Shown: positions 1-64,000 of the stretch, one piece after another
Position numbering within the stretch: the first letter of the stretch is position 1
Layout: each line of letters opens with the position of its first letter
Assembly (NCBI GenBank): GCA_963792965.1
Contig: CAWBYW010000016.1
Span: 115,925-179,924 of the forward strand
Length of the DNA: 64,000 bases
Reading direction: 5' to 3'
Source of the DNA: an uncultured delta proteobacterium
GTDB taxonomy: Bacteria > Desulfobacterota > Zymogenia > Zymogenales > Zymogenaceae
The notes under the pieces: generated by a model
The model's input: the letters and a program-made list of their open reading frames with translations, nothing else
Database searches by the model: none
Told to the model about the DNA's origin: nothing
Position numbers and translations under genes: made by a program

Positions 1-45
1 TAGGGGACATAGGCGTTATACTTAAAGTATGGTTGTTGTTAATAC

Positions 46-231
46 ATGAAGGAGGGTACTATGGCCAAAGTCAATGTCTCAAATAAGGTCTTCTGGTGGG
101 TTGCGCTGATCCTGCTCATTGTCGGAGGCGTCTCTTTCATTCTCGAACAGCTGGGCGCATTCGCGCTGCCGTATGAGCTAACGGGGTGGCTGCTGTTGAT
201 TTCAGCGCTCCTTTTTGCTTTCGTGGTCTGA
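46..231 (+). CDS. hypothetical small membrane protein
   Basis: 61-aa ORF with two hydrophobic helices (WWVALILLIVGGVSFIL; WLLLISALLFAFVV). A GGAGGG Shine-Dalgarno precedes the internal ATG at 61, so 61..231 may be the true CDS. A terminator follows at 291-322. Confidence 0.45.
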   Translation: MKEGTMAKVNVSNKVFWWVALILLIVGGVSFILEQLGAFALPYELTGWLLLISALLFAFVV

Positions 232-290
232 CGCCAGCGTCGCTCGCCGGCGCGTCAGCCTCACAAAGCGATTTATCAGAGTGTTTCCAA

Positions 291-322
291 GGTGACCCTT
301 CAACGGGTCACCTTTTTATTTT
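291..322 (+). terminator. intrinsic terminator hairpin between convergent small ORFs
   Basis: Stem GGTGACCC (291-298) / GGGTCACC (305-312), 6-nt loop, then TTTTTATTTT (313-322). Confidence 0.6.
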
Positions 323-339
323 CCCGGTTACCCCCCCAC

Positions 340-570
340 TCAGCGCTTTTTGACTGCCGCGACAACGAGGAGGATAATCCCTCCGGTCAGTGCGACGACT
401 CCCAGTATCGGCGGGAGGGGAAGCGTTTTGGTCTTCTCCGCGGTCACGTGCAAGGGACCGAGCTCGACGACATTCTCCTGGGTTTTATAGGTAATGCCGT
501 GATAGGCCAGCGCCACGACCCCTAACACGATCAGAATAATCGCAACGACAATCATGACTTTTGGCTTCAT
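340..570 (-). CDS. small two-TM membrane protein, DUF3185-like
   Basis: 76-aa ORF with TM helices at both ends flanking a short soluble loop. The layout resembles the DUF3185 family; this is recalled, not searched. Confidence 0.5.
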   Translation of the reverse strand: MKPKVMIVVAIILIVLGVVALAYHGITYKTQENVVELGPLHVTAEKTKTLPLPPILGVVALTGGIILLVVAAVKKR

Positions 571-786
571 CCAGACCTCCCATTCCCTTGCTTCTGGTAA
601 CCGCTTTACCCGCCATGATCATCCCTGGATGGCGCGACTAACGCCGGGATAGCGGCATCCCCTGCTACGTCGACCCTTGCTTAAAGTATTATTTACGCGA
701 TACGTTACGGTCCCTTTGAACTCTGCGTCGAGCGGAGTGTAGGTTTCGGTGAGAAGGGACGGCTGCGCCGGCGCGGCCGTGACGTC

Positions 787-2193
787 TCACGTGCGGGCCG
801 TGCGAATCCTCCCGAGGACTTCCGTAAACTCCCGGATGTCCTTCATCTCATCGATTCTCATGGCGGATTCATAGATCTCCCGCCATTGGCCGTCGGAAAG
901 GAAGTTTCTCGTGCAGACGAGGAGCTTTTCCCGGATATCGATCGGGTTCTTGTAGGAGCCCTTCATCGCCTCGGTGAACTTCGAAAACGTCGCACCGTTC
1001 TTCATCACGAAGGTGACCTCGCCCGAATTGATTCCCTCCTGCATCTCCCTGACGTCAAGAGACGGATCGGCGGTGAACTCTATTTTATCGAAGAAGGCGT
1101 GGAGTCTCTTGTCCGCCATCCTCTTCTTCGTAAACTGGGCCTCCGTCAGCTCACCGTCGAGGATCGCCGCCGCCAGCGGATAGACCGAATTGAAGAAGAG
1201 CGGCACCGCGGTCAGGTAATCGGTCTTGACGATCTCGCCTATCAGATCGACCAGCTCGTCGGTAGGCTTGTTGAGGAGCAGCGTCACCGTGGGGCACCGC
1301 ACCTGGACCCGGTCGATCGCGTCGCGGTCGATCCCGTGCTCTCGGATCAGGTCAAGGGCGCTGTCCACCAGGGCGTCCAGCCACCCGCAGCAGGGATAGA
1401 GTTTGGGTGAGTGCGTGTCCGTGCGCCAGTCGGTGCCGAGGTCCTTGACCATCTCCGTCAGGTCGTACCGGTCAAAAATCGCGTTGGAGAAGCCGTCGGG
1501 GTGCTCGATGATCTTCCGAAAGCCGTGGAGCCCGCTCTTGGCCAGCGACGCACCGAGGATCCCCGCGTAGACCGGGGCCCCGGTGATGAACCCCTTGCTC
1601 GGGGAAAACCATCCGGCAAACGACTGGGTCATCGGCGGAAAACACGAGATCCCCACCGCGTCCATTATCTGTTCCTTCGTGAGACGGAAGAGTTTCCCGG
1701 CCACGAAGGCGGCATCGATCTGGTGGTTCGGGCACGAGTTGGTGAAAAGACGGCTCTTGATGTAGGCGTGGCCCGTCCTTCCGGAGATCTCGTTGCCGAC
1801 GATCAGCGCCGTCAACAGCTCACGGCCGGATGCCCCGACCGCCTCCGCCACCGCCAGGGCGCAGGGGACGGTGGACGCGCCGGAGTGCTGGGACCTGAGG
1901 TAATCCTCCCACTCGAGCGTCTGGGCGGCCACCGCGTTGGCCATCCCGGCGTGGCGCATGCTGCTCTTGGTGCCACGGCCGATGAGGGTCGATTCTTCGC
2001 GGTCTCCGAACGACTCGACGCCGGCAAAGAGCGGCGCGAGCTCATCCGTGCGGCTCCCGGCAAGGATCGCCGCGACGATGCCGATCACCTGCTCCTTGGC
2101 GCAGCCGACGGTCTTTTTCGGAATATCGGTAAACGCGAGGCCGGACGCCCATTCGCTCAGGATCTCCGTTACCGCAATGCCTTTCTGTGTCAT
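787..2193 (-). CDS. MmgE/PrpD family protein (2-methylcitrate dehydratase-like)
   Basis: 468-aa ORF. The length and sequence character (for example GASTVPCALAVAEAVGASGRELLTALIVGNEISGR) are typical of the MmgE/PrpD fold. The long antisense ORFs over it look like GC-driven artefacts. Confidence 0.8.
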   Translation of the reverse strand: MTQKGIAVTEILSEWASGLAFTDIPKKTVGCAKEQVIGIVAAILAGSRTDELAPLFAGVESFGDREESTLIGRGTKSSMRHAGMANAVAAQTLEWEDYLRSQHSGASTVPCALAVAEAVGASGRELLTALIVGNEISGRTGHAYIKSRLFTNSCPNHQIDAAFVAGKLFRLTKEQIMDAVGISCFPPMTQSFAGWFSPSKGFITGAPVYAGILGASLAKSGLHGFRKIIEHPDGFSNAIFDRYDLTEMVKDLGTDWRTDTHSPKLYPCCGWLDALVDSALDLIREHGIDRDAIDRVQVRCPTVTLLLNKPTDELVDLIGEIVKTDYLTAVPLFFNSVYPLAAAILDGELTEAQFTKKRMADKRLHAFFDKIEFTADPSLDVREMQEGINSGEVTFVMKNGATFSKFTEAMKGSYKNPIDIREKLLVCTRNFLSDGQWREIYESAMRIDEMKDIREFTEVLGRIRTART

Positions 2194-2207
2194 GACAAAT
2201 CCTCCGA

Positions 2208-2606
2208 TTATCCGAGCGGAAGGAGCACCATCGCCTGCATGACCGACGAGAAGCGCTCGACCAGCGCCATATCCTTCAGGGCGACGACGTCACGGACCGG
2301 GTCAAGCTCAAAGCGGAAGACCGTGGCGTAGGTCTTCTTCCCGGTCAGGATTTTCTCCCACTGGTCGCGCGTGGTGACAAGGCGCGCGTGGCAAAACGGG
2401 TCGTCCCCATCTGTGACGGTCATCCCCTCGGGGGTGATCGTCACGGTATACGCCCGCCCCCCGGCCTCGGCGAGCACGACCTTCTTGTGGAGGAGGTCCT
2501 CCACGATGCCCATCTGCAGCATGACGGGGATGAGCATATTGAAACGGTCTTTTACCCTGCCGAGCAATTCCAAGAGTCGTTCATTGTTTTTCACCGGGTT
2601 CTTCAT
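2208..2606 (-). CDS. SCP2 sterol-carrier-like domain protein
   Basis: 132-aa ORF directly upstream of the PrpD-like gene on the same strand. The C-terminal pattern (TTRDQWEKILTGKK...ELDP...LKDMALVERF) resembles SCP2 domains. Weak call. Confidence 0.4.
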   Translation of the reverse strand: MKNPVKNNERLLELLGRVKDRFNMLIPVMLQMGIVEDLLHKKVVLAEAGGRAYTVTITPEGMTVTDGDDPFCHARLVTTRDQWEKILTGKKTYATVFRFELDPVRDVVALKDMALVERFSSVMQAMVLLPLG

Positions 2607-2666
2607 GGCCCATTCTCGCTAAAGGGATGAGATAAACGGCAACCCGCGCCCTTCCCGGGCCGAGGC

Positions 2667-3985
2667 CTATTTCAATCGTTTGACGATCTCAAAGACTTTT
2701 GCCAACGCCTCCCCCTCGTCGAACGTGAGGATCTTCCCCCAGTGATGGACGACCCGCCCCCCACGATCGTGGTCTTGACATCGAGCCCCCGCGCGGAATA
2801 GACGAGGTGGGACTCGTACGAGAAGAGCGGCGCGGCATGGGGACGCGACAGGTCGACGACGATCAGGTCCGCGGCCATGCCCGGCGCAAGGCTCCCCACC
2901 TCCGTTTCCAGCCCGAGGGCCTCGGCGCCAAGGAAGAGCGAGAGCGAGAGGACGGTTTTGGCGTCCATCTGGGCGGGGTCCTTCGAGGCAAGCTTATGCC
3001 CCTTGGCGCAGAAGTCCATCTCGTAGAAGAGGTCCTGGCGGTTGTTGGAGGCCGGCCCGTCGGTGCCGAGCCCCACAGGGATGCCGGCCGCCAACATCGC
3101 CGGCACCGGGGCAAGGCCGTTGCCGAGCTTGGCGTTGCTGCCCGGGCAGTGTACCACGGACGCGCCGTACTCGGCCAGGATATCGATCTCCTCGGGCTCG
3201 ACGTAGACGGCATGCACCGCGATAAAGGTATCGGAAAGAATACCCTCCCGCGCGAGGAGGCGCACGGGTGTCGCCCCGTATTTCTGCGTGACCGTCTTCA
3301 CCTCCGCCTCCGACTCGGCAAGGTGGGTGAAGAGCGGCACTCTGTACTCGTCGCACAGCTCCTTTACCGTGCGGTATGTCCGGGGGGAGGCGGTGTAGGG
3401 GGCGTGAACGAAGAGGGCCGGGGTCACGAGGCCGCCGCCCTTCTTTTTCGTTTCTTCGAGGAATTGCCTGAGGACCGATAGGCGCCCGCCGTCGTCCTTC
3501 CACTGGGGCTGCGGCCCATCGATGACTCCCTGGGCCGAGATCGCCCTTATCCCCGCGGCGCCGAAGGCCTCGGCGGCAGAGGAGGCAAAGAAATAGGCGT
3601 CGGCGCACGTGGTGATGCCCGAGCGCAGCATCTCGGCGGCCGACACGAGGCTCCCCCAGTAGACCATGTCGCGTCCCATGAGTTTTTCTTCGGCGGGTAT
3701 GATCCGATTAAATAGCCAGGTGTCAAACGGGAGGTCATCGGCATAGCCGCGCAGGACCGACATGGCGGCGTGGGTGTGGCCGTTGATGAGCCCCGGCATG
3801 ACGAGGTCGCCCCCGGCATCTAAGGTGCGCTCGGCCTCAAATCCGTGGCCGATCTCGAATTCGTCGCCGACCGCGACAATCACCCCGTCTTTTATGCAGA
3901 CGATGCCGCTCGGAAAGCGGCTCCCCCGCTCATCGAAGGTGAGGACCGGACCACCCTTGACGATGAGGTCGACCTTCTCGGTCAT
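2667..3985 (-). CDS. mtaD: MtaD-type amidohydrolase (5-methylthioadenosine/S-adenosylhomocysteine deaminase family), 3' end frameshifted as assembled
   Basis: Metal-binding motif GLINGHTHAAMSVLRGYADDLPFDTWL and the HAESEAE and TDG segments are present. The ORF-track product (2672..3985) turns to low-complexity sequence after ...VKTTIVGG. Adding one base to the C run at 2757-2762 gives ...IVGGRVVHHWGKILTFDEGEALAKVFEIVKRLK with a stop at 2667, which parallels the C-terminus of the paralog at 4974..6302. Confidence 0.8.
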
Positions 3986-4380
3986 ACGACCACCGACTCG
4001 TCATCGGCGCGCCAGGCCGGGTCAACGATGCAATAGAAGACGAGGTCGGAATTGCCCGTGTTCTCGGTCCACTGCAGCGCCCCGGGGGGGACGTAGACGA
4101 GGCTGCCCGCCGAGACCTCGGCCGCCTCATCATTCACGTGCATGATGCCCCGTCCCTCGGTGACGATGAAGACCTCGGAGGACGATTTCAGCCGGTGGGG
4201 CAGGTTCCGGGAGCCCTTCGGCATGCGCGCGACGGCGATCGAGTAATGCGTCGCGACGGGGTCCTTCATGGGCGACATGAGCTCCTTGATCGGCGTCGTG
4301 TCGGCGGCCGTGATGCCCGGCGTCTTATGCGGTTCAACGATTTTCATTTGTTCTACCCGATTAGAGGATTTTGGTGACAC
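3982..4380 (-). CDS. cupin domain protein
   Basis: Cupin_2-like core (HRLKSSSEVFIVTEGRGIMHV...VYVPPGALQWTEN). Its stop overlaps the mtaD start in an ATGA overlap at 3982-3985. The ORF-track start is GTG at 4380. The ATG at 4347 is more likely, because 4367-4391 belongs to a repeat element. Confidence 0.65.
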   Translation of the reverse strand: MSPKSSNRVEQMKIVEPHKTPGITAADTTPIKELMSPMKDPVATHYSIAVARMPKGSRNLPHRLKSSSEVFIVTEGRGIMHVNDEAAEVSAGSLVYVPPGALQWTENTGNSDLVFYCIVDPAWRADDESVVV

Positions 4381-4453
4381 TCTACTTAATTAAGACTCTA
4401 TAAATTGACGGGGTAGATCTCAATTAAAATTAAGCATGGTGTCCCCCTAATTC
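4367..4453. repeat. imperfect palindromic element, degenerate copy of the 4888-4971 element
   Basis: The arm at 4428-4453 (AATTAAGCATGGTGTCCCCCTAATTC) matches the 4946-4971 part of the 4945-4971 arm at 23/26 positions. The arm at 4367-4391 (GATTTTGGTGACACTCTACTTAATT) is its imperfect inverted partner. Spacer is about 36 nt. The element abuts the DUF3795 stop codon. Confidence 0.6.
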
Positions 4454-4860
4454 TACTTCCTTCTCCCGCACTCAGAACAAACACCTTTATGAACACAAAT
4501 AGTCCCACCACAATCGGGACATGTCCATCTTGATTTTTCGTTTAGTAGAAATTTTGTAATACCCAATTTTTCAATATTCCCGAGATTTTCAATCATGCTC
4601 ATAGTATACTTTGTTCTATATCTTTTGTCCAAATGCTTCAATGTATCGCAGGGAAAATCATTGCATTGAAAACAAAACGTTGCCTTTCCATTCTTGAGGA
4701 CTTCGCAGATTTTGATTTTGCATGTGGTGCGGGTAATCGGCTTGCCAACATCCGAGCCTCTGCATCCACGACATTTGTTACTTTCTCTCAGATATGCTAA
4801 GCAAACACCGCAATTCATCCCACAGGGGGCGATGAGCAAAGCTGCGCCTAATGATGCCAT
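4453..4860 (-). CDS. Cys-rich DUF3795-like protein (putative zinc-binding)
   Basis: 135-aa ORF with CGxxCxxC, CxxC and CPDCGG...CSECG clusters typical of DUF3795. It is visibly AT-rich compared with both neighbours and is flanked by the two palindromic elements. Confidence 0.65.
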   Translation of the reverse strand: MASLGAALLIAPCGMNCGVCLAYLRESNKCRGCRGSDVGKPITRTTCKIKICEVLKNGKATFCFQCNDFPCDTLKHLDKRYRTKYTMSMIENLGNIEKLGITKFLLNEKSRWTCPDCGGTICVHKGVCSECGRRK

Positions 4861-4887
4861 GCTATTACTATATATTATTTCCCAAAA

Positions 4888-4971
4888 GAATTAAGGGGAC
4901 ACAATACTTAATTCACTTTTCTTTGCTTATCCTGAAGGCCCGTTGAATTAAGTATTGTGTCCCCTTAATTC
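4888..4971. repeat. perfect 27-bp inverted repeat with 30-nt spacer (long hairpin, possible terminator or mobile-element end)
   Basis: GAATTAAGGGGACACAATACTTAATTC (4888-4914) is the exact reverse complement of 4945-4971. The element begins 2 nt after the stop (4974-4976) of the upstream minus-strand deaminase gene. On the minus-strand RNA it is followed by UUUUGGG. Confidence 0.8.
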
Positions 4972-4973
4972 GC

Positions 4974-6302
4974 TTACCCCACCGACTTCCTCACCCTCCC
5001 CGACAGCTCCCGCGCCTTAGCCATGATGTCGGCCGCATCCGCCTTCGTTAGCTTGCCGTCGTGCACCAGCACGTCCCCGTTGACCAGCACGTCCCGCACG
5101 TCGGTGGATTTTGCGGCGTAGACGAGGTGCGAATAGGGGTTGTAGACAGGCGTCAGGTGGGGCTTATTGAAATCGACGATGATGAGGTCGGCCTTCTTGC
5201 CGACGGCGAGCGTCCCCACCAGCTCACCGAGCCCGAGGGCTCGCGCGCCGTTTTTTGTGGCGGTCTGGAGGACGGTCTTTGCCTCCATGTGCGTCGGGTC
5301 CGCATCGTAGACCTTGTGGAGCTTTGCCAGCGTATCCATCTCCCCGAAGAGGTCAAGGTCGTTGTTGCTGGCGCATCCGTCCGTGCCCAGCCCCACGACG
5401 ATCCCCCGCCCAAGGTACTTGTGCACCGGCGCCCATCCCGAGGCGAGCTTCATGTTGCTCTCGGGGTTGGTGACGACGGTAACATTCCTTTCACGCATGA
5501 TCTCCATCTCGGCATCATCCACCCAGACGGCGTGGAGCGCCGTGAATCTCTCGTTGAGGACGCCCAGGTCGTCCAGATACTCAAACGAGCTCTTGCCGTG
5601 CTTCTTCTTCACGTCCTCGATGTTTGCACGGGACTCCGCCACGTGGACGATGCAGCGCACCCCAAACCCGTCCGAAATCTCCTTTGCCCGCACGAAGAGC
5701 TCCGGCGAGCAGGTGTCCAGCGCGTGGGGCTGGATGGAGGGAACGATAAGGGGGTCGCTCTGCCACTTCTTGATGAAGTTTTCCGTATACTCGAATCCCT
5801 TCTCGATGGGCCCGTAGTTCGGGGAGGGAAAGTCATAGAGCACCTCGCCGAGCACCCCCCGCATCCCCATCTCTTTGGCGGCTCTCGCCGCCGAGTCCTC
5901 GAAGAGGTACATGTCACAAAAGGTCGTCACCCCCCCGAGCAGCATCTCCGCGCAGGCGAGCTTCGTCCCCCAGTAGACGAAGTCGTCGTCGAGGTTGGCC
6001 TTCTCGGCCGGAAAGATATAGTCGCATAGCCACCGCTCCAGCGGCAGGTCGTCGGCGATCCCCCGAAAGAGGCTCATGGCCGCATGCGTGTGCCCGTTGA
6101 CCAACCCCGGCATCACGACGCATCCCGTCGCGTCAATCTCGGTTCTTGCCGCCCAGCGACGGGCGGCATCGCTCCGTTTCCCCACGAAAGCGATCGCGTC
6201 GCCTACGACCACGACCGCGCCGTCTTCAATCGGGACCCCGTCCTCCATCGTCAGGACGATCCCGCCCGAAATAACTACGTCCGCGCCGATTCTCTCCGTC
6301 AT
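4974..6302 (-). CDS. MtaD-type amidohydrolase/deaminase, second paralog
   Basis: This is the C-terminal 442 aa of ORF 4974..7271, starting at MTERIGADVVISGG (ATG 6300-6302). Motifs GLVNGHTHAAMSLFRGIADDLPLERWL, HVAESRANIE and GLGTDGCASNN are present. Its ATG overlaps the TGA of the restored PNP frame (ATGA). Confidence 0.8.
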   Translation of the reverse strand: MTERIGADVVISGGIVLTMEDGVPIEDGAVVVVGDAIAFVGKRSDAARRWAARTEIDATGCVVMPGLVNGHTHAAMSLFRGIADDLPLERWLCDYIFPAEKANLDDDFVYWGTKLACAEMLLGGVTTFCDMYLFEDSAARAAKEMGMRGVLGEVLYDFPSPNYGPIEKGFEYTENFIKKWQSDPLIVPSIQPHALDTCSPELFVRAKEISDGFGVRCIVHVAESRANIEDVKKKHGKSSFEYLDDLGVLNERFTALHAVWVDDAEMEIMRERNVTVVTNPESNMKLASGWAPVHKYLGRGIVVGLGTDGCASNNDLDLFGEMDTLAKLHKVYDADPTHMEAKTVLQTATKNGARALGLGELVGTLAVGKKADLIIVDFNKPHLTPVYNPYSHLVYAAKSTDVRDVLVNGDVLVHDGKLTKADAADIMAKARELSGRVRKSVG

Positions 6303-7163
6303 TCCTCTTTTGTTTCTCCTATCCGCCGGATTACCGCGGCGATCAGTCTGATGAGGTCCGGACCGGTCCTCTTCTCCCGTGGCGATGATATCGTCGATCA
6401 GGATGGGAGCCATGGCGTCGGGGAGGTTAACGTTGGCCACGAGCGAAAAGCCCAACACCCGCATCCTCACGTGCGCCGCGGTGATCACCTCCATAACCGT
6501 CGACATGCCCAGGGCGTCGGCACCGAGGCCGCGAAACATCCTGGTCTCGGCCGCCGTCTCGAGGCTCGGGCCCAAGACCCCGATATAGACCCCCCGGTTG
6601 ACGTGGATGCCCAGCCTGAGCGCCTCCTCTTCGGCGATCTCGATGAGCTCCCGATCATAGGCCTTCGTCATGTCGGGAAAGCGGGGGCCCAACGTGTCGA
6701 GATTGGGGCCGACGAGCGGGTTACGGCCCGTGAAGTTGATCTGGTCGTGGATAACCATGATCTCCCCCGGCCGAAAGAGCGGATTGAGGCCGCCGGCCGA
6801 ATTGGTGATGATGAGGGTGTTGATCCCAAGGGCGAAGAGGGCCCGGACGGCAAAGGCGATCTCGGGGGCCGTATACCCCTCGTAGAGGTGGAACCGGCCC
6901 TCCATGGCCGCCGTCTCCACCCCGGCGATCCTCCCGATATGCAAAATCCCCGCATGACCCTCCGCGGTCGAGACGGGGAAGTGGGGGATCTCCCCATACG
7001 GGATCGAAACCTCCGTCTCCATGACCGCGGAAGTACCGGAAAGTCCCGTGCCGAGGATCACGGCCACGCGCGGACGGAGGTTTGTCTTGATGAGGATGTG
7101 ATCGGCCGCCTCGTGGATCTCTTTGATCGCTTTGTCTGCATCGCGGGGGGGCTGGACTGTCAT
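6299..7163 (-). CDS. purine nucleoside phosphorylase family (PunA/MTAP-like), frameshifted near the 3' end as assembled
   Basis: N-terminal part of ORF 4974..7271 from MTVQPPRDADKAIKEI (ATG 7161-7163). PNP motifs are present: VAVILGTGLSG, HFPVSTAEGHAG, MEGRFHLYEGY, ITNSAGGLNP, GPSLETAAE, GADALGMSTV. A one-base shift near 6370-6376 restores ...ATG(K/E)RTGPDLIRLIAAVIRRIGETKEE with a stop at 6299. Confidence 0.75.
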
Positions 7164-7313
7164 GGTATGACTCCCTCCACTGAGATAGACCGCTGGACCG
7201 GACGGACACAAACGGTCCGTCTGCGGCGCACGGGTGAGTGGCATACGGTCAGCCGGGCCGCATGAGCACACGGCCCATCGCGTCCGCGCGGCGCACCGTG
7301 CCCGAAAGTATCT

Positions 7314-10300
7314 TTACTTTGCGTTCGGCCGTATGGGCTTGGGCGGGATCGGGGTTTTCTTCTCCTCTTTTGGGATCTTTTCGTCGACCGTGGAGAGAAG
7401 CTCGGTGATCTCCGCATCGTCGGGGAGCCCGTTTTTAGCCAGCTTCAGGTACTTCTTTGCCTCGGTATAGTTCTTCATCTGAAAATAGATGAGCCCGAGC
7501 GCTTTTTCCGCCGGCGCGTTTTCGGCCTTGAGGACGAGGGATCGATTGGCCAGCTTCAGCGCCCTATCGAGCTTCTTGTTTTCTTTCGCGTACAGGAGTG
7601 CCGTGTCGGACCAGACCGAGTAGTCGCTCGGGTCAAGCGCGAGCGATTTCTCGTAATATTTGAGGGCCTCCGACACCTTTCCGTTCCTGAGGTAGTAATC
7701 GCCGATGGTACGGAAGGTGGCATAGTCGTTCGGCTTGAGCTTGACCAGCGCAAGGTAGGCCGCCTCCGCCTTTTCGGGGTCGGGTTTGGCCTCATAGGTC
7801 TCGGCAAGCCCGAGCATCGCGGGGTAGTTGTCCGGTTTTGTCGCCAGCGCCGCCGTCAACAGCTCAACCGCTTTGTCATACTGCCCCGTGCGGGAATAGC
7901 ACTGGCCCAACAGATAGTAGACATCGGTGTTGTCGGGGGCCATCTCCCGCGCCTTTTCGAGATACCCGATGGCTTCATCAAACTTCCCGGCGATCCTCAG
8001 CCCGTCGCCAAGGTCGATGTAGGGCCTCGGGTCGTCGGGGTAGCTCTTCATGAGGTTGGTGTTGAATTCACGCAGCTTATCGAGCGCAACGTCGTAATCC
8101 GGCTTTATCGAGAGACAACGCTTGAGGGAGAGCATCGCCTCTTCCGACCATCCCCGCACGGCGAAGATGACGCCGAGGTTGTAGTGGGCCTTGTAGTTTT
8201 CGGGCTGGATGCGCACGACGTTGTTGAAGGCCGAGATCGCCTCGTCATAGGAGCCGAGCTTGACGTAGTTGGTGCCGAGGACGAAATAGAGGTCGGCGTT
8301 GTCCGGCTCGATCTCAAGCGCTTTCCAGATCGTATCGACGGCGAGCTTGTATTGGCCGGTGTTGGAGTAGCACTCGGCGACGTAGAGCATTGCCTGGATG
8401 TTTTTCGGATCCCGTGAGATCACGTCCGCAAAGACCCCGAGCGCCTTCTCGTAGAGTCCCCCGTCGAAATAGGTCTGCCCGAGCAGTATCTGCGCGTCGC
8501 TATAATCCGGCTTGACTTCAAGCGCCTTTCCGAGGGCCTTGGCCGCTTCGTCGTAGTTGGCCAGTTGGTGATAGGCAAGCCCGAGCATGAACAGGCCGTC
8601 GACGTATTCCGGGGAGTAGGAGACCGCCTTCTTGAAATATTCGAGGGCTTCCGGCGTCTTGCCGCCTTCCATCTTCAGAATACCGATCTGATAGTAGGCC
8701 AGGTAGTTATCCGGGGACTGCTCGATCGATTTTTCGTAGTTCAGGGTGGCATTGTCGGTATCTCCGAGCTTCCAGTAGACCTGGCCGAGGCTGTAATAGA
8801 CCAAAAACTGGTTGGGATCGAGCTTGAGCGACTCCTCGTAGGCCGCAATCGACTTGTCGTATTCTTCCCGGTAGTAGTAGACCTTACCGACCCCCTTGTA
8901 GGAGCGGGGGTTGGCCGGATCGATGTCTTGCGCGCGCTCGTAGTAGTCCATGGCCTTGTCGAGCTCACGGTTATCGAGGTAGGTCTCGGCCATGAGGATC
9001 AGCGCATCAAAAAAGCGGGGGTCGATCTTGACTGCCATATCCAAGAGCGCCATGCCGTTGGTCTTTTCTCCCTTTGCGATATAGATATCCGCAAGCGAGT
9101 AGAGGGCCGTCGTGTTCTTCGGGTCGATCTCGACGACCTTCCGGAAGGTCTCGATGGCCGTGTCCTTCTGGCCCAGAAAGGCATAGAGATTGCCGAGGGC
9201 GAGGTAGGCGTCGACATACTTCGGATCCGTGTCGATGGCCTTCTTAAGTATGCGACGATGGCCGATTTCACGTCGCCGGCCTCGACATAGATCCTGGCCC
9301 TGTTATAGTATCCGGGCGCGTATCCCGGTTGTATCTTTATGGCCTTATCGATCGCGGCGATCGCCTTTTTCTTCTCCCCCATGGCAAGGTAGACACGCGA
9401 GAGCTCCACGTAGGCCTCGTAGTAGTCGGGCTTGAGCTTGATGGCCCGCTCCAGCGTGGCGACGGCATCACCGAACCTGCCGAAGGACGCATACGACCTG
9501 CCGATGGCAAGGTACGCCGGGTAGAAATCGGGCTTTATCTTCAACACGCCCTCATAGACCGATATCGCCCGGTCGATATCGCCGATGGCCAGCGCCACTC
9601 TCCCGATGTGGTCGTATCCGTCCACGAAATCGGGCCTGAGCTCCACGGCCTTCAGGTATGCCGCCAGGGCGTCCCGTGATTTCCCCTGGGCCTCCAGCAC
9701 CGCCCCGAGCTCGTCGTATGCCAGGTAGTGGTGGAATCCAGGGCGACGGCCTCGTTGAGGAACTGCTCGGCCATGACGTATTCGCCCTTCTTGAAGTAGG
9801 CGACGCCGAGGCCGTAGTCTATATCGGCATCCTTCGCGTCAAGGGCGAGTGCTCGGGAGAAGACCCCGATGGCGTTATCGGTGTCGCCCGTCAAAAGGTA
9901 GATCGTCCCGAGCTCGGAGAGGACCTTCGGGTTGTCCCCGGCAAGGGCCAGCGCCCGGGTAAGGACTGTCACCGCCTCGGCGTATTCCTTCTGAGCGGAG
10001 AAGACTTCGCCCTTGAGGATATAGATGGAAGGATCGGCGGGGCGCAGCTTCTCGGCCCTCGCGAGAAAGGAGAGCGCACCCTCAAGGTTCCCCGAGGCCA
10101 CCGCGTTTCTTGCCGAGAGGATGAGCGCGTCGAAGTGGTTGGGATCGATGGTCAACAGCGCGTCGAGCGCCGTTTTGGCCCCGGCGAAGTCTCCGAGGTC
10201 ATACGACAGCTTCGCCATGAGGAGGAGCCCCTCCGGGGAATCCTTCGCCGTCTCGGCCGCCTTCTTATACGCGGCGAGGGCTTCTTTCGTCAGGCCCTCG

Positions 10301-10836
10301 GACGCCAGGAGTTTTCCTATCTTGATATATGCCTCGGTATAGTCAGGCTTGATGTCGACGGCCCGATTGTAGGCCTCAAGCGCCCCGTCGCGGTCGCCCG
10401 CGCCCGCCAGCGCATCGCCAAGGTAGTTGTAGGCAATGAACGAATCGCCGACGATATCGACGGCCTTTTTCAGCGGGTCCGTGGCCTCATCAAACCGTTT
10501 GTCCTCGAGGTAGGTCTTGCCGAGGTTGAAAAAAGCCTCGAAGAACTTCGGGTCAATGGTGACGGCCTCCCGGAAGGCCCGGGTAGCATTCTCGTGATCT
10601 CCCATCGCGAGGTAGACGAGTCCGATCTTATTCTCCGGGCGGGGATCACCGGGGGTGAGGCGGTAGGCGGTTTCAAATTCCTTGAGGGCTTCCTGATACT
10701 CGGCGTTGTTCAGGTAAAAATCGCCCTGGCTCATGGCCGAGAGGAACTCGGTATCGTCGGTCTGGCCCACGAGAGGAGGGACTAGGGAAAGAAGAAGCAT
10801 CACACACAAGGCGCACATCCAAACGGTTCGTTTCAT
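7314..10836 (-). CDS. giant secreted TPR-repeat protein (~1170 aa), two frameshifts as assembled
   Basis: ORF-track fragments 9652..10881, 8999..9700 and 7314..9053 all encode TPR units (…A..Y.KAL.LDP….A…LG…). The signal peptide MKRTVWMCALCVMLLLSLVPPLVG starts at ATG 10834-10836. Frames rejoin if one base is added near 9733 (GG run) and near 9244 (TT run). Confidence 0.75.
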
Positions 10837-13679
10837 CTCTGTTCGCTCACAAAATCGCTTAAGAAAATAACGGTAGTCCATCCTATCGGGGAGCCCGACC
10901 CCATACCCTGTGCAAGATCGCGGACGGTCTGGGCATAGCCGTCAAGAAGAGGGGCCTTCCTGGACGCGGTAATCATTCGAGACAGAAAAGGGGATACCTC
11001 GTCCGGGCGCGCCCCCCGGGGGATCAGCAGATAGGGTGCATCCTTCATGAAGGCCAGGTATTCTATCTGGAAAAACTCCCCGGGAGCGGAGTCTTCGTCG
11101 ATGTCCGATACAACGACGAGGGGTGCCTCCTGCTCCCACCACGCCCGGTCGCCCGGATGCGCGAGGAGGAGCACGGTTGGGGCTCCCACGCCCGTCTCTT
11201 TCGTGTCTGGGTCCGGGAGTCGCCTCACGTCCGTAAAGAGGTCTAATAATCCCTTGTCGACAGGGCCGGCGTCTCCGACGACGGTCACGCTATCCGGCAT
11301 CGTCGGGAGGGCCTGAGGGATCATCGACCGGGGAGAAAGACAGGACGTAAGGAATACGGCGTATTCGGCCGCAAGCGGCACGAACGTCCCGTCCCCGGGA
11401 CTATGCCCGAGGGCGTTGAGCGGAAGTGATGAAAGACGAGGCCCGGGAGATATCCCGAGCGTGGTGACGCCGTCGAGCTCCCCGATCAGAGGGGCAATCA
11501 GTATTGAGTAGAGGTGGTCCGATGCCGCGGCAAATGGGGGAAGCGCGGCCGCCGTCGACCCCTCGGGGGCGGGAGCGGCGACGGGGGGTGTGGAGATTTC
11601 CTTCTTTAGGTCCCGCACAAGCCCCGCGGCTTCCTCCTGTGTTGTCCCGAGTTTTACGACGGATGTCCCCCGTGATGTGACCACGAATGCAAATGCGGCC
11701 TCCCCGTCAAAGTAGTAGTGGACGAAGGCCGCGCCGTTCGGCACGATCCGCGCAAGGTCGCCCGCGTCGGGCGGCCCGATGCCCATGAAGGCGGCAAGCC
11801 GAGGGGACCGCCGCGCGATCGAGGACACGGCGTCGGAAAGCGCCGCGTTTGCCTCATCGCGGCGTCGGATGATGTCCGTGCGCGAGGATTCGGCAAGCTT
11901 GGTGAAGTCACCCGACAAAAAGACCCCTTGGGCCGCGATCGCGCGCATCGCCGCGTCCCGAAAAAGGCCCACGAGCTCCGCGTCTGTTTTCTTCAGGACG
12001 GGTGGAGACTGAAAGATCCCTCGCGCCACCCACGATCCCTCGGACGAAATGAGGGCCTCAAGCCCCTCCCTCTCTTCCCCGAGCTCCGCACAGAGGCCCA
12101 GGAGCTTATTAAGGGCTCCCGCACGCTCCTCTGTTCCGAAGGAAAGGAGCGCTGCTTCCGGCACATCCGTCCTGATGTCCTCCGAGGTTCGGACGCAAGA
12201 GGCCAGCGCGTCGAAGGCCTTCTCTTTTTGACCGAGGGCGATCCTCACTTCGGCCTCGGCTAAAAGCGCCGCGGCGCGCGTGAGCGGGACATCCTCGGAA
12301 AACGCGAGCGTATGGGCCGAAAGGGCGGCCGCCTCGGCCCCCTTGAGATCGCCCATGGCGATGAGAACCCGCGCCGTCTCGCAGTAGACCGCCGTCTCGC
12401 CGAGGGTCCAGCCGAGATCCTTTGCCACCATAAGGGCGTCCTTCAGGAACAGCGAGGCCGCCTTTGAATCGCCGGCCTTGCGGTAGGCCGTCGAGAGCCC
12501 TATGAGGGCGGTTTCTCTGACCACTTCGTCCTCGATTCTTTCCCCGAGGGTCTCGGCGACCTTGTAGGCCGCTATGGCACCGGGGAAGTCCCCCTCGCCG
12601 GCGAGGATCCGGCCGAGCGTCAGATAAGCACGGCCCAGCCGCCCGGCATCGGCCAGTCTCTCAAAGATCGTGATCGCCTCTCTGATCTTCGCCTCTCCCT
12701 GTTTGTTCTCTTGCTGGGCGGCGTCAATCTCGGCGCCCAGCATGAGGACATCGCCGACGTCAGGCGCCGGCCCCGATGCCCCCACCTCTTTGAGAGTCTC
12801 ATCGGCCTGGCGCTTTGCGGCCTCTCGATCACCCGTGAGGAAGAGAAGCCGCGCCTGCGCAAGCCCGGCTTCGGCGACGTACTCGGGCCTGCCGAGGGTG
12901 CGTGATAGCTCTTGGGCCGCGGCCAGGTCGTCCCGCGCGCCTGCCGCGTCGCCAAGGGATATCCGTGCCCTCGCCAGCCCCATCAGGCACTGATAGATCC
13001 CTTCATCGTTTTCCGCCGTCCGAAAGATATTCTCCGCGGAGAGGTACGACTCGATGCCCCGAACGCGATCCAGGAGGATGTCGGAGGCGACCTCCGCCTG
13101 GATGAAGATCGCCTGGGCCTTGGAGACGAGGATCTCCTTTTCCGGGGCGGAGAGCTTGGCCGGCGTGAGGGGTTTTGTCTTGAGGTCGGCGATATTATTG
13201 AGGTAGGCCGAAAGGGTGGCGGCATCTATCGTGACCCTGGCCGTCACCAATACCATATCGGAGGTAGGGAACGGGGTGGAAGAGACGACCTCGGTTTTCT
13301 TGATATATTTCTTGTAGTCGGGGATGACCAGGGCGTCCAGCGCGTCCTGGAGGCGGAAGAATTCATCTTCGCCGAGGGTCTGGAAGATAGACGTGACAAG
13401 CGCCCTTTTTTCGGCGTCATCGACGGCGGTCGGAAGCGGCGGCTCCGCATCCGAAGGTGTCTTCTGAGCGGGCGCGCCCAGGCCGAGGGAAAAAATGGTG
13501 ACCCCGTCTTCGCCTCCGTTGCCGGCGCCGAAGAGCGGATGCGCGCCGAATGAGACGAATAGAAGGATAAGGAGCACGACTATGCGGTACGTAGTATGGA
13601 TAATAGCCCGAGAAAAAAAGGTCATCGGATAGATCCTCGCCCCGGCCCGATACGGCCTCAGTTCATCGTCGAACATCAC
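10833..13679 (-). CDS. membrane-anchored TPR-like plus CHAT-domain protein
   Basis: 948-aa ORF with an N-terminal TM helix (IVVLLILLFVSFGA), a long helical-repeat region, and a C-terminal CHAT-like pattern (LYSILIAPLIGELDGVTTLGISPGPRLSSLPLNAL ... TVLLLAHPGD ... LVVVSDIDEDS). The stop TGA at 10833-10835 overlaps the ATG of the downstream TPR gene. The alternative start at 13625 (MTFFSR) is possible. Confidence 0.65.
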   Translation of the reverse strand: MMFDDELRPYRAGARIYPMTFFSRAIIHTTYRIVVLLILLFVSFGAHPLFGAGNGGEDGVTIFSLGLGAPAQKTPSDAEPPLPTAVDDAEKRALVTSIFQTLGEDEFFRLQDALDALVIPDYKKYIKKTEVVSSTPFPTSDMVLVTARVTIDAATLSAYLNNIADLKTKPLTPAKLSAPEKEILVSKAQAIFIQAEVASDILLDRVRGIESYLSAENIFRTAENDEGIYQCLMGLARARISLGDAAGARDDLAAAQELSRTLGRPEYVAEAGLAQARLLFLTGDREAAKRQADETLKEVGASGPAPDVGDVLMLGAEIDAAQQENKQGEAKIREAITIFERLADAGRLGRAYLTLGRILAGEGDFPGAIAAYKVAETLGERIEDEVVRETALIGLSTAYRKAGDSKAASLFLKDALMVAKDLGWTLGETAVYCETARVLIAMGDLKGAEAAALSAHTLAFSEDVPLTRAAALLAEAEVRIALGQKEKAFDALASCVRTSEDIRTDVPEAALLSFGTEERAGALNKLLGLCAELGEEREGLEALISSEGSWVARGIFQSPPVLKKTDAELVGLFRDAAMRAIAAQGVFLSGDFTKLAESSRTDIIRRRDEANAALSDAVSSIARRSPRLAAFMGIGPPDAGDLARIVPNGAAFVHYYFDGEAAFAFVVTSRGTSVVKLGTTQEEAAGLVRDLKKEISTPPVAAPAPEGSTAAALPPFAAASDHLYSILIAPLIGELDGVTTLGISPGPRLSSLPLNALGHSPGDGTFVPLAAEYAVFLTSCLSPRSMIPQALPTMPDSVTVVGDAGPVDKGLLDLFTDVRRLPDPDTKETGVGAPTVLLLAHPGDRAWWEQEAPLVVVSDIDEDSAPGEFFQIEYLAFMKDAPYLLIPRGARPDEVSPFLSRMITASRKAPLLDGYAQTVRDLAQGMGSGSPIGWTTVIFLSDFVSEQR

Positions 13680-13705
13680 CGATAGATGATCTCGTGTTCC
13701 CCGTG

Positions 13706-14275
13706 CTATAACCCGAGCTCCCCCGCAATCGTCCCCATCGCCTCGATGCTGAGGGTGACGAACTCCTCAAGCGGTATCCCGATCTCCTCACAGAGCCTGA
13801 TCCCCTCGCGGCTGACGGACCTGGCGAAACCCTTCTCTTTCATCCGCTTGACGACGGAGGAGGGTTTCACCTGGGCGATCTTCTTGTCCGGCTGCACGAG
13901 GGCCGTGGCCACAATCAGCCCGGTGATATTTTCCGCGGCGGTGAGGGCGAAATGGAACGTGTCGGTGCGGGAAATCCCAAGGGCCTCGGCGTTGTGGCTC
14001 TTGATCGCCTCGATGATCTCGGGGCTTACCCCCTTTTCGACGAGGATCTTTTCAGTCTCGAGTCCGTGGCGCTCGGGGGTATCCTTGGTCGTCGCGTAGT
14101 CAAGGTCGTGAAGCAGGCCCGCGACTCCCCATACCTCGGGGTCTTTTCCGAACCGCGCCGCAAGCCGCCTCATGATCGCCTCGGTGGCCAGGCTGTGCTT
14201 GATCAGGGCCTGATCCGTGACTTTTTCTTTCACGAGCGCCCACGCCTCGTCTCTTGTTACCGTGCGGCCGCTCAT
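13706..14275 (-). CDS. HD/HDIG-domain metal-dependent phosphohydrolase
   Basis: 189-aa ORF with the H...HD signature (IKHSLATEAIM ... AGLLHDLDY). Confidence 0.7.
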   Translation of the reverse strand: MSGRTVTRDEAWALVKEKVTDQALIKHSLATEAIMRRLAARFGKDPEVWGVAGLLHDLDYATTKDTPERHGLETEKILVEKGVSPEIIEAIKSHNAEALGISRTDTFHFALTAAENITGLIVATALVQPDKKIAQVKPSSVVKRMKEKGFARSVSREGIRLCEEIGIPLEEFVTLSIEAMGTIAGELGL

Positions 14276-14733
14276 CGATATCGATTCTCCTTTTCCGTTC
14301 TTTTTTGTTTGTCTTCCAGCATCTTTGCCGTACAGTAGGTGTCGGCCAGCTCACAGGCCTTCGTAATGTCGGCATCGGCCTTATCGGCAAGCCCCATCAT
14401 GTTGTAGCAGCCGCCCCGCTGGTAGAGGGCCTCGGCGTCGTTCGGGTAAAAGCCCAATACCATGGAGAAATCATCCGAGGCCTCTTTCCATTTGAAAAGC
14501 TTTTTATAAGAGAGCCCCCGGTTGAAATAGACGGTCGACAGATCGATCCCCTCTGTCGTTGTGCCGGAAGATGCCGCCTCGATTACGCTCGTCCACAGCT
14601 CGATCGCAGTCCCATAGTCGCCCCTTCTGAAGTGCCGCTGGGCATCGTCATTGACATCTTTAACGCTGGCGGCCGCGGCTATCGAGGCCGCCAGCGAGAG
14701 GATCAGAAGAGAAACACATACGCGCTTTTTCAT
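14272..14733 (-). CDS. small secreted TPR-like protein
   Basis: The signal peptide MKKRVCVSLLILSLAASIAAAAS begins at the internal ATG of ORF 14272..14805. TPR-like helices are present (YGTAIELWTSVIE, YFNRGLSYKKLFKWKEASDDF, AEALYQRGGCYNMMG). Its stop overlaps the HD gene start. Confidence 0.55.
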   Translation of the reverse strand: MKKRVCVSLLILSLAASIAAAASVKDVNDDAQRHFRRGDYGTAIELWTSVIEAASSGTTTEGIDLSTVYFNRGLSYKKLFKWKEASDDFSMVLGFYPNDAEALYQRGGCYNMMGLADKADADITKACELADTYCTAKMLEDKQKRTEKENRYR

Positions 14734-15026
14734 GCTCTGCACCCGCATCGGTAAGATCGGCCTTCTCCCCGGCAATATCTGGTAGTTATCCACAATAATA
14801 TACACAACATGTGGATAGAATAGCGAAAAACAGGGGAAAATTGTTACTTATCATGATGATACGCTGAAATTGTTTTATGATACTGTATTGTGAGAGTATA
14901 GTCAAGCTTTTCCCTTGACGATGACTCCTGCTTATGATATTTAATTATATTTATACACACGGCACTGTTCGGTCTGACACACGGCGTGCGGTATCTTTTC
15001 GGGCCGACGGCTCGATGGGGTCAACG

Positions 15027-15458
15027 ATGAAACAGCTCCTGCTGGTGGATGACCGCAACAAATATTCGAAGATCATCACGAGCTTCTTCACGAAGCGCGG
15101 CTACCTGGTCGACCGCGCCGTCTCCGCCAGAGAGGGGATCAGACTCCTGGGCGAAAGAGGGCTGGATTACTATTGTGTCGTGGTCACGGACATCACCATG
15201 GAGCATCAGCTGGCCGGCCTGACGGTGATCCTGTATCTACACCGAAAGAGGTTTTCGGGGACGGTTGTCATGGCGAGCACCGGCTTCGACGTATTTTTCG
15301 GGATGTTCTTCTCCAAGCTCTTCATGGGAATTTTCGGCGTGCACTATCTCGTTCCCAAGACCACGGTGTTGAAGCACGATTTTGATTTTTACCCGGCCCG
15401 GCTCGGCTCGCAACCGCAAAAAGAGTTCACCGAGGTTACCGCCGCACTCGGGGCTTGA
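15027..15458 (+). CDS. receiver (CheY-like) domain protein, atypical C-terminus
   Basis: MKQLLLVDD acidic pocket and VVVTDITM phospho-acceptor-like Asp. Start taken at ATG 15027 inside ORF 14934..15458. No recognisable output domain. Confidence 0.45.
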   Translation: MKQLLLVDDRNKYSKIITSFFTKRGYLVDRAVSAREGIRLLGERGLDYYCVVVTDITMEHQLAGLTVILYLHRKRFSGTVVMASTGFDVFFGMFFSKLFMGIFGVHYLVPKTTVLKHDFDFYPARLGSQPQKEFTEVTAALGA

Positions 15459-15575
15459 CCGTAGGATCGTAGCTGCGATTGAGCCCTCAGAATCATCACC
15501 ACAGCAAACCTCCTCGTAAGGGGCGGTGAGTGTCGACAAAATAAAGTACATAATCTATTAAGAAAGGAGCATCCT

Positions 15576-16589
15576 ATGAAACGGTTTGTACTTCTTACGT
15601 TAGTGGCGGCCCTGATCGTCCCCCTGGCCTTCGGGATCACCGGCTGCGCGAAGGAAAAGAAACATTACCTCATCGGCATCTCCCAGTTCGTCGAGCACCC
15701 GGCGCTTGATGCCGTTCGCAACGGATTCATCGACTACCTCAAGGAGAACGGCTACGTGGAAGGGGAGAACGTGACGTATGATATTAATCTGGCCCAGGCC
15801 GATTTCGGAACGGCGGCGCAGATCGCGGAGAAGCTTGTCGGGATGAAGCCGGATCTGGTTCTTACCATCGCCACTCCCTCCTCCCAGGCCATGGTCAAGG
15901 CGACCGCGGAAATCCCCATCGTCTTTTCCGCCGTGACCGACCCGGTCGGAGCGGGGTTGGTGAGCTCGCTTTCCGGCGGCGGGAAGAACGTGACCGGGAC
16001 CTCGGACCTCTCCCCCGTAGACAAGCAGCTTGAGCTCATCAAGAAGATCGTACCGAACATCAAGAAGCTCGGCTTTATCTACAACGCCGGCGAGTCCAAC
16101 TCCCTGACTTCTCTCAAGCAGGCCAAGGAAGCGGCCGCCAAGCTCAACATTGAGATCGTCGAGGCCACCGTCACCAACTCAAGCGAGGTCTTGATGGCGG
16201 CTCAATCCCTGGTGGGCAAGGTGGACGCCATTCACGTCCCCACGGACAACACCGTCGTTTCCGCCTTTGAGGCGATCACCAAGGTCTGCATCGACAATAA
16301 GATCCCCCTCTTCGCGGCGGACGTCGATTCGGTCCCGCGGGGCGCCGTCGCGGCCCTCGCGATTGACTACTATCGCCTCGGCCAGCAGACAGGCAGGATG
16401 GCCATCGAAATCCTCAAGGGAAAGAAACCGGGCGACATGCCGGTCGAAACCCTCGAAGATCTGCTGCTTTATGTCAACCTCGATTCCGCCAAGAAGATGG
16501 GCGTGACGATCCCGGCCGACGTGCTTGATAAGGCCGACAAGAAGATCGAAGAAATCTCGGCGCCGACGCCCGCGGAAGAAAAGAAGTAG
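15576..16589 (+). CDS. ABC transporter substrate-binding lipoprotein (PF04392-type ABC_sub_bind)
   Basis: Lipobox LAFGITGC. The YLIGISQFVEHPALDAVRNGFIDYLKENGY... pattern is typical of this binding-protein family. It is followed by permease and ATPase genes. Confidence 0.8.
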   Translation: MKRFVLLTLVAALIVPLAFGITGCAKEKKHYLIGISQFVEHPALDAVRNGFIDYLKENGYVEGENVTYDINLAQADFGTAAQIAEKLVGMKPDLVLTIATPSSQAMVKATAEIPIVFSAVTDPVGAGLVSSLSGGGKNVTGTSDLSPVDKQLELIKKIVPNIKKLGFIYNAGESNSLTSLKQAKEAAAKLNIEIVEATVTNSSEVLMAAQSLVGKVDAIHVPTDNTVVSAFEAITKVCIDNKIPLFAADVDSVPRGAVAALAIDYYRLGQQTGRMAIEILKGKKPGDMPVETLEDLLLYVNLDSAKKMGVTIPADVLDKADKKIEEISAPTPAEEKK

Positions 16590-16689
16590 GCGCACGTGCG
16601 CAGACGGATACCGCCGGAAGTCGCCGTCGGCGCTCCGACCGGTCGATACCGGTGCCGAGTCGGGAGTTTTCGAACATCGAAGGTAAAAC

Positions 16690-16731
16690 GAGACGGGGTG
16701 GGATATCGATTCTCACCCCGTCTCTTTTTTT
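16690..16731 (+). terminator. intrinsic terminator after the binding-protein gene
   Basis: Stem GAGACGGGGTG (16690-16700) / CACCCCGTCTC (16714-16724), followed by TTTTTTT (16725-16731). Confidence 0.7.
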
Positions 16732-16843
16732 GTCACGACGGCGGCGCCGGGCTTTTCCCTTGACCATATAAAGTTATTGTGATATTTAACTACTTTTAAT
16801 AATTGATTTTCGAGCCCGGCCTTTCAAGTACCGTGACCTGGAG

Positions 16844-17788
16844 GTGGCGCACGTGTCGTTGTATGCCCTCATGGGTGCGATCTCACAGGGCCTCGTCTAT
16901 TCCCTGATGGCGCTCGGGGTTTACCTTACGTTTCGGGTCTTGGATTTCCCCGACCTCACGGTGGACGGCAGCTTCCCGCTCGGGGCTTCGGTGAGCGCCG
17001 TGTTGATCACACACGGGGTAAACCCGTTCCTGACGCTCCCCGCGGCCATAGCCGCCGGGATGCTGGCCGGCCTCGCCACGGGCTTTCTCTCCACGAAGCT
17101 GCACATCCTTAATCTCCTGGCCTCGATCCTAACGATGATCGCACTCTATTCCATCAACTTGAGGATCATGGGCAAGCCAAACATCTCCCTCCTCAACAGG
17201 AAGACCGTCTTTGACTACTTTTCGGCCCTCAGGGATTTCATGGTGGGTCTCGGCATCCCCGAGTCGGTGATGGTCCCCCTTCTCTTCCTTGCGATCATCA
17301 TCCTCGTCAAGATCGCCCTTGATTTCTTCCTCCACACGGAGCTCGGATTGGCGCTGCGCGCCACCGGCGACAACCCCCATATGATCCGGGCGCAGGGCGT
17401 CAATACGAACTTCACCATCATGCTGGGCGTTGCGATCTCAAACGGCCTTGTCGCGTTGTCCGGGGCGCTCTTTTCCCAGAACCAGGGGAGCGCGGACGTC
17501 AACATGGGGGTAGGGACGATCGTGGCGGGGCTCGCTTCGGTGATCGTCGGGGAGGCCGTCATAGGAGAGATGACCGTATTTCGGGCGACGATCGGCGTTA
17601 TCATCGGGTCGGTCATCTACCGACTCGCCATCGCCGTGGCCCTGCAGATCAAGATCGGAAGCCTCCAGATCACCCCGAGCGACCTGAAGCTCATCACGGC
17701 GATTCTCGTGATCATCGCACTGACCCTTCCCACGTTCAGGAATAAGATCAAGATCGGCATCTTCCGAAGGGGAGGGACCCAACAATGA
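16844..17788 (+). CDS. ABC transporter permease (branched-chain/BPD_transp_2-like)
   Basis: 314-aa polytopic membrane ORF with a GTG start after GGAGG. Overlaps the ATPase start by 4 nt. Confidence 0.8.
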   Translation: MAHVSLYALMGAISQGLVYSLMALGVYLTFRVLDFPDLTVDGSFPLGASVSAVLITHGVNPFLTLPAAIAAGMLAGLATGFLSTKLHILNLLASILTMIALYSINLRIMGKPNISLLNRKTVFDYFSALRDFMVGLGIPESVMVPLLFLAIIILVKIALDFFLHTELGLALRATGDNPHMIRAQGVNTNFTIMLGVAISNGLVALSGALFSQNQGSADVNMGVGTIVAGLASVIVGEAVIGEMTVFRATIGVIIGSVIYRLAIAVALQIKIGSLQITPSDLKLITAILVIIALTLPTFRNKIKIGIFRRGGTQQ

Positions 17789-18591
17789 TCAGGGTACGCG
17801 ATCTCACCAAGATCTTCAATCCGGGCAGCGTCAATGAGAACCTTGCCCTGGACGACGTAACCCTCGATATCAAGAAGGGCGACTTCATCACCGTCATCGG
17901 CTCCAACGGCGCCGGGAAATCGACGCTGCTCAACCTCATCGCGGGCGTCTATCCTCCGGAGCGGGGCCGAATCGTCATCGACGGCGTTGACGTCACTTCC
18001 TTGAGGGAGTACGAGCGGGCCAAGTTTATCGGCCGCGTATTCCAGGATCCGATGATGGGGACTTCCGCCGCAATGACCATCGAGGAGAACTTCTCCATCG
18101 CCCTGGCGCGTGGCAGGAGGCGGACCCTTCGGTTCGGCGTGAATCACCGGACGAGAGACCTCTTCAAGAGCCGCCTGGCCCTGTTGGGGCTGGGGCTTGA
18201 GAACCGCCTCAAGGATAAGGTGGGCCTCCTTTCCGGAGGGCAGCGCCAGTCGCTCACCCTCCTCATGGCGACCCTCAACTCCCCGAAGGTGCTCCTCCTT
18301 GACGAGCATACGGCGGCGCTTGACCCCAAGACGGCGAAGCTCGTCATGGACATCACCACAAAGATCATCGAAAAGTACGAGCTGACAACCATCATGATCA
18401 CCCACAACATGCAGCAGGCCCTGGCCAACGGAAACCGGCTCATCATGATGCACCTGGGCAAGATTATCCTCGACGTACGGGGCCCGGAGAGGGACAACCT
18501 GACGGTGGAGGACCTCCTGGAGCAGTTCGGCAAGCTCAGGGGGAGCCTGACGGACAAGACCCTCCTTTCGATCAAGTCCGAGGCGCCGTAA
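17785..18591 (+). CDS. ABC transporter ATP-binding protein
   Basis: Walker A GSNGAGKST, signature LSGGQRQ, Walker B LLLDEHTAALD. Confidence 0.85.
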   Translation: MIRVRDLTKIFNPGSVNENLALDDVTLDIKKGDFITVIGSNGAGKSTLLNLIAGVYPPERGRIVIDGVDVTSLREYERAKFIGRVFQDPMMGTSAAMTIEENFSIALARGRRRTLRFGVNHRTRDLFKSRLALLGLGLENRLKDKVGLLSGGQRQSLTLLMATLNSPKVLLLDEHTAALDPKTAKLVMDITTKIIEKYELTTIMITHNMQQALANGNRLIMMHLGKIILDVRGPERDNLTVEDLLEQFGKLRGSLTDKTLLSIKSEAP

Positions 18592-18746
18592 AGACACCCC
18601 AAAAATGCTTCGCATTTTTCGGGGCCCCGTCAGAGAGGGGATAAAAGTGACAACGGTCTAAGAATAATGTGCCCAGTCATTAAACTCTCAGTACCTAGTT
18701 GGACGATCGTAGTATTAGAAAGATAGACCTTTCTTATTCCAGGTGT

Positions 18747-20117
18747 ATGTCAAAAAAAACCAAGACCCATTTCATTTGCCAGTCATGTGGATTTACCGTG
18801 CCACGCTGGGTGGGCAGGTGCCCCCAGTGCAACGAGTGGAACACCATCGTCGAGGAGGCCGTGCCGGAGAAGACACTGGCGACGTCGAGGGCCGCCCCCC
18901 GAAGCAGTGCGGTCTTCCTCTCGGCGGTAGACAGGACCGAGGTCTCCCGCATGGTCATCGGGATCGGAGAGCTTGACCGCGTGCTCGGCGGCGGGCTCGT
19001 GCCCGGCTCCGTGGTGCTCGTGGGAGGAGACCCCGGCGTCGGCAAGACGACGCTCTTGATGGAGGCGCTCTCCCGTCTGGCATCACACGGGGTCAAGACC
19101 CTCTATGTCTCGGGAGAAGAATCGGGGGCGCAGCTTGCCGTCCGCGCGGAGCGCCTGGGCCTTGATCCCGCCAAGATGCTCGTCCTTTTCACAACCGCGC
19201 TTTCCGACATCATGGATGCCATGGAGCGGCTCTCCCCGCGGGTCGTGGTCGTCGACTCGATCCAGACCACGGCCGACGACGAGGTCGAGTCGGCTCCAGG
19301 GGGCATCGGGCAGATCCGTGAGGTCGCCCAGAAGCTGACGCAGGCGGCCAAGGAAAAAGGGACCGCGATTTTTCTCGTGGGACACATCACCAAAGAGGGC
19401 GCCATCGCCGGGCCCAAGGTGTTGGAGCATCTTGTCGATACCGTCCTCTATTTCGAGGGGGGGACCCATTACCCCTATCGAATCCTCAAGGCCCACAAGA
19501 ACCGTTTCGGTCCCACCCACGAGGTGGGGATTTTTGAGATGCGAGAGCGGGGGCTTGTGGAGGTGACAAACCCCTCGGAGCTCTTCCTCACCCGGCGCGA
19601 CGAGCCGGTCTCCGGCGGCAGCGTTACCGCGGCGATCGAGGGAACCAGGACCATCATGGTCGAGGTGCAGGCCCTGACCACCCCGAGCGCGCTGGCCGTG
19701 CCGCGCCGGACGTCTCTCGGCATCGACTATAACCGGACCAACATCATCGCCGCGGTGCTCGAGAAAAAGGGGGGCGTCAACCTGTCGGGGCACGATATCT
19801 TCGTCAACGTCGCCGGCGGCATCAGGCTTTCCGAGCCCTCCGTGGATGCGGCGCTGGCCGCAAGCCTCATATCGAGCTTTTCAGACATACCGGTCGCCTC
19901 CGACACCGTCTTGTTCGGGGAGATCGGGCTCTCGGGAGAGATCATGGGCGTCTCTCAGGGAGCGCAAAGGATCGCGGAGGCCAAACGGCTCGGCTTTTCG
20001 AGGGCCATCGTGCCGGCCAAGAACGCGGAGGAAAAGGGGATGCCCTCCCAGATCGAGGCCGTCGGCGTGAGAACGGTCCGGGAATTGATCGACATCCTCT
20101 TTAAGGGCAAGAAGTAA
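18747..20117 (+). CDS. radA: DNA repair protein RadA/Sms
   Basis: N-terminal zinc ribbon (CQSCG...CPQCNEWNT), Walker A GDPGVGKTT, KNRFG motif, Lon-like C-terminal domain. Start at ATG 18747 within ORF 18699..20117. Confidence 0.9.
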   Translation: MSKKTKTHFICQSCGFTVPRWVGRCPQCNEWNTIVEEAVPEKTLATSRAAPRSSAVFLSAVDRTEVSRMVIGIGELDRVLGGGLVPGSVVLVGGDPGVGKTTLLMEALSRLASHGVKTLYVSGEESGAQLAVRAERLGLDPAKMLVLFTTALSDIMDAMERLSPRVVVVDSIQTTADDEVESAPGGIGQIREVAQKLTQAAKEKGTAIFLVGHITKEGAIAGPKVLEHLVDTVLYFEGGTHYPYRILKAHKNRFGPTHEVGIFEMRERGLVEVTNPSELFLTRRDEPVSGGSVTAAIEGTRTIMVEVQALTTPSALAVPRRTSLGIDYNRTNIIAAVLEKKGGVNLSGHDIFVNVAGGIRLSEPSVDAALAASLISSFSDIPVASDTVLFGEIGLSGEIMGVSQGAQRIAEAKRLGFSRAIVPAKNAEEKGMPSQIEAVGVRTVRELIDILFKGKK

Positions 20118-20161
20118 GGCGTCGTTGGGTAGGGCGATGCCCCGGCGGTTTCGGAGCCTCA

Positions 20162-23100
20162 TCAAAGGCTTACTTGGCGATGAGCTCGTCCAGCCGCTCG
20201 ATGAGTAATTCGACGCTGAAACGGCTTTTCGACGAACGGGCTTCCCGTAATCTTCAGGAAGGCCTGGGTGTCTTTTCCGAGGACGTCACCGGTGATAAAG
20301 AGAACCCTGTTGGAAAGGCCGGGGTGATATTTCTGAATAAAGGTATAGAGCTCTTTTCCGCCGATACCGGGCATCTTCATGTCCGAGATCACCACGTCAT
20401 ATCGCTTGCCGTTGATAGCCTCGATGGCCTCCTCGCCGCCCGTGCATAGATCCACCCGATGCCCCTCGTCGGCCAACGCTTCAAACAGGAGGTCCCTCAC
20501 GGATTTCTCATCTTCGACCACAAGCACCGACTTTCCGTTTCGCGGTCCGGCCGCCTTTTTCTGCATGGGCCGCTCCGTGCGTTCTTCCTCACTCGTGACG
20601 GGGAGCTCGATGCTAAAGCGTGTCGCCTTCCTTGGGGAGCTTGTCACGTCGATTTTCCCGCCATGCTCACCTATGATGCCGTAGACGATGGCAAGGCCCA
20701 AGCCCGTCCCCTTTCCGACCTCTTTGGTCGTGAAAAACGGATCAAAGATGTAGTTGATGATATCCTTGGGTATGCCCGGCCCGTCGTCCTCAAATTCGAT
20801 CGAGATGGCGCCGTTTTTCAGTACCGAGCGGATCACGAGCGTGCCCCCGCCGGCCGTGACCAGGGCGTCGTGGGCATTGTTGATGAGGTTGATGAAAACC
20901 TGCTGCAGCTGGTAGGGGTCGGCCGAGGTCTTGGGTATATCCTCGGAAAGATCCGTCTGAATCACGACGTTGTCCACCCGCAGCTCATATTCCCTGAGCC
21001 GGTACGATTCCATGATCACGTCGTTGATGGATATCATTTTTCGCTCGGGCTTGTGCTCGCGCGCAAAGGCCAATAGTCCCTGGATGATCTTCGACGAGCG
21101 GAAGGACTCTTTACGGATGATTTCGAGCTTTTCCCGTATGTGGGCCGGTATCTCCTTTCGCATCATCAGATCGGCGTGGCCGATGATGGAGGTCAGGGGG
21201 TTGTTCAGCTCGTGGGCCACCCCGGACAGGATCCCCCCGAGGCTCGAGAGCTTCTCGGCCTGGGCGAGCTGTCGCTCCATTTTCTTTCTCTCGGTGATGT
21301 CCTTGAGGAAGCCCTGGTAGCCGATGATCGCGCCCGACTTGTCCTTCCTGACGACCGCCGTCATCAGGCAGTCGAGCAACTGGCCGTCTTTTCGCGTGAA
21401 CGATATCTCGTGGTCCTTAACGAAACCCCTTTCCGCAAGAAGACGAATAATCCGGTCTCTTTCGTCCGACGGTGAATAGACCTCGGTGAGGTCCAGGCTC
21501 AAGAGCTCTTCCCTCGTGTATCCGGTGAGTTGTTCCGCCGCCCGATTGATGTCGATGATCCGGGCCTCTCTATTCGTCACGACGATGATATCCCGGGAAG
21601 TCTCGAAGATACCGCGGTACCTTTCTTCAGACTCTTTGATTGCCTCTTCGGCCTCTTTTCGCTCGGTGATGTCTCTGATGGTCCCCTGGTAGCCGACGAT
21701 AGCTCCTTTCCTGTCCCTCCTGGCCGCCGCGGTCATGAGGCAGTCCGCATACGTCCCGTCTTTTTTCCGCATAGTCAATTCAAAATCCTTGATAAACCGT
21801 GTCTTTCTATGGTCTCCTTGAATCGATTGCGCTCCGTGAGGATCCTTATAGAAGTAGCTGACGTTTCTGGAGAGGGTCTCCTCCCTCGTGTAGCCGAGGA
21901 TCGTTTCAAACGCCGGATTGACGTCAAAGATAGCTCCTTCTGGCGAGGTAATGAAGACGATATCCTGGGACGTCTCGAAAAAGCCGCGGTATTTCTCCTC
22001 GGACTCTTTGAGGGCCTCCTCGGCCCTTTTGCGCTCCTGTTCGCTCTCAATAGACCGACAGGGCAAATGCGATATCTCCGGCTACTTCCACGAGCAGGGA
22101 TGCTTCCTCATTATCGAAGACGTCGGCCTGGTCCCCATAAACCCCCAGCGCGCCGAAGACCTGTGTACCGACCACAATGGGCAGCGCCATGCATGAGCGG
22201 TAACCCCTTTTCAGCGCCTCCTTCCGCCAGGGCAGGAAGTCCGGATCATGGGCGGTATCATTGGTTATCCACGGGCGCTTCGTTTTGATCGCCGTCCCCA
22301 TCGGGCCCCTTGCCGGTTTTCGTGCTCATCCCAGGTTACGGTGATGTTCTTGAGATATCCGTCCTCAAATCCCCAGTAGGCCGCCGGGATGACTCGTTTG
22401 TGCCCCTCTTCGACCAGGCCGATCCAGACGAAGTGGTAGCCGCTCACCTCGCACAGGATCTCGCATGCTCCCTCAAGGATCGTATCTTTATCCTTTCACC
22501 TTCGCGATCAACTGGTCGATGTTCCTCAGCGACCGGAGGAGCCGGTTGAGGTGGGCGATCCGCTCCTGCGCCCGCTTCCATTCGGTGATGTCCCTCCCGA
22601 GGCCGTGCGCCTCGACGACTTTCCCGTCCTTCCAGATCAGGGTTTCCCTCATCTCCACCGTCCTGATTTCTCCGCCCTTATCAACAATGGAAAGATCGAA
22701 GGGGCCGATATCCTCGCCCTTTCGCTGTCTCTCGAAGAGCTCGGGAATCTTTTTCACTGATTCCGGGGCCAAGAGCTCAATGTAGTTTTTCCTGATCAGC
22801 TCATCCCGGGTATACCCGGAGACCCGCGCGAGGGCCCGGTTGAGATAGAGTATCTTTCCGGTTCCGTCCGTCACGTAGACGATGTCGTCGATGTTCTCCA
22901 CCAGCTCCCGATAGCGCCGTTCCGACTCCCTGAGCGCATCCTCCGCCCTCTTACGCTCGGTGATGTCGCGCCCGATCCCCTGAAATTCCACGATGCGATT
23001 TCCGCTCCAAACCAGTTTTTCCCGGGTCTCGATGGTCTTCAGCGTAACCGTCGGCATCAAAGACATCAAGGCGGAAGATCCCGACATCCTCACCGGCGCG

Positions 23101-24495
23101 CTGGCGCGCTGAAGACGTCGGCGGCGGTCTCCAATGAGCCGGGCGCAAGGAAATCGGCGAAGCTCCGTCCAATCACCTCCTCCCGTCGACGTCCGATAAA
23201 CTCCTCCGCCGCGCTGTTCAGAAAAGTGATTTTCCCCTGCTCGTTGGTAACGTAGACGATATCCGCGATATTCTCGACCAGCTCCCGGTAGCGTTGTTCC
23301 GACTCCCTGAGAGCCAGCTCGGCCTCCTTGCGCCTGCTGATATCCGTTACGATAACCTGAACAGCCGGCTTTCCCCGATACGTGAGAGGTGTCGCAAGGA
23401 CATCGACGGGAACGGCGGTGCCATCCAGCCTGACGTAGACATTCTCCGCCGGGTAGAGCCCTTCCTCTCCGGACAACATCCGCTTAATCCGGTCCTCGGC
23501 ATCTTTCAGATAGTCGGGGTGGATGATCTGCTTAATATCACGGCCGGTTATCTCGTCGGGGGATCCCGCGCCGAGGATCTTTGCCCCCTCCATATTCGTG
23601 AAAACGATCTTCCCCTCGGACTGGACGGCTATACCCACGGGGGCGATCTCAAGGAGTTTACGGTAACGCTCCTCGCTCTCGCGGAGGGCTTCCTCGGCCT
23701 CCCTGCGCTCCGTAGTGTTTCTTCCCACGCCCAGAAAGCCGGAGGGCCGCCCGTCGGCGTCCCTGAGGAGCGTCACGTTGATCTCGCCCCAGAAGGTGGA
23801 ACCGTCCTTCCGACAAAACTCGAGCTCCATCGTTCGGGATATCTTCACGTTCGGGTCGTAAAGCCGCTCAGGCGTCAGGTCTTCCGCCATCGCCCCGGCG
23901 GCGATCCGATACGAATCGGGGGCCATGCTTTTTTCAAGAGGAAGGTCACGGAGCTCCTCGAGGCTGTACCCCCGGTTGAATGCGACCGAAGGATTCGAGT
24001 ACGTCGTGCGAAAGTCCATGTCCATCATCCAGACGGTGTCGTTCATATTCTCGGTGATGATGCGGTAGCGCTCGTCTTTTTCGCGCAGGGCCGCCTCGGC
24101 GCGCTCTTTTTCGATCCGGAGCCTTTTTTGTTCGAGGGCGACGGCGACGGCGGGCCCCAGCCCTTCATATGCTCCTTGATGACGTAGTCGGCCGCGCCCG
24201 CCTTCATGCACTCGACGGCGGTGTCCTCGTTTTGCGATCCGGTCAGGATGATCACGGGCGTTATCGGCGCGCGCTCAAGGGTAAGTTTGAGCGCCGTCAG
24301 CCCGTCAAAGGAGGGGAGCTTGAAGTCCGAGACGATGAGGTCGGGACGGAACGCCTCGAGGGCCGCGAGGAACTCCTCGCGCGTCTCGACCGTCCGGAAG
24401 ACACACTTCTTGCAGCTCTTGCCGATCTCCCGCTCGGCCAATTCCGCGTCCGTCGGGAGGTCTTCGACGATCAGGATGCGCGTGGGCTCATCCAT
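20162..24495 (-). CDS. hybrid sensor histidine kinase REC-PAS(x3)-GAF-PAS(x2)-HisKA-HATPase-REC (~1440 aa), about 7 frameshifts as assembled
   Basis: The ORF-track fragments are contiguous in domain logic. They are: 24043..24495 (REC, ILIVEDL...LIVSDFKLP); 23090..24211 and 22488..23093 (PAS units ending in R(K/R)xAE linkers); 22265..22447 and 22047..22301 (GAF-like); and 20162..22066 (2 PAS, H-box GVAHELNNPLTSI, DDGPGI, GTGLGLAIV, C-terminal REC VLVVEDE...VVISDMKMPG). Single-base shifts near 24162, 23095, 23048, 22494, 22305, 22050 and 20220 rejoin the frames. The restored stop is at 20170. Confidence 0.8.
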
Positions 24496-24543
24496 TGGGT
24501 TTCACCTTCGCTTCATTGATAAGAAGGGATGCCGTCGGCCCGC

Positions 24544-24986
24544 CTAAGAAGGGGGCTGATTCACCAGCAGCCAGTAGAGCCCGAGGTTGCTCATCGCCTG
24601 AAAGAACTGGTCGAAATCGACCGGTTTGACCACGTAGCTGTTGGCGCCGAGGGCGTAGGCCTCCTTGATGTCCGGGTCTTCCCGCGAGGAGCTCACGACG
24701 ACGACGGGGATGCTTTTCGTCCGCTCGATGCCCTTGATCACCCGCAGAACCTCAAGACCGTTCATCTTGGGGAGCTTCAGGTCAAGGAGCACCACCTTGG
24801 GAAGCTTCATCGTCTTTCTTTCCGCGTATTCCCCCTGGGCCAGGAGGATATCCAGCGCCTGCGCCCCGTCCTGCGCAACATAGATCTGGTTTGCCAGATG
24901 GTTTTTCTTGAGTGCCCTGACCGTCAGCTCGGCATCATTGGGATTATCCTCCACCAGGAGGATGTCTAATCGGTTCGATGTTGCTC
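24544..24986 (-). CDS. single-domain response regulator (CheY-like), 5' frameshift as assembled
   Basis: [25 protein letters not shown] and YVVKP motifs. The ATG at 24984-24986 overlaps the TGA of the upstream kinase (ATGA). It reaches the main frame if one base of the AA run at 24968-24969 is removed. The ORF track instead starts at GTG 24954. Confidence 0.75.
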
Positions 24987-27508
24987 ATGAAGTCCCCCCT
25001 TCATTGAGTAGGGCAAAGTAAAACGCGGCGCCTTTTTCCACTTCTCCTTCGGCCCAGACCCGCCCGCCGTGGCGGTGGATCACCCGCTGGACGATAGCGA
25101 GGCCGACGCCGGTGCCCGGAAATTCCCGCTCGCCGTGGAGCCGCTGAAAAACCCCGAAGAGCTTGTCCGAATAGCGCATGTCAAAGCCGGCGCCGTTGTC
25201 CCTGACGGAGTAGATCGCCTCGCCGTTCTGTATTTCTCCGTTTACCTCGATTACCGCCCGCTCTTTCTTGGACGAAAACTTAACCGCGTTCGATATGAGG
25301 TTCACCCACACCTGCCGAATCATCGTCGGGTCTCCCTCGAAGCGCGGCAATTTCCCCACCCGAAAGTCGATGCGTCCGCGGCCTTCCTCGTTCGTCAGCT
25401 CGAAAAAGACGGAGCGCGCCAGAATCCCCATATCGATCGGGGCGGCCTGCATCTCGACGCGCCCGATGCGCGAGAACGCCAGCAGATCGTCGATGAGCCT
25501 GCCCATTTTGTTCGTGTTATCGCGGATGATCGCGCTCAGGCGCCTTCCCTCCTCGTCCAGAGACGCCTCGTGCTCCTCGAGAAGGACCTTGGTGAACCCG
25601 TCGATGGCGCGCAGCGGGGCGCGCAGGTCGTGCGACACCGAGTAGCTGAAGGCCTCGAGCTCCTTGTTGGAGGCCTCCAGCTGCGCCGTGCGGTCGCGCA
25701 CGCGCTGTTCCAGCTCCTTGTTGAGCGTCTGAATTTCTTCCTCCGCCCGCCTGCGGTCGGTGATATCGAGCGCCGAAGACAGCGCACCCGTCACCTTTCC
25801 GCTTTCGTCTTTGAGCACACGGCACCACCAACCGAGCAGTCGACTTTGGCCGTCACTGCGCCGCTGCCAGCTCTCGACGTAGAAAACGTTTTCAACACCG
25901 TCAAAGAGTGGCTGCACCACGGTCATAGGTTTCCTGCTCACCGACGAAGTAACCGGCCGCTTCTTTCCCGATTACGTCCTCCCCGAAGAACTCGAGGCCC
26001 GCCTGATTGGCCCAGGTATAGACCTTGTTGTTGTCCACCTCCATGATGATGTCGCTAACGGCGTCCAGGATGGCCTCCTGGCGATTAGACAACGCCCGCA
26101 AATTCTCCTCGGCGCGTTTTTTTTCGGTGATGTCTCGTAGGACGGACCGGCTATAGAGGATTTTGCCCTTCGCGTCTCTCACCGCGCTGGTGCTGAGCAT
26201 GACGTCGATCGTCGTCCCGTCCTTTCGCAGTATCTTGAGCTCTTCGCCGTGCACCTCTCCCGTCTTCAGAAAGGTCGGGAACACCACCTTGCCGGGAACG
26301 TTCGGCGCTGTCCGGATGATATATTTCAAAGACGGGGCGGCCGATGATCTCGTCCTTCGTGTACCCCGCTTGCCCTGGCAAACGTCTCGTTGCAGCTTGA
26401 TGATTTTCGCCGTTTTTGCGTCCACCGATACGAACATGTCGGGGGCGTTTTCGTAGAGGTCCTCGTATCGTGCCTCCGACTCCCTGAGCGCCTCTTCTGC
26501 CCGCTTGCGCTCCGTTACGTCCCTCCCGATTCCGTGGACTTCCTTGGCTCTCCCTTGTTCCCAAATGAGCCGCTCTCTTGTTTCGACCGTGTGGATAGCG
26601 CCGCCCTTACCGTGTAGTTTGACTTCAAACGGGCCGACATTTTCCCCGGCGAGTTGTCGTTTATATACACGCGTAATATCCTTATACGAGTCGGTTGTGA
26701 GGAGGCTCTTCGTATTGAGCCTGAGGAACTCTTCCCTCGAATATCCCAGTTTTGACGCGGCGGCGCTGTTGACGAACGTTATGTTTCCCTTATCGTCAAA
26801 GACATAGATAATGTCCTCGATATTTTCTACGATATTGCGGTAGCGCTCTTCGCTTTCCTCGATCCGGCGCAGCATCGGAGACGAGACCCGCAGGAAGAGA
26901 AAGGCGCCGACAAGCGCCAACAGGAGCGCAATGGAACCCGCGGTCAGGCCCGCCCGGACGAAGGGGGCTTTGACCTCCGCAAGGTCGATCTTGGCCACGA
27001 CGCCGAGGCCCAGCGCCTGCACCGGCTCGTAGGCCGCCAGCACCTTCTCCCCCCGGTAGTCGATGCCGACCATCGTCCCGGAAAGCCCCGAGAGGGCGCG
27101 TCGCATTGGCTCGGCCACGGGGGAATCGAGTGGGAGGATCGTCGGCGCCTGGGCCTTCTCGGCGAATCTTCCTGCGAACAGGAAGACCATCGAGTCTCCC
27201 TCGCGACGGGCGACGACGACCTCCCCGCTCACTGTTTCGGGATGATAATGGATGTGAGACTCAAGGAGCTCCCGGAGCTTTGCGTCGTCTATTTTTTTGA
27301 CTCGACTCCCGGCCACTATTCCATTTGCGCGGGTGATCTCCTCAAAGTGCAACGCCTGGCTCCGCGCGATCTCTGACAGGCGCTGCTTCTGCTCCTCGAT
27401 AGCCGCCCGGTAGAGCATGCTGATCGTGACGCCGAGGACGACGAGAATAATCGCGGTCATGATGAGGATGAGGATGGCGATTCTTCTTCCGCTCTCTTCA
27501 CGGTCCAA
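24985..27508 (-). CDS. membrane sensor histidine kinase (extracytoplasmic domain, PAS units, HisKA-HATPase), about 4 frameshifts as assembled
   Basis: ORF 25901..27508 contributes a TM helix (IAILILIMTAIILVVLGV), a ~150-aa loop, a second TM and PAS units. A local double or triple frame change at about 26300-26400 is visible from the alternative-frame peptide GYTKDEIIGRPVFEIYHPDSAE. ORF 24985..25941 contributes H-box SVSHDLRAPLRAI, DNGAGFD and GTGVGLAIV. The junction shift is near 25920. Confidence 0.8.
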
Positions 27509-27969
27509 GACCTCGCTGTTTATCTTTTAGAATGCAGAGTGAACACGAATCCGCCGCCCACGTCTTGTCGGGATCTTTGAGAACAAACCAATACGTTAGT
27601 TAGTGCCGTGAATTGAGACTACCCTCCGAGAGCATGCCGTGCCGTCTCCGAGCACGGATTTCACCGCGTAAAGTCAGTTCGACCGATGGCCCGCCGCGAG
27701 AGGTCGCTGTGGAAGTTGAATAGTAAGACGGTACTGATAGTCGCCACGAATGTGAGCTGATGGAGGGAGCGGTAACATACAACGTGCCCCGGTCTCTCTT
27801 GATTAACCAATAACGATTCTTATGATATTATCCGCCGTTTTATTTGATTATGCAAACAGTATTTTGGATATCCTTTCACTATCATATCAGATTAGTATAC
27901 GCATGCCCGTTTTTGCGCTTCATGCTCGGATAAGAAACGGCCATTCATGCGCCTTCCTTCTCTCCCCAA

Positions 27970-28614
27970 TCACAGCCGGATCACGATGGTGTCGCATATC
28001 ATGTCGTGCCACCCCTGCCGCTCCTCGTCCCAGATGATCCACAGGAATCCGACGAAGAGCAAGAGCCCCGATGGAATATAGCACACAAGCCTTAGGGCGG
28101 AGATCGGAAAGGATACCGCCCTTCCATCACTCATGACCACCCTGATGCCCATGATCATCTTCCCCACGGTCTGCCCGAACAGGGTAGTCATCACGATGAA
28201 GTAGAGGGGCGGAACGGCAATCCCGACAAGGAGTCCCGCTTTCAGGAGGGGAGAAAGGAATCCAAGGAACTCCAGGCCCTGGCTCGTGAGTATCATGTCT
28301 ACAATCCCCGTGGTCTTATCTATGAGAAGCGCCGCTCCCAATAGGAGCGCCAGGTCGAACATGAAGACAAAGAGGATATCGAAGGCCATCGCAAACGACC
28401 GGATGAAGAAACCGGCTCGCCTGAAATCGGCGATATTCTTCTTTGGAACAGGGGCATCATGCCGCGCCGGAACAGTCGCCTTCCTCCGACGGACGAGCGG
28501 CTCTCTTTTCGGGCTTTTCACGGCAACCGCCTGTCGGCCGGGCAACAGGGCGCCGCATGAGCGGCAGCGCAGCGCGTCGGCCCTGTTATAGTAGTCGCAC
28601 TCGGGGCATTTCAT
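27970..28614 (-). CDS. RDD-family membrane protein with N-terminal zinc ribbon
   Basis: MKCPECDYYN...CRSCG zinc ribbon, then a polytopic region ending GWHDMICDTIVIRL, which is typical of RDD domains. Start at ATG 28612-28614 within ORF 27970..28746. Confidence 0.7.
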   Translation of the reverse strand: MKCPECDYYNRADALRCRSCGALLPGRQAVAVKSPKREPLVRRRKATVPARHDAPVPKKNIADFRRAGFFIRSFAMAFDILFVFMFDLALLLGAALLIDKTTGIVDMILTSQGLEFLGFLSPLLKAGLLVGIAVPPLYFIVMTTLFGQTVGKMIMGIRVVMSDGRAVSFPISALRLVCYIPSGLLLFVGFLWIIWDEERQGWHDMICDTIVIRL

Positions 28615-28618
28615 CGTC

Positions 28619-29341
28619 TCAGCGCCACCCCCACTCGTATTGAACGATCGCGGCCGCCACCAGCGGCGCGGTCTCCGCCCGAAAAATGAGCCCGCCGAGG
28701 CCCGCCACAATAAGGCCGGCCTCCCGTGCGCCGGCGATCTCGGCACCCGAGAAACCGCCCTCCGGGCCGGTGAAAAGGGAGATCGTGCCGGGGGGGTCCG
28801 TCACCTCTCCGATGATCTCCTTTATTCCCCTGGTCTCCTCCTCCGAGAGGATGAGGGAAAGGCCCCCGCGAAGCTCGACGGCCTCCGAAAAAGCGAGGGG
28901 GGAATGCACCTCCAGCGCGCGGTTTCGCCGCGCCAGCCGGGACTCCTCCTCGGCGATCTTCTTCATTCGCGCAAGCTTCATGTCGCCGATATCACGCACG
29001 ATCGTCCGTGATGAAACAAAGGGAGTCACCGACGAAACGCCAAGCTCGGCCGCGTCCCGAACGAGGCGCTCCATCTTTTTCCCCTTCAGAAGCCCGATAA
29101 AGAGGTGAACGGCAAGCGAGGCCTCGGGGTGCGGCGGCATCTCTTCAATAACGACGAGCGACACCATCTTCCGTGAGACGGCCGCCGTCCGCGCCGCGAA
29201 CTCGTGCCCCCTCTCGTCCACAAGGCAGATCGTATCGCCGACCGAAAGCCTCAACACATCCCTGATATAGTGGGCCTGCTCGGACGAAGGCATGATCGCC
29301 GCCCCCGAGGAGAGCGTCCCCTTAACGAAGAGCCGCTTCAT
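28619..29341 (-). CDS. rsmE: 16S rRNA (uracil1498-N3)-methyltransferase RsmE
   Basis: MKRLFVKG...EQAHYIRDVLRLSVGD..., LFIGLLKGKKMERLVRDAAELGV and GPEGGFS motifs. Start at ATG 29339-29341 within ORF 28619..29422. Confidence 0.8.
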   Translation of the reverse strand: MKRLFVKGTLSSGAAIMPSSEQAHYIRDVLRLSVGDTICLVDERGHEFAARTAAVSRKMVSLVVIEEMPPHPEASLAVHLFIGLLKGKKMERLVRDAAELGVSSVTPFVSSRTIVRDIGDMKLARMKKIAEEESRLARRNRALEVHSPLAFSEAVELRGGLSLILSEEETRGIKEIIGEVTDPPGTISLFTGPEGGFSGAEIAGAREAGLIVAGLGGLIFRAETAPLVAAAIVQYEWGWR

Positions 29342-31316
29342 CTTCTGCCCCGCCTGTTCCCAGCAGCTCGTAAATCCCCACGGCCTGTTCCTTCCCCTTG
29401 ACGTTGACCTGGCCCAGATCACGGGTCACGAAATCTCCCGCCTTCTTTAGCGTAAACTCGCTGATGATGATCGTCGTGCCGAACTCCTTGTTCAGCCCCT
29501 CCAGTCGCGAAGCCAGATTGACGCTGTCGCCAATGACGGTATAATCCATCCGTCGCTCCGAGCCGATATTACCGACGACCACTTCGCCGCTGTTGATGCC
29601 GATGCCGATCTGCATGGGCGGTATCCCCTCCGTCATGAGGCGCTCGTTGACTTTTTTGAGCTCTTGCTTCATGGACAGGGCGCAGAGACACGCCTTGCGC
29701 GCGTGGTCGGGGGCTTGTTTCGGCGCCCCGAAAAACGCCATGATGGCGTCGCCGACGTATTTGTCGAGGGTTCCGTCGAATCGGAAGACCACCTCGACCA
29801 TGGCCTTGAAATAGATATTCAGGCGCCGCACCACTTCCTCGGGGGGGAGCTTCTCGCTCATGGAAGTAAAGCCCCGGATGTCCGAAAAGAGGATCGAGAT
29901 ATCCCTGCGCTCGCCGCTATCGAGCTTCAGGTCCTCGATGTTCTTGCTGATCTCTTCGGCCACCTGGTGGGAGACATACTTCGCGAAGGCTTCCTTGAAC
30001 TTCTTTTTTGTCCTCCCTTCGGTAACATAGTTGAAGACGAGCGTCGAGACAAAGGAGAGAAATATCGCCGACGTCGGCGCGATATAGTCCATCATGACCC
30101 TCTCCCAGCGAAAGAGGTAGCCGACGATAAGCGTAAAGACGATGAGGATTACGAAAAGCGAGAGGATGCCGTACGCGGCGGACGAGGCCCTGAGCGAGAC
30201 CGCCGCCACCAACAGGGAGAGGATGACAATGACCGCCACGCCCTCCGCCCGCGGGAGGCTTTTCACATGGTCGTTATTGAGGATATTGTCAAGTGCCGTG
30301 GCGTTGAGCTCCACCCCCGGGTAGACCGGCGAAAAGGGGGTCGCCCGCAGGTCGAAGAGCGATACGGCGGTCGTCCCCACCAGGACGATCCTGCCGGCGA
30401 AGGTCTCGGCGGGGATGCGTGGGGGCTGCCCCCTCCGGAGTGCCGCCATCGATTCGATAATGTCGCCGATCGAGTAGTATTCATAGGTACGGTACGGGCC
30501 GTGCCAATTGACGGCCATCCTCCCGTCGGGAGACAGCGGAATGGTAATCGGCCCAGCGAGGAGCGTTCGATTCTTCGTGATGACGATTGACTCCTTTTTC
30601 GGGTCGACTCCAAGGTACTTCAGGGCGGATATGAGACAGAGAGACGGATAATAGCGGCCCTGGTACAGAAAGAGGGGATAGACGGCGCGCGAGGGCCCGT
30701 CGGGGTCGGCCACGAAATTGATGCATCCCGTCCCCGATGAGGCGGCCAACAGCCCGAGGTAAGGCAGCGTGGCCGACCGGTATTGTGAAAGGGTGATATC
30801 GCTTCTGTTCTCCACCGGGACACTGAAGTGCTCCGCCAGATAGAGGTGCTCCATGAGCGCCTCATAGGTCTCGGTCCCGGTTTCCGGGCCCGGCAGAAAG
30901 ACCGTCGAGGTGATGGCCTTCCCGAAACCGGAGGCGGCCCGAGCGAATGCGGCATCGGATGTCGGGTTTTTTATGTCGGGCTCAGCGAAGATGAGGTCGA
31001 AGGCCACCAGCCGCGCCCCGCCGGCTTTCAGGTAGTCCAGCAGTGCCCCAAAGACCTCCCGGGGCCAGGGCCACGTACCCAGGTCGTTCCGATAGAAGTT
31101 GAGGCTCTCCTCATCGAGCGTGATGATGACGATGCGGTCGTCATGGCGCTTCGGGTCGGAAAAGATCCTGAAGCGGACGTCGCCGGTCTTGTTCTCAAGT
31201 GAGGTCAACAATCCCCCGAGATGGGCGGACAGGACCACCGCGCTTACCACAGCGCCGATCACTGCACCCATCAGGAATCGATAGAGAGCGGGATATGTTT
31301 TCCTAATATTCTTCAT
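29322..31316 (-). CDS. CHASE2 sensor domain plus class III adenylate/guanylate cyclase
   Basis: 664-aa ORF with an N-terminal TM, a CHASE2-like periplasmic region, a TM cluster, and then the cyclase core (ISILFSDIRGFTSMSE...KYVGDAIMAFFGAP...IGIGINSGEVVVGNIGS...DYTVIGDSVNLASRLE). Confidence 0.8.
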   Translation of the reverse strand: MKNIRKTYPALYRFLMGAVIGAVVSAVVLSAHLGGLLTSLENKTGDVRFRIFSDPKRHDDRIVIITLDEESLNFYRNDLGTWPWPREVFGALLDYLKAGGARLVAFDLIFAEPDIKNPTSDAAFARAASGFGKAITSTVFLPGPETGTETYEALMEHLYLAEHFSVPVENRSDITLSQYRSATLPYLGLLAASSGTGCINFVADPDGPSRAVYPLFLYQGRYYPSLCLISALKYLGVDPKKESIVITKNRTLLAGPITIPLSPDGRMAVNWHGPYRTYEYYSIGDIIESMAALRRGQPPRIPAETFAGRIVLVGTTAVSLFDLRATPFSPVYPGVELNATALDNILNNDHVKSLPRAEGVAVIVILSLLVAAVSLRASSAAYGILSLFVILIVFTLIVGYLFRWERVMMDYIAPTSAIFLSFVSTLVFNYVTEGRTKKKFKEAFAKYVSHQVAEEISKNIEDLKLDSGERRDISILFSDIRGFTSMSEKLPPEEVVRRLNIYFKAMVEVVFRFDGTLDKYVGDAIMAFFGAPKQAPDHARKACLCALSMKQELKKVNERLMTEGIPPMQIGIGINSGEVVVGNIGSERRMDYTVIGDSVNLASRLEGLNKEFGTTIIISEFTLKKAGDFVTRDLGQVNVKGKEQAVGIYELLGTGGAEDEAALR

Positions 31317-31483
31317 ATGTTATACATACCAATAAAAGCAGTCGGAGGCAATAATTTTTATACAACGGGGACGCCTTTCCTCGCTCGTGACGATTGACAT
31401 GATATAAAGAACGGGGTACTATTTACGGCATTACATAATCTTCATGTATTCTTGATGGTAAGCGACAGAGGGAGGCCGCGCTC

Positions 31484-33072
31484 GTGTACGGAACGGATGA
31501 AGGATACGACGGGTGGGAGGGATATCTTGCCTTATTCATGATTTTCGCGGTCGGCACCGCCCTCAGGGCGGTCATGCTTTTTCACCAGACCGTTATCTCG
31601 CCCGATAGTCCCGGGTATATTTATAATGCCCTCGCAATCGGTAAGGAAGGGCTGAAAAGTCTCTTCGCAGGCGGTTTCGCCGGGAATTTCTCCATCTACC
31701 CCATCTTCATCTACCTTACCAATCTCGTGATCGGCGATCCGGTATTGTCCGGTCAGCTGGTCTCGCTCGTATTCGGTTCGCTCGCTATTTTGCTCGTTTA
31801 TCCCATCACGAAAGAGATAATGGGTGCGCGGGCCGGGCTCATCGTCGCCTTTCTCGTGGCCGTTCATCCGCACCTGATCAGGTATTCGGGGATGGTCCTG
31901 AAAGACTCGACCCTGATCTTCTTCGCCCTCGGGGCTGTGGCCCTGGGTCTGTTTGGGTGCACGAGAAGGAACAGGCTCCTCATCGTCCTTGCCGGGATCT
32001 TGGCATGGACCACGGCGGTCGTGCGTCTGTATGGCATCATCGTCGTCCCCTCGCTCGCTCTCGCCATCGTTGTCTATACCCTTTTTCAGAGGGAAGGGAT
32101 AAAGGAGACGCTCCTTCGTCTGGCCCTCTTTCTCTTTCCCCTGCCCGTCGTGGGGTACATCGCGTTCCTCATCTTTATCGGGCCCCACAATGAATTCTTC
32201 ATCGAGAGTTTCCTGAAGGTCCTCACCATTGTCGTATCCTTTGTTCATCAGACCGGGACCTACCGGGACCTGCTTTTGCGTGGCAATCCCGAAATCAGTC
32301 GTGGTTATCTGGACGTGATAACCCGCTATCCCCGGGTTTCGGCCGCCGTTCATTTCGTTGCTGTTTTTGGAACCGCGTTCTTTTTTTTCTTTTTCGTCCT
32401 TTTTCTGTTGGGCATCTACATTGACAGGAAAAATCTCCTCAACAAGGGCCCGCGCCTCTTCATTCTTTCGTTTGCCTCGGTATACATCTTTTTCGATCTT
32501 GCCATTCTCATGGTCTTCTTCTTCCTCACGAAAAGGCAGCTCATGCCGCTCGTTATCGTTCTTCTCCCCTGGTCGGCGCTCACGTTCGAAAGGGGCATCA
32601 CGTGGCTCACGGACTATTCGCGTGCCCGCGCAGAAGAAGAACGCGGCAGATCCTTCGGGCGACAGTTCCGCTCCTCGCCGTTATCTGGATCGTCGGCGCC
32701 TTCTCTTACACAAGTTCTCCGACCGCGGAAGGTGCGCTGCTCGGGTACAAAAGGGCGGCGGGCGAGTATATCAAGGAGACGGCAGGCGGCCATCCCCTGA
32801 TTCTTCTTCCCCACGCCGATGCCGAAGGACTGGTCGTCTTCTATGCGGGCGCCGAGGGCATATCCTTCGATGACCCGGCCACAATCGAGAAGATGATCGA
32901 TACCGATGACCCCAATATCATCTTGTGGGATACGGTCCTCGGCCCCCTGCCGAAGGAGTTTCCTCTGCTGGTTGAGCACGGCAAAATCGAGCATATCACG
33001 ACGATACCGGGCTCAGGCACCAATGTTATCTATATCTATCGGAATACCCGAAACGAAACCGGCAGGCGGTAG
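31484..33072 (+). CDS. polytopic GT39/ArnT-like glycosyltransferase (PMT_2-like), frameshifted as assembled
   Basis: ORF 31484..32800 has many TM helices with ArnT/PMT-like character. Its tail is Arg/Ser-rich sequence that looks out of frame. The overlapping frame 32602..33072 gives a further TM (VPLLAVIWIVGAFSY) and a soluble C-terminal domain. The shift lies at about 32600-32660. Confidence 0.6.
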
Positions 33073-33176
33073 GCGCCACGGAAGGCCCGCAAAAAAGGGG
33101 CTGGAGAAAACTATCCCCAACCCCTCTTGTTTCCCACGACTCGCCCCGCCGAGCGGCGGCGTCCCAAAATCTCAGA

Positions 33177-33800
33177 TCAGTTGGTCGCCGGGACCACGTT
33201 GAAGGCCACGGAGGTGTAGTATTCATTGTCAAAATAGATGTCCCAGCGCCACTGACCCGTGGGGTCACCCGAGGGATTAAACCCCCAGTAGCTGGTAAAG
33301 ATGTCGCTGTCCGGCGTCAGCGTGGTGCTATAGACGGCGCGGTTCTCCGCCGGGTAGGTTTTATAGCTTCCCTCGCTCCCCTCCCAGAGGGTCCAGTTCT
33401 GGGGCGCATAGGGGAAAAACTCCTCTTCACGGTAGGAAACCGGATGTCCGCTGTTGCTTTTGTATTTGAATGAGATGCCGAAATAGGTGCTCGGGATGTA
33501 CGGTATGGTAGTCGCGTCCTCATACACGTAGAGATTTCCCGAGCCGTCGTCCTTCATCTTGCCCATCCTGAATTCAGTGATGACACACGTCGTGAGGGCT
33601 TGCGGGGGCGACATCCCGGGCCCGACCACGCTCGGCACTCCGGGCTGGGACGGCGCGCCATACGGCTGCGGGCCCGCGGGCCCCGCCTGTCCGGGTCCCC
33701 CGGCTCCTATCCCGAGCATCTGTTTGATCCTGTCGCATCCCGTCCCCGCGAAGGCCAGCGCAAGCACAAGGAGGGACAAAATAATCAGGTTCTTTCTCAT
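33177..33800 (-). CDS. hypothetical lipoprotein with Gly/Pro-rich linker
   Basis: Lipobox LAFAGTGC, a PGQAGPAGPQPYGAPSQPG linker, and an aromatic-rich C-terminal domain. Last gene of the A2M-containing strand run. Confidence 0.5.
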   Translation of the reverse strand: MRKNLIILSLLVLALAFAGTGCDRIKQMLGIGAGGPGQAGPAGPQPYGAPSQPGVPSVVGPGMSPPQALTTCVITEFRMGKMKDDGSGNLYVYEDATTIPYIPSTYFGISFKYKSNSGHPVSYREEEFFPYAPQNWTLWEGSEGSYKTYPAENRAVYSTTLTPDSDIFTSYWGFNPSGDPTGQWRWDIYFDNEYYTSVAFNVVPATN

Positions 33801-33932
33801 ATCGTGCTCCTTTATCTATAGTCTATCATAGGCCGAAAAGTAGATGTTTTTCGTATAGTAATGAAATCGGGGTCCCCTGTCAAGGGGGGAAAGACCCGAC
33901 CCACCGTTTTGACGGACGACACCGGACCCGAT

Positions 33933-34580
33933 TCAGGGCAACCGTTCCCCCCGCGTGGACGCCCGGCCCTGCCCCCCGATAACCTTTACCGCCTCCTCAT
34001 AGGCCAGCACATACCCCCACCGATTTTTCTCCCTGTCCGTCCGCTCCGAAAGGAGCGCGTCGATCTCGCCGGTGTTCCGGGTGACGGGCTTGGGTCCCGA
34101 AAGGCCCTTTTTCAACGCGTCGATCTCGCCGGCATAGTAGACCGCGAGTCCCTCCGAAAACCAGAGCGGCACGTGGGTGCCGAAACGAAGCCGGAGAAGC
34201 GCGAGACACACCTCATGGGCGACGGTCGACTTCAACACCCCGCGCTCTTTCAGGACGTTCACCGGCTGCAGGTAGATCGATCCGTCGATCATCGCCGAGG
34301 CCGACCAGAACGGCAGCCTCGTCTGGGCCGTGAAATCTCCGGTCTCCTTGAAGATCACCACGTCGATGGGACGGCCCGCGCCGCTCCCAACCCTCGTTTC
34401 CATCGCGGTGTATGCCGATTCGAGGGCGTCCTTTACCTCCGAGAGCTCGCCGGCCCGAAGGGTCTCGGCGAAATAGATATTGAAATGCCGTGTCTGGGTC
34501 TGGGCAAAGTCAAGGGCGCCTGCCTCTCGGCTGATGACGAGAAGAAGGCACGAGATCAGAAATAGGAACGGTCTTCTCAA
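33933..34580 (-). CDS. secreted protein, degenerate peptidase-MA-like (HExxL instead of HExxH)
   Basis: Signal peptide MRRPFLFLISCLLLVISREAGA. VAHEVCLALL...WFSEGLAVYYAG resembles HExxH...E zincin motifs, but the second His is Leu. Weak call. Confidence 0.35.
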   Translation of the reverse strand: MRRPFLFLISCLLLVISREAGALDFAQTQTRHFNIYFAETLRAGELSEVKDALESAYTAMETRVGSGAGRPIDVVIFKETGDFTAQTRLPFWSASAMIDGSIYLQPVNVLKERGVLKSTVAHEVCLALLRLRFGTHVPLWFSEGLAVYYAGEIDALKKGLSGPKPVTRNTGEIDALLSERTDREKNRWGYVLAYEEAVKVIGGQGRASTRGERLP

Positions 34581-35605
34581 TCCGTATGCACGCCTCCGAA
34601 ATAGACGCGGAAAACCTCCCGGGCCACCGGCGCGGCATCCTCACCCCCCCGGCCGTGGTAGAGGAAGACGACCACGGCGATCTCGGGGTTCTCGGCGGGG
34701 GCAAAACCCAAGAACCAGGCGTGAGTCGCCCAGCTGGAGCCGAGGAACTCGCCGGTGCCGGTTTTGCCCATAATCTCGTGCCCGTCCGGCGTCCCCTTGA
34801 CGGCGGTTCCGTACGCCGCCGCATCGCGCATTCCCTCGGCGAGGATCGGCGCCGCGCGGGAAACCTCTACCTTCCTGTTGAGTCTCGGCGAAAATGAACC
34901 GATATCGTCTGCGGTGGGGGTCACGCGGGGAACCCAGATACTGCCCCCGTTCACGAGGGCCGAAAGATTCACGATCACCTGAAGGGGCGTCGCCGTGACG
35001 TTGTCGGTGTCTCCGATGACATACTCACGGGCAAACGCCGGCTCGGGGGGGATGAGCCTTCCCGCCTCCTCCTGTGGAAGGTTGACCCCGGTCTTTTCTC
35101 CAAACCCGAGCTCGGAAAGCCCCCGGTAGGTGGTGTCGGCGCCCAGCGTCTCGGCAAGGGAAAGGAAATAGAGATTACACGAGTAGGCGATCCCGCGGAC
35201 AAGGTTGAGATCACCGTGTCCGGGGGGGTACCAGCAATCGTATTTCGTTCCCGATATAACGGCACTCCCGGTACACCTGAAGCGAGCGTCGGGAGAGATA
35301 CGCTTCTCTTCGATCCCTTTCCAGACGCTCACAAGCTTGACGAGCGAGCCGGGGGGAAAGGCCCAGCGTGTCGCCATGTCGGGCCCCACCATCGCTCTGA
35401 TGCGTCCCGTCTTCACGTCCATGACGACGACCGCCCCGGTCCGGCCCGCCAGGGCGTCGGATGCCGCGCTTTCGAGGAGGGCGTCGCCTTTCAACACCTG
35501 TTCCGGGCCCGGCCTGCAACCCGAGGCGAAGAGAAATAAAAGGGCGACCCCCCCGATGAGGGGTCGCCGAAAGAGTAAACGAATCCGCCGCCGGATCCCC
35601 GTCAT
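34577..35605 (-). CDS. penicillin-binding transpeptidase-domain lipoprotein (no glycosyltransferase module)
   Basis: Lipobox LFASGC. SxxK (PGSLVKL), SxN (YSCN) and KTG (GKTGTG) motifs occur in the canonical order. Overlaps the A2M stop by 4 nt. Confidence 0.75.
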   Translation of the reverse strand: MTGIRRRIRLLFRRPLIGGVALLFLFASGCRPGPEQVLKGDALLESAASDALAGRTGAVVVMDVKTGRIRAMVGPDMATRWAFPPGSLVKLVSVWKGIEEKRISPDARFRCTGSAVISGTKYDCWYPPGHGDLNLVRGIAYSCNLYFLSLAETLGADTTYRGLSELGFGEKTGVNLPQEEAGRLIPPEPAFAREYVIGDTDNVTATPLQVIVNLSALVNGGSIWVPRVTPTADDIGSFSPRLNRKVEVSRAAPILAEGMRDAAAYGTAVKGTPDGHEIMGKTGTGEFLGSSWATHAWFLGFAPAENPEIAVVVFLYHGRGGEDAAPVAREVFRVYFGGVHTD

Positions 35606-38600
35606 TTCCCCTCGGTGATGACAAGGCTTGAGCTTCCCGTCCTTCCGAAGCGGTCCGGGAAGTACATCAGGTACGCCTCGGCCGGCATGACACCGTAGGT
35701 CCCCGGGTTTTGGGCGCGGAGGATATACTTGAAGACATAGGTCCCCACGTCGACGTAGTCCATCGATAGAGCGATCCGCTCATCCCGGAATTCCCTTCCG
35801 GCAAACCACCAGTCCGCATCGCCGGTATAGAGATCGTCCCCGGAGATGACATAGTTTTTATCGTCGCTGATGGCCTCATAGCCCGCCGGGTAGTAGTCCT
35901 CCAGCAGGAAGTATTGGGCCTTCTTGTCGGTCGTGACCGAAAGCTCCACGAGGATCTCGTCCCCGCTACTGACCGGGCCGCTGAGCGGCACCTTCGCGTA
36001 GATGAGCTCTCCCTTCTTGGGCACCTTCTTGAGGAGGTAGTACTTTCTGCTCACGGCAAATCCGGCGTTCAGCGGGGCTATCGAGGGGGCCGCGCTGTAG
36101 TGCGTGAAGGTCGAGGAATAGTAGAGGCTACCCGGCCCGTCCTTCTTGATGACGATCGTATTGGGGCCGGTCTTGAGATCCCCTTCCTTGACGGTAATCG
36201 TTCCCCCCTCGGTGAGCATCGTCTCCTTGGTGATGTGGCTCTTCTTGAGCTGTTTGCCGTTGAGGGTAAGCGTCATGGTGTAGTTCGGCTTGATCTCCCC
36301 GGTCCGGGTGATGTAGTCCGTCAGGGCATAGATGATCTTCCCCGTGGCCTTGGTGGAGCGCCAGTAGCTTCCGGTCCGGTTGATGATAAGCCAGCGGATC
36401 GTCTTGGGGATGAGGGGATTATTGACGTCGCGCATGGCCATCACCCGCAAAACGTACGCGGTGGTCTCCAGGGGATCGGCCTCCCAGTCCCACCAATAGA
36501 AGTCCTCTCCGACGTAACCCCAGTGAACATAGCCGTTCTCCTGGATCTTTTCCTTCATGAGCAGGTCATACAGGACGTTGGCCTTCTCCCGGATCCCCTC
36601 GTTCTCGTAGGCCAACAGCAGCATCGCCTGAGAAATGGGGGTGAGCTTGTCGCGCTTCTCGAACATCTCGTCGAGCCACGCGGTCTTGAGCTTGTCCGTG
36701 TAGGACAAGACGTAGAGGGCGTAGACCTTGACGGAGTCCTGATCGATCTTGCTCAGCTGAGAGATGAGGGACGCGGTGCCGCGCTTGATGACGCCCTCGT
36801 CCACGGTGATGGGAATGCCTGCCTCGGGAAGGAGGCGTTTCGCTTCGAGGAGCCCGTACAACACGTAGGCGGTCATGTAGGGATCGGTCTCGTCGAACTC
36901 GTACCACCCCCAGCCGTTATCGTCGTGCTGCCGTTTGTAGAGCACCATGAGCCCGCTCTTGATGTAGGCGGGGAGGTCCTTCTCTACGCTCTTATCGGAA
37001 AGGTCAAGCTTCTTTAATACCGACGCGACCATGACTGATGGCAAGAACCTTGCCATTACCTGCTCGTTTCACCCATAGGGGTAGCCGACGAGGAATGGTA
37101 TAGCGGCAAGCATTGTGTTGACGAGCGATGGACTGGTGGTAATGGTGAGCTCAGCAGCGTTCTTTATCGTGTTGGCGGGCTTGTTGACCGTCACCGTGAG
37201 CGTCCCGGAGTCCTTGATGATCTCTCCCATATCGTTCTTTGTCTCTTTGATGCCGAGCGGGAGGATCGGCACCTTTATCTCCATTCCGTCGGAGACCTCG
37301 TTGGTCATCGCCTTTGCCGTGAGAACGGCACTTCCCACGAGGTCCGCCCTGACGTGCCAGTCGACGCGCTTCTCTCCGTTTTTCGGGACGATTGCATCGA
37401 CCGGAACGCCGGAAGCGAGCGTCAATCCCTTTGCGTCGAACGTGAAGTGCACCTTCTTGTCGGTCGACAGGTAATTATGGGCGATGGTGGAGATTACGAG
37501 GTCGTCCCCCTGGCGCAGAAATCGCGGCGCCTCTATGCGGACGAGTAAGTCCTTGCGCTCGATGACCCGGTAGGTAGTCTCCCCCATGCTGTCGCCCGTG
37601 GTCACCCCCCGGACCGTCGCACGCCAACGCGTCAGGTTGTCCGGGAAGGTGACGGTGACCGTGGCCATACCCTTTGCGTTGGTCGTGATCGTGGGCGACC
37701 AGTACATCGTGTCCTTGAAGTCCTTTCGGATCAGCGGTTGAACGAGCGTGTCTCCCTTGAAGTCGGCAAGCTTCGTCTCTTTTTCCGGAAGTCCCGCCAG
37801 GAGTCCTTTCCGGTGAGAGTATCCGTAAAAGCGGAAGTAGAGGGATGACGACGTGTCCACGGAATGATAGCGCAGCGAGTAGAAATACTTCTGGATTTCG
37901 TCGACAAGCTCCGGTGAGATGGCGTAGATGGCGTCGTCCACGACGCCGAGCGACACCTCTGCCGACACGGGTTTGCCTGTGCTGTCCGTCGTCTTTATCG
38001 TAAAGGTGCCCTTTTCTTGCGGCTCGTACGTCGCCTTATTGGAGGTCACCTCGACGTTGATGAACTTTTCGGTCGGTGGGATGATGATGTTCTTGCTGTC
38101 CGAATAGAGCTCATCGTTGAAGATCGCGGCAACCGAGAGGTAGATGTTGGGGGTGTATCTCTCCTTTATGGGGAGATCCAGCATCGCCGTGCCACCCGTG
38201 GCTTTGATGACTCGGCTATCAAGGATCGAGTCTCCCTCGGTGGTAATCAACAGATAGGTATCCTTCACCGGCGCGGCGATCAGGATGTGGGCGGTATCGC
38301 CCACCGCGTAGGTATCCTTGTCGGGGATAATCGTGACGCCGCCCTCCGACGTCCCGCCGTAGGCATACCCCTCCGTAAAGGAATACGATGAGTCCTTGGC
38401 CGTGGTGGAGTTGCCCGCGTTATCGAAGACCGTGGCGATGAAATTGACGTCGCCCACGTTTTTCACCGTATATTCGATGACGGCGTCCCCACCGGAGTTC
38501 GTCCTTCCCGAAAGGGTGGCCGAGCTCGTGACCTTGCCCCCCTGCCAGTCGGTCTCCGTGACGATGAGCGTCACCGGCACATTCGCCACACCCTTGTTGT

Positions 38601-40242
38601 CAAAGTCGGAGACGTTGACCGTGATCCGCGCCTTATCCCCCGGCGCGTAGACCCAGCGGTCGGGACGTAGCGAAACGGTGTAGTTTGACCGAACGACCTT
38701 GACGACGCTGCTGGTGGTAACCACCCGGCGCGAGAGATCGGTAACGTTGGCCTCGATGGTGAAGGTATAGTCGTTGTCGGGCGACTCAAGGTATTGCGAC
38801 GTGTCTACCGTGAGCCTGAGCTTCCCGGCGTTGTCGAGCATAGCCGTGCCACTGTCCACCATGACCTTCTCGGTGGCGGTCCAGTAGTCTTCGTCCATGA
38901 AGTACCAGCCCCAGTCGTACCCCCACCACCAGGGGCGCTCGTAGACCGACCGGTAGACCGTATAGTCCACCTTGGCCTCCGTTACGGGGCTGCCGAAGTA
39001 GTAGCCCGCCTCGATATCGGCCGTGATCGTGTCGCCCCGGATGTAGACGTTCTTATCCGTCCTGATCTTGACCTCGTATTCGGGCTTCTTGTACTCCTCC
39101 ACCTTGAAGCTGTTGTAGTAGTTCTGTCCATTCAGTCCCACGACGATCTGATATTCGCCGAGCGAGGGCTCCTCTCCGAGGGTGAAGTCCCCCGAGAGGC
39201 TCCCGTACTTATTAATCTTATAGTTGTTCCGGAAGACCTCGTCGCCCTTGGCGTCGTCGATGATGACCAGGTAGTCGTCGCCGGTGTCGGGAACCTTCAG
39301 CCCCGAGTCGGTGGCGTTTCTCAGGATCGAGCGAAAATGCACCGTGTCGCCGGGACGGTAGACGGGTCGGTCGGTGTAGGTGTAGACCTTGTCGCTTGCT
39401 TCCCCTTCCCCGTAGGCATAGGGGTCGGCCAGGGTGAAGTTCTCGCCGTCCTGGGCGAAGACATAGATGACGTCACTCTCGGTCGCTTTCACCTTGGAGT
39501 AGTAGATCCCGTCGGAGTCCGTCTTCCCCTTGAAGAGGAGTTTTTTCTGGTTGTCGTAGACCGATACCTTAACGCCTTTCATCGGTTTGCCGGTTACCCG
39601 GTCGGCCACGTAGATAAGGCTGTCGGTGCTCGAGTTCTTCACGACAAACGACATGGGGGTAACGACGACCATCGTATAGGCCACCGAATCCTCAAAGACC
39701 GCCTCGACGAGGTAGCACCCCGGTTTCGGGACTTTGACGTCTATGTTGTGGTACTCCCACTGTCCACTGCCCGAGATGACCAACTTCTCCTGCCAGCGGT
39801 TGAGGAGCTTGAACTGGGTCAGGATCGGGAAGAGCTCGTAGGTCTGTGGCGCGGGTGAGACGGGCTCCTGGGCGTGCGGCAGGCCGAGTGCCGAGACGAC
39901 ATCGTCTCGGATGTTGTCGGAGAGTTTTGAGCGATAGTCGTCCCGGAAGAGTTCTACCCCCTTCCGTTTGATCGCCCCAACCATCTCGGCGGGGGCCGAT
40001 GTCCCCCGTTTCGTCGTCACCACCGGCGAGTGGACGTCATCGAGCCCGAGGAAGTACGATTTCGGATCGTCTACCCGGTAGAGCCGGATATCGAGGGACG
40101 GGACATCCATGGAGGAAACGGTGACGGTGACGGGCTCCCCCGGAGCGAAGATCTTGTCCGTGGAGAGCTCAAAGGAGCCTGCGAGCGTCACGGCCGGCAG
40201 TGTTAAGAGCAATACGATCGAAAGAATAAGGGACTTTTTCAT
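35602..40242 (-). CDS. bacterial alpha-2-macroglobulin family protein with an in-frame TGA at the thioester Cys position (candidate selenoprotein)
   Basis: ORFs 37069..40254 (signal peptide MKKSLILSIVLLLTLPAVTLAG after GAGGGA, then MG-domain-like beta-rich repeats) and 35602..37056 are in the same frame. They are separated only by TGA (37069-37071) and 4 sense codons. Read-through gives LVGYPYG-[TGA]-NEQVMARFLPSV, matching the YPYGCxEQ thioester motif. No frameshift was seen across ~4.6 kb. Confidence 0.85.
37038..37071 (-). other. in-frame UGA (37069-37071) plus candidate SECIS hairpin (37038-37056)
   Basis: On the mRNA the order is UGA, then 12 nt, then AUGGCAAG-GUU-CUUGCCAU. This is a perfect 8-bp stem; the apical loop is GUU, or GGUUC if the closing pair opens. 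As I recall it, the E. coli fdhF SECIS is UGA, 11 nt, then GGUUGCA-GGUC-UGCACC. Confidence 0.5.
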
Positions 40243-40485
40243 AGTTTCCCTCAAAGAATGGAGTATATCGTTGTTTGGTCTGTCACCGTGAGAGTGCGCG
40301 GCGACCGCGGCAATCCCCGGCTGTCGTTACCGATACGGAGGTAATAAGGATCCTTCCTCGAGAATCAGGGCTCGCCTCGTTGTGCCACATCGCCTGGCCT
40401 CCCACGATTCGGGCAGGAACGTTCCCCTGCAATGACCGAGAAGAGCTCCCACGATACTTTGGACCTCAAAAGCACCTATAAAGCT

Positions 40486-41619
40486 TTAGTTCAGTATCTT
40501 GAACCGATAATAACCCAAAAAATGGTCGTTCTCTCTTACCGGCCGCCAGCGCTCGTCCGGATGCACTTTGAGCGTGGCGAGCCTGACCTTCCTCACGTCC
40601 CCGTTATCGTGGGAGCGCGGGCCGGTGTGATAGACGAGCCAATCTTCGTTTACGTCCGAATCGCTCTCCTTTCCCCACTCGCCGAGGTAGATCATCATAT
40701 GGGAGGGCATCCGGGGGTTTTCCGGGTTGAAGAAAAAGAGGAGATCACCGGGAAGAATACCCTTCTCGGTTCGCCCGAGGAACACGACGTTGTACTGAAG
40801 CAGCGCCTCGGCCGATGCCGCCGCAGAAAAGTTGACGCCGATATCGGAAGGGACAAACGGCCCCGGCGCCGTCCGAAAGACATCGACTCCCAGCAGCGGC
40901 ACGTGGGGATAGGTGTACTTCTTCACGTCGGGATTTGCGGGGCTGACCAGCGTCGCGTAGGAGGAAAAGAAAGCGTCGTCGTGGCGCTTGAGCGCCTCGA
41001 CATAGGCAAAACGCACAAGCCCCGCACAGTCCCGGTTGATCTGGTCCCAGTGGCGGTTCTTCTCGTAGACTTGAGATTCCGCGATGGCGCAGAGCCACCG
41101 CCGGAAGTTGAGGCGGTCTGTGTCGCCGAAGAGCTCCACCACATCGGGAAACCCGTCCCCGTCCCGGTCACGCATGTCGGGGATAACATTCACCTGTGCC
41201 CGGGCAGGCGCCACCCCCGGAGACTCGGCCCGGATCGTGAGGTCACCCGTCTCGAAGGTCGAGATGAGCGTGAGGGAGGCCGTTCCGCGGACAAACGCGA
41301 GCGGTCCTGTTTCCACCCTTGTCGTCGCCGGGCCGACAAGCGTCACCGTAAGGGGTGCGCCGCAGCCGCGCGCAACATTCCCCCTGTCGGTCTTTGCAAG
41401 GATCGTGATCTCCACGGTATCTTCCTTGTTGGCCCAGAGCGTCTGCTTTGACACGGCGATCTCGATGCTTTTGGCCTTTGCGCACGACGTGATCAAACAG
41501 GCCAACAGGAGCGTCGAAAGGATCGCCGCTCCGCCTTTAATCCAGGTCCTTGACCCTGATCTTAAACCCGCCTTGAATTGCATCACCGCTGAAGTTGACC
41601 CCCCCGTAGCATGAGACAA
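40486..41619 (-). CDS. DUF1175-like lipoprotein (Ig-like domain, DxDxDG Ca-type motif, NlpC/P60-like Cys region)
   Basis: Lipobox LITSC. DRDGDGFPD motif. FRRWLCAIAESQ...INRDCAGLVRFAYVEAL matches my recollection of DUF1175 (E. coli YfaT, encoded next to the A2M homolog YfaS). The likely start is the internal ATG at 41583. Confidence 0.55.
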   Translation of the reverse strand: MSHATGGSTSAVMQFKAGLRSGSRTWIKGGAAILSTLLLACLITSCAKAKSIEIAVSKQTLWANKEDTVEITILAKTDRGNVARGCGAPLTVTLVGPATTRVETGPLAFVRGTASLTLISTFETGDLTIRAESPGVAPARAQVNVIPDMRDRDGDGFPDVVELFGDTDRLNFRRWLCAIAESQVYEKNRHWDQINRDCAGLVRFAYVEALKRHDDAFFSSYATLVSPANPDVKKYTYPHVPLLGVDVFRTAPGPFVPSDIGVNFSAAASAEALLQYNVVFLGRTEKGILPGDLLFFFNPENPRMPSHMMIYLGEWGKESDSDVNEDWLVYHTGPRSHDNGDVRKVRLATLKVHPDERWRPVRENDHFLGYYRFKILN

Positions 41620-43280
41620 AAGATCTTCTGGTCAGTTCCACGAGCGGCACGAGCCGCTTTTCCGAATCCTGGTAGAGAAAGTATTTATAGTTTGCCGAGA
41701 TGTTGACGAGATAACCCTCGATCAACGACATGGCGTTGTTCCCGTCTACGTAGAGATAGAGGTCGTAGGCGTCTTTCGGCATGTCTTTTTGCGCCGAGAT
41801 GAACGCGGGCGACTTCACGAGAAAATCGCGGTCAAAAAGGCCGCCCGCCCCCGTCATCGAGGAAATAACAGAGAGGTCGTTGAGCTGCTCCATCGTCGAA
41901 AGGTCCCAGAAGAGGAAGAGCCTGTCATCCTTGAGCGCAAAACCAGGATTAGGCTTGACGGAGGCGACGTACGACGTCCCGTTCCAATCGAGGCTCTTTT
42001 CCCTGAACTGGCCCATATAGGAGATGTGAGCGGCGTCAAGCTCGAGGGGAGACGGGCCCGCATCTGAAGAATGAATAGCTGTAGAGCTTGCCGATATTGG
42101 TGGAAAGGGCCTCTTCTTTGCCCGGTGCCACCCCAACGGAGGCGATCGTCCTGAGGTACGGTTTTTCTCCCTCATACCCGATCCCGACGAGGGCCGCCAG
42201 CGCCCCCCTGCCGAGGTTGTTGATGATTCCACCCTCCAGGTCGAATCCGCCCTTGTCCTTCCATTTTTTCAGGATCGAGATGTAGTTTACCTTTTGGGCG
42301 ATGTCGGTAAACCAGACCTTCCCGAAATGGGTATAAAGGATGCCGGGGTCGAAGGCCCGAAACGCCACGAGCGCCGCCGTCTCGCCGGGCATCGCCGATA
42401 GGTCTATTGTCGCCTTATCGGAGAGCGACCCCAGCCCCGCCAGGAGGCTTTTCCCCTCGCCCCCGGTGTAGGGGGCAAAGAGCGTGATATCCGCGCCGGC
42501 CTCGGAAAAGGTGACCGAGAAAAGGAGCGCGTCCGTCCCCTTGAGAAGCCGTCTGGCATGGGCGACGATGCCCATCTCGGAGTCATCGGGGCTCATCGCC
42601 TTCGTTGAATAGAAAAGGATATGGTAGTCCTTTGGCAGGTGGGAGAGCCGATCCATGACGGCGGGGTTTCCGGAGAGGTTCTTTGGGTTTTGCCCCGTAA
42701 CGATGTCCCACTCGGATTTGAAGAGATCGGGGGAGTCGGAGACGATCGTATAGCCTTTGACGTTCTTGTAATAGATCTTCTTGTCTGTGCTCGCGACAAC
42801 CCAGACGGAATAGGAGCCCCAGTTTTCCTTCGTCACGTGGCTCGAAAAGATCGAAAAGAGGTTGATGAGAAAACCCTTAAACCAGCCCGTCTCAAGCAGC
42901 GCCGCCGAGGCCTCCTTTCCCTCGAGGGTCGTCCGATAGAAGACGGCCCGCGCACCTATGACCCACAGGAAGCGTTTCAGGGTCGGGCGAATCCCGGTCA
43001 TCTTCTCGATAGTCCCGAGCCTGGAGAGCATCGGGGCCGAGAGGTCGCTCTTGATCGGGCCCTCAAAGAGCGAAAGATCGCCGACTTCATCAAAATAATC
43101 GCTTGAGAGCAACGGCCTCAATCCTGCCCTGAGGTCCCTGAGGTAGACGAAGGAGTCTACGTTCTCCGGGATGATCTGATAGAGCTCGTAGGCGTCTCCG
43201 GCCACGGCACTAAGGGCCCCAAGCGAAAGGGCCGCGATAACGACCGCGCCGATCAGACATGCCCTGATCTTAGATCTCAT
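41537..43280 (-). CDS. secreted hypothetical protein (~580 aa, possibly DUF2138/YfaA-like by position), one frameshift as assembled
   Basis: ATG at 43278-43280 after GGAGGG, with signal peptide MRSKIRACLIGAVVIAALSLGALSAVAG (ORF 42036..43322). The frame changes near 42075 into ORF 41537..42232 (…AIHSSDAGPSPLELDAAHISYMGQF…). The family assignment rests on gene order only. Confidence 0.4.
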
Positions 43281-43299
43281 GAATCCCTCCTTTTCTCCG

Positions 43300-43890
43300 C
43301 TATCGGCCGATGGGGCCCGCAAATGACTCGGGATCGGCCCCCGCCCGGAGGATCGTATTGTAGTACCTCAGCGTGACGATGTGAATCACCCGCTCGCGCA
43401 TAGTATCGGGGGTCGCCTTCATGAGAGCGGGGAGGTCCTTGTAGAAATCCTTCAGCGACTCGTTCACGTCGCTCTTCATCTCGGGCGTCGGCGCGCCGGC
43501 ACGACCGAGGCCCGGAGGTTCTTGTATTCGTCCCACTCGGCGTCAAGGATGACGTCCAGCGCGTCTCCCACGGCACCTGTGTCCGTCCCGCCGGGCTGGC
43601 TGTAGTCCGTACCCGACGGCGTCTCGGAGACCGTGGGAGGCACAAGCATCCTGGTCCCGGGCGGCGGCGATCATCTCCCACTCGTGGCGAGGGACGTCCG
43701 GATCTCGCTTTTGCGGCTTGGGATAGCCCGCCTTGATCTGATCGATCGCAAGGGTAACGTCGGCAAAGACCCCCCCGACCTTCGGACCCTTCTCTCCGGG
43801 CGCGGGCGCCTTTTTTTCGCAGGCCCACGAGAAGATCAAGAGAAACGAGAGGAGCCCAAGAATCGGCCAGAGCAGTCCCGGTCGGGCGCT
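43300..43890 (-). CDS. hypothetical lipoprotein, two frameshifts as assembled
   Basis: Pieced from ORFs 43543..43839 (…LLIFSWACEKKAPAPGEK…HEWEMIAAARD), an unlisted third-frame stretch (…VSETPSGTDYSQPGGTDTGAVGDALDVILDAEWDEYKNL…) and 43300..43536 (…EMKSDVNESLKDFYKDLPALMK…). The 236-aa Arg-rich ORF 43277..43987 is the off-frame read. The 5' end is uncertain. Confidence 0.35.
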
Positions 43891-43911
43891 CAGTCCGTCC
43901 CGCCGTTTCCG

Positions 43912-44779
43912 TCAGGATCGGCCGAGCGCCGAGAGGATCTCGGCCAGCGCCCGATCCGAGCGATACGTATTGGTCTTGATGTTCCATCCCTTCTCCTTCA
44001 AACCGATTAAGAGCTGGGTAACCTCGGGCAGAAACGGCCTCACGCCGTCGAGCGCCGCCCGGTCGGAAAAGAGTTCTTCCGGGGTGCTGTCTAGTTTGAT
44101 CTTCCCCTTCTCGATAACGACGATCCGGTCGGCCACCCGGATGATTTCTTCCATGTCATGGGAGATGATGATGACGGTCTTGTTCTTGGCGTTGAGGGCC
44201 TTGATGTGCCGGATGGTCTCGGTCCTCGACTGGGGATCAAGTCCCTGGGTGGGCTCGTCGAATATGAGTATGGGAGGATCCATAGCGAGGATCGAGGCGA
44301 TGGCGACCTTGCGCTGCTCACCGCCGGAAAGGGTGAACGGCGAGCGCGTCCTGAGCCGGTCGATGTCAAGGTTGACGAGGCCTGCCGCATCACGACACTC
44401 GCCTTTCGACCTCCTCTTTCGAAAAACCCCCTCGGTTGACGAGGGAAAACGCGATCTCTTTCTCGACCGTCTCCTCAAAGAGCTGGTGCTCGGGATACTG
44501 AAAGACGAGCCCTACCATTTCCCGCAGCCTGCCGGTCTTCTTGGTGGCGGGCGTCAGGTCAAAATCACCGACGCGGACGCTCCCCTTCGCGGGCGTCAGC
44601 AGTCCGTTGAGGTGCAGCGCCAGCGTCGTCTTCCCCGAGCCGGTGCGCCCGATCAGCGCGACGAACTGGCCCTCCTCGATCGAGAGGTTCACCCCCGAGA
44701 GCGCCTCCTTTTCCAGCGGCGTATTGGGGAAAAAGACATGCGAGAGGTCTTTTATCTCGATGAGCGGTGCGGTCGTCAT
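43912..44779 (-). CDS. ecfA: ECF-transporter-type ABC ATPase (EcfA-like), one frameshift as assembled
   Basis: ORF 44390..44779 carries Walker A GRTGSGKTT and Q-loop VFQYPEHQLF. ORF 43912..44478 carries LSGGEQRKVAIASILA and ILIFDEPTQGLD. The frames join near 44400. Confidence 0.75.
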
Positions 44780-45033
44780 GAGACTTTGTAGACCATGTCG
44801 CCCGGCCGAACCCTGTCTTTGATCTTGATCCCCACGAGTGCGCCTGACGCGACCTCGGTTACCGGGGCGTTGTCGATCTGCATCGACTCCACCACTTCCG
44901 TGAAATCGGTCGTCGCACCCTTGAAGCGGAGCTCGTCCCCAACCTTGAGGGAGCCCTCGACCTTTATGGCGGCAACCGACGGCTTGGCAAAGAACTTGAT
45001 GACCTCTCCGATTTTTACCTCACTTGACATCAC
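44776..45033 (-). CDS. small EF-Tu domain-2-like beta-barrel protein
   Basis: 85-aa ORF. GSLKVGDELRFKG...VESMQIDNAPVTEVASGALVGIKIKDRVRPGDMVY follows the translation-factor domain II pattern. 4-nt overlap with ecfA. Confidence 0.5.
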   Translation of the reverse strand: MMSSEVKIGEVIKFFAKPSVAAIKVEGSLKVGDELRFKGATTDFTEVVESMQIDNAPVTEVASGALVGIKIKDRVRPGDMVYKVS

Positions 45034-45052
45034 ACTCCTCCTCCCGTGGTAG

Positions 45053-46524
45053 TCAGCATGATCTATCCTTATTCATTCCCTTCTCATGGCCGACAGGATT
45101 CCGTTTGCGAGGTCCGTGACCTCCCTCTCCAGGACGGTTCGAGGATCGATGACGAGGCTCTCGTCCGAGATTCGTGCGATAATGGTCGGATGCTTGCGTC
45201 CTCAAGCGTCTCTCGAGCGCCTCGGGGCTCTCGGCCAGCGGAGCAATCGTTACCACCCTTGTCGGGATCTGTGCGGTGGGAAATGCCCCGCCGCCCACTC
45301 CCGAGAAGTCATCGGCGGTCGTGACGTGGAACTTCGGATGGGGCGTGGCCGCCAGCAGCTTCACGATCCTTTTGGCCCTTTTCTTCGTCTCGTCATAGGA
45401 CATCGTAATCATCGCCAGGACCGGGATCTTTTTTCGCGCATCAAACGGGTCCCGATAAATCATCAGGGTCGATTCGACGGCGGCAAGCGACAGCTTATCG
45501 ATCCTCACGGCCCGCGCCAGTGGGTTCTTTTTAATGCGGTCCGATCGGGTCCGCCTCCCCTACGATGAACCCCGCCTGGGCACCGCCCAACAGCTTATCG
45601 CCCGAAAAACGTAATGACATCGACGCCCGATTTAATCACTTCCGAGACGGTCGGCTCATGGGGGAGGCCCCAGGGCCCGAGATCCATGAGCGAGCCGCTG
45701 CCGAGGTCCTCCATGACCGGGATGTCATATTTTTTCCCGAGCCCGACGAGCTCGGCGGTCGACACTTCCTCGGTGAACCCGACGATCCGGTAATTGGAGG
45801 TGTGGACCTTGAGGAGGAGCGCGTCTGGCCGACCCGATGGCGCTCTCGTAGTCCGAAAGCCCTCGTCCGGTTCGTCGTGCCGACCTCTCTGAGGCGCGCG
45901 CCGCTCTTTTCCATGACATCCGGGATACTAAAAGCGCCGCCGATCTCCACCAGCTCTCCCCGTGAGACGATGACGTCCCTGCCGTCGGCAAGAGTATTGA
46001 GCGCAAGCAACACGGCCGCGGCGTTGTTGTTGACCGCAAGGCCCGCCTCCGCGGAGGTGATATGGGCGATCAGGTCGGAAACGTGGTCGTGGCGGGATCC
46101 CCGCTCTCCGCGCTCGACGTTGAATTCGAGATTGGAATAGCCCGAGGCGATGCGTACGATATGCTCGAGGGCCTCCGCGGCGAGGGGCGCGCGGCCGAGG
46201 TTTGTATGCAAGATAATCCCCGTGGCGTTGATGACGGGCGCAAGCTGACGGCGTGACCGATTTGATCAGCCACTGCTCGATGAGCGACAAGAGCTCCGGC
46301 TCCGAGACTTCGGCGGGATGCTCTTTGGACATGAGCTCTTTTCGCGCGGACAAAATGGCGCCTCTCACCGCCTCCTTTACCACCATCCTCGGAAAGCGCC
46401 TCGATAGTTCCGTGACCATGGGGTGAGCCAGCAGCTTATCCACCGCGGGGAGTTTGGCGAGAGGGGATTTTTGTGCCGGGTTTTCCGACTTTCTTGGCAT
46501 GGCGCCGCTCGAGATTTTTTCCAT
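45053..46524 (-). CDS. selA: L-seryl-tRNA(Sec) selenium transferase SelA, about 6 frameshifts as assembled (possible pseudogene)
   Basis: SelA-diagnostic peptides are spread over all three frames. They include: KLPAVDKLL...[11 protein letters not shown]; [19 protein letters not shown]; [18 protein letters not shown]; [15 protein letters not shown]; [18 protein letters not shown]; EVGTTNRT; [16 protein letters not shown]; [16 protein letters not shown]; [24 protein letters not shown]. Shifts lie near 46245, 45860, 45835, 45600, 45545 and 45195. The restored stop is at 45073. Confidence 0.8.
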
Positions 46525-46787
46525 CTATACCATACTTTGACGGATTTCTCAAGGAAAATAAGGCTCTATGGGCGACGAACCTGACCCTCCCGCGCGGTTC
46601 TCAGTTCGGAAATGGAGATTTTGACCCTCAGGCGAGCGAAGGGCTCGGGGGGCCGAGCCCCGCCAAGACAAACGATTCCGCCGCTCATTATCTGACGGTA
46701 AAGGTAACTGAAGTCAGCTCCGCTCCACCCGAATCGGAGCCGTTCATGCGCAGGTCGTAGCTTCCGGGGGTCGTCGGGCCACAAGGC

Positions 46788-47792
46788 TTATAAATCCTCA
46801 ATTTCTTTAACCAGACTTCGGTCCAGCCGCGCCCCGTGGCTTGCCACCACCTGGGCGGAGATGTAGGCCGCGATCCTGCCGGCCCTCTCCATGTCTATTC
46901 CGTGCGTGACCCCGTAGAGGATTCCCGCCGCGTAGGCGTCCCCCGCCCCGTTGGTGTTGACGACCCGGACGGGGTAAATCGGCACCCTGATGACACGGTC
47001 GTCGGCCTTGATGAGGCTTCCCCGCTGCCCGAGCTTGACGACGGCCAGATCGCACAGCTCGTATATCAGAGACAGCGCCTGTTCCTCGTCATCCTTTCCG
47101 GTGAACGCCCTGGCTTCAAGCTCATTGACGAAAATGATATCGGCGTATTCCTTGACAAGGTCGCGGATCGGCTCAAGGTTCCTTCCGATGAGGGCGGGGT
47201 CGGCAAGATCGATGGAGACCCGTCCCCCCGACTCATGCGCGATTTTCATCGCGTGGACGCAGGTCTCCCTCAACAGGGGGTCCTCCAGCTGGTACCCCTC
47301 AATATGAAGGGTCTTGCTCTCCCTGATGTCCTCATCAAGGATATCTTCCTTCCTGAAATGGATTGCCGCGCCCAGATGCGTGGCAAACGTCCGCTCGGAA
47401 TCCGGGGTAATGAAGGTGATAGCGTGGCCGGTGCCTGCGGACTTGTGCCTGGAGAGCTTGGATGCGACCCCGTCTACGATCGTCCTCTGCTCATAGACCG
47501 TCCCGTGGTAGTCGTCGCCGATCTTGCCGAGGAAGACGGCGCTCCCCCCGAGGGCGCTGACGCCGGCCAGGGTGTTGGCCGATGAGCCCCCCGGGGCGGT
47601 CTTTACCGTGTAGCTCTCCAGCATCTTGAGGATCTTGGTGCTCTGGGCTTCGTCTATCAGGTGCATCTCGCCCTTCTTCATATCGATCTCGGCCAGCACT
47701 CCCTCGTCCACCTCGACGATGAAATCCAACAGCGGGCTCCCGATTCCGCAGACATCGTATCGCTTCACCGAATGTTCCTCAGGCTTCATCAT
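46788..47792 (-). CDS. PfkB-family carbohydrate/nucleoside kinase (adenosine kinase-like)
   Basis: 334-aa ORF. GGSSANT near the N-terminus and the NTNGAGDAYAAG anion-hole motif near the C-terminus. Confidence 0.75.
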   Translation of the reverse strand: MMKPEEHSVKRYDVCGIGSPLLDFIVEVDEGVLAEIDMKKGEMHLIDEAQSTKILKMLESYTVKTAPGGSSANTLAGVSALGGSAVFLGKIGDDYHGTVYEQRTIVDGVASKLSRHKSAGTGHAITFITPDSERTFATHLGAAIHFRKEDILDEDIRESKTLHIEGYQLEDPLLRETCVHAMKIAHESGGRVSIDLADPALIGRNLEPIRDLVKEYADIIFVNELEARAFTGKDDEEQALSLIYELCDLAVVKLGQRGSLIKADDRVIRVPIYPVRVVNTNGAGDAYAAGILYGVTHGIDMERAGRIAAYISAQVVASHGARLDRSLVKEIEDL

Positions 47793-47832
47793 CGCCCCAC
47801 CGATACTCTATTACTGTGCATTCCGTCACACT

Positions 47833-49409
47833 CTACCGTCCGAGCAGGAGGCGACCGATAATCGACCGGATCGTCTCGTCATCACGCCCGGTCGAGTCGA
47901 CGCCGAGGGAATCGGGCCTCTCCGATGCGTCGAGTGGCTCGCGGAGCAGCTTTTGCTTCAGGTAGACCTCAAAGGTCGCGTCCGACGCGTTTTTCTCCTT
48001 CATCCGCTTGGCAATCCTTCTCTTGACCACGTCGTCCGGGCACGTGACGGCAACTATAAGGAAACGCGCCCCGGTCTTTTCGGCGACGCTCTTTGCCTCC
48101 TGCCTCTCTTTGTGCTTGAGGAAGCATGCGTCCAGGATCACGGATCGGTTGGCCCCGAGCGCTTTTTCGGCGCGCGCATACAGGGTAGCGTAGGTTTTCC
48201 TGGTCATCGTGGTCGAGTAGATCCCGGATCCGAAACGGTCGTAGTGGTGAGCCAGAGGGCTTTGCCCCGCCAGCTCCTTTCTCACCTCGTCGGAGCGATA
48301 GACAATGCTGTCCATTTCGTCGGCAAGATCGTCGGCGATTCGGCTCTTGCCCGTCCCGGCAAGGCCGAACATGATGATCAAGAACGGGCGCGTCTCCCTC
48401 ACCGCATAGTGATGGGCAAGGTGAAAATAGCCCCGGGCCCGCCCGGCCGCCTCTTCTTTTTCTTCTGAGTCGATCTCCGCCTCTCCCAGCTCGAAGCTCA
48501 GCACCTTTCCCCGGGTAAAGGCGTGGTAGCAGGCGTAAAAGTCTATCAGCTCGCCGAGCCGTGTGTCCCCCGAGAGCCGCACATATTCTTCGACGAAGAA
48601 GCGCGGCAAGTCCCGGATACCTGAAGGAGTCCAGATCCATCTTGAGAAAGGCGATATCCTGGGCCACGTCCCCCATCCGGAATCGCTCGTTGAACTCGAT
48701 GCAGTCATAGATATAGATATCCTTTGTGGTGATGCAGATGTTTCTCGAGTGGAGGTCTCCGTGCCCCTCCCTGATAAACCCGCCCGCGACCCTCTCCTCC
48801 AAGAGGTCGGCCTTCTCCCTGAAGAAGCGCTCGGTATAGTCCTTGATCGTCTCAAAGTCGAGGGGCGGTATCGTCTTTGAGATATACTTTTTCGTCTGGT
48901 TGAAGTTCTCGTCGCAGTTGAGCCCGATCACAGGGATCGTCCCGTATCGGTTGACGTGCTGGCCCGTGCGCGCGGCGCGGTAAAACGGGACGAGGACCCC
49001 GACTATCCGCGCGATGTCGCCTCTCCCGACCTTCCCCGCGGCAAGCCCCACGTCCATCATCCCCCGCGCCGGGAGCCGCCTCATCACGACGGCGAAGTCT
49101 ATGACGGTGCCCGCGCCCTCTGACCGCGATGCGTGTCCCGTCATCCGTAATCGGCACCACGCCGAGATAGACATCGGGGCAGAGCCGCGCGTTGAGCGCG
49201 ACTTCCTGCTCGCAGTAGAACTTACGCTTTTCCAGCGTGGTGAAATCGAGGAATCCGAAGTCCACCGGCTTCTTGATCTTGTAGACGAGGTCGCCGGCGA
49301 TAAATACGACCGAGATATGGGTCTGGATGACCTCGGCCCGCTTGGGCCAGTGGGGAAAGCTCCCGGGCTTGCTGAGCGACTCGATGAGCGCCGTCAGGGG
49401 CATGGACAA
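47833..49409 (-). CDS. bifunctional APH-like phosphotransferase / P-loop (AAA_33-type) kinase, two frameshifts as assembled
   Basis: The reading path is ORF 48852..49409 (N-terminus, [20 protein letters not shown]), then ORF 47969..49174 (kinase core, [10 protein letters not shown]...[10 protein letters not shown]), then ORF 47833..48855 (Walker A GLAGTGKS). Frame changes lie near 49140 and 48620. Confidence 0.65.
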
Positions 49410-49493
49410 CTCCGATAGGGGAAAATAGCAAGGGGGAAAGACGGCTTCCCCCCACGTAACTCAGTCACAGGAATGATTCGCGCGCGCCTCTCA

Positions 49494-50567
49494 TTACGAG
49501 AAGAGGTCGTCGAAAAATCTTTTCTTCGTCTTGATTTTCAACAGACTGAAAATGTCCCGCTGAATGTCCCGGATGCTCTTTCCGGCCTCAACCATGACGT
49601 CCTGTTTGCGCCACTCGTCGAGCCGAAACGGGTGGTCCGACAGGCCCGACAGGTCAAAGCCCTCATCGTGGGCCTTCTGTACGAATCCCTGCGGCAGCTC
49701 GTTGGGAAGCGTCACGTCGTTCATGATCGCCCACACCATCGTCCAGAGCCGCGCCGTGTTGAAATGGTTGTAGCCGCCGCCCCCGAGCGCGATCCATCGC
49801 TTTGCGTTCTGGCGCATCTTCGTTACGGCGTGGACGTAGCCCTGGGTGGTGAGGTTGAGGTTTGCCAGGGGGTCGGTCAGCATCATGTCGCAGCCCACCT
49901 GGCTGACCAGGACGTCCGGGGAGAACTTCTCGATGACCGGGACAAAAATATCGTCAAAGGCCCACATAAAGGTCCGGTCGTCGGTCCCGTAGCGGAGCGG
50001 AACGTTGAGGGAATACCCTTTCCCCTTGCCGGCGCCGATCTCCTCGGTAAAGCCCGTCCCGGGGAAGAGGGACTTGCCGCTCTCGTGAAACGAGAGGGTA
50101 AGGACCCTGTCGGTATCGTAGAAGGCGGCCTGCACGCCGTCGCCGTGGTGCGCGTCGATGTCGACGTACATCACCTTGAGCCGCTTCTTGACCAGGTACT
50201 GGATCGCGATGACGATATCGTTGACGAAACAGAATCCCGCGGCCCGATCCTTCATGGCGTGGTGCATACCGCCGGCCATGTTGAAGGCGGCCCAGGCCTT
50301 GCCTTCGGCCACCGTCCGCGCCGCCGTCATCGTGTTCCCGAGGACCATCAGGGAAAAATCGAGGATGCCGGGGAAGACCGGGTTATCTCCCGGGCCGATG
50401 TTATATTTCGCGTGCTCGGGCAGGTAGGTGCCGTCGTTTGCGCTCTTCAACGCCTCCATATAGCCCGCGTCATGGTAGGAGAGGGCCTCCTCGATCGGCG
50501 CCGCCGACGAAGAGAGATAGAGGGAATTTTCGAGCTTATCCAGCCCATATGCGCGGATCAGCTCCAT
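49494..50567 (-). CDS. histone deacetylase-family protein (AcuC/acetoin-utilisation type)
   Basis: GGMHHA, FCFVNDIV and DIDAHHGDGVQ motifs. About 28 further in-frame conserved-looking codons (KKTALIIPEGFEKFNYGPGHPLKWERVTYA) extend to about 50650 without an ATG, GTG or TTG start. Confidence 0.8.
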   Translation of the reverse strand: MELIRAYGLDKLENSLYLSSSAAPIEEALSYHDAGYMEALKSANDGTYLPEHAKYNIGPGDNPVFPGILDFSLMVLGNTMTAARTVAEGKAWAAFNMAGGMHHAMKDRAAGFCFVNDIVIAIQYLVKKRLKVMYVDIDAHHGDGVQAAFYDTDRVLTLSFHESGKSLFPGTGFTEEIGAGKGKGYSLNVPLRYGTDDRTFMWAFDDIFVPVIEKFSPDVLVSQVGCDMMLTDPLANLNLTTQGYVHAVTKMRQNAKRWIALGGGGYNHFNTARLWTMVWAIMNDVTLPNELPQGFVQKAHDEGFDLSGLSDHPFRLDEWRKQDVMVEAGKSIRDIQRDIFSLLKIKTKKRFFDDLFS

Positions 50568-50756
50568 CGCGTAGGTAACCCGCTCCCATTTGAGCGGATG
50601 TCCCGGCCCGTAGTTGAACTTCTCAAACCCCTCGGGGATGATCAGGGCGGTCTTTTTTGAGCGCTTGAAAATAGCTAACCTCCTGAAATCCTGCCTCCCA
50701 ATCAGCTGTATTGAGACCCACCGATATCGACGCGGCGACCTTAGCTTCGCTCAGTC

Positions 50757-52086
50757 CTACGGGGCGCCGAACGCCATGCTGGCGAAGGTGACGGTGGAAT
50801 CCGCGCTGTCCATCACCGTGCTGTCGTAGGAGAGGAGCCTCCCCTTCTTGTTTTCCAGCACCCTGAGCATCGTATAGATCGCCGGAAAGCCGCAGATCCT
50901 GCGTTTGTCGTCGTCCGACGCGATATGCTCGAGGAATCGATCCGCGTCTCCCGACGCGATCACCTCGATCATCTCATGGTCCCTTTCCCCGACGGTGGCC
51001 AGGTGCTCCCGCGTGGGGGGATGCTCGTCCCCGTATTTCACCCCGACGTGGGCAAAATCGACCGAGGCAATCAGCACGACCCTTCCCCGAAACGACGCCA
51101 CGGCCCCCTTGAGGGCGGCGATGAAATCCTCCACGACCGTCTTGACCGGCGCCAGCCGCTCCGAATAGAAGATCGAGTGGGGAAAGGAGGTGAGGATCGG
51201 CGCGATGGTAAACGGCGCATCGCCCAGCACGTACTTGAGAAAGACGGTCTGAAACTCGACGGTGTGCTCCGTGCGGTGGATCATCTCGCCGGTAAAGAGC
51301 CGGTCCCCGAAGCGCGCGCCCAGATCGTCCATGAACTCACGGTTCGTCCGGGCAACTCCGAACGGCGTCATGAAGTCCTTTTTCGTCCCGGCATAAAGCT
51401 GTTCGATCCCGGCGTGGCCGACGCCGAGCACCACGTAGAGGTCCGCCCTCGGCGCGCGCGCCAGCGCCGAGTAGGCGTGGGCGAAGCAGGTCCCCCGGAG
51501 GCGATGCTGATGTGGGGGGCAAGGAGCGCCGAAAGCCCGTCCCGGTCGGCGCCTGTACCATTGATCGGGTCCCCACGGCCGCCCCACCGTCGACCCCCGC
51601 GAAGTAGGAGGAGAACTCCTCTTTGAGCTTCTCAGGATCGGTCTGGTACCCGGCGCCCATATGGACCGCGGGACGGATCTGTGCGCGGAAAAAATCCCCC
51701 TCTATACGCCGCTTCTCTTTCAGGAACGATTCGCTCACCAGGAAATAGCTCTTGTCCAGCTCTTCGGCCACCTTCCTGATGTCTTCCAGGTCAAGGGTCG
51801 CGCCTGAATGCTTTTCTACTTCGGCCTGGATCTCCCGGAAGGTCTTGGTGCCGTCAAAAAATTGCATAACGGCCACGACCTCCCGGGGGACAAAGAGAAC
51901 CCGGTCCGTGTAAAGTAAGGGGTCCCTGAGCACGAGCCCCTCCTTGCCGCCGACGCTCATCGGGACGAACTCGACGTTTCTGAGCTTGGGATAGTCGTTA
52001 TCGGCCAAATCTGCACCTTTCTCGAATCGCGTGAGACCGCAAACTCGGAAAGTCCGGTTAAAGGGACTCTTTCTATTACGTATCAC
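50757..52086 (-). CDS. MEMO1-family protein (AmmeMemoRadiSam system protein B-like), two frameshifts as assembled
   Basis: ORF 51337..52086 is the N-terminal extension. A third-frame piece reads DPINGTGADRDGLSALLAPHISIASGGP. ORF 50757..51587 carries VLGVGHAG, EHTVEFQ, DFAHVG and ICGFPAIY. Shifts lie near 51575 and 51490. Confidence 0.7.
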
Positions 52087-52243
52087 ACCACAAGGCTTTG
52101 GTCAAGCCCAAAACAGGCGCGTGCCCCGACACACCGCGAGCGCAGTGGCGCGCGATAGAGCGCCGGACCCGTGTCAACTCAATGTTATTGAAACCACGCC
52201 CATCATCTGATATGATGGCTCAGGTTTTTTTACAGGGTGTCTC

Positions 52244-53839
52244 ATGAAAATCACCTTCATCGGCGGGGCGCGGACCGTCACCGGCTCTTCGTTCCTGCTG
52301 TCCACAGACGGCGCCAATATCCTGGTCGACTGCGGGATGTTTCAGGGCGGGCGCGAGCTCATCGCCCGAAACTACCTCGAGCCGATCTACGACCCCAAAG
52401 ACATCGACGCGGTCGTGCTGACGCACGCCCACATCGACCACAGCGGGCTGATCCCGAAGCTCGTGCGCGGCGGATTTTCCGGAAAAATCTATACGACCAA
52501 GGCGACGGCCGACCTCTGCGAGCTGATGCTGCTGGACTCCGCGCACATCCAGGAGATGGACGCACGCTGGAAAACCAGAAAGAACCTCAGGCGCGGGCTG
52601 GCCGAGATGCCCCCTCTCTATACCGTCGACGACGCGCAGAAGTCGCTGCCTCACTTTTCGCGCGTAACGTACGACCAGACCTTCTCTCCCGCGCCGGGCA
52701 TCGAGGTCGTCTTCCGCGACGCCGGCCACATCCTCGGCTCGGGAATGATCGAGATGACCTGTCCCGTTGACGGCGGCACAAAAAGGAAGCTCGTTTTCTC
52801 AGGAGACATCGGGACGAGCGACCAGCCCATCATCCGGGACCCGAGCACGATTTCCGAGGCCGATTTTCTCTTCATCGAATCGACCTACGGAAACCGCACC
52901 CACCGGACCATCGAAGAGAGCAAGGAAGAGTTCACCGAGGCGCTGCTGTCGACCACGCGGCTGGGCGGCAAGGTCATCATCCCGTCGTTTGCCGTGGGCC
53001 GTACCCAGGAGATCATCTATTATCTGGCGGAGCTCACGCGAGCGGGCAGGCTCCCGGCCCTCCCCATTATCGTCGACAGCCCCATGGCCACCTCGGCCAC
53101 GAAGATCATGGAGAACAACCCCGACTGTTTCGATCAAGAAACGAAAGACCTCATCGCCGGCGGGAAGGACCCGCTGGAAATCCCGACCCTGAAATTCACG
53201 CGGTCCACCGAGGAGTCGATGGCGATCAACACGATGAAGGGAAGTGCGATCATCATCTCGTCCTCCGGCATGTGCGACGGGGGGCGCATCAGGCACCACC
53301 TGCGCCACAACCTCTGGCGGCCGGAGACCACGGTGATCTTCGTCGGCTACCAGGCCGAGGGGACCCTCGGCCGCCAGATCGTCAACGGAGACCAGGAGGT
53401 CAGGATCTTCGGCGAAGAGGTACAGGTCAAGGCGAAGATCTACACGATCAACGGCCTGTCGGCCCACGCCGACCGGGACGGGCTGCTGGACTGGGCGTCT
53501 CATTTTCGGGGCGCGGCCCCGACGACGTTCGTGATCCACGGCGAGGAGCGCTCCGCGCTCGATTTCTCCGAGACCCTCAAGGCGGAGCTGTCGCTGACGA
53601 CCTACGTGCCCTCCTGGAGGGAGACGGTGGAGCTTTCCCCGGATAAGAGCTTCCGGTCGCTACCGGCGGCCGAGGCGGGCAAAGAGATCCCGATATTCGC
53701 AAAGAAATATGAGGGTGACCTTGCCTCCATCAAGGAGAAGCTGGCGAGCCTCGAAAAGAAGGGGATCACGGGGAAGAAAGAAGTCGCAGACCGCTTGGGG
53801 GCGATCAAGAATATTTTGAGTGAGATCGAGGACGAGTAG
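52244..53839 (+). CDS. MBL-fold beta-CASP ribonuclease (RNase J/CPSF-like)
   Basis: THAHIDHSG metallo-beta-lactamase motif, a beta-CASP region, and a C-terminal GLSAHAD motif. 531 aa. Confidence 0.8.
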   Translation: MKITFIGGARTVTGSSFLLSTDGANILVDCGMFQGGRELIARNYLEPIYDPKDIDAVVLTHAHIDHSGLIPKLVRGGFSGKIYTTKATADLCELMLLDSAHIQEMDARWKTRKNLRRGLAEMPPLYTVDDAQKSLPHFSRVTYDQTFSPAPGIEVVFRDAGHILGSGMIEMTCPVDGGTKRKLVFSGDIGTSDQPIIRDPSTISEADFLFIESTYGNRTHRTIEESKEEFTEALLSTTRLGGKVIIPSFAVGRTQEIIYYLAELTRAGRLPALPIIVDSPMATSATKIMENNPDCFDQETKDLIAGGKDPLEIPTLKFTRSTEESMAINTMKGSAIIISSSGMCDGGRIRHHLRHNLWRPETTVIFVGYQAEGTLGRQIVNGDQEVRIFGEEVQVKAKIYTINGLSAHADRDGLLDWASHFRGAAPTTFVIHGEERSALDFSETLKAELSLTTYVPSWRETVELSPDKSFRSLPAAEAGKEIPIFAKKYEGDLASIKEKLASLEKKGITGKKEVADRLGAIKNILSEIEDE

Positions 53840-53936
53840 CCGCCCGGCAGACGTGGACGAAGACCCGTAGGGGCGGCATATATGCCGCCCGTCTCCAGCC
53901 CGCGATGACGAATAGACAAATGCTGAGGAACCATCC

Positions 53937-54689
53937 ATGGACCTGAAAGAAGAAATAAGGGAAAAGGCGCGCGAGCAGGGCTTTGCCCTCTTCGGCGTGG
54001 TGGACTCCAAAGACATGGAAGAGGTGGAGACGCCCCCCGGCCGGGGGATCGCCAGGCCCTCCGAGGTGGCGCCGTGGGCGCGATCGGTCATGGTGCTGGG
54101 GATCCGCGTGGCCGATGAGGCGATGAACGTCTCGATCTCAATACCTGTCCCCGGCGGCAAAGACACCTACTATAATTTCTATTACGAGATCACGGAGAGC
54201 CGCGCCTGGCGCCTGATCCGGTGGATGCGGGAGGAGAAGGGGATCAGGGCCGTGCCCTCCCACCGGATCGCCATGAAGCCCGCGGCGATGCTTGCCGGAA
54301 TCGGTTTCATCGGCCACAACACGCAGGTCATCACGCCCGACTTTGGCCCGCGCGTCCGGTTCGTGGCCGTCCTTACCGACAAAGAGCTTGAGCCCGACCG
54401 TCCCTTTGCCCGCGACCTCTGCGAGGAGGAGCCCGCCTGCCGGGACAAATCGCTCTGCGTGCAGGCCTGCCCCTACCGCGCCATCATCCCCGGCCCGTCA
54501 CAGGGCGTCCCGGCGGGGGAGAAGGTGCTGCTCGAAAAATGCGTCGTCTATCACGTGCAGGATAGGGAGATAGGTAAACGCTGGGAGAAGTATATCCGCC
54601 GCCTGACGAACCGCGGCTTCCTCGAATGCACCCTCTGCAACCTCGCCTGCCCGTACGGGGAGAGGGGGAGAGAAGAGCGGTTGACGTAA
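53937..54689 (+). CDS. short 4Fe-4S protein related to epoxyqueuosine reductase / reductive-dehalogenase ferredoxin modules
   Basis: QueG-like N-terminus (EEIREKAREQGFALFGVV) and two Cys clusters (CxxxxxCxxxxxCxxxCP; CxxCxxxCP). At 250 aa it is shorter than canonical QueG. Confidence 0.5.
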   Translation: MDLKEEIREKAREQGFALFGVVDSKDMEEVETPPGRGIARPSEVAPWARSVMVLGIRVADEAMNVSISIPVPGGKDTYYNFYYEITESRAWRLIRWMREEKGIRAVPSHRIAMKPAAMLAGIGFIGHNTQVITPDFGPRVRFVAVLTDKELEPDRPFARDLCEEEPACRDKSLCVQACPYRAIIPGPSQGVPAGEKVLLEKCVVYHVQDREIGKRWEKYIRRLTNRGFLECTLCNLACPYGERGREERLT

Positions 54690-54730
54690 GGACTTACCGA
54701 AACCCCTACGAACCGATAACGAACCTTGAC

Positions 54731-55321
54731 TTATAGCTTCCTGCAGACAAGCTCTCCGTTGCCCACGGGCACCACCATGGCGTCGACCCGGACGTCGGAC
54801 AGCACATAGTCGAGCATTTCCTTTAGCGCCACCTTATGGTTGATCGCGTTGTCGGCCACCAGAATCCCGCCCTCTACCATCCTTGGAATGAGCAGTTTAT
54901 AACAATCGAGATACACGTCCTTTTCGGCATCGAGGAAGCAGAACGATATCTTTTCGTAATCGGCCAGCTTCAGCCGTGCGTCACCATGAATGAGCCCAAC
55001 GGTGTCATCCATACCCGTGAGCCGAAACGTCTCTTCGGCTATCTTCACTTTCTCCTCAAGCACCTCGAAGGTGGTAAGCTTTCGCCCGATCTCACGACAC
55101 GCAAGCCCAATCCAAAGGGCCGAATATCCGCCGCTCGTGCCTATTTCGACGTAGTCGCCGGCCGGCGCACACCGCGCCAAAAGAGAAATGAATTTGCCCG
55201 TTTCAGCCGGAATCTGCCGGAGGCGTGAAAGCATCGGGGTGCCGTCCGCCCTGTCATGGGCGTCAATATTTTCGAGATAACGCATTCTCTCAAGGACGAT
55301 GGGAGGGATCGTATGAAACAT
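54731..55321 (-). CDS. class I SAM-dependent O-methyltransferase (family 3-like)
   Basis: 196-aa ORF with a [14 protein letters not shown]-binding motif and a [11 protein letters not shown] acidic loop. Confidence 0.7.
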
Positions 55322-55719
55322 TGATTTCCTCCGTCAGTTTTGTTTCTCTCGGCGGATTCACATGCCTTAGCAATCATAGAAGCAGCCGATATCCGCTCAT
55401 GCAATGGTATATCGTGAAATTGTGGGAGTCAATCTCTATTAAGAGGCGCCTGCGAACCCAAGACGCTCCGAGAGACCCAGCAGCTTACCAAAAGGGCGCC
55501 GCAGCATTCTATAATGTCTTATATATAATGTGACAGCCTGAAAGTCGGCTTCCATGGCGTTTTCGTTTGATTTCATCCGGTGACGAGGATAGAATCTACT
55601 ACCGAAATGGTGACGTGACCATCGTTGAGCGAGCAGCACCGGGCCTTTCGAGGGCATTGAGCTGAATGACCCCATGTCAGTGGTTCATAGGGGGAATCTC
55701 GGATAAAAGGAGATCCGAT

Positions 55720-57072
55720 ATGAAAACCGTAATGAAAAGGGACAGGCTGAGTCTTTCCACGAAGATATTCTACCTCTTCGGCGACATCGGAGTATCGATG
55801 TGCCTGGCTACCGTGGGGTTCTTCATCCTCTTCTATTATGCCGACGTTGCCAAGATCAATCCTGCCCTCGTCGGCACGGCGCTGCTCCTGGGGAGGCTCT
55901 GGAACGCCGTAAACGATCCCCTGTTCGGTTGGTTTTCCGATCGGACGAGATCGCGCTGGGGAAGGCGAAAAGTATATCTCTATTTCGCCTCGATCCCCCT
56001 CGGGATCTCCTTTGCCGTCCTCTGGATGGTCCCAAAAGGACTCACCAACGTCACGGCCACCCTCTGGATCCTCGGGACCTTCTTTTTCTACTATACCCTC
56101 ATCAACGTCGTGGCGGTATCCTACTACGCCATGACGCCCGAGCTGACGCGCGACTATGACGAGCGCACCAATCTCACCACCTTCCGCATGATCGGCGGGA
56201 CGATCGGGTACATGTCCGGCGCGGCGTTTCCTCCCTTTATCGCGGGGCTTTTCATTACCGAGCAGATCGGTTGGAGCATGGTCGGTATCATGTTCGGTGC
56301 CTTTGCGGTCGTCTGCATATTTATAACCGCCTTCGGAGTCAAGCAGCGCAAGGAATTAGAGGGCGCTCCTTCGACGATCCCGGCGCTGAAATCCATCATG
56401 TTCTGTTTCAAGAACAGGCCCTTCGTCTATCTTCTGATCCAGGCCGTCGCGGCCGGGGTCTGTTTCACGCTGGTAATGTCGTATATGGCATTCTTCCTTA
56501 CGTACCAAATGGAAATGAAGGCCAAGATTCCTCTTATCATGACGCTTCTTCTGGTGACGATCGGCGCGTTTCTCTTTTTCTGGAAATGGTTGACGGACAA
56601 ATGGGCAAAGGGGCCCACCTACGCCCTCGGCCTCTTCATCGCCTTCGGTGCGATCGCCTGCTCGTTCCTGCTCCCCCAGGGGGAGAGCATCTGGATATAC
56701 GTCATCGTCTTTATCGCGGGCTTCGGGTTTTCCGCCCAGTGGGTTTTGCCCTGGTCAATCCTCCCGGATGTCGTGGAACACGACGAGCTTTTGACCGGCC
56801 AGCGGCGGGAGGGGATCTATTACGGGGTAAAAGGGTTTGTCGACAACACCTCCAGCGCCTTCGGCCTCTTCATCGGGGGATGGGTATTGTCACTGTTCGG
56901 GTACGTCCCCGAGGCGGTACAGACCAAGACGGCGCTGTTGGGTATTCGGCTCTTCTTCGGCCCCCTCCCTGCGCTCCTGGCGTTCATAAGCCTCCCGCTC
57001 CTCATCTGGTTTCCGATAACACGGAAGACCCATACCGAGACCCTCGAAAAGCTCAAGGAGAAACGGGATTAG
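55720..57072 (+). CDS. MFS transporter, glycoside-pentoside-hexuronide (GPH/MelB-like) family
   Basis: ATG at 55720 after AAAAGGAG. 12-TM pattern. N-terminal LSTKIFYLFGDIG and DPLFGWFSDRTRSRWGRR motifs are characteristic of GPH symporters. Confidence 0.75.
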   Translation: MKTVMKRDRLSLSTKIFYLFGDIGVSMCLATVGFFILFYYADVAKINPALVGTALLLGRLWNAVNDPLFGWFSDRTRSRWGRRKVYLYFASIPLGISFAVLWMVPKGLTNVTATLWILGTFFFYYTLINVVAVSYYAMTPELTRDYDERTNLTTFRMIGGTIGYMSGAAFPPFIAGLFITEQIGWSMVGIMFGAFAVVCIFITAFGVKQRKELEGAPSTIPALKSIMFCFKNRPFVYLLIQAVAAGVCFTLVMSYMAFFLTYQMEMKAKIPLIMTLLLVTIGAFLFFWKWLTDKWAKGPTYALGLFIAFGAIACSFLLPQGESIWIYVIVFIAGFGFSAQWVLPWSILPDVVEHDELLTGQRREGIYYGVKGFVDNTSSAFGLFIGGWVLSLFGYVPEAVQTKTALLGIRLFFGPLPALLAFISLPLLIWFPITRKTHTETLEKLKEKRD

Positions 57073-57135
57073 TGTAGTACGAGCGAGGACTTCTGTACGT
57101 GATTCCTCAATAGACCTTTAAGCGTAGAGCAAAGA

Positions 57136-57533
57136 ATGATAGTCTTAAGAGCCATTGCTATTTGGGTCGTTGTGATCTTCGCCGAGGTCCTTCACGGCGT
57201 CTGCGCGAACGCTATTTCTTGTGCCGTACGTGGGTGATTTCAGGGCGCGCCAGATCGGCGTATTCACGGGGTCCGTCATAATTTTTGCTATTGCTCTTAT
57301 ATCCGTGCGATGGATCAGCGCGTCCCGTGCCGCAGAATTGCTGGCGGTCGGATTTCTATGGCTTGGCCTGATGCTTGCCTTTGAGTTTCTCTTCGGACAT
57401 TTCGTCTTAGGCTATTAGCTGGCAGCGGCTCGCCGCAGACTACAACCTGACGAAGGGCGGCCTCATGTCGATCGGTATGCTGGTGCTGACGCTATCGCCC
57501 TTGATAGCCGGAAAGGTGCGGGGTCTGGTTTGA
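57136..57533 (+). CDS. small conserved-looking membrane protein (~130 aa), two frameshifts as assembled
   Basis: MIVLRAIAIWVVVIFAEVLHG... (ATG 57136) continues into ORF 57221..57418 after a shift in the TTT run at about 57215. It then continues into ...SWQRLAADYNLTKGGLMSIGMLVLTLSPLIAGKVRGLV after a shift in the TT run at about 57415. Stop at 57531-57533. Confidence 0.4.
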
Positions 57534-57630
57534 TTGACCCCCTTACAGCGTGTCGCAGAATGAGTCAAATCTACCCTTGGCGCTCTTTGCTCAAACTTTC
57601 GCTGAAGACATGCATCTGACGGAGAGAGAG

Positions 57631-58251
57631 ATGGGAAGAAATAGGATTGTCATAATGATGCTTCTTCTATCGCTCCTTGTTGTGTCAGCCGCTGGATACG
57701 CCCAAACCGTCAAGGATTGGTGCAATATTGGAGACTGTGCTGCTGCATCGGGGGATTATGCCAAGGCAATGAAGTGTTATAGCAAGGCCATCGAGCTCGA
57801 TCCGAAGTATGCCCCAGTCTACAGTGACCGGGGTAACATGTATCGACTTCAGGGCAAATACGATATGGCTTTTGCCGACTTCACCAGGGCCATCGAGGTC
57901 GACCCGAAGTATGCCCCCGCCTACGTTGACCGGGGGACAACGTATCGACTTCTGGGCAAATACGACCTGGCAATCGCCGATTTTAGCAGGGCCATCGAGG
58001 TCGATCCGAAGCTTGCCCCAGCCTACAATAGCCGGGGTATCGCCTATGGGTGTCTGGCCAAGTACGACCTGGGGATCACCGACTTCACAAGGGCCATCGA
58101 GCTCGACCCGAAAGACGCCCAGGGCTACTATAACCGGGGAAATGCCTATTACAATTCAGGAAGGATGAATGAAGCCTTCTCGGATTATAAAAAAGGCTGT
58201 GAATTAGGGTCTAAAGATTCTTGTAAAAGCTACGGTCTATTAAAGAGATAA
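57631..58251 (+). CDS. secreted TPR-repeat protein
   Basis: Signal peptide MGRNRIVIMMLLLSLLVVSAAGYA (internal ATG of ORF 57550..58251), then five or six 34-aa TPR units. Confidence 0.7.
   Translation: MGRNRIVIMMLLLSLLVVSAAGYAQTVKDWCNIGDCAAASGDYAKAMKCYSKAIELDPKYAPVYSDRGNMYRLQGKYDMAFADFTRAIEVDPKYAPAYVDRGTTYRLLGKYDLAIADFSRAIEVDPKLAPAYNSRGIAYGCLAKYDLGITDFTRAIELDPKDAQGYYNRGNAYYNSGRMNEAFSDYKKGCELGSKDSCKSYGLLKR
57787..58194 (+). repeat. tandem 102-bp coding repeats (TPR units) with high nucleotide identity
   Basis: Units start with GCCATCGAG(C/G)TCGA(T/C)CCGAA at 57787, 57889, 57991 and 58093, exactly 102 bp apart. The first three are very similar along their length and the fourth diverges. Confidence 0.8.
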
Positions 58252-58350
58252 TATCTTATAGGAATACTATGAAGAGCGAGTATTCCGAAACGAGCGTGAC
58301 GTAAAAGGGGGTAAATCTACCCCGCAAAACTTTAGCCTCCGCCCCCCCTC

Positions 58351-58983
58351 TCACCCGTTCTCCTCTCCCTCTTTCTTAGCGTCAAAGGAGATCACGATCT
58401 TGCACACGTCGTCCCCTTTGGCCCGGCACAGCACCTCCTTCACGTCGTGCTCGTCCCCCGTGGCCCACTTGGCCACCTCGGCGTTCAGCCCGACGTCGCC
58501 GAAGCAGATCGGTCCTTCGCTCTTGAGCCCCTTGCACCAGTAGCAGTCAAACAGCTCCAGGATAAACCCCTCCTCGCCCACGTAGAATCTCTGGTTTTCC
58601 CCAAAGACCTTGTTGGTCGATTCCGCGCCGATCTCCATCACCTTTTCGAGCCGTTTCCTTTTTGACAGGAGCTTGAGCCCAAGCCCCATGAACCCGATCA
58701 TCGCGGGGTTCTTTTCCATGACGAGCTGAAATCCCCTCCGCCCCGCTTTGTAGAGCAGGGGGCGGGCACCCTTCTCGCCGAAGACGTCTATGATGCTCCC
58801 CACGATCGCGCCGAAATCGCTCCCCGGCACTTCGAGCTTTTCGTCGTTGGGCGGGAAGTTATCCCGGTATTTGGTGAGCCCGGAATAGTTCAGTATCGAG
58901 TTGAGCCCGTTTTCACCTATGATGTCCTCCACGGTAAGCAGAGTAACATACATCATCGAATTCGGAATATACTCCTTGAGCAT
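58351..58983 (-). CDS. V4R (4-vinyl reductase) domain protein
   Basis: A C-terminal FDCYWCKG...CFGDVG...CRAKGDDVC pattern is typical of V4R small-molecule-binding domains. Start at the internal ATG (MLKEYIPN) of ORF 58351..59049. Confidence 0.55.
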   Translation of the reverse strand: MLKEYIPNSMMYVTLLTVEDIIGENGLNSILNYSGLTKYRDNFPPNDEKLEVPGSDFGAIVGSIIDVFGEKGARPLLYKAGRRGFQLVMEKNPAMIGFMGLGLKLLSKRKRLEKVMEIGAESTNKVFGENQRFYVGEEGFILELFDCYWCKGLKSEGPICFGDVGLNAEVAKWATGDEHDVKEVLCRAKGDDVCKIVISFDAKKEGEENG

Positions 58984-59253
58984 GTCTTTTCCCCCTGGAC
59001 AGGTCCCAGTTCTATTATCCCCCCCGGCAGGCGGGAAGTCAACGGGCACGGGTTGGAGGGGTCGAGTCTACACTTGTCTTGGTGATACGCGACGGCTGGC
59101 TCTACCTATCCACCAGCGACCGGGACGGCCGGGGGACGGTGCGACGCGGTGACGATCGCTCATCAGGATACGCCCGGTCGACATCAAAGGATTGCCGTGA
59201 AATCCGACGCATTGGCCGGACGGCCCTCTCGTGGCCGTCTCTACGCTCTGCCC

Positions 59254-59943
59254 TCACGTTCGGTCGCGTGTCAATCCCGCGTGATGTGGACAGACCGTTC
59301 GGCAGGTGTTACACGCGATCACCCATCCGCCTCCTTCCGTGGAGGAGATGGAGCGTGCCCTGCAGAGGTTCTGGTTAATCGTTGTCCCGTCCAGCGCCTG
59401 CTGCGGGCACGCGTCCAGGCAGATACTGCATCCGTCGTTACATCCGTTGTAAGAGGTGGCGGGGTCTCCCTCGAGCTCGGCGGAGACCAGCACGGCCCCC
59501 AGCCAGATCATGTTTCCGAACGTCTTATTAATCAGAAGCGTGTTCTTCCCCAGCGTCCCCATGCCTGCGAGCCACGCCGCGTGTTTCAGCGACAGGATGC
59601 CCCTCCCGTGGCTCCGATCCGGGTCCCAATAGTCGTACGGCTCGGCGGAGGGAATGGGGACCGAGCCGATACCCTCGGCCTCCAGCTCTTCAGACAGGCG
59701 AAAGGAGATCGCGTCGAGCTTTTCAACCATCTTGTTTCTGACAAAGGTATAGGGGGTGAGGCTCGGCAAGACGAGGGTGCTTGCCGGAAAGCGCGACGCA
59801 TAGACGATCACCGATCGGCATCCCTCGTGGATATCGCGCGGGTGAAACCCCTGCGGGGCATCGCTGAACCGGTCGACCGGGGCGATCCCGCAGATATCCG
59901 CCCCCAGGCCCAGCACCTTCTCCTTCACTTCTTTACAGTCCAT
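59254..59943 (-). CDS. short 4Fe-4S protein, paralogous in style to 53937..54689 (QueG/RdhA-like)
   Basis: MDCKEVKEKVLGLGADICGIAPVDRF N-terminus and Cys clusters CNDGCSICLDACP and CNTCRTVCP. Start at the internal ATG of ORF 59254..60042. Confidence 0.5.
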   Translation of the reverse strand: MDCKEVKEKVLGLGADICGIAPVDRFSDAPQGFHPRDIHEGCRSVIVYASRFPASTLVLPSLTPYTFVRNKMVEKLDAISFRLSEELEAEGIGSVPIPSAEPYDYWDPDRSHGRGILSLKHAAWLAGMGTLGKNTLLINKTFGNMIWLGAVLVSAELEGDPATSYNGCNDGCSICLDACPQQALDGTTINQNLCRARSISSTEGGGWVIACNTCRTVCPHHAGLTRDRT

Positions 59944-60011
59944 CACAAGGCCTTTTCTTCCGTTCAGTTTTATCGTGTGATACCGACCGCAGAGGACCGT
60001 TCCCTTTGCCG

Positions 60012-60443
60012 TTATCCTCGGGCGAGTGCCGTCTTGACGCACGCGGCTCCCAACAGCACCACGATCACGGTCCCGACAATCTGGGGCGCGATGAAGAAAT
60101 AGACCCAGCCCAGCACGGCCACCGCGACGAAGCTCGCGAAGAGCGCCCAGGAGACGGGGAGCAGGGCCGCCCGTGCCTTTTCATCCAGCCCCCCGAGGTG
60201 CCACGTCAGCACCGCCGAGAAGAGCAGAAAAACCGAAAAGAGGAGCCCAAACCCAAGGTACATCCCGCCCCACGTAACGGTCGAGCCCATGATCTCAAAA
60301 TCGACTGACTTCATCAAGGAAAGCACGCCGTCGGCCGCCACCCCGTGGTCGGCGTGCGACAGCATCCCCCCGAACGTGTGGGAGAGGAAAAAGATGACCA
60401 ACAGATACGAACAGATCCGATAGAGATTGAAATACCTGGCCAT
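60012..60443 (-). CDS. hypothetical four-TM membrane protein
   Basis: 143-aa hydrophobic product from the internal ATG (MARYFNLYRICSYLLVIFF). The upstream part of ORF 60012..60782 is Arg-rich and overlaps rdgB, so it is unlikely to be coding. Confidence 0.5.
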   Translation of the reverse strand: MARYFNLYRICSYLLVIFFLSHTFGGMLSHADHGVAADGVLSLMKSVDFEIMGSTVTWGGMYLGFGLLFSVFLLFSAVLTWHLGGLDEKARAALLPVSWALFASFVAVAVLGWVYFFIAPQIVGTVIVVLLGAACVKTALARG

Positions 60444-60601
60444 GCCATTCCTCCTTATACAGCGGTGACGGAAATACGTTTTGATTATATCACGATCTAT
60501 CGGGGCCACGACGCGGCCGGCGCGGAGAGAAATCTCCTTTCCGGCGCGACGATCCATAGGCGGAGTGGGGGACCCAGCAGAATCTCTGGACATGTGTCTG
60601 G

Positions 60602-61213
60602 TCACAGGAAGTCCGGCAGGACCCCACATAACGCCTCGACTGCGCGCCTGCGGTGGCTGATTTCGTTCTTCTCGGCCTCCGTCATCTCCGCGTAGGTCTT
60701 GCCGAGCGGCGGATAAAAGAAGATCGGGTCGTAGCCGAACCCTTTGCTCCCACGTGGCGCACGGATAATCTGCCCTGCGCACTCCCCCCTGACGACCATC
60801 TCCCTTCCATCGGGCGATACCAGCGCGATCACCGCCACGAAGCGCGCCCCTCTCTCCCCTTCCGGGACCCCGGAAAGCTCGCGCAACAGCTTCTCGTTGT
60901 TTTGCTCGTCGGAGGAGCCTTCCCCGGCGTATCGTGCCGACATCACCCCCGGTGCGCCGCCCAGGGCATCCACCTCTATGCCGGAGTCGTCGGCCAAGGC
61001 TACGTGCGCGGTGCGACGCGCCGCTTCCCGGGCCTTGATGAGGGCGTTTTCCTCAAACGTCTTGCCGGACTCGACCACGTCGGGATAATCGGGAAAGTCG
61101 GAAAGAGAACGCAGAGTGACGAGCCTCAGGAGCCCCAGTCCGTCCATGATCCGGCCGAGTTCGTTGAGCTTTCCCCGGTTCTTGGTGGCGACGACGATCT
61201 CAGGAGCGCTCAA
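60602..61213 (-). CDS. rdgB: dITP/XTP pyrophosphatase RdgB/HAM1
   Basis: [33 protein letters not shown] and FGYDPIF motifs. The probable TTG start at 61211-61213 overlaps the rph stop. Confidence 0.85.
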
Positions 61214-61931
61214 TGATCTCTCCGAGGAGCTCCTTCTGTTTTGCGATGAGCCGCGCGATCCCGTCCCGGGCAAGCTCCATCATCATATCGAGGGTCTTCT
61301 GATCAAACGGGTGGTTTTCCGCGGTGCCCTGGACCTCCACGAAGAGGCCGGATCCCGTGATGACGAAGTTCATATCGACCTCGGCGGCGGAATCCTCCTT
61401 GTAGTCGAGGTCCAGGAGTATCTTTCCGTCCACCACCCCCGCGCTGATTGCCGCGATATAGTCCCTGATCGGGAACCGGGAGATCTGCCCCGACTTCTTC
61501 AGCTTCAACAGCGCGTATGCCAGCGCCACGAAACCGCCCGTGATGGAGGCCGTCCTTGTGCCGCCGTCGGCGCAGATGACGTCGCAGTCGATCCAGATCG
61601 TCTTTTCGCTCAGGGCCGACAGATCGACCACCGCCCTGAGCGCCCTGCCGATGAGCCGCTGGATCTCAAGGGTGCGGCCCCCCGCCCGCCCCTGGGTGAC
61701 CTCGCGGGTCATCCGGGTTTCGGTCGAGCGGGGCAGCATCCCGTACTCCGCCGTCACCCACCCGTCCCCGGTGCCCTTGAGAAAGTTCGGCACCCGATCC
61801 TCCACGGAGGCGGTGACGACCACCCGGGTGAGCCCCATCTCGATGAGGACGCTCCCTTCCGCGTAGGGGATATAGTTGGGCGTAATGACAACGGGACGTA
61901 TGGCGTTAAGCTGCCTCCCGTTTCTCCTCAT
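61200..61931 (-). CDS. rph: ribonuclease PH
   Basis: [14 protein letters not shown]..., [19 protein letters not shown] and [18 protein letters not shown] motifs. 243 aa from the internal ATG of ORF 61200..62270. Confidence 0.9.
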
Positions 61932-62472
61932 CCAGTCTACCTGCTTCGCATTCTTGTATGGTTTCAAGGCCCACCCTGTATACGTGAGGGTACGAATCAT
62001 ACTGGTTTCGCCTCTGCCTGTCAAGGGATAACGACCCTCCCGCCCAACGCTCGCGACGTGCCGCCGGAATACAGGAATATGAAGGAAAACAGGAATGGCG
62101 GGGAAAGCCGCTGCCGCACACAACCGACCGCATGCAACGGTACGGAAGATGACCTGCATCAGTGGAACAAAAGTGCAAGTTATTTTGCATCCTGGCAACA
62201 TCTCGTTATCATTAGAAATATCGGTATCTGTTCCTGACAGGATAAACTCGATGAAACACCGTTGAAACATGCATGCAACGCCTCAGAAACCGCGTTAAGA
62301 TGCTGTGCGATAACCTGCTGTAATCATTATAGTATTTGGCCACGGACATCGGGTGGATCGTGCCCGCATATAGGCATGGATATTGCTTAATATATGGCCA
62401 GACACATACGGTTTGGTATATGAGATCTCCGGCAACCGTGTGTATTCATGCAACGAGAGAAAGGAGGAGAGA

Positions 62473-63168
62473 ATGAATAAGAAAAGACTGATGGTGCTTG
62501 ATAACGATTCCCAATTCGTCGGCTCTCTCAACACCGCGTTGGGCAAGACCTATGACGTGCTGTGGGTCAAGGAAGTCGCCGCCGCCGTCCAGACCATTCA
62601 TTCATGCGAGGCGGACGTCATCCTCGTCAACTTCGCCGTCGGCGTCGAGGGGGGGTTCTCCGTAATCCGGGAGGCAAAGAAGTGGGCGATCCCATCGGTC
62701 GTCGTCACCCATCTCTCGACGGAGGAGATGGCCATCGAGGCCCTCAACTCCGGCGTCTCGTATTATATCAAGAAGCCGGTCCTTCTGGAGGACCTGGCAA
62801 AAGCCGTCAACCGGGTCGCGGGCATCCCGAGCGCCGATATGGATACCATCGAGCGCGTGAGATTCTTCATCGTAGAAAATTACATGAAAGACATCTCGGT
62901 CAACGACCTTTCGGACTCGGTCGGCATCAGGCGGCAGAAGATCTTCTACCACTTCAAGAAGCGGTACGGCAAGGGGATCAAGTCATATCTGCGCGACATC
63001 AGGATGCAGAAGGCGCAGGAGTTGCTGGAGACCACCGACCTTGCGATCTACCGTATCGCCAAGGCCGTCGGATATAATCACTTCGGCTATTTTTGTCGGG
63101 AATTCAAGCGCCTCTACCACCTGACCCCCAAAGAGATCAGGAGGGGCCGCTACCAGCAGGCCAGCTGA
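62473..63168 (+). CDS. receiver-like domain plus AraC-type HTH transcriptional regulator
   Basis: ATG at 62473 after AAGGAGGA. N-terminal CheY-like fold (MVLDND...VILVNF...YIKKP) and a C-terminal HTH_18 pattern (IAKAVGYNHFGYFCREFKRLYHLTPKEIR). Confidence 0.7.
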   Translation: MNKKRLMVLDNDSQFVGSLNTALGKTYDVLWVKEVAAAVQTIHSCEADVILVNFAVGVEGGFSVIREAKKWAIPSVVVTHLSTEEMAIEALNSGVSYYIKKPVLLEDLAKAVNRVAGIPSADMDTIERVRFFIVENYMKDISVNDLSDSVGIRRQKIFYHFKKRYGKGIKSYLRDIRMQKAQELLETTDLAIYRIAKAVGYNHFGYFCREFKRLYHLTPKEIRRGRYQQAS

Positions 63169-63295
63169 TTCTTACTTGCTCAAGGCGCATGCCGGCTCCA
63201 GGGAGGGAAGGGGCCGTTGCCGGTGATCCGGGGAGAGGAGGATGACGCCGATCTTTCCGGCGCCGGGGACGTGAATAGAGGGGAGGACCGAGCCG

Positions 63296-64000
63296 TTATC
63301 CGTCCTGCTTCTGCCATTCATCGAGGCGGCAGCAGGAAACGCGGTGCCCTTTCTCCACTTCGACCATGGGCGGGACGAACTCGCAGCACGACGGGTCGTC
63401 CACCGGGCAGCGGGTATGAAACCGGCATCCCGGCGGCGGTGATATGGCCGACGGGATCTCTCCCCTCGGGATGGCGTGGGCCCTGCGCATCTTCGGGTCC
63501 GGCACCGGAACCGCAGACAGGAGGGCCCGTGTATAGGGATGCATCGGGTTGTGAAAAACCTGGTCCACCGTGCCGATCTCCACGATGATTCCGAGATACA
63601 TGATCGCGATCCGGTCGCAGATATATTTCGCGGTCGCAAGGTCGTGGGTCACAAAGAGGTAGGTGAGCGATAGATCTTCTTTCAGCTCTCGCATCATCTC
63701 GAGGATCAGCGCCCGCACCGAAACGTCCGCCATGGCGATCGGCTCGTCGGCCACCACCAGCTTGGGGGAAAGGACGAGTGCCCGCGCAAGGACCACCCTC
63801 TGCTTTTGCCCCCCCGAGAGGAGATGGGGATAGCGCTTGTAGATGTCGTTCACGGGGGTGAGCGCCACCCGCCTCATGACTTCCTTGACCCGCTCTTCCC
63901 GTTCTTTCTTATTTCCGATTTTCTGAATCACGAGAGAATAGCCGATATTATCGCCGACCGTCATGCGGGGGTTCAGCGACGCATGCGGGTCCTGAAACAC
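63296..64000 (-). CDS. oligopeptide/dipeptide ABC transporter ATP-binding protein (OppF/DppF-like), 5' end outside the window
   Basis: LSGGQKQRV signature, Walker B VVADEPIAMADVS, H-loop FVTHDL, and the Cys-containing oligopeptide C-terminal extension (HPYTRALLSAVP...PPGCRFHTRCP). Confidence 0.8.
   Translation of the reverse strand: MFQDPHASLNPRMTVGDNIGYSLVIQKIGNKKEREERVKEVMRRVALTPVNDIYKRYPHLLSGGQKQRVVLARALVLSPKLVVADEPIAMADVSVRALILEMMRELKEDLSLTYLFVTHDLATAKYICDRIAIMYLGIIVEIGTVDQVFHNPMHPYTRALLSAVPVPDPKMRRAHAIPRGEIPSAISPPPGCRFHTRCPVDDPSCCEFVPPMVEVEKGHRVSCCRLDEWQKQDG

Follow-up and report, generated by a model that had tools for sequence, protein, structure and literature searches.

A selA gene interrupted by six single-base insertions, probable consensus errors, and a candidate selenocysteine codon in a nearby alpha-2-macroglobulin gene

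The window, the 64,000-nucleotide stretch of DNA analysed here, contains a selA gene whose reading frame is repeatedly interrupted and, on the same contig, an alpha-2-macroglobulin gene with an in-frame UGA. Does the interrupted selA mark an organism that is losing selenocysteine (Sec), or do the interruptions lie in the assembled consensus of an organism with a live Sec system? The sequence-only reading of this locus had expected the frameshifts themselves to decide between a live and a decaying Sec system, but frameshifts alone decide nothing; comparison with relatives did.

Identity of selA and placement of its insertions

The following features were assigned to selA; the extra bases are numbered in the direction of transcription, and the added base is bracketed in the sense sequence.

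45073-46524, minus strand: selA (L-seryl-tRNA(Sec) selenium transferase), broken by six single-base insertions
46524 or 46500, minus strand: ATG start codon; the ATG at 46500 aligns with residue 1 of homologues
45073-45075, minus strand: TGA stop codon
45594-45596, minus strand: AAG codon of the PLP-binding lysine in the motif FSGDKLLGG, aligned with SGDKLLGG of Aquifex aeolicus SelA
46246-46248, minus strand: extra base 1, gccgtc[A]gcttgc, outside any homopolymer
45858-45860, minus strand: extra base 2, gagggc[T]ttcgg, which lengthens a short run
45825-45829, minus strand: extra base 3, tcggcca[G]acgcg
45605-45609, minus strand: extra base 4, in a T run of five in the window and four in the related contig L083
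45540-45542, minus strand: extra base 5, atcgg[A]ccgcat
45193-45199, minus strand: extra base 6, ttgagg[A]cgcaag, placed only by homologues of about 70% identity

Removal of these six bases gives a stitched protein that scores 587 bits on the TIGR00474 equivalog model (cut-off 267.9; model positions 2-451 of 455) and matches PF12390 (Se-cys_synth_N, E = 2.7e-10) followed by PF03841 (SelA, E = 2.7e-129), an architecture common to all of its top homologues. It aligns to A. aeolicus SelA (3W1H, residues 18-460), including the lysine of SGDKLLGG, which we take to be the Schiff-base lysine of SelA. Extra base 4 sits three codons upstream of this catalytic lysine, and the lysine codon can be read only once that base is removed. 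The N-terminal domain, core and lysine motif are thus kept as in bacterial SelA (TIGR00474; PF03841 plus PF12390; structures 3W1H and 8UZW); unlike those proteins, the deposited frame is broken six times, and the uninterrupted frame of ~460-490 codons expected of SelA is not found in the deposited sequence. The corrected protein is 73% identical to intact homologues from metagenome-assembled genomes (MAGs) of related Desulfobacterota (Deltaproteobacteria/Thermodesulfobacteriota) and 92% identical to the fragment encoded by L083, a 2,960-bp contig of JGI metagenome 3300037878 that was reached by exact look-up as a cluster-mate of the window's PfkB.

Frameshift-aware protein-to-DNA alignment of four intact SelA homologues (P0001, P0003 and P0008, ~71-73% identical; P0013, 62%) to the minus strand of 44950-46650 placed exactly six frame changes, each a gain of one nucleotide in the window, at 46248, 45860, 45829, 45609, 45542 and 45199, and all four homologues agree on them. 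The stitched frame has no in-frame stops in this alignment and no in-frame gaps relative to P0001, and the residues beside each insertion are conserved right up to the site. Nucleotide alignment to L083 puts five of the insertions at 46246, 45858, 45825, 45609 and 45540. L083 ends before extra base 6 and the last ~170 codons of selA, and the C-terminal third is placed by the ~70%-identical homologues. Extra base 6 has no close reference because a scan of metagenome contigs gave no conspecific selA (best 69% identity); the relatives that a scan of genome contigs gave are 77% identical or less in nucleotides. Of the six insertions, no more than three or four lengthen a run of the same base, and just one falls within a homopolymer of at least four.

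These placements agree with the sequence-only reading in the number of frameshifts, which it had put at about six, all within 10 nt of those found here, and in the spread of SelA over three frames, seen on the minus strand of 45073-46524. The end of the gene differs: position 45053, given earlier, belongs to an out-of-frame open reading frame (ORF), and the true stop is the TGA at 45073-45075.

Frameshifts across the window and in related assemblies

Frameshifts elsewhere were located with a whole-window frame model based on codon usage and filtered by GC3, which was checked by Pfam searches of stitched translations and by syntenic orthologues. Some switches in this model are ordinary gene boundaries, and these were excluded via Pfam domain spans. 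The following lesions lie outside selA.

22055-23110, minus strand: second burst, six +1 insertions at ~23110, 23046, 22496, 22324, 22312 and 22055 (references P0133 and P0134)
44395: one frameshift in an ABC ATPase gene, orthologue-checked
49112 and 48604: two frameshifts in an AAA_33 kinase gene, orthologue-checked
51539 and 51489: two frameshifts in a Memo gene, orthologue-checked
198-aa protein gene: two frameshifts, orthologue-checked
Candidates from the frame model and Pfam alone: two in a TPR protein gene, one in a GT39-like gene, at least one in a second kinase gene and one at ~42060

The density of frameshifts is 4.1 per kb in selA and ~0.3 per kb in the window outside selA, a difference of ~13 times. 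Because this is far above the background of the window, the clustering in selA is a genuine property of the sequence. From the first insertion to the last, selA has six in 1.05 kb (5.7 per kb). The second burst, six in 1.06 kb, has the same first-to-last density of 5.7 per kb, so selA ties with it and does not, as had been claimed from the sequence alone, hold the highest local frameshift density by itself. This burst lies in a response-regulator/PAS/GAF/histidine-kinase gene (20165-24501), whose GAF domain spans three of the junctions. Since the sensor kinase repeats both the type and the density of the defects in selA, the defects of the window come in bursts of ~1 kb; the 4.7-kb alpha-2-macroglobulin gene and a 1.6-kb beta-CASP gene are free of frameshifts. 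No motif common to the insertion sites, of a kind that methylation or slippage might leave, is evident when the selA and kinase sites are compared. With ~25-30 frameshifts of ±1 nt over 64 kb, occurring in bursts, pseudogene calls on single genes of this window are unsafe, and annotation pipelines would call selA, the ABC ATPase, several kinases and others pseudogenes purely from the quality of the consensus.

The closest relative is uninterrupted over the part of selA that it covers. L083 contains pfkB, a 235-aa gene and, as called, codons 1-298 of selA; its nucleotide identities to the window are 91% in pfkB and 88.6% over the selA stretch. The 888 bases of selA coding sequence common to the window and L083 contain no indels other than the five window insertions, and removing one base per site restores the L083 residues at all five. 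The lesions are therefore missing from the closest independently assembled relative, as expected of an artefact: the selA of L083 is one ORF through five of the six sites, and those of L002 and L003 read through all six. Comparison with sister genomes, which the sequence-only reading had proposed, thus favours consensus errors.

Equal lesions are also found in unrelated genes of the contig (ABC ATPase, AAA_33 kinase, Memo, 198-aa protein and sensor kinase), again as an artefact would leave them. Two of the relatives, L003 and L006, are MAGs of the Microflora Danica catalogue, which was built from Nanopore data alone, by Flye assembly and a single round of Medaka polishing (PMC12313526). The authors of that catalogue looked for errors typical of Nanopore data and saw lower coding density chiefly in MAGs of lower coverage; they tie it to low coverage and long homopolymers (PMC12313526). 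In the same 12 kb, L003 has 10 frameshifts and L006 has 5, mostly in genes other than those affected in the window; selA itself is unbroken in L003 and carries one +1 in L006. Lesions that differ in this way between sister assemblies are noise, not shared history. As in these Nanopore-only MAGs, indels of ±1 nt split conserved genes of the window and are scattered over many genes; unlike in those MAGs, most of the indels are insertions, and long homopolymers account for few of them.

Gene calls are fragmented in the records of both L003 and L006, the nearest public Nanopore MAGs to the window. The split genes are pfkB, Memo, Hist_deacetyl, AAA_33 and alpha-2-macroglobulin in L003 (L001/L003; MFD03899.bin.1.137, contig_360, 3864-20738), and selA, ABC ATPase, Memo and the 198-aa protein gene in L006.

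Substitutions in selA resemble those of a gene in use. The window and L083 differ in selA by 63 synonymous and 25 nonsynonymous changes (dS 0.35; dN/dS 0.11), and in the uninterrupted neighbour pfkB the values are 0.35 and 0.077. Every selA segment of at least 15 codons between frameshifts has a ratio of 0.13 or less; a 10-codon segment has too few differences for an estimate. In the relative-rate comparison with L002, L003 and L006, selA has a divergence ratio of 2.62, within the 1.7-3.0 of ten flanking genes (at least 80 columns each). Neither a dN/dS rising toward 1 nor faster divergence of the protein, either of which decay would bring, is seen, and in place of the nonsense codons and indels of mixed size that mark decay there are six +1 insertions only. 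These codon comparisons show purifying selection on selA.

The UGA codon of alpha-2-macroglobulin and its surroundings

Whether the Sec system is live bears on the alpha-2-macroglobulin gene, for which the following features were recorded.

35605-40326: alpha-2-macroglobulin gene, ~8 kb from selA, in conserved synteny
37036-37071, minus strand: 36-nt invariant stretch that begins with the in-frame TGA (37069-37071) at the position of the thioester Cys, GYPYG-TGA-NEQ
L003 19266-19301, L004 19502-19537 and L006 19426-19461: the same 36-nt stretch in relatives

The TGA stands in for the Cys of the CxEQ thioester motif, and the frame is intact for 488 codons past it. It is kept in four other loci (three independent genomes) and occupies the identical position in L003, L006 and L004, the last of these a more distant assembly from outside the Microflora Danica set. 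Beginning exactly at the TGA, 36 nt are shared without any difference, even at synonymous positions, by the window, L003, L004 and L006, the four sequences aligned. No other invariant run in the 4.7-kb alignment is as long: the next reaches 15 nt, and only 56% of all columns are invariant. The 36-nt run folds into a predicted 8-bp hairpin, AUGGCAAG-GUU-CUUGCCAU, with its apical G/U residues 23-26 nt away from the U of the UGA, a spacing that we take to be bacterial SECIS geometry, as in the fdhF element. The hairpin resembles a SECIS element in this respect; its stem is invariant and so gives no covariation. Together, the TGA and the predicted hairpin indicate that Sec decoding is in use, and the protein is probably an alpha-2-macroglobulin of selenocysteine type, which would have a selenoester in place of the thioester. 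No description of a Sec-containing alpha-2-macroglobulin turned up in a full-text search of the literature. Reassignment of UGA as a sense codon (a variant genetic code) was considered separately and rejected as unlikely, since the window holds only one credible in-frame TGA.

If SelA had been lost for long enough to gather six frameshifts, such an untouched arrangement of UGA and hairpin would not be expected. Loss of SelA should also have left the dependent gene adjusted or broken, and here the TGA, the hairpin and the 488-codon ORF are all intact.

The order selA, 84-aa protein, ABC ATPase, unannotated proteins, DUF1175/MagC, alpha-2-macroglobulin and a transpeptidase-domain (PBP1C-like) protein (window 34580-44790) is conserved from selA to the transpeptidase gene between the window and L001/L003 (L001 11741-21464). 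This conserved order physically links selA to the sole candidate selenoprotein gene in view.

On its other side, selA is flanked by the remains of a gene that is complete in relatives.

46691-46783, minus strand: remnant (last ~30 codons) of the 235-aa gene, with ~636 nt missing relative to L002, L003 and L083

In L002, L003 and L083 the full 235-aa ORF, which has an internal repeat and no Pfam domain, sits between pfkB and selA. Its shortened form at 46525-46787 reflects either a real deletion or an assembly collapse. The sequence-only reading had found no tRNA-Sec in this interval, and ARAGORN and Rfam likewise find no tRNA, tRNA-Sec or other RNA family in the whole window; selB, selC and selD fall outside these 64 kb. 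The absence of tRNA-Sec beside selA is nonetheless uninformative, because the relatives lack one there too (no tRNA in the selA flanks of five relatives), and the weight placed on it as evidence falls away.

Consensus error weighed against loss of selenocysteine

The sequence-only reading had posed two alternatives, error over a live Sec system or real frameshifts in a lineage losing Sec. That framing was sound and its suggested tests were sensible. The evidence, left undecided there, strongly favours error: dN/dS, the restriction to +1 changes, the neighbouring genes and the UGA all point the same way. We consider it very probable that the six insertions are an assembly artefact, that selA is functional and that the Sec system is live. 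The gene would then be an ordinary selenocysteine synthase gene, present in the cell as one ORF of ~473-481 codons, and the six breaks would be single-base insertion errors in an error-prone metagenomic consensus, most likely Nanopore-only. The extra bases would be absent from the real DNA. Errors of this kind would occur throughout the window in bursts of ~1 kb, with selA in one and the sensor kinase in another. The functional SelA would convert Ser-tRNA(Sec) to Sec-tRNA(Sec), which would let the nearby alpha-2-macroglobulin UGA be read as selenocysteine.

Two features of the insertions complicate an origin in sequencing error. Because the density in selA is ~13 times that of the rest of the window, a uniform error model fails and errors that come in bursts would have to be invoked, for which the kinase burst is the only support; low local coverage or strain collapse is a plausible cause of such bursts. 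Nanopore is the probable technology of the window, to judge from its relatives, and the classic Nanopore homopolymer signature is weak in selA because only one site falls in a homopolymer of at least four. A mosaic consensus, drawn from at least two co-occurring strains, or one that crosses a local patch of low coverage, is also an artefact and would explain why errors fill 1.05 kb of selA and 1.06 kb of the kinase gene and spare the alpha-2-macroglobulin and beta-CASP genes. A population of ~90% identity does exist in nature, as L083 shows, but substitution divergence from L083 is even over the selA segments and no block has switched ancestry, and as the account of these insertions we give the mosaic or low-coverage patch little credence.

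Real frameshifts would make selA a very recently inactivated gene at the first step of selenocysteine loss, with the alpha-2-macroglobulin UGA now acting as a stop. Loss of the Sec trait is known from comparative genomics of bacterial lineages, in which selA, selB, selC or selD become pseudogenes and Sec is replaced by Cys, and the window resembles such cases in having a selA disrupted several times. The ~13-fold excess of frameshifts in selA, the two of six sites that are not homopolymer-like and the adjacent 235-aa gene, largely deleted relative to relatives and so a sign of real or apparent rearrangement nearby, all lend themselves to this reading. For six independent lesions to gather, however, selA would need to have drifted neutrally for a long time, yet its dN/dS is 0.11, against 0.077 in pfkB, and its relative rate is normal. 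Bacterial indels arise at roughly one per ten substitutions, and at that ratio five indels in 888 nt predict ~50 neutral substitutions, of which ~37 would be nonsynonymous and one or two would create stops; the observed nonsynonymous differences number 25 for both lineages together, and stops number zero. Real bacterial pseudogenes show deletion bias, indels of mixed size and nonsense codons, and decay of selA should have brought the first two of these, not six +1 insertions. The same burst, moreover, occurs in the unrelated sensor kinase. In contrast to genuine Sec-trait loss, selA here is without relaxed selection, stops or deletions, and in the single candidate selenoprotein gene in view the UGA, the hairpin and the 488-codon downstream ORF are all preserved. 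Real inactivation of selA is accordingly very unlikely. The narrower version, in which the organism was caught shortly after inactivation, with a Sec-type alpha-2-macroglobulin still encoded but no longer completed, seems to us similarly improbable. Were the six insertions real, this locus would show the Sec trait at the very onset of its loss, with the SECIS-like hairpin still encoded and intact.

Programmed recoding, by ribosomal +1 frameshifting or transcriptional slippage at all six sites, would leave the insertions real and the protein whole, and the T5 run at one site could in principle slip. The six sites nevertheless share no motif, five of them are absent from L083 and more distant homologues lack all six, no known system depends on six shifts in a row, and the same defects occur in unrelated genes. 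We regard recoding as barely conceivable, and programmed frameshifting of selA was rejected as a candidate, its sites being missing from L083, L002 and L003.

Consensus error over a live Sec system is thus the preferred reading, and the selA result is in that case an ordinary one that serves mainly as a control. The Sec-type alpha-2-macroglobulin is the interesting by-product: the main objection to taking its UGA as selenocysteine is removed because the nearby selA is most likely functional.

Elsewhere in the window, the minus strand of 4977-7313 encodes a single ORF of 779 codons in which a PNP_UDP_1 phosphorylase domain is joined to an Amidohydro_1 deaminase domain. The arrangement resembles a fusion of MTA phosphorylase with MTA/SAH deaminase, and a second amidohydrolase paralogue stands alone at 2675-4000.
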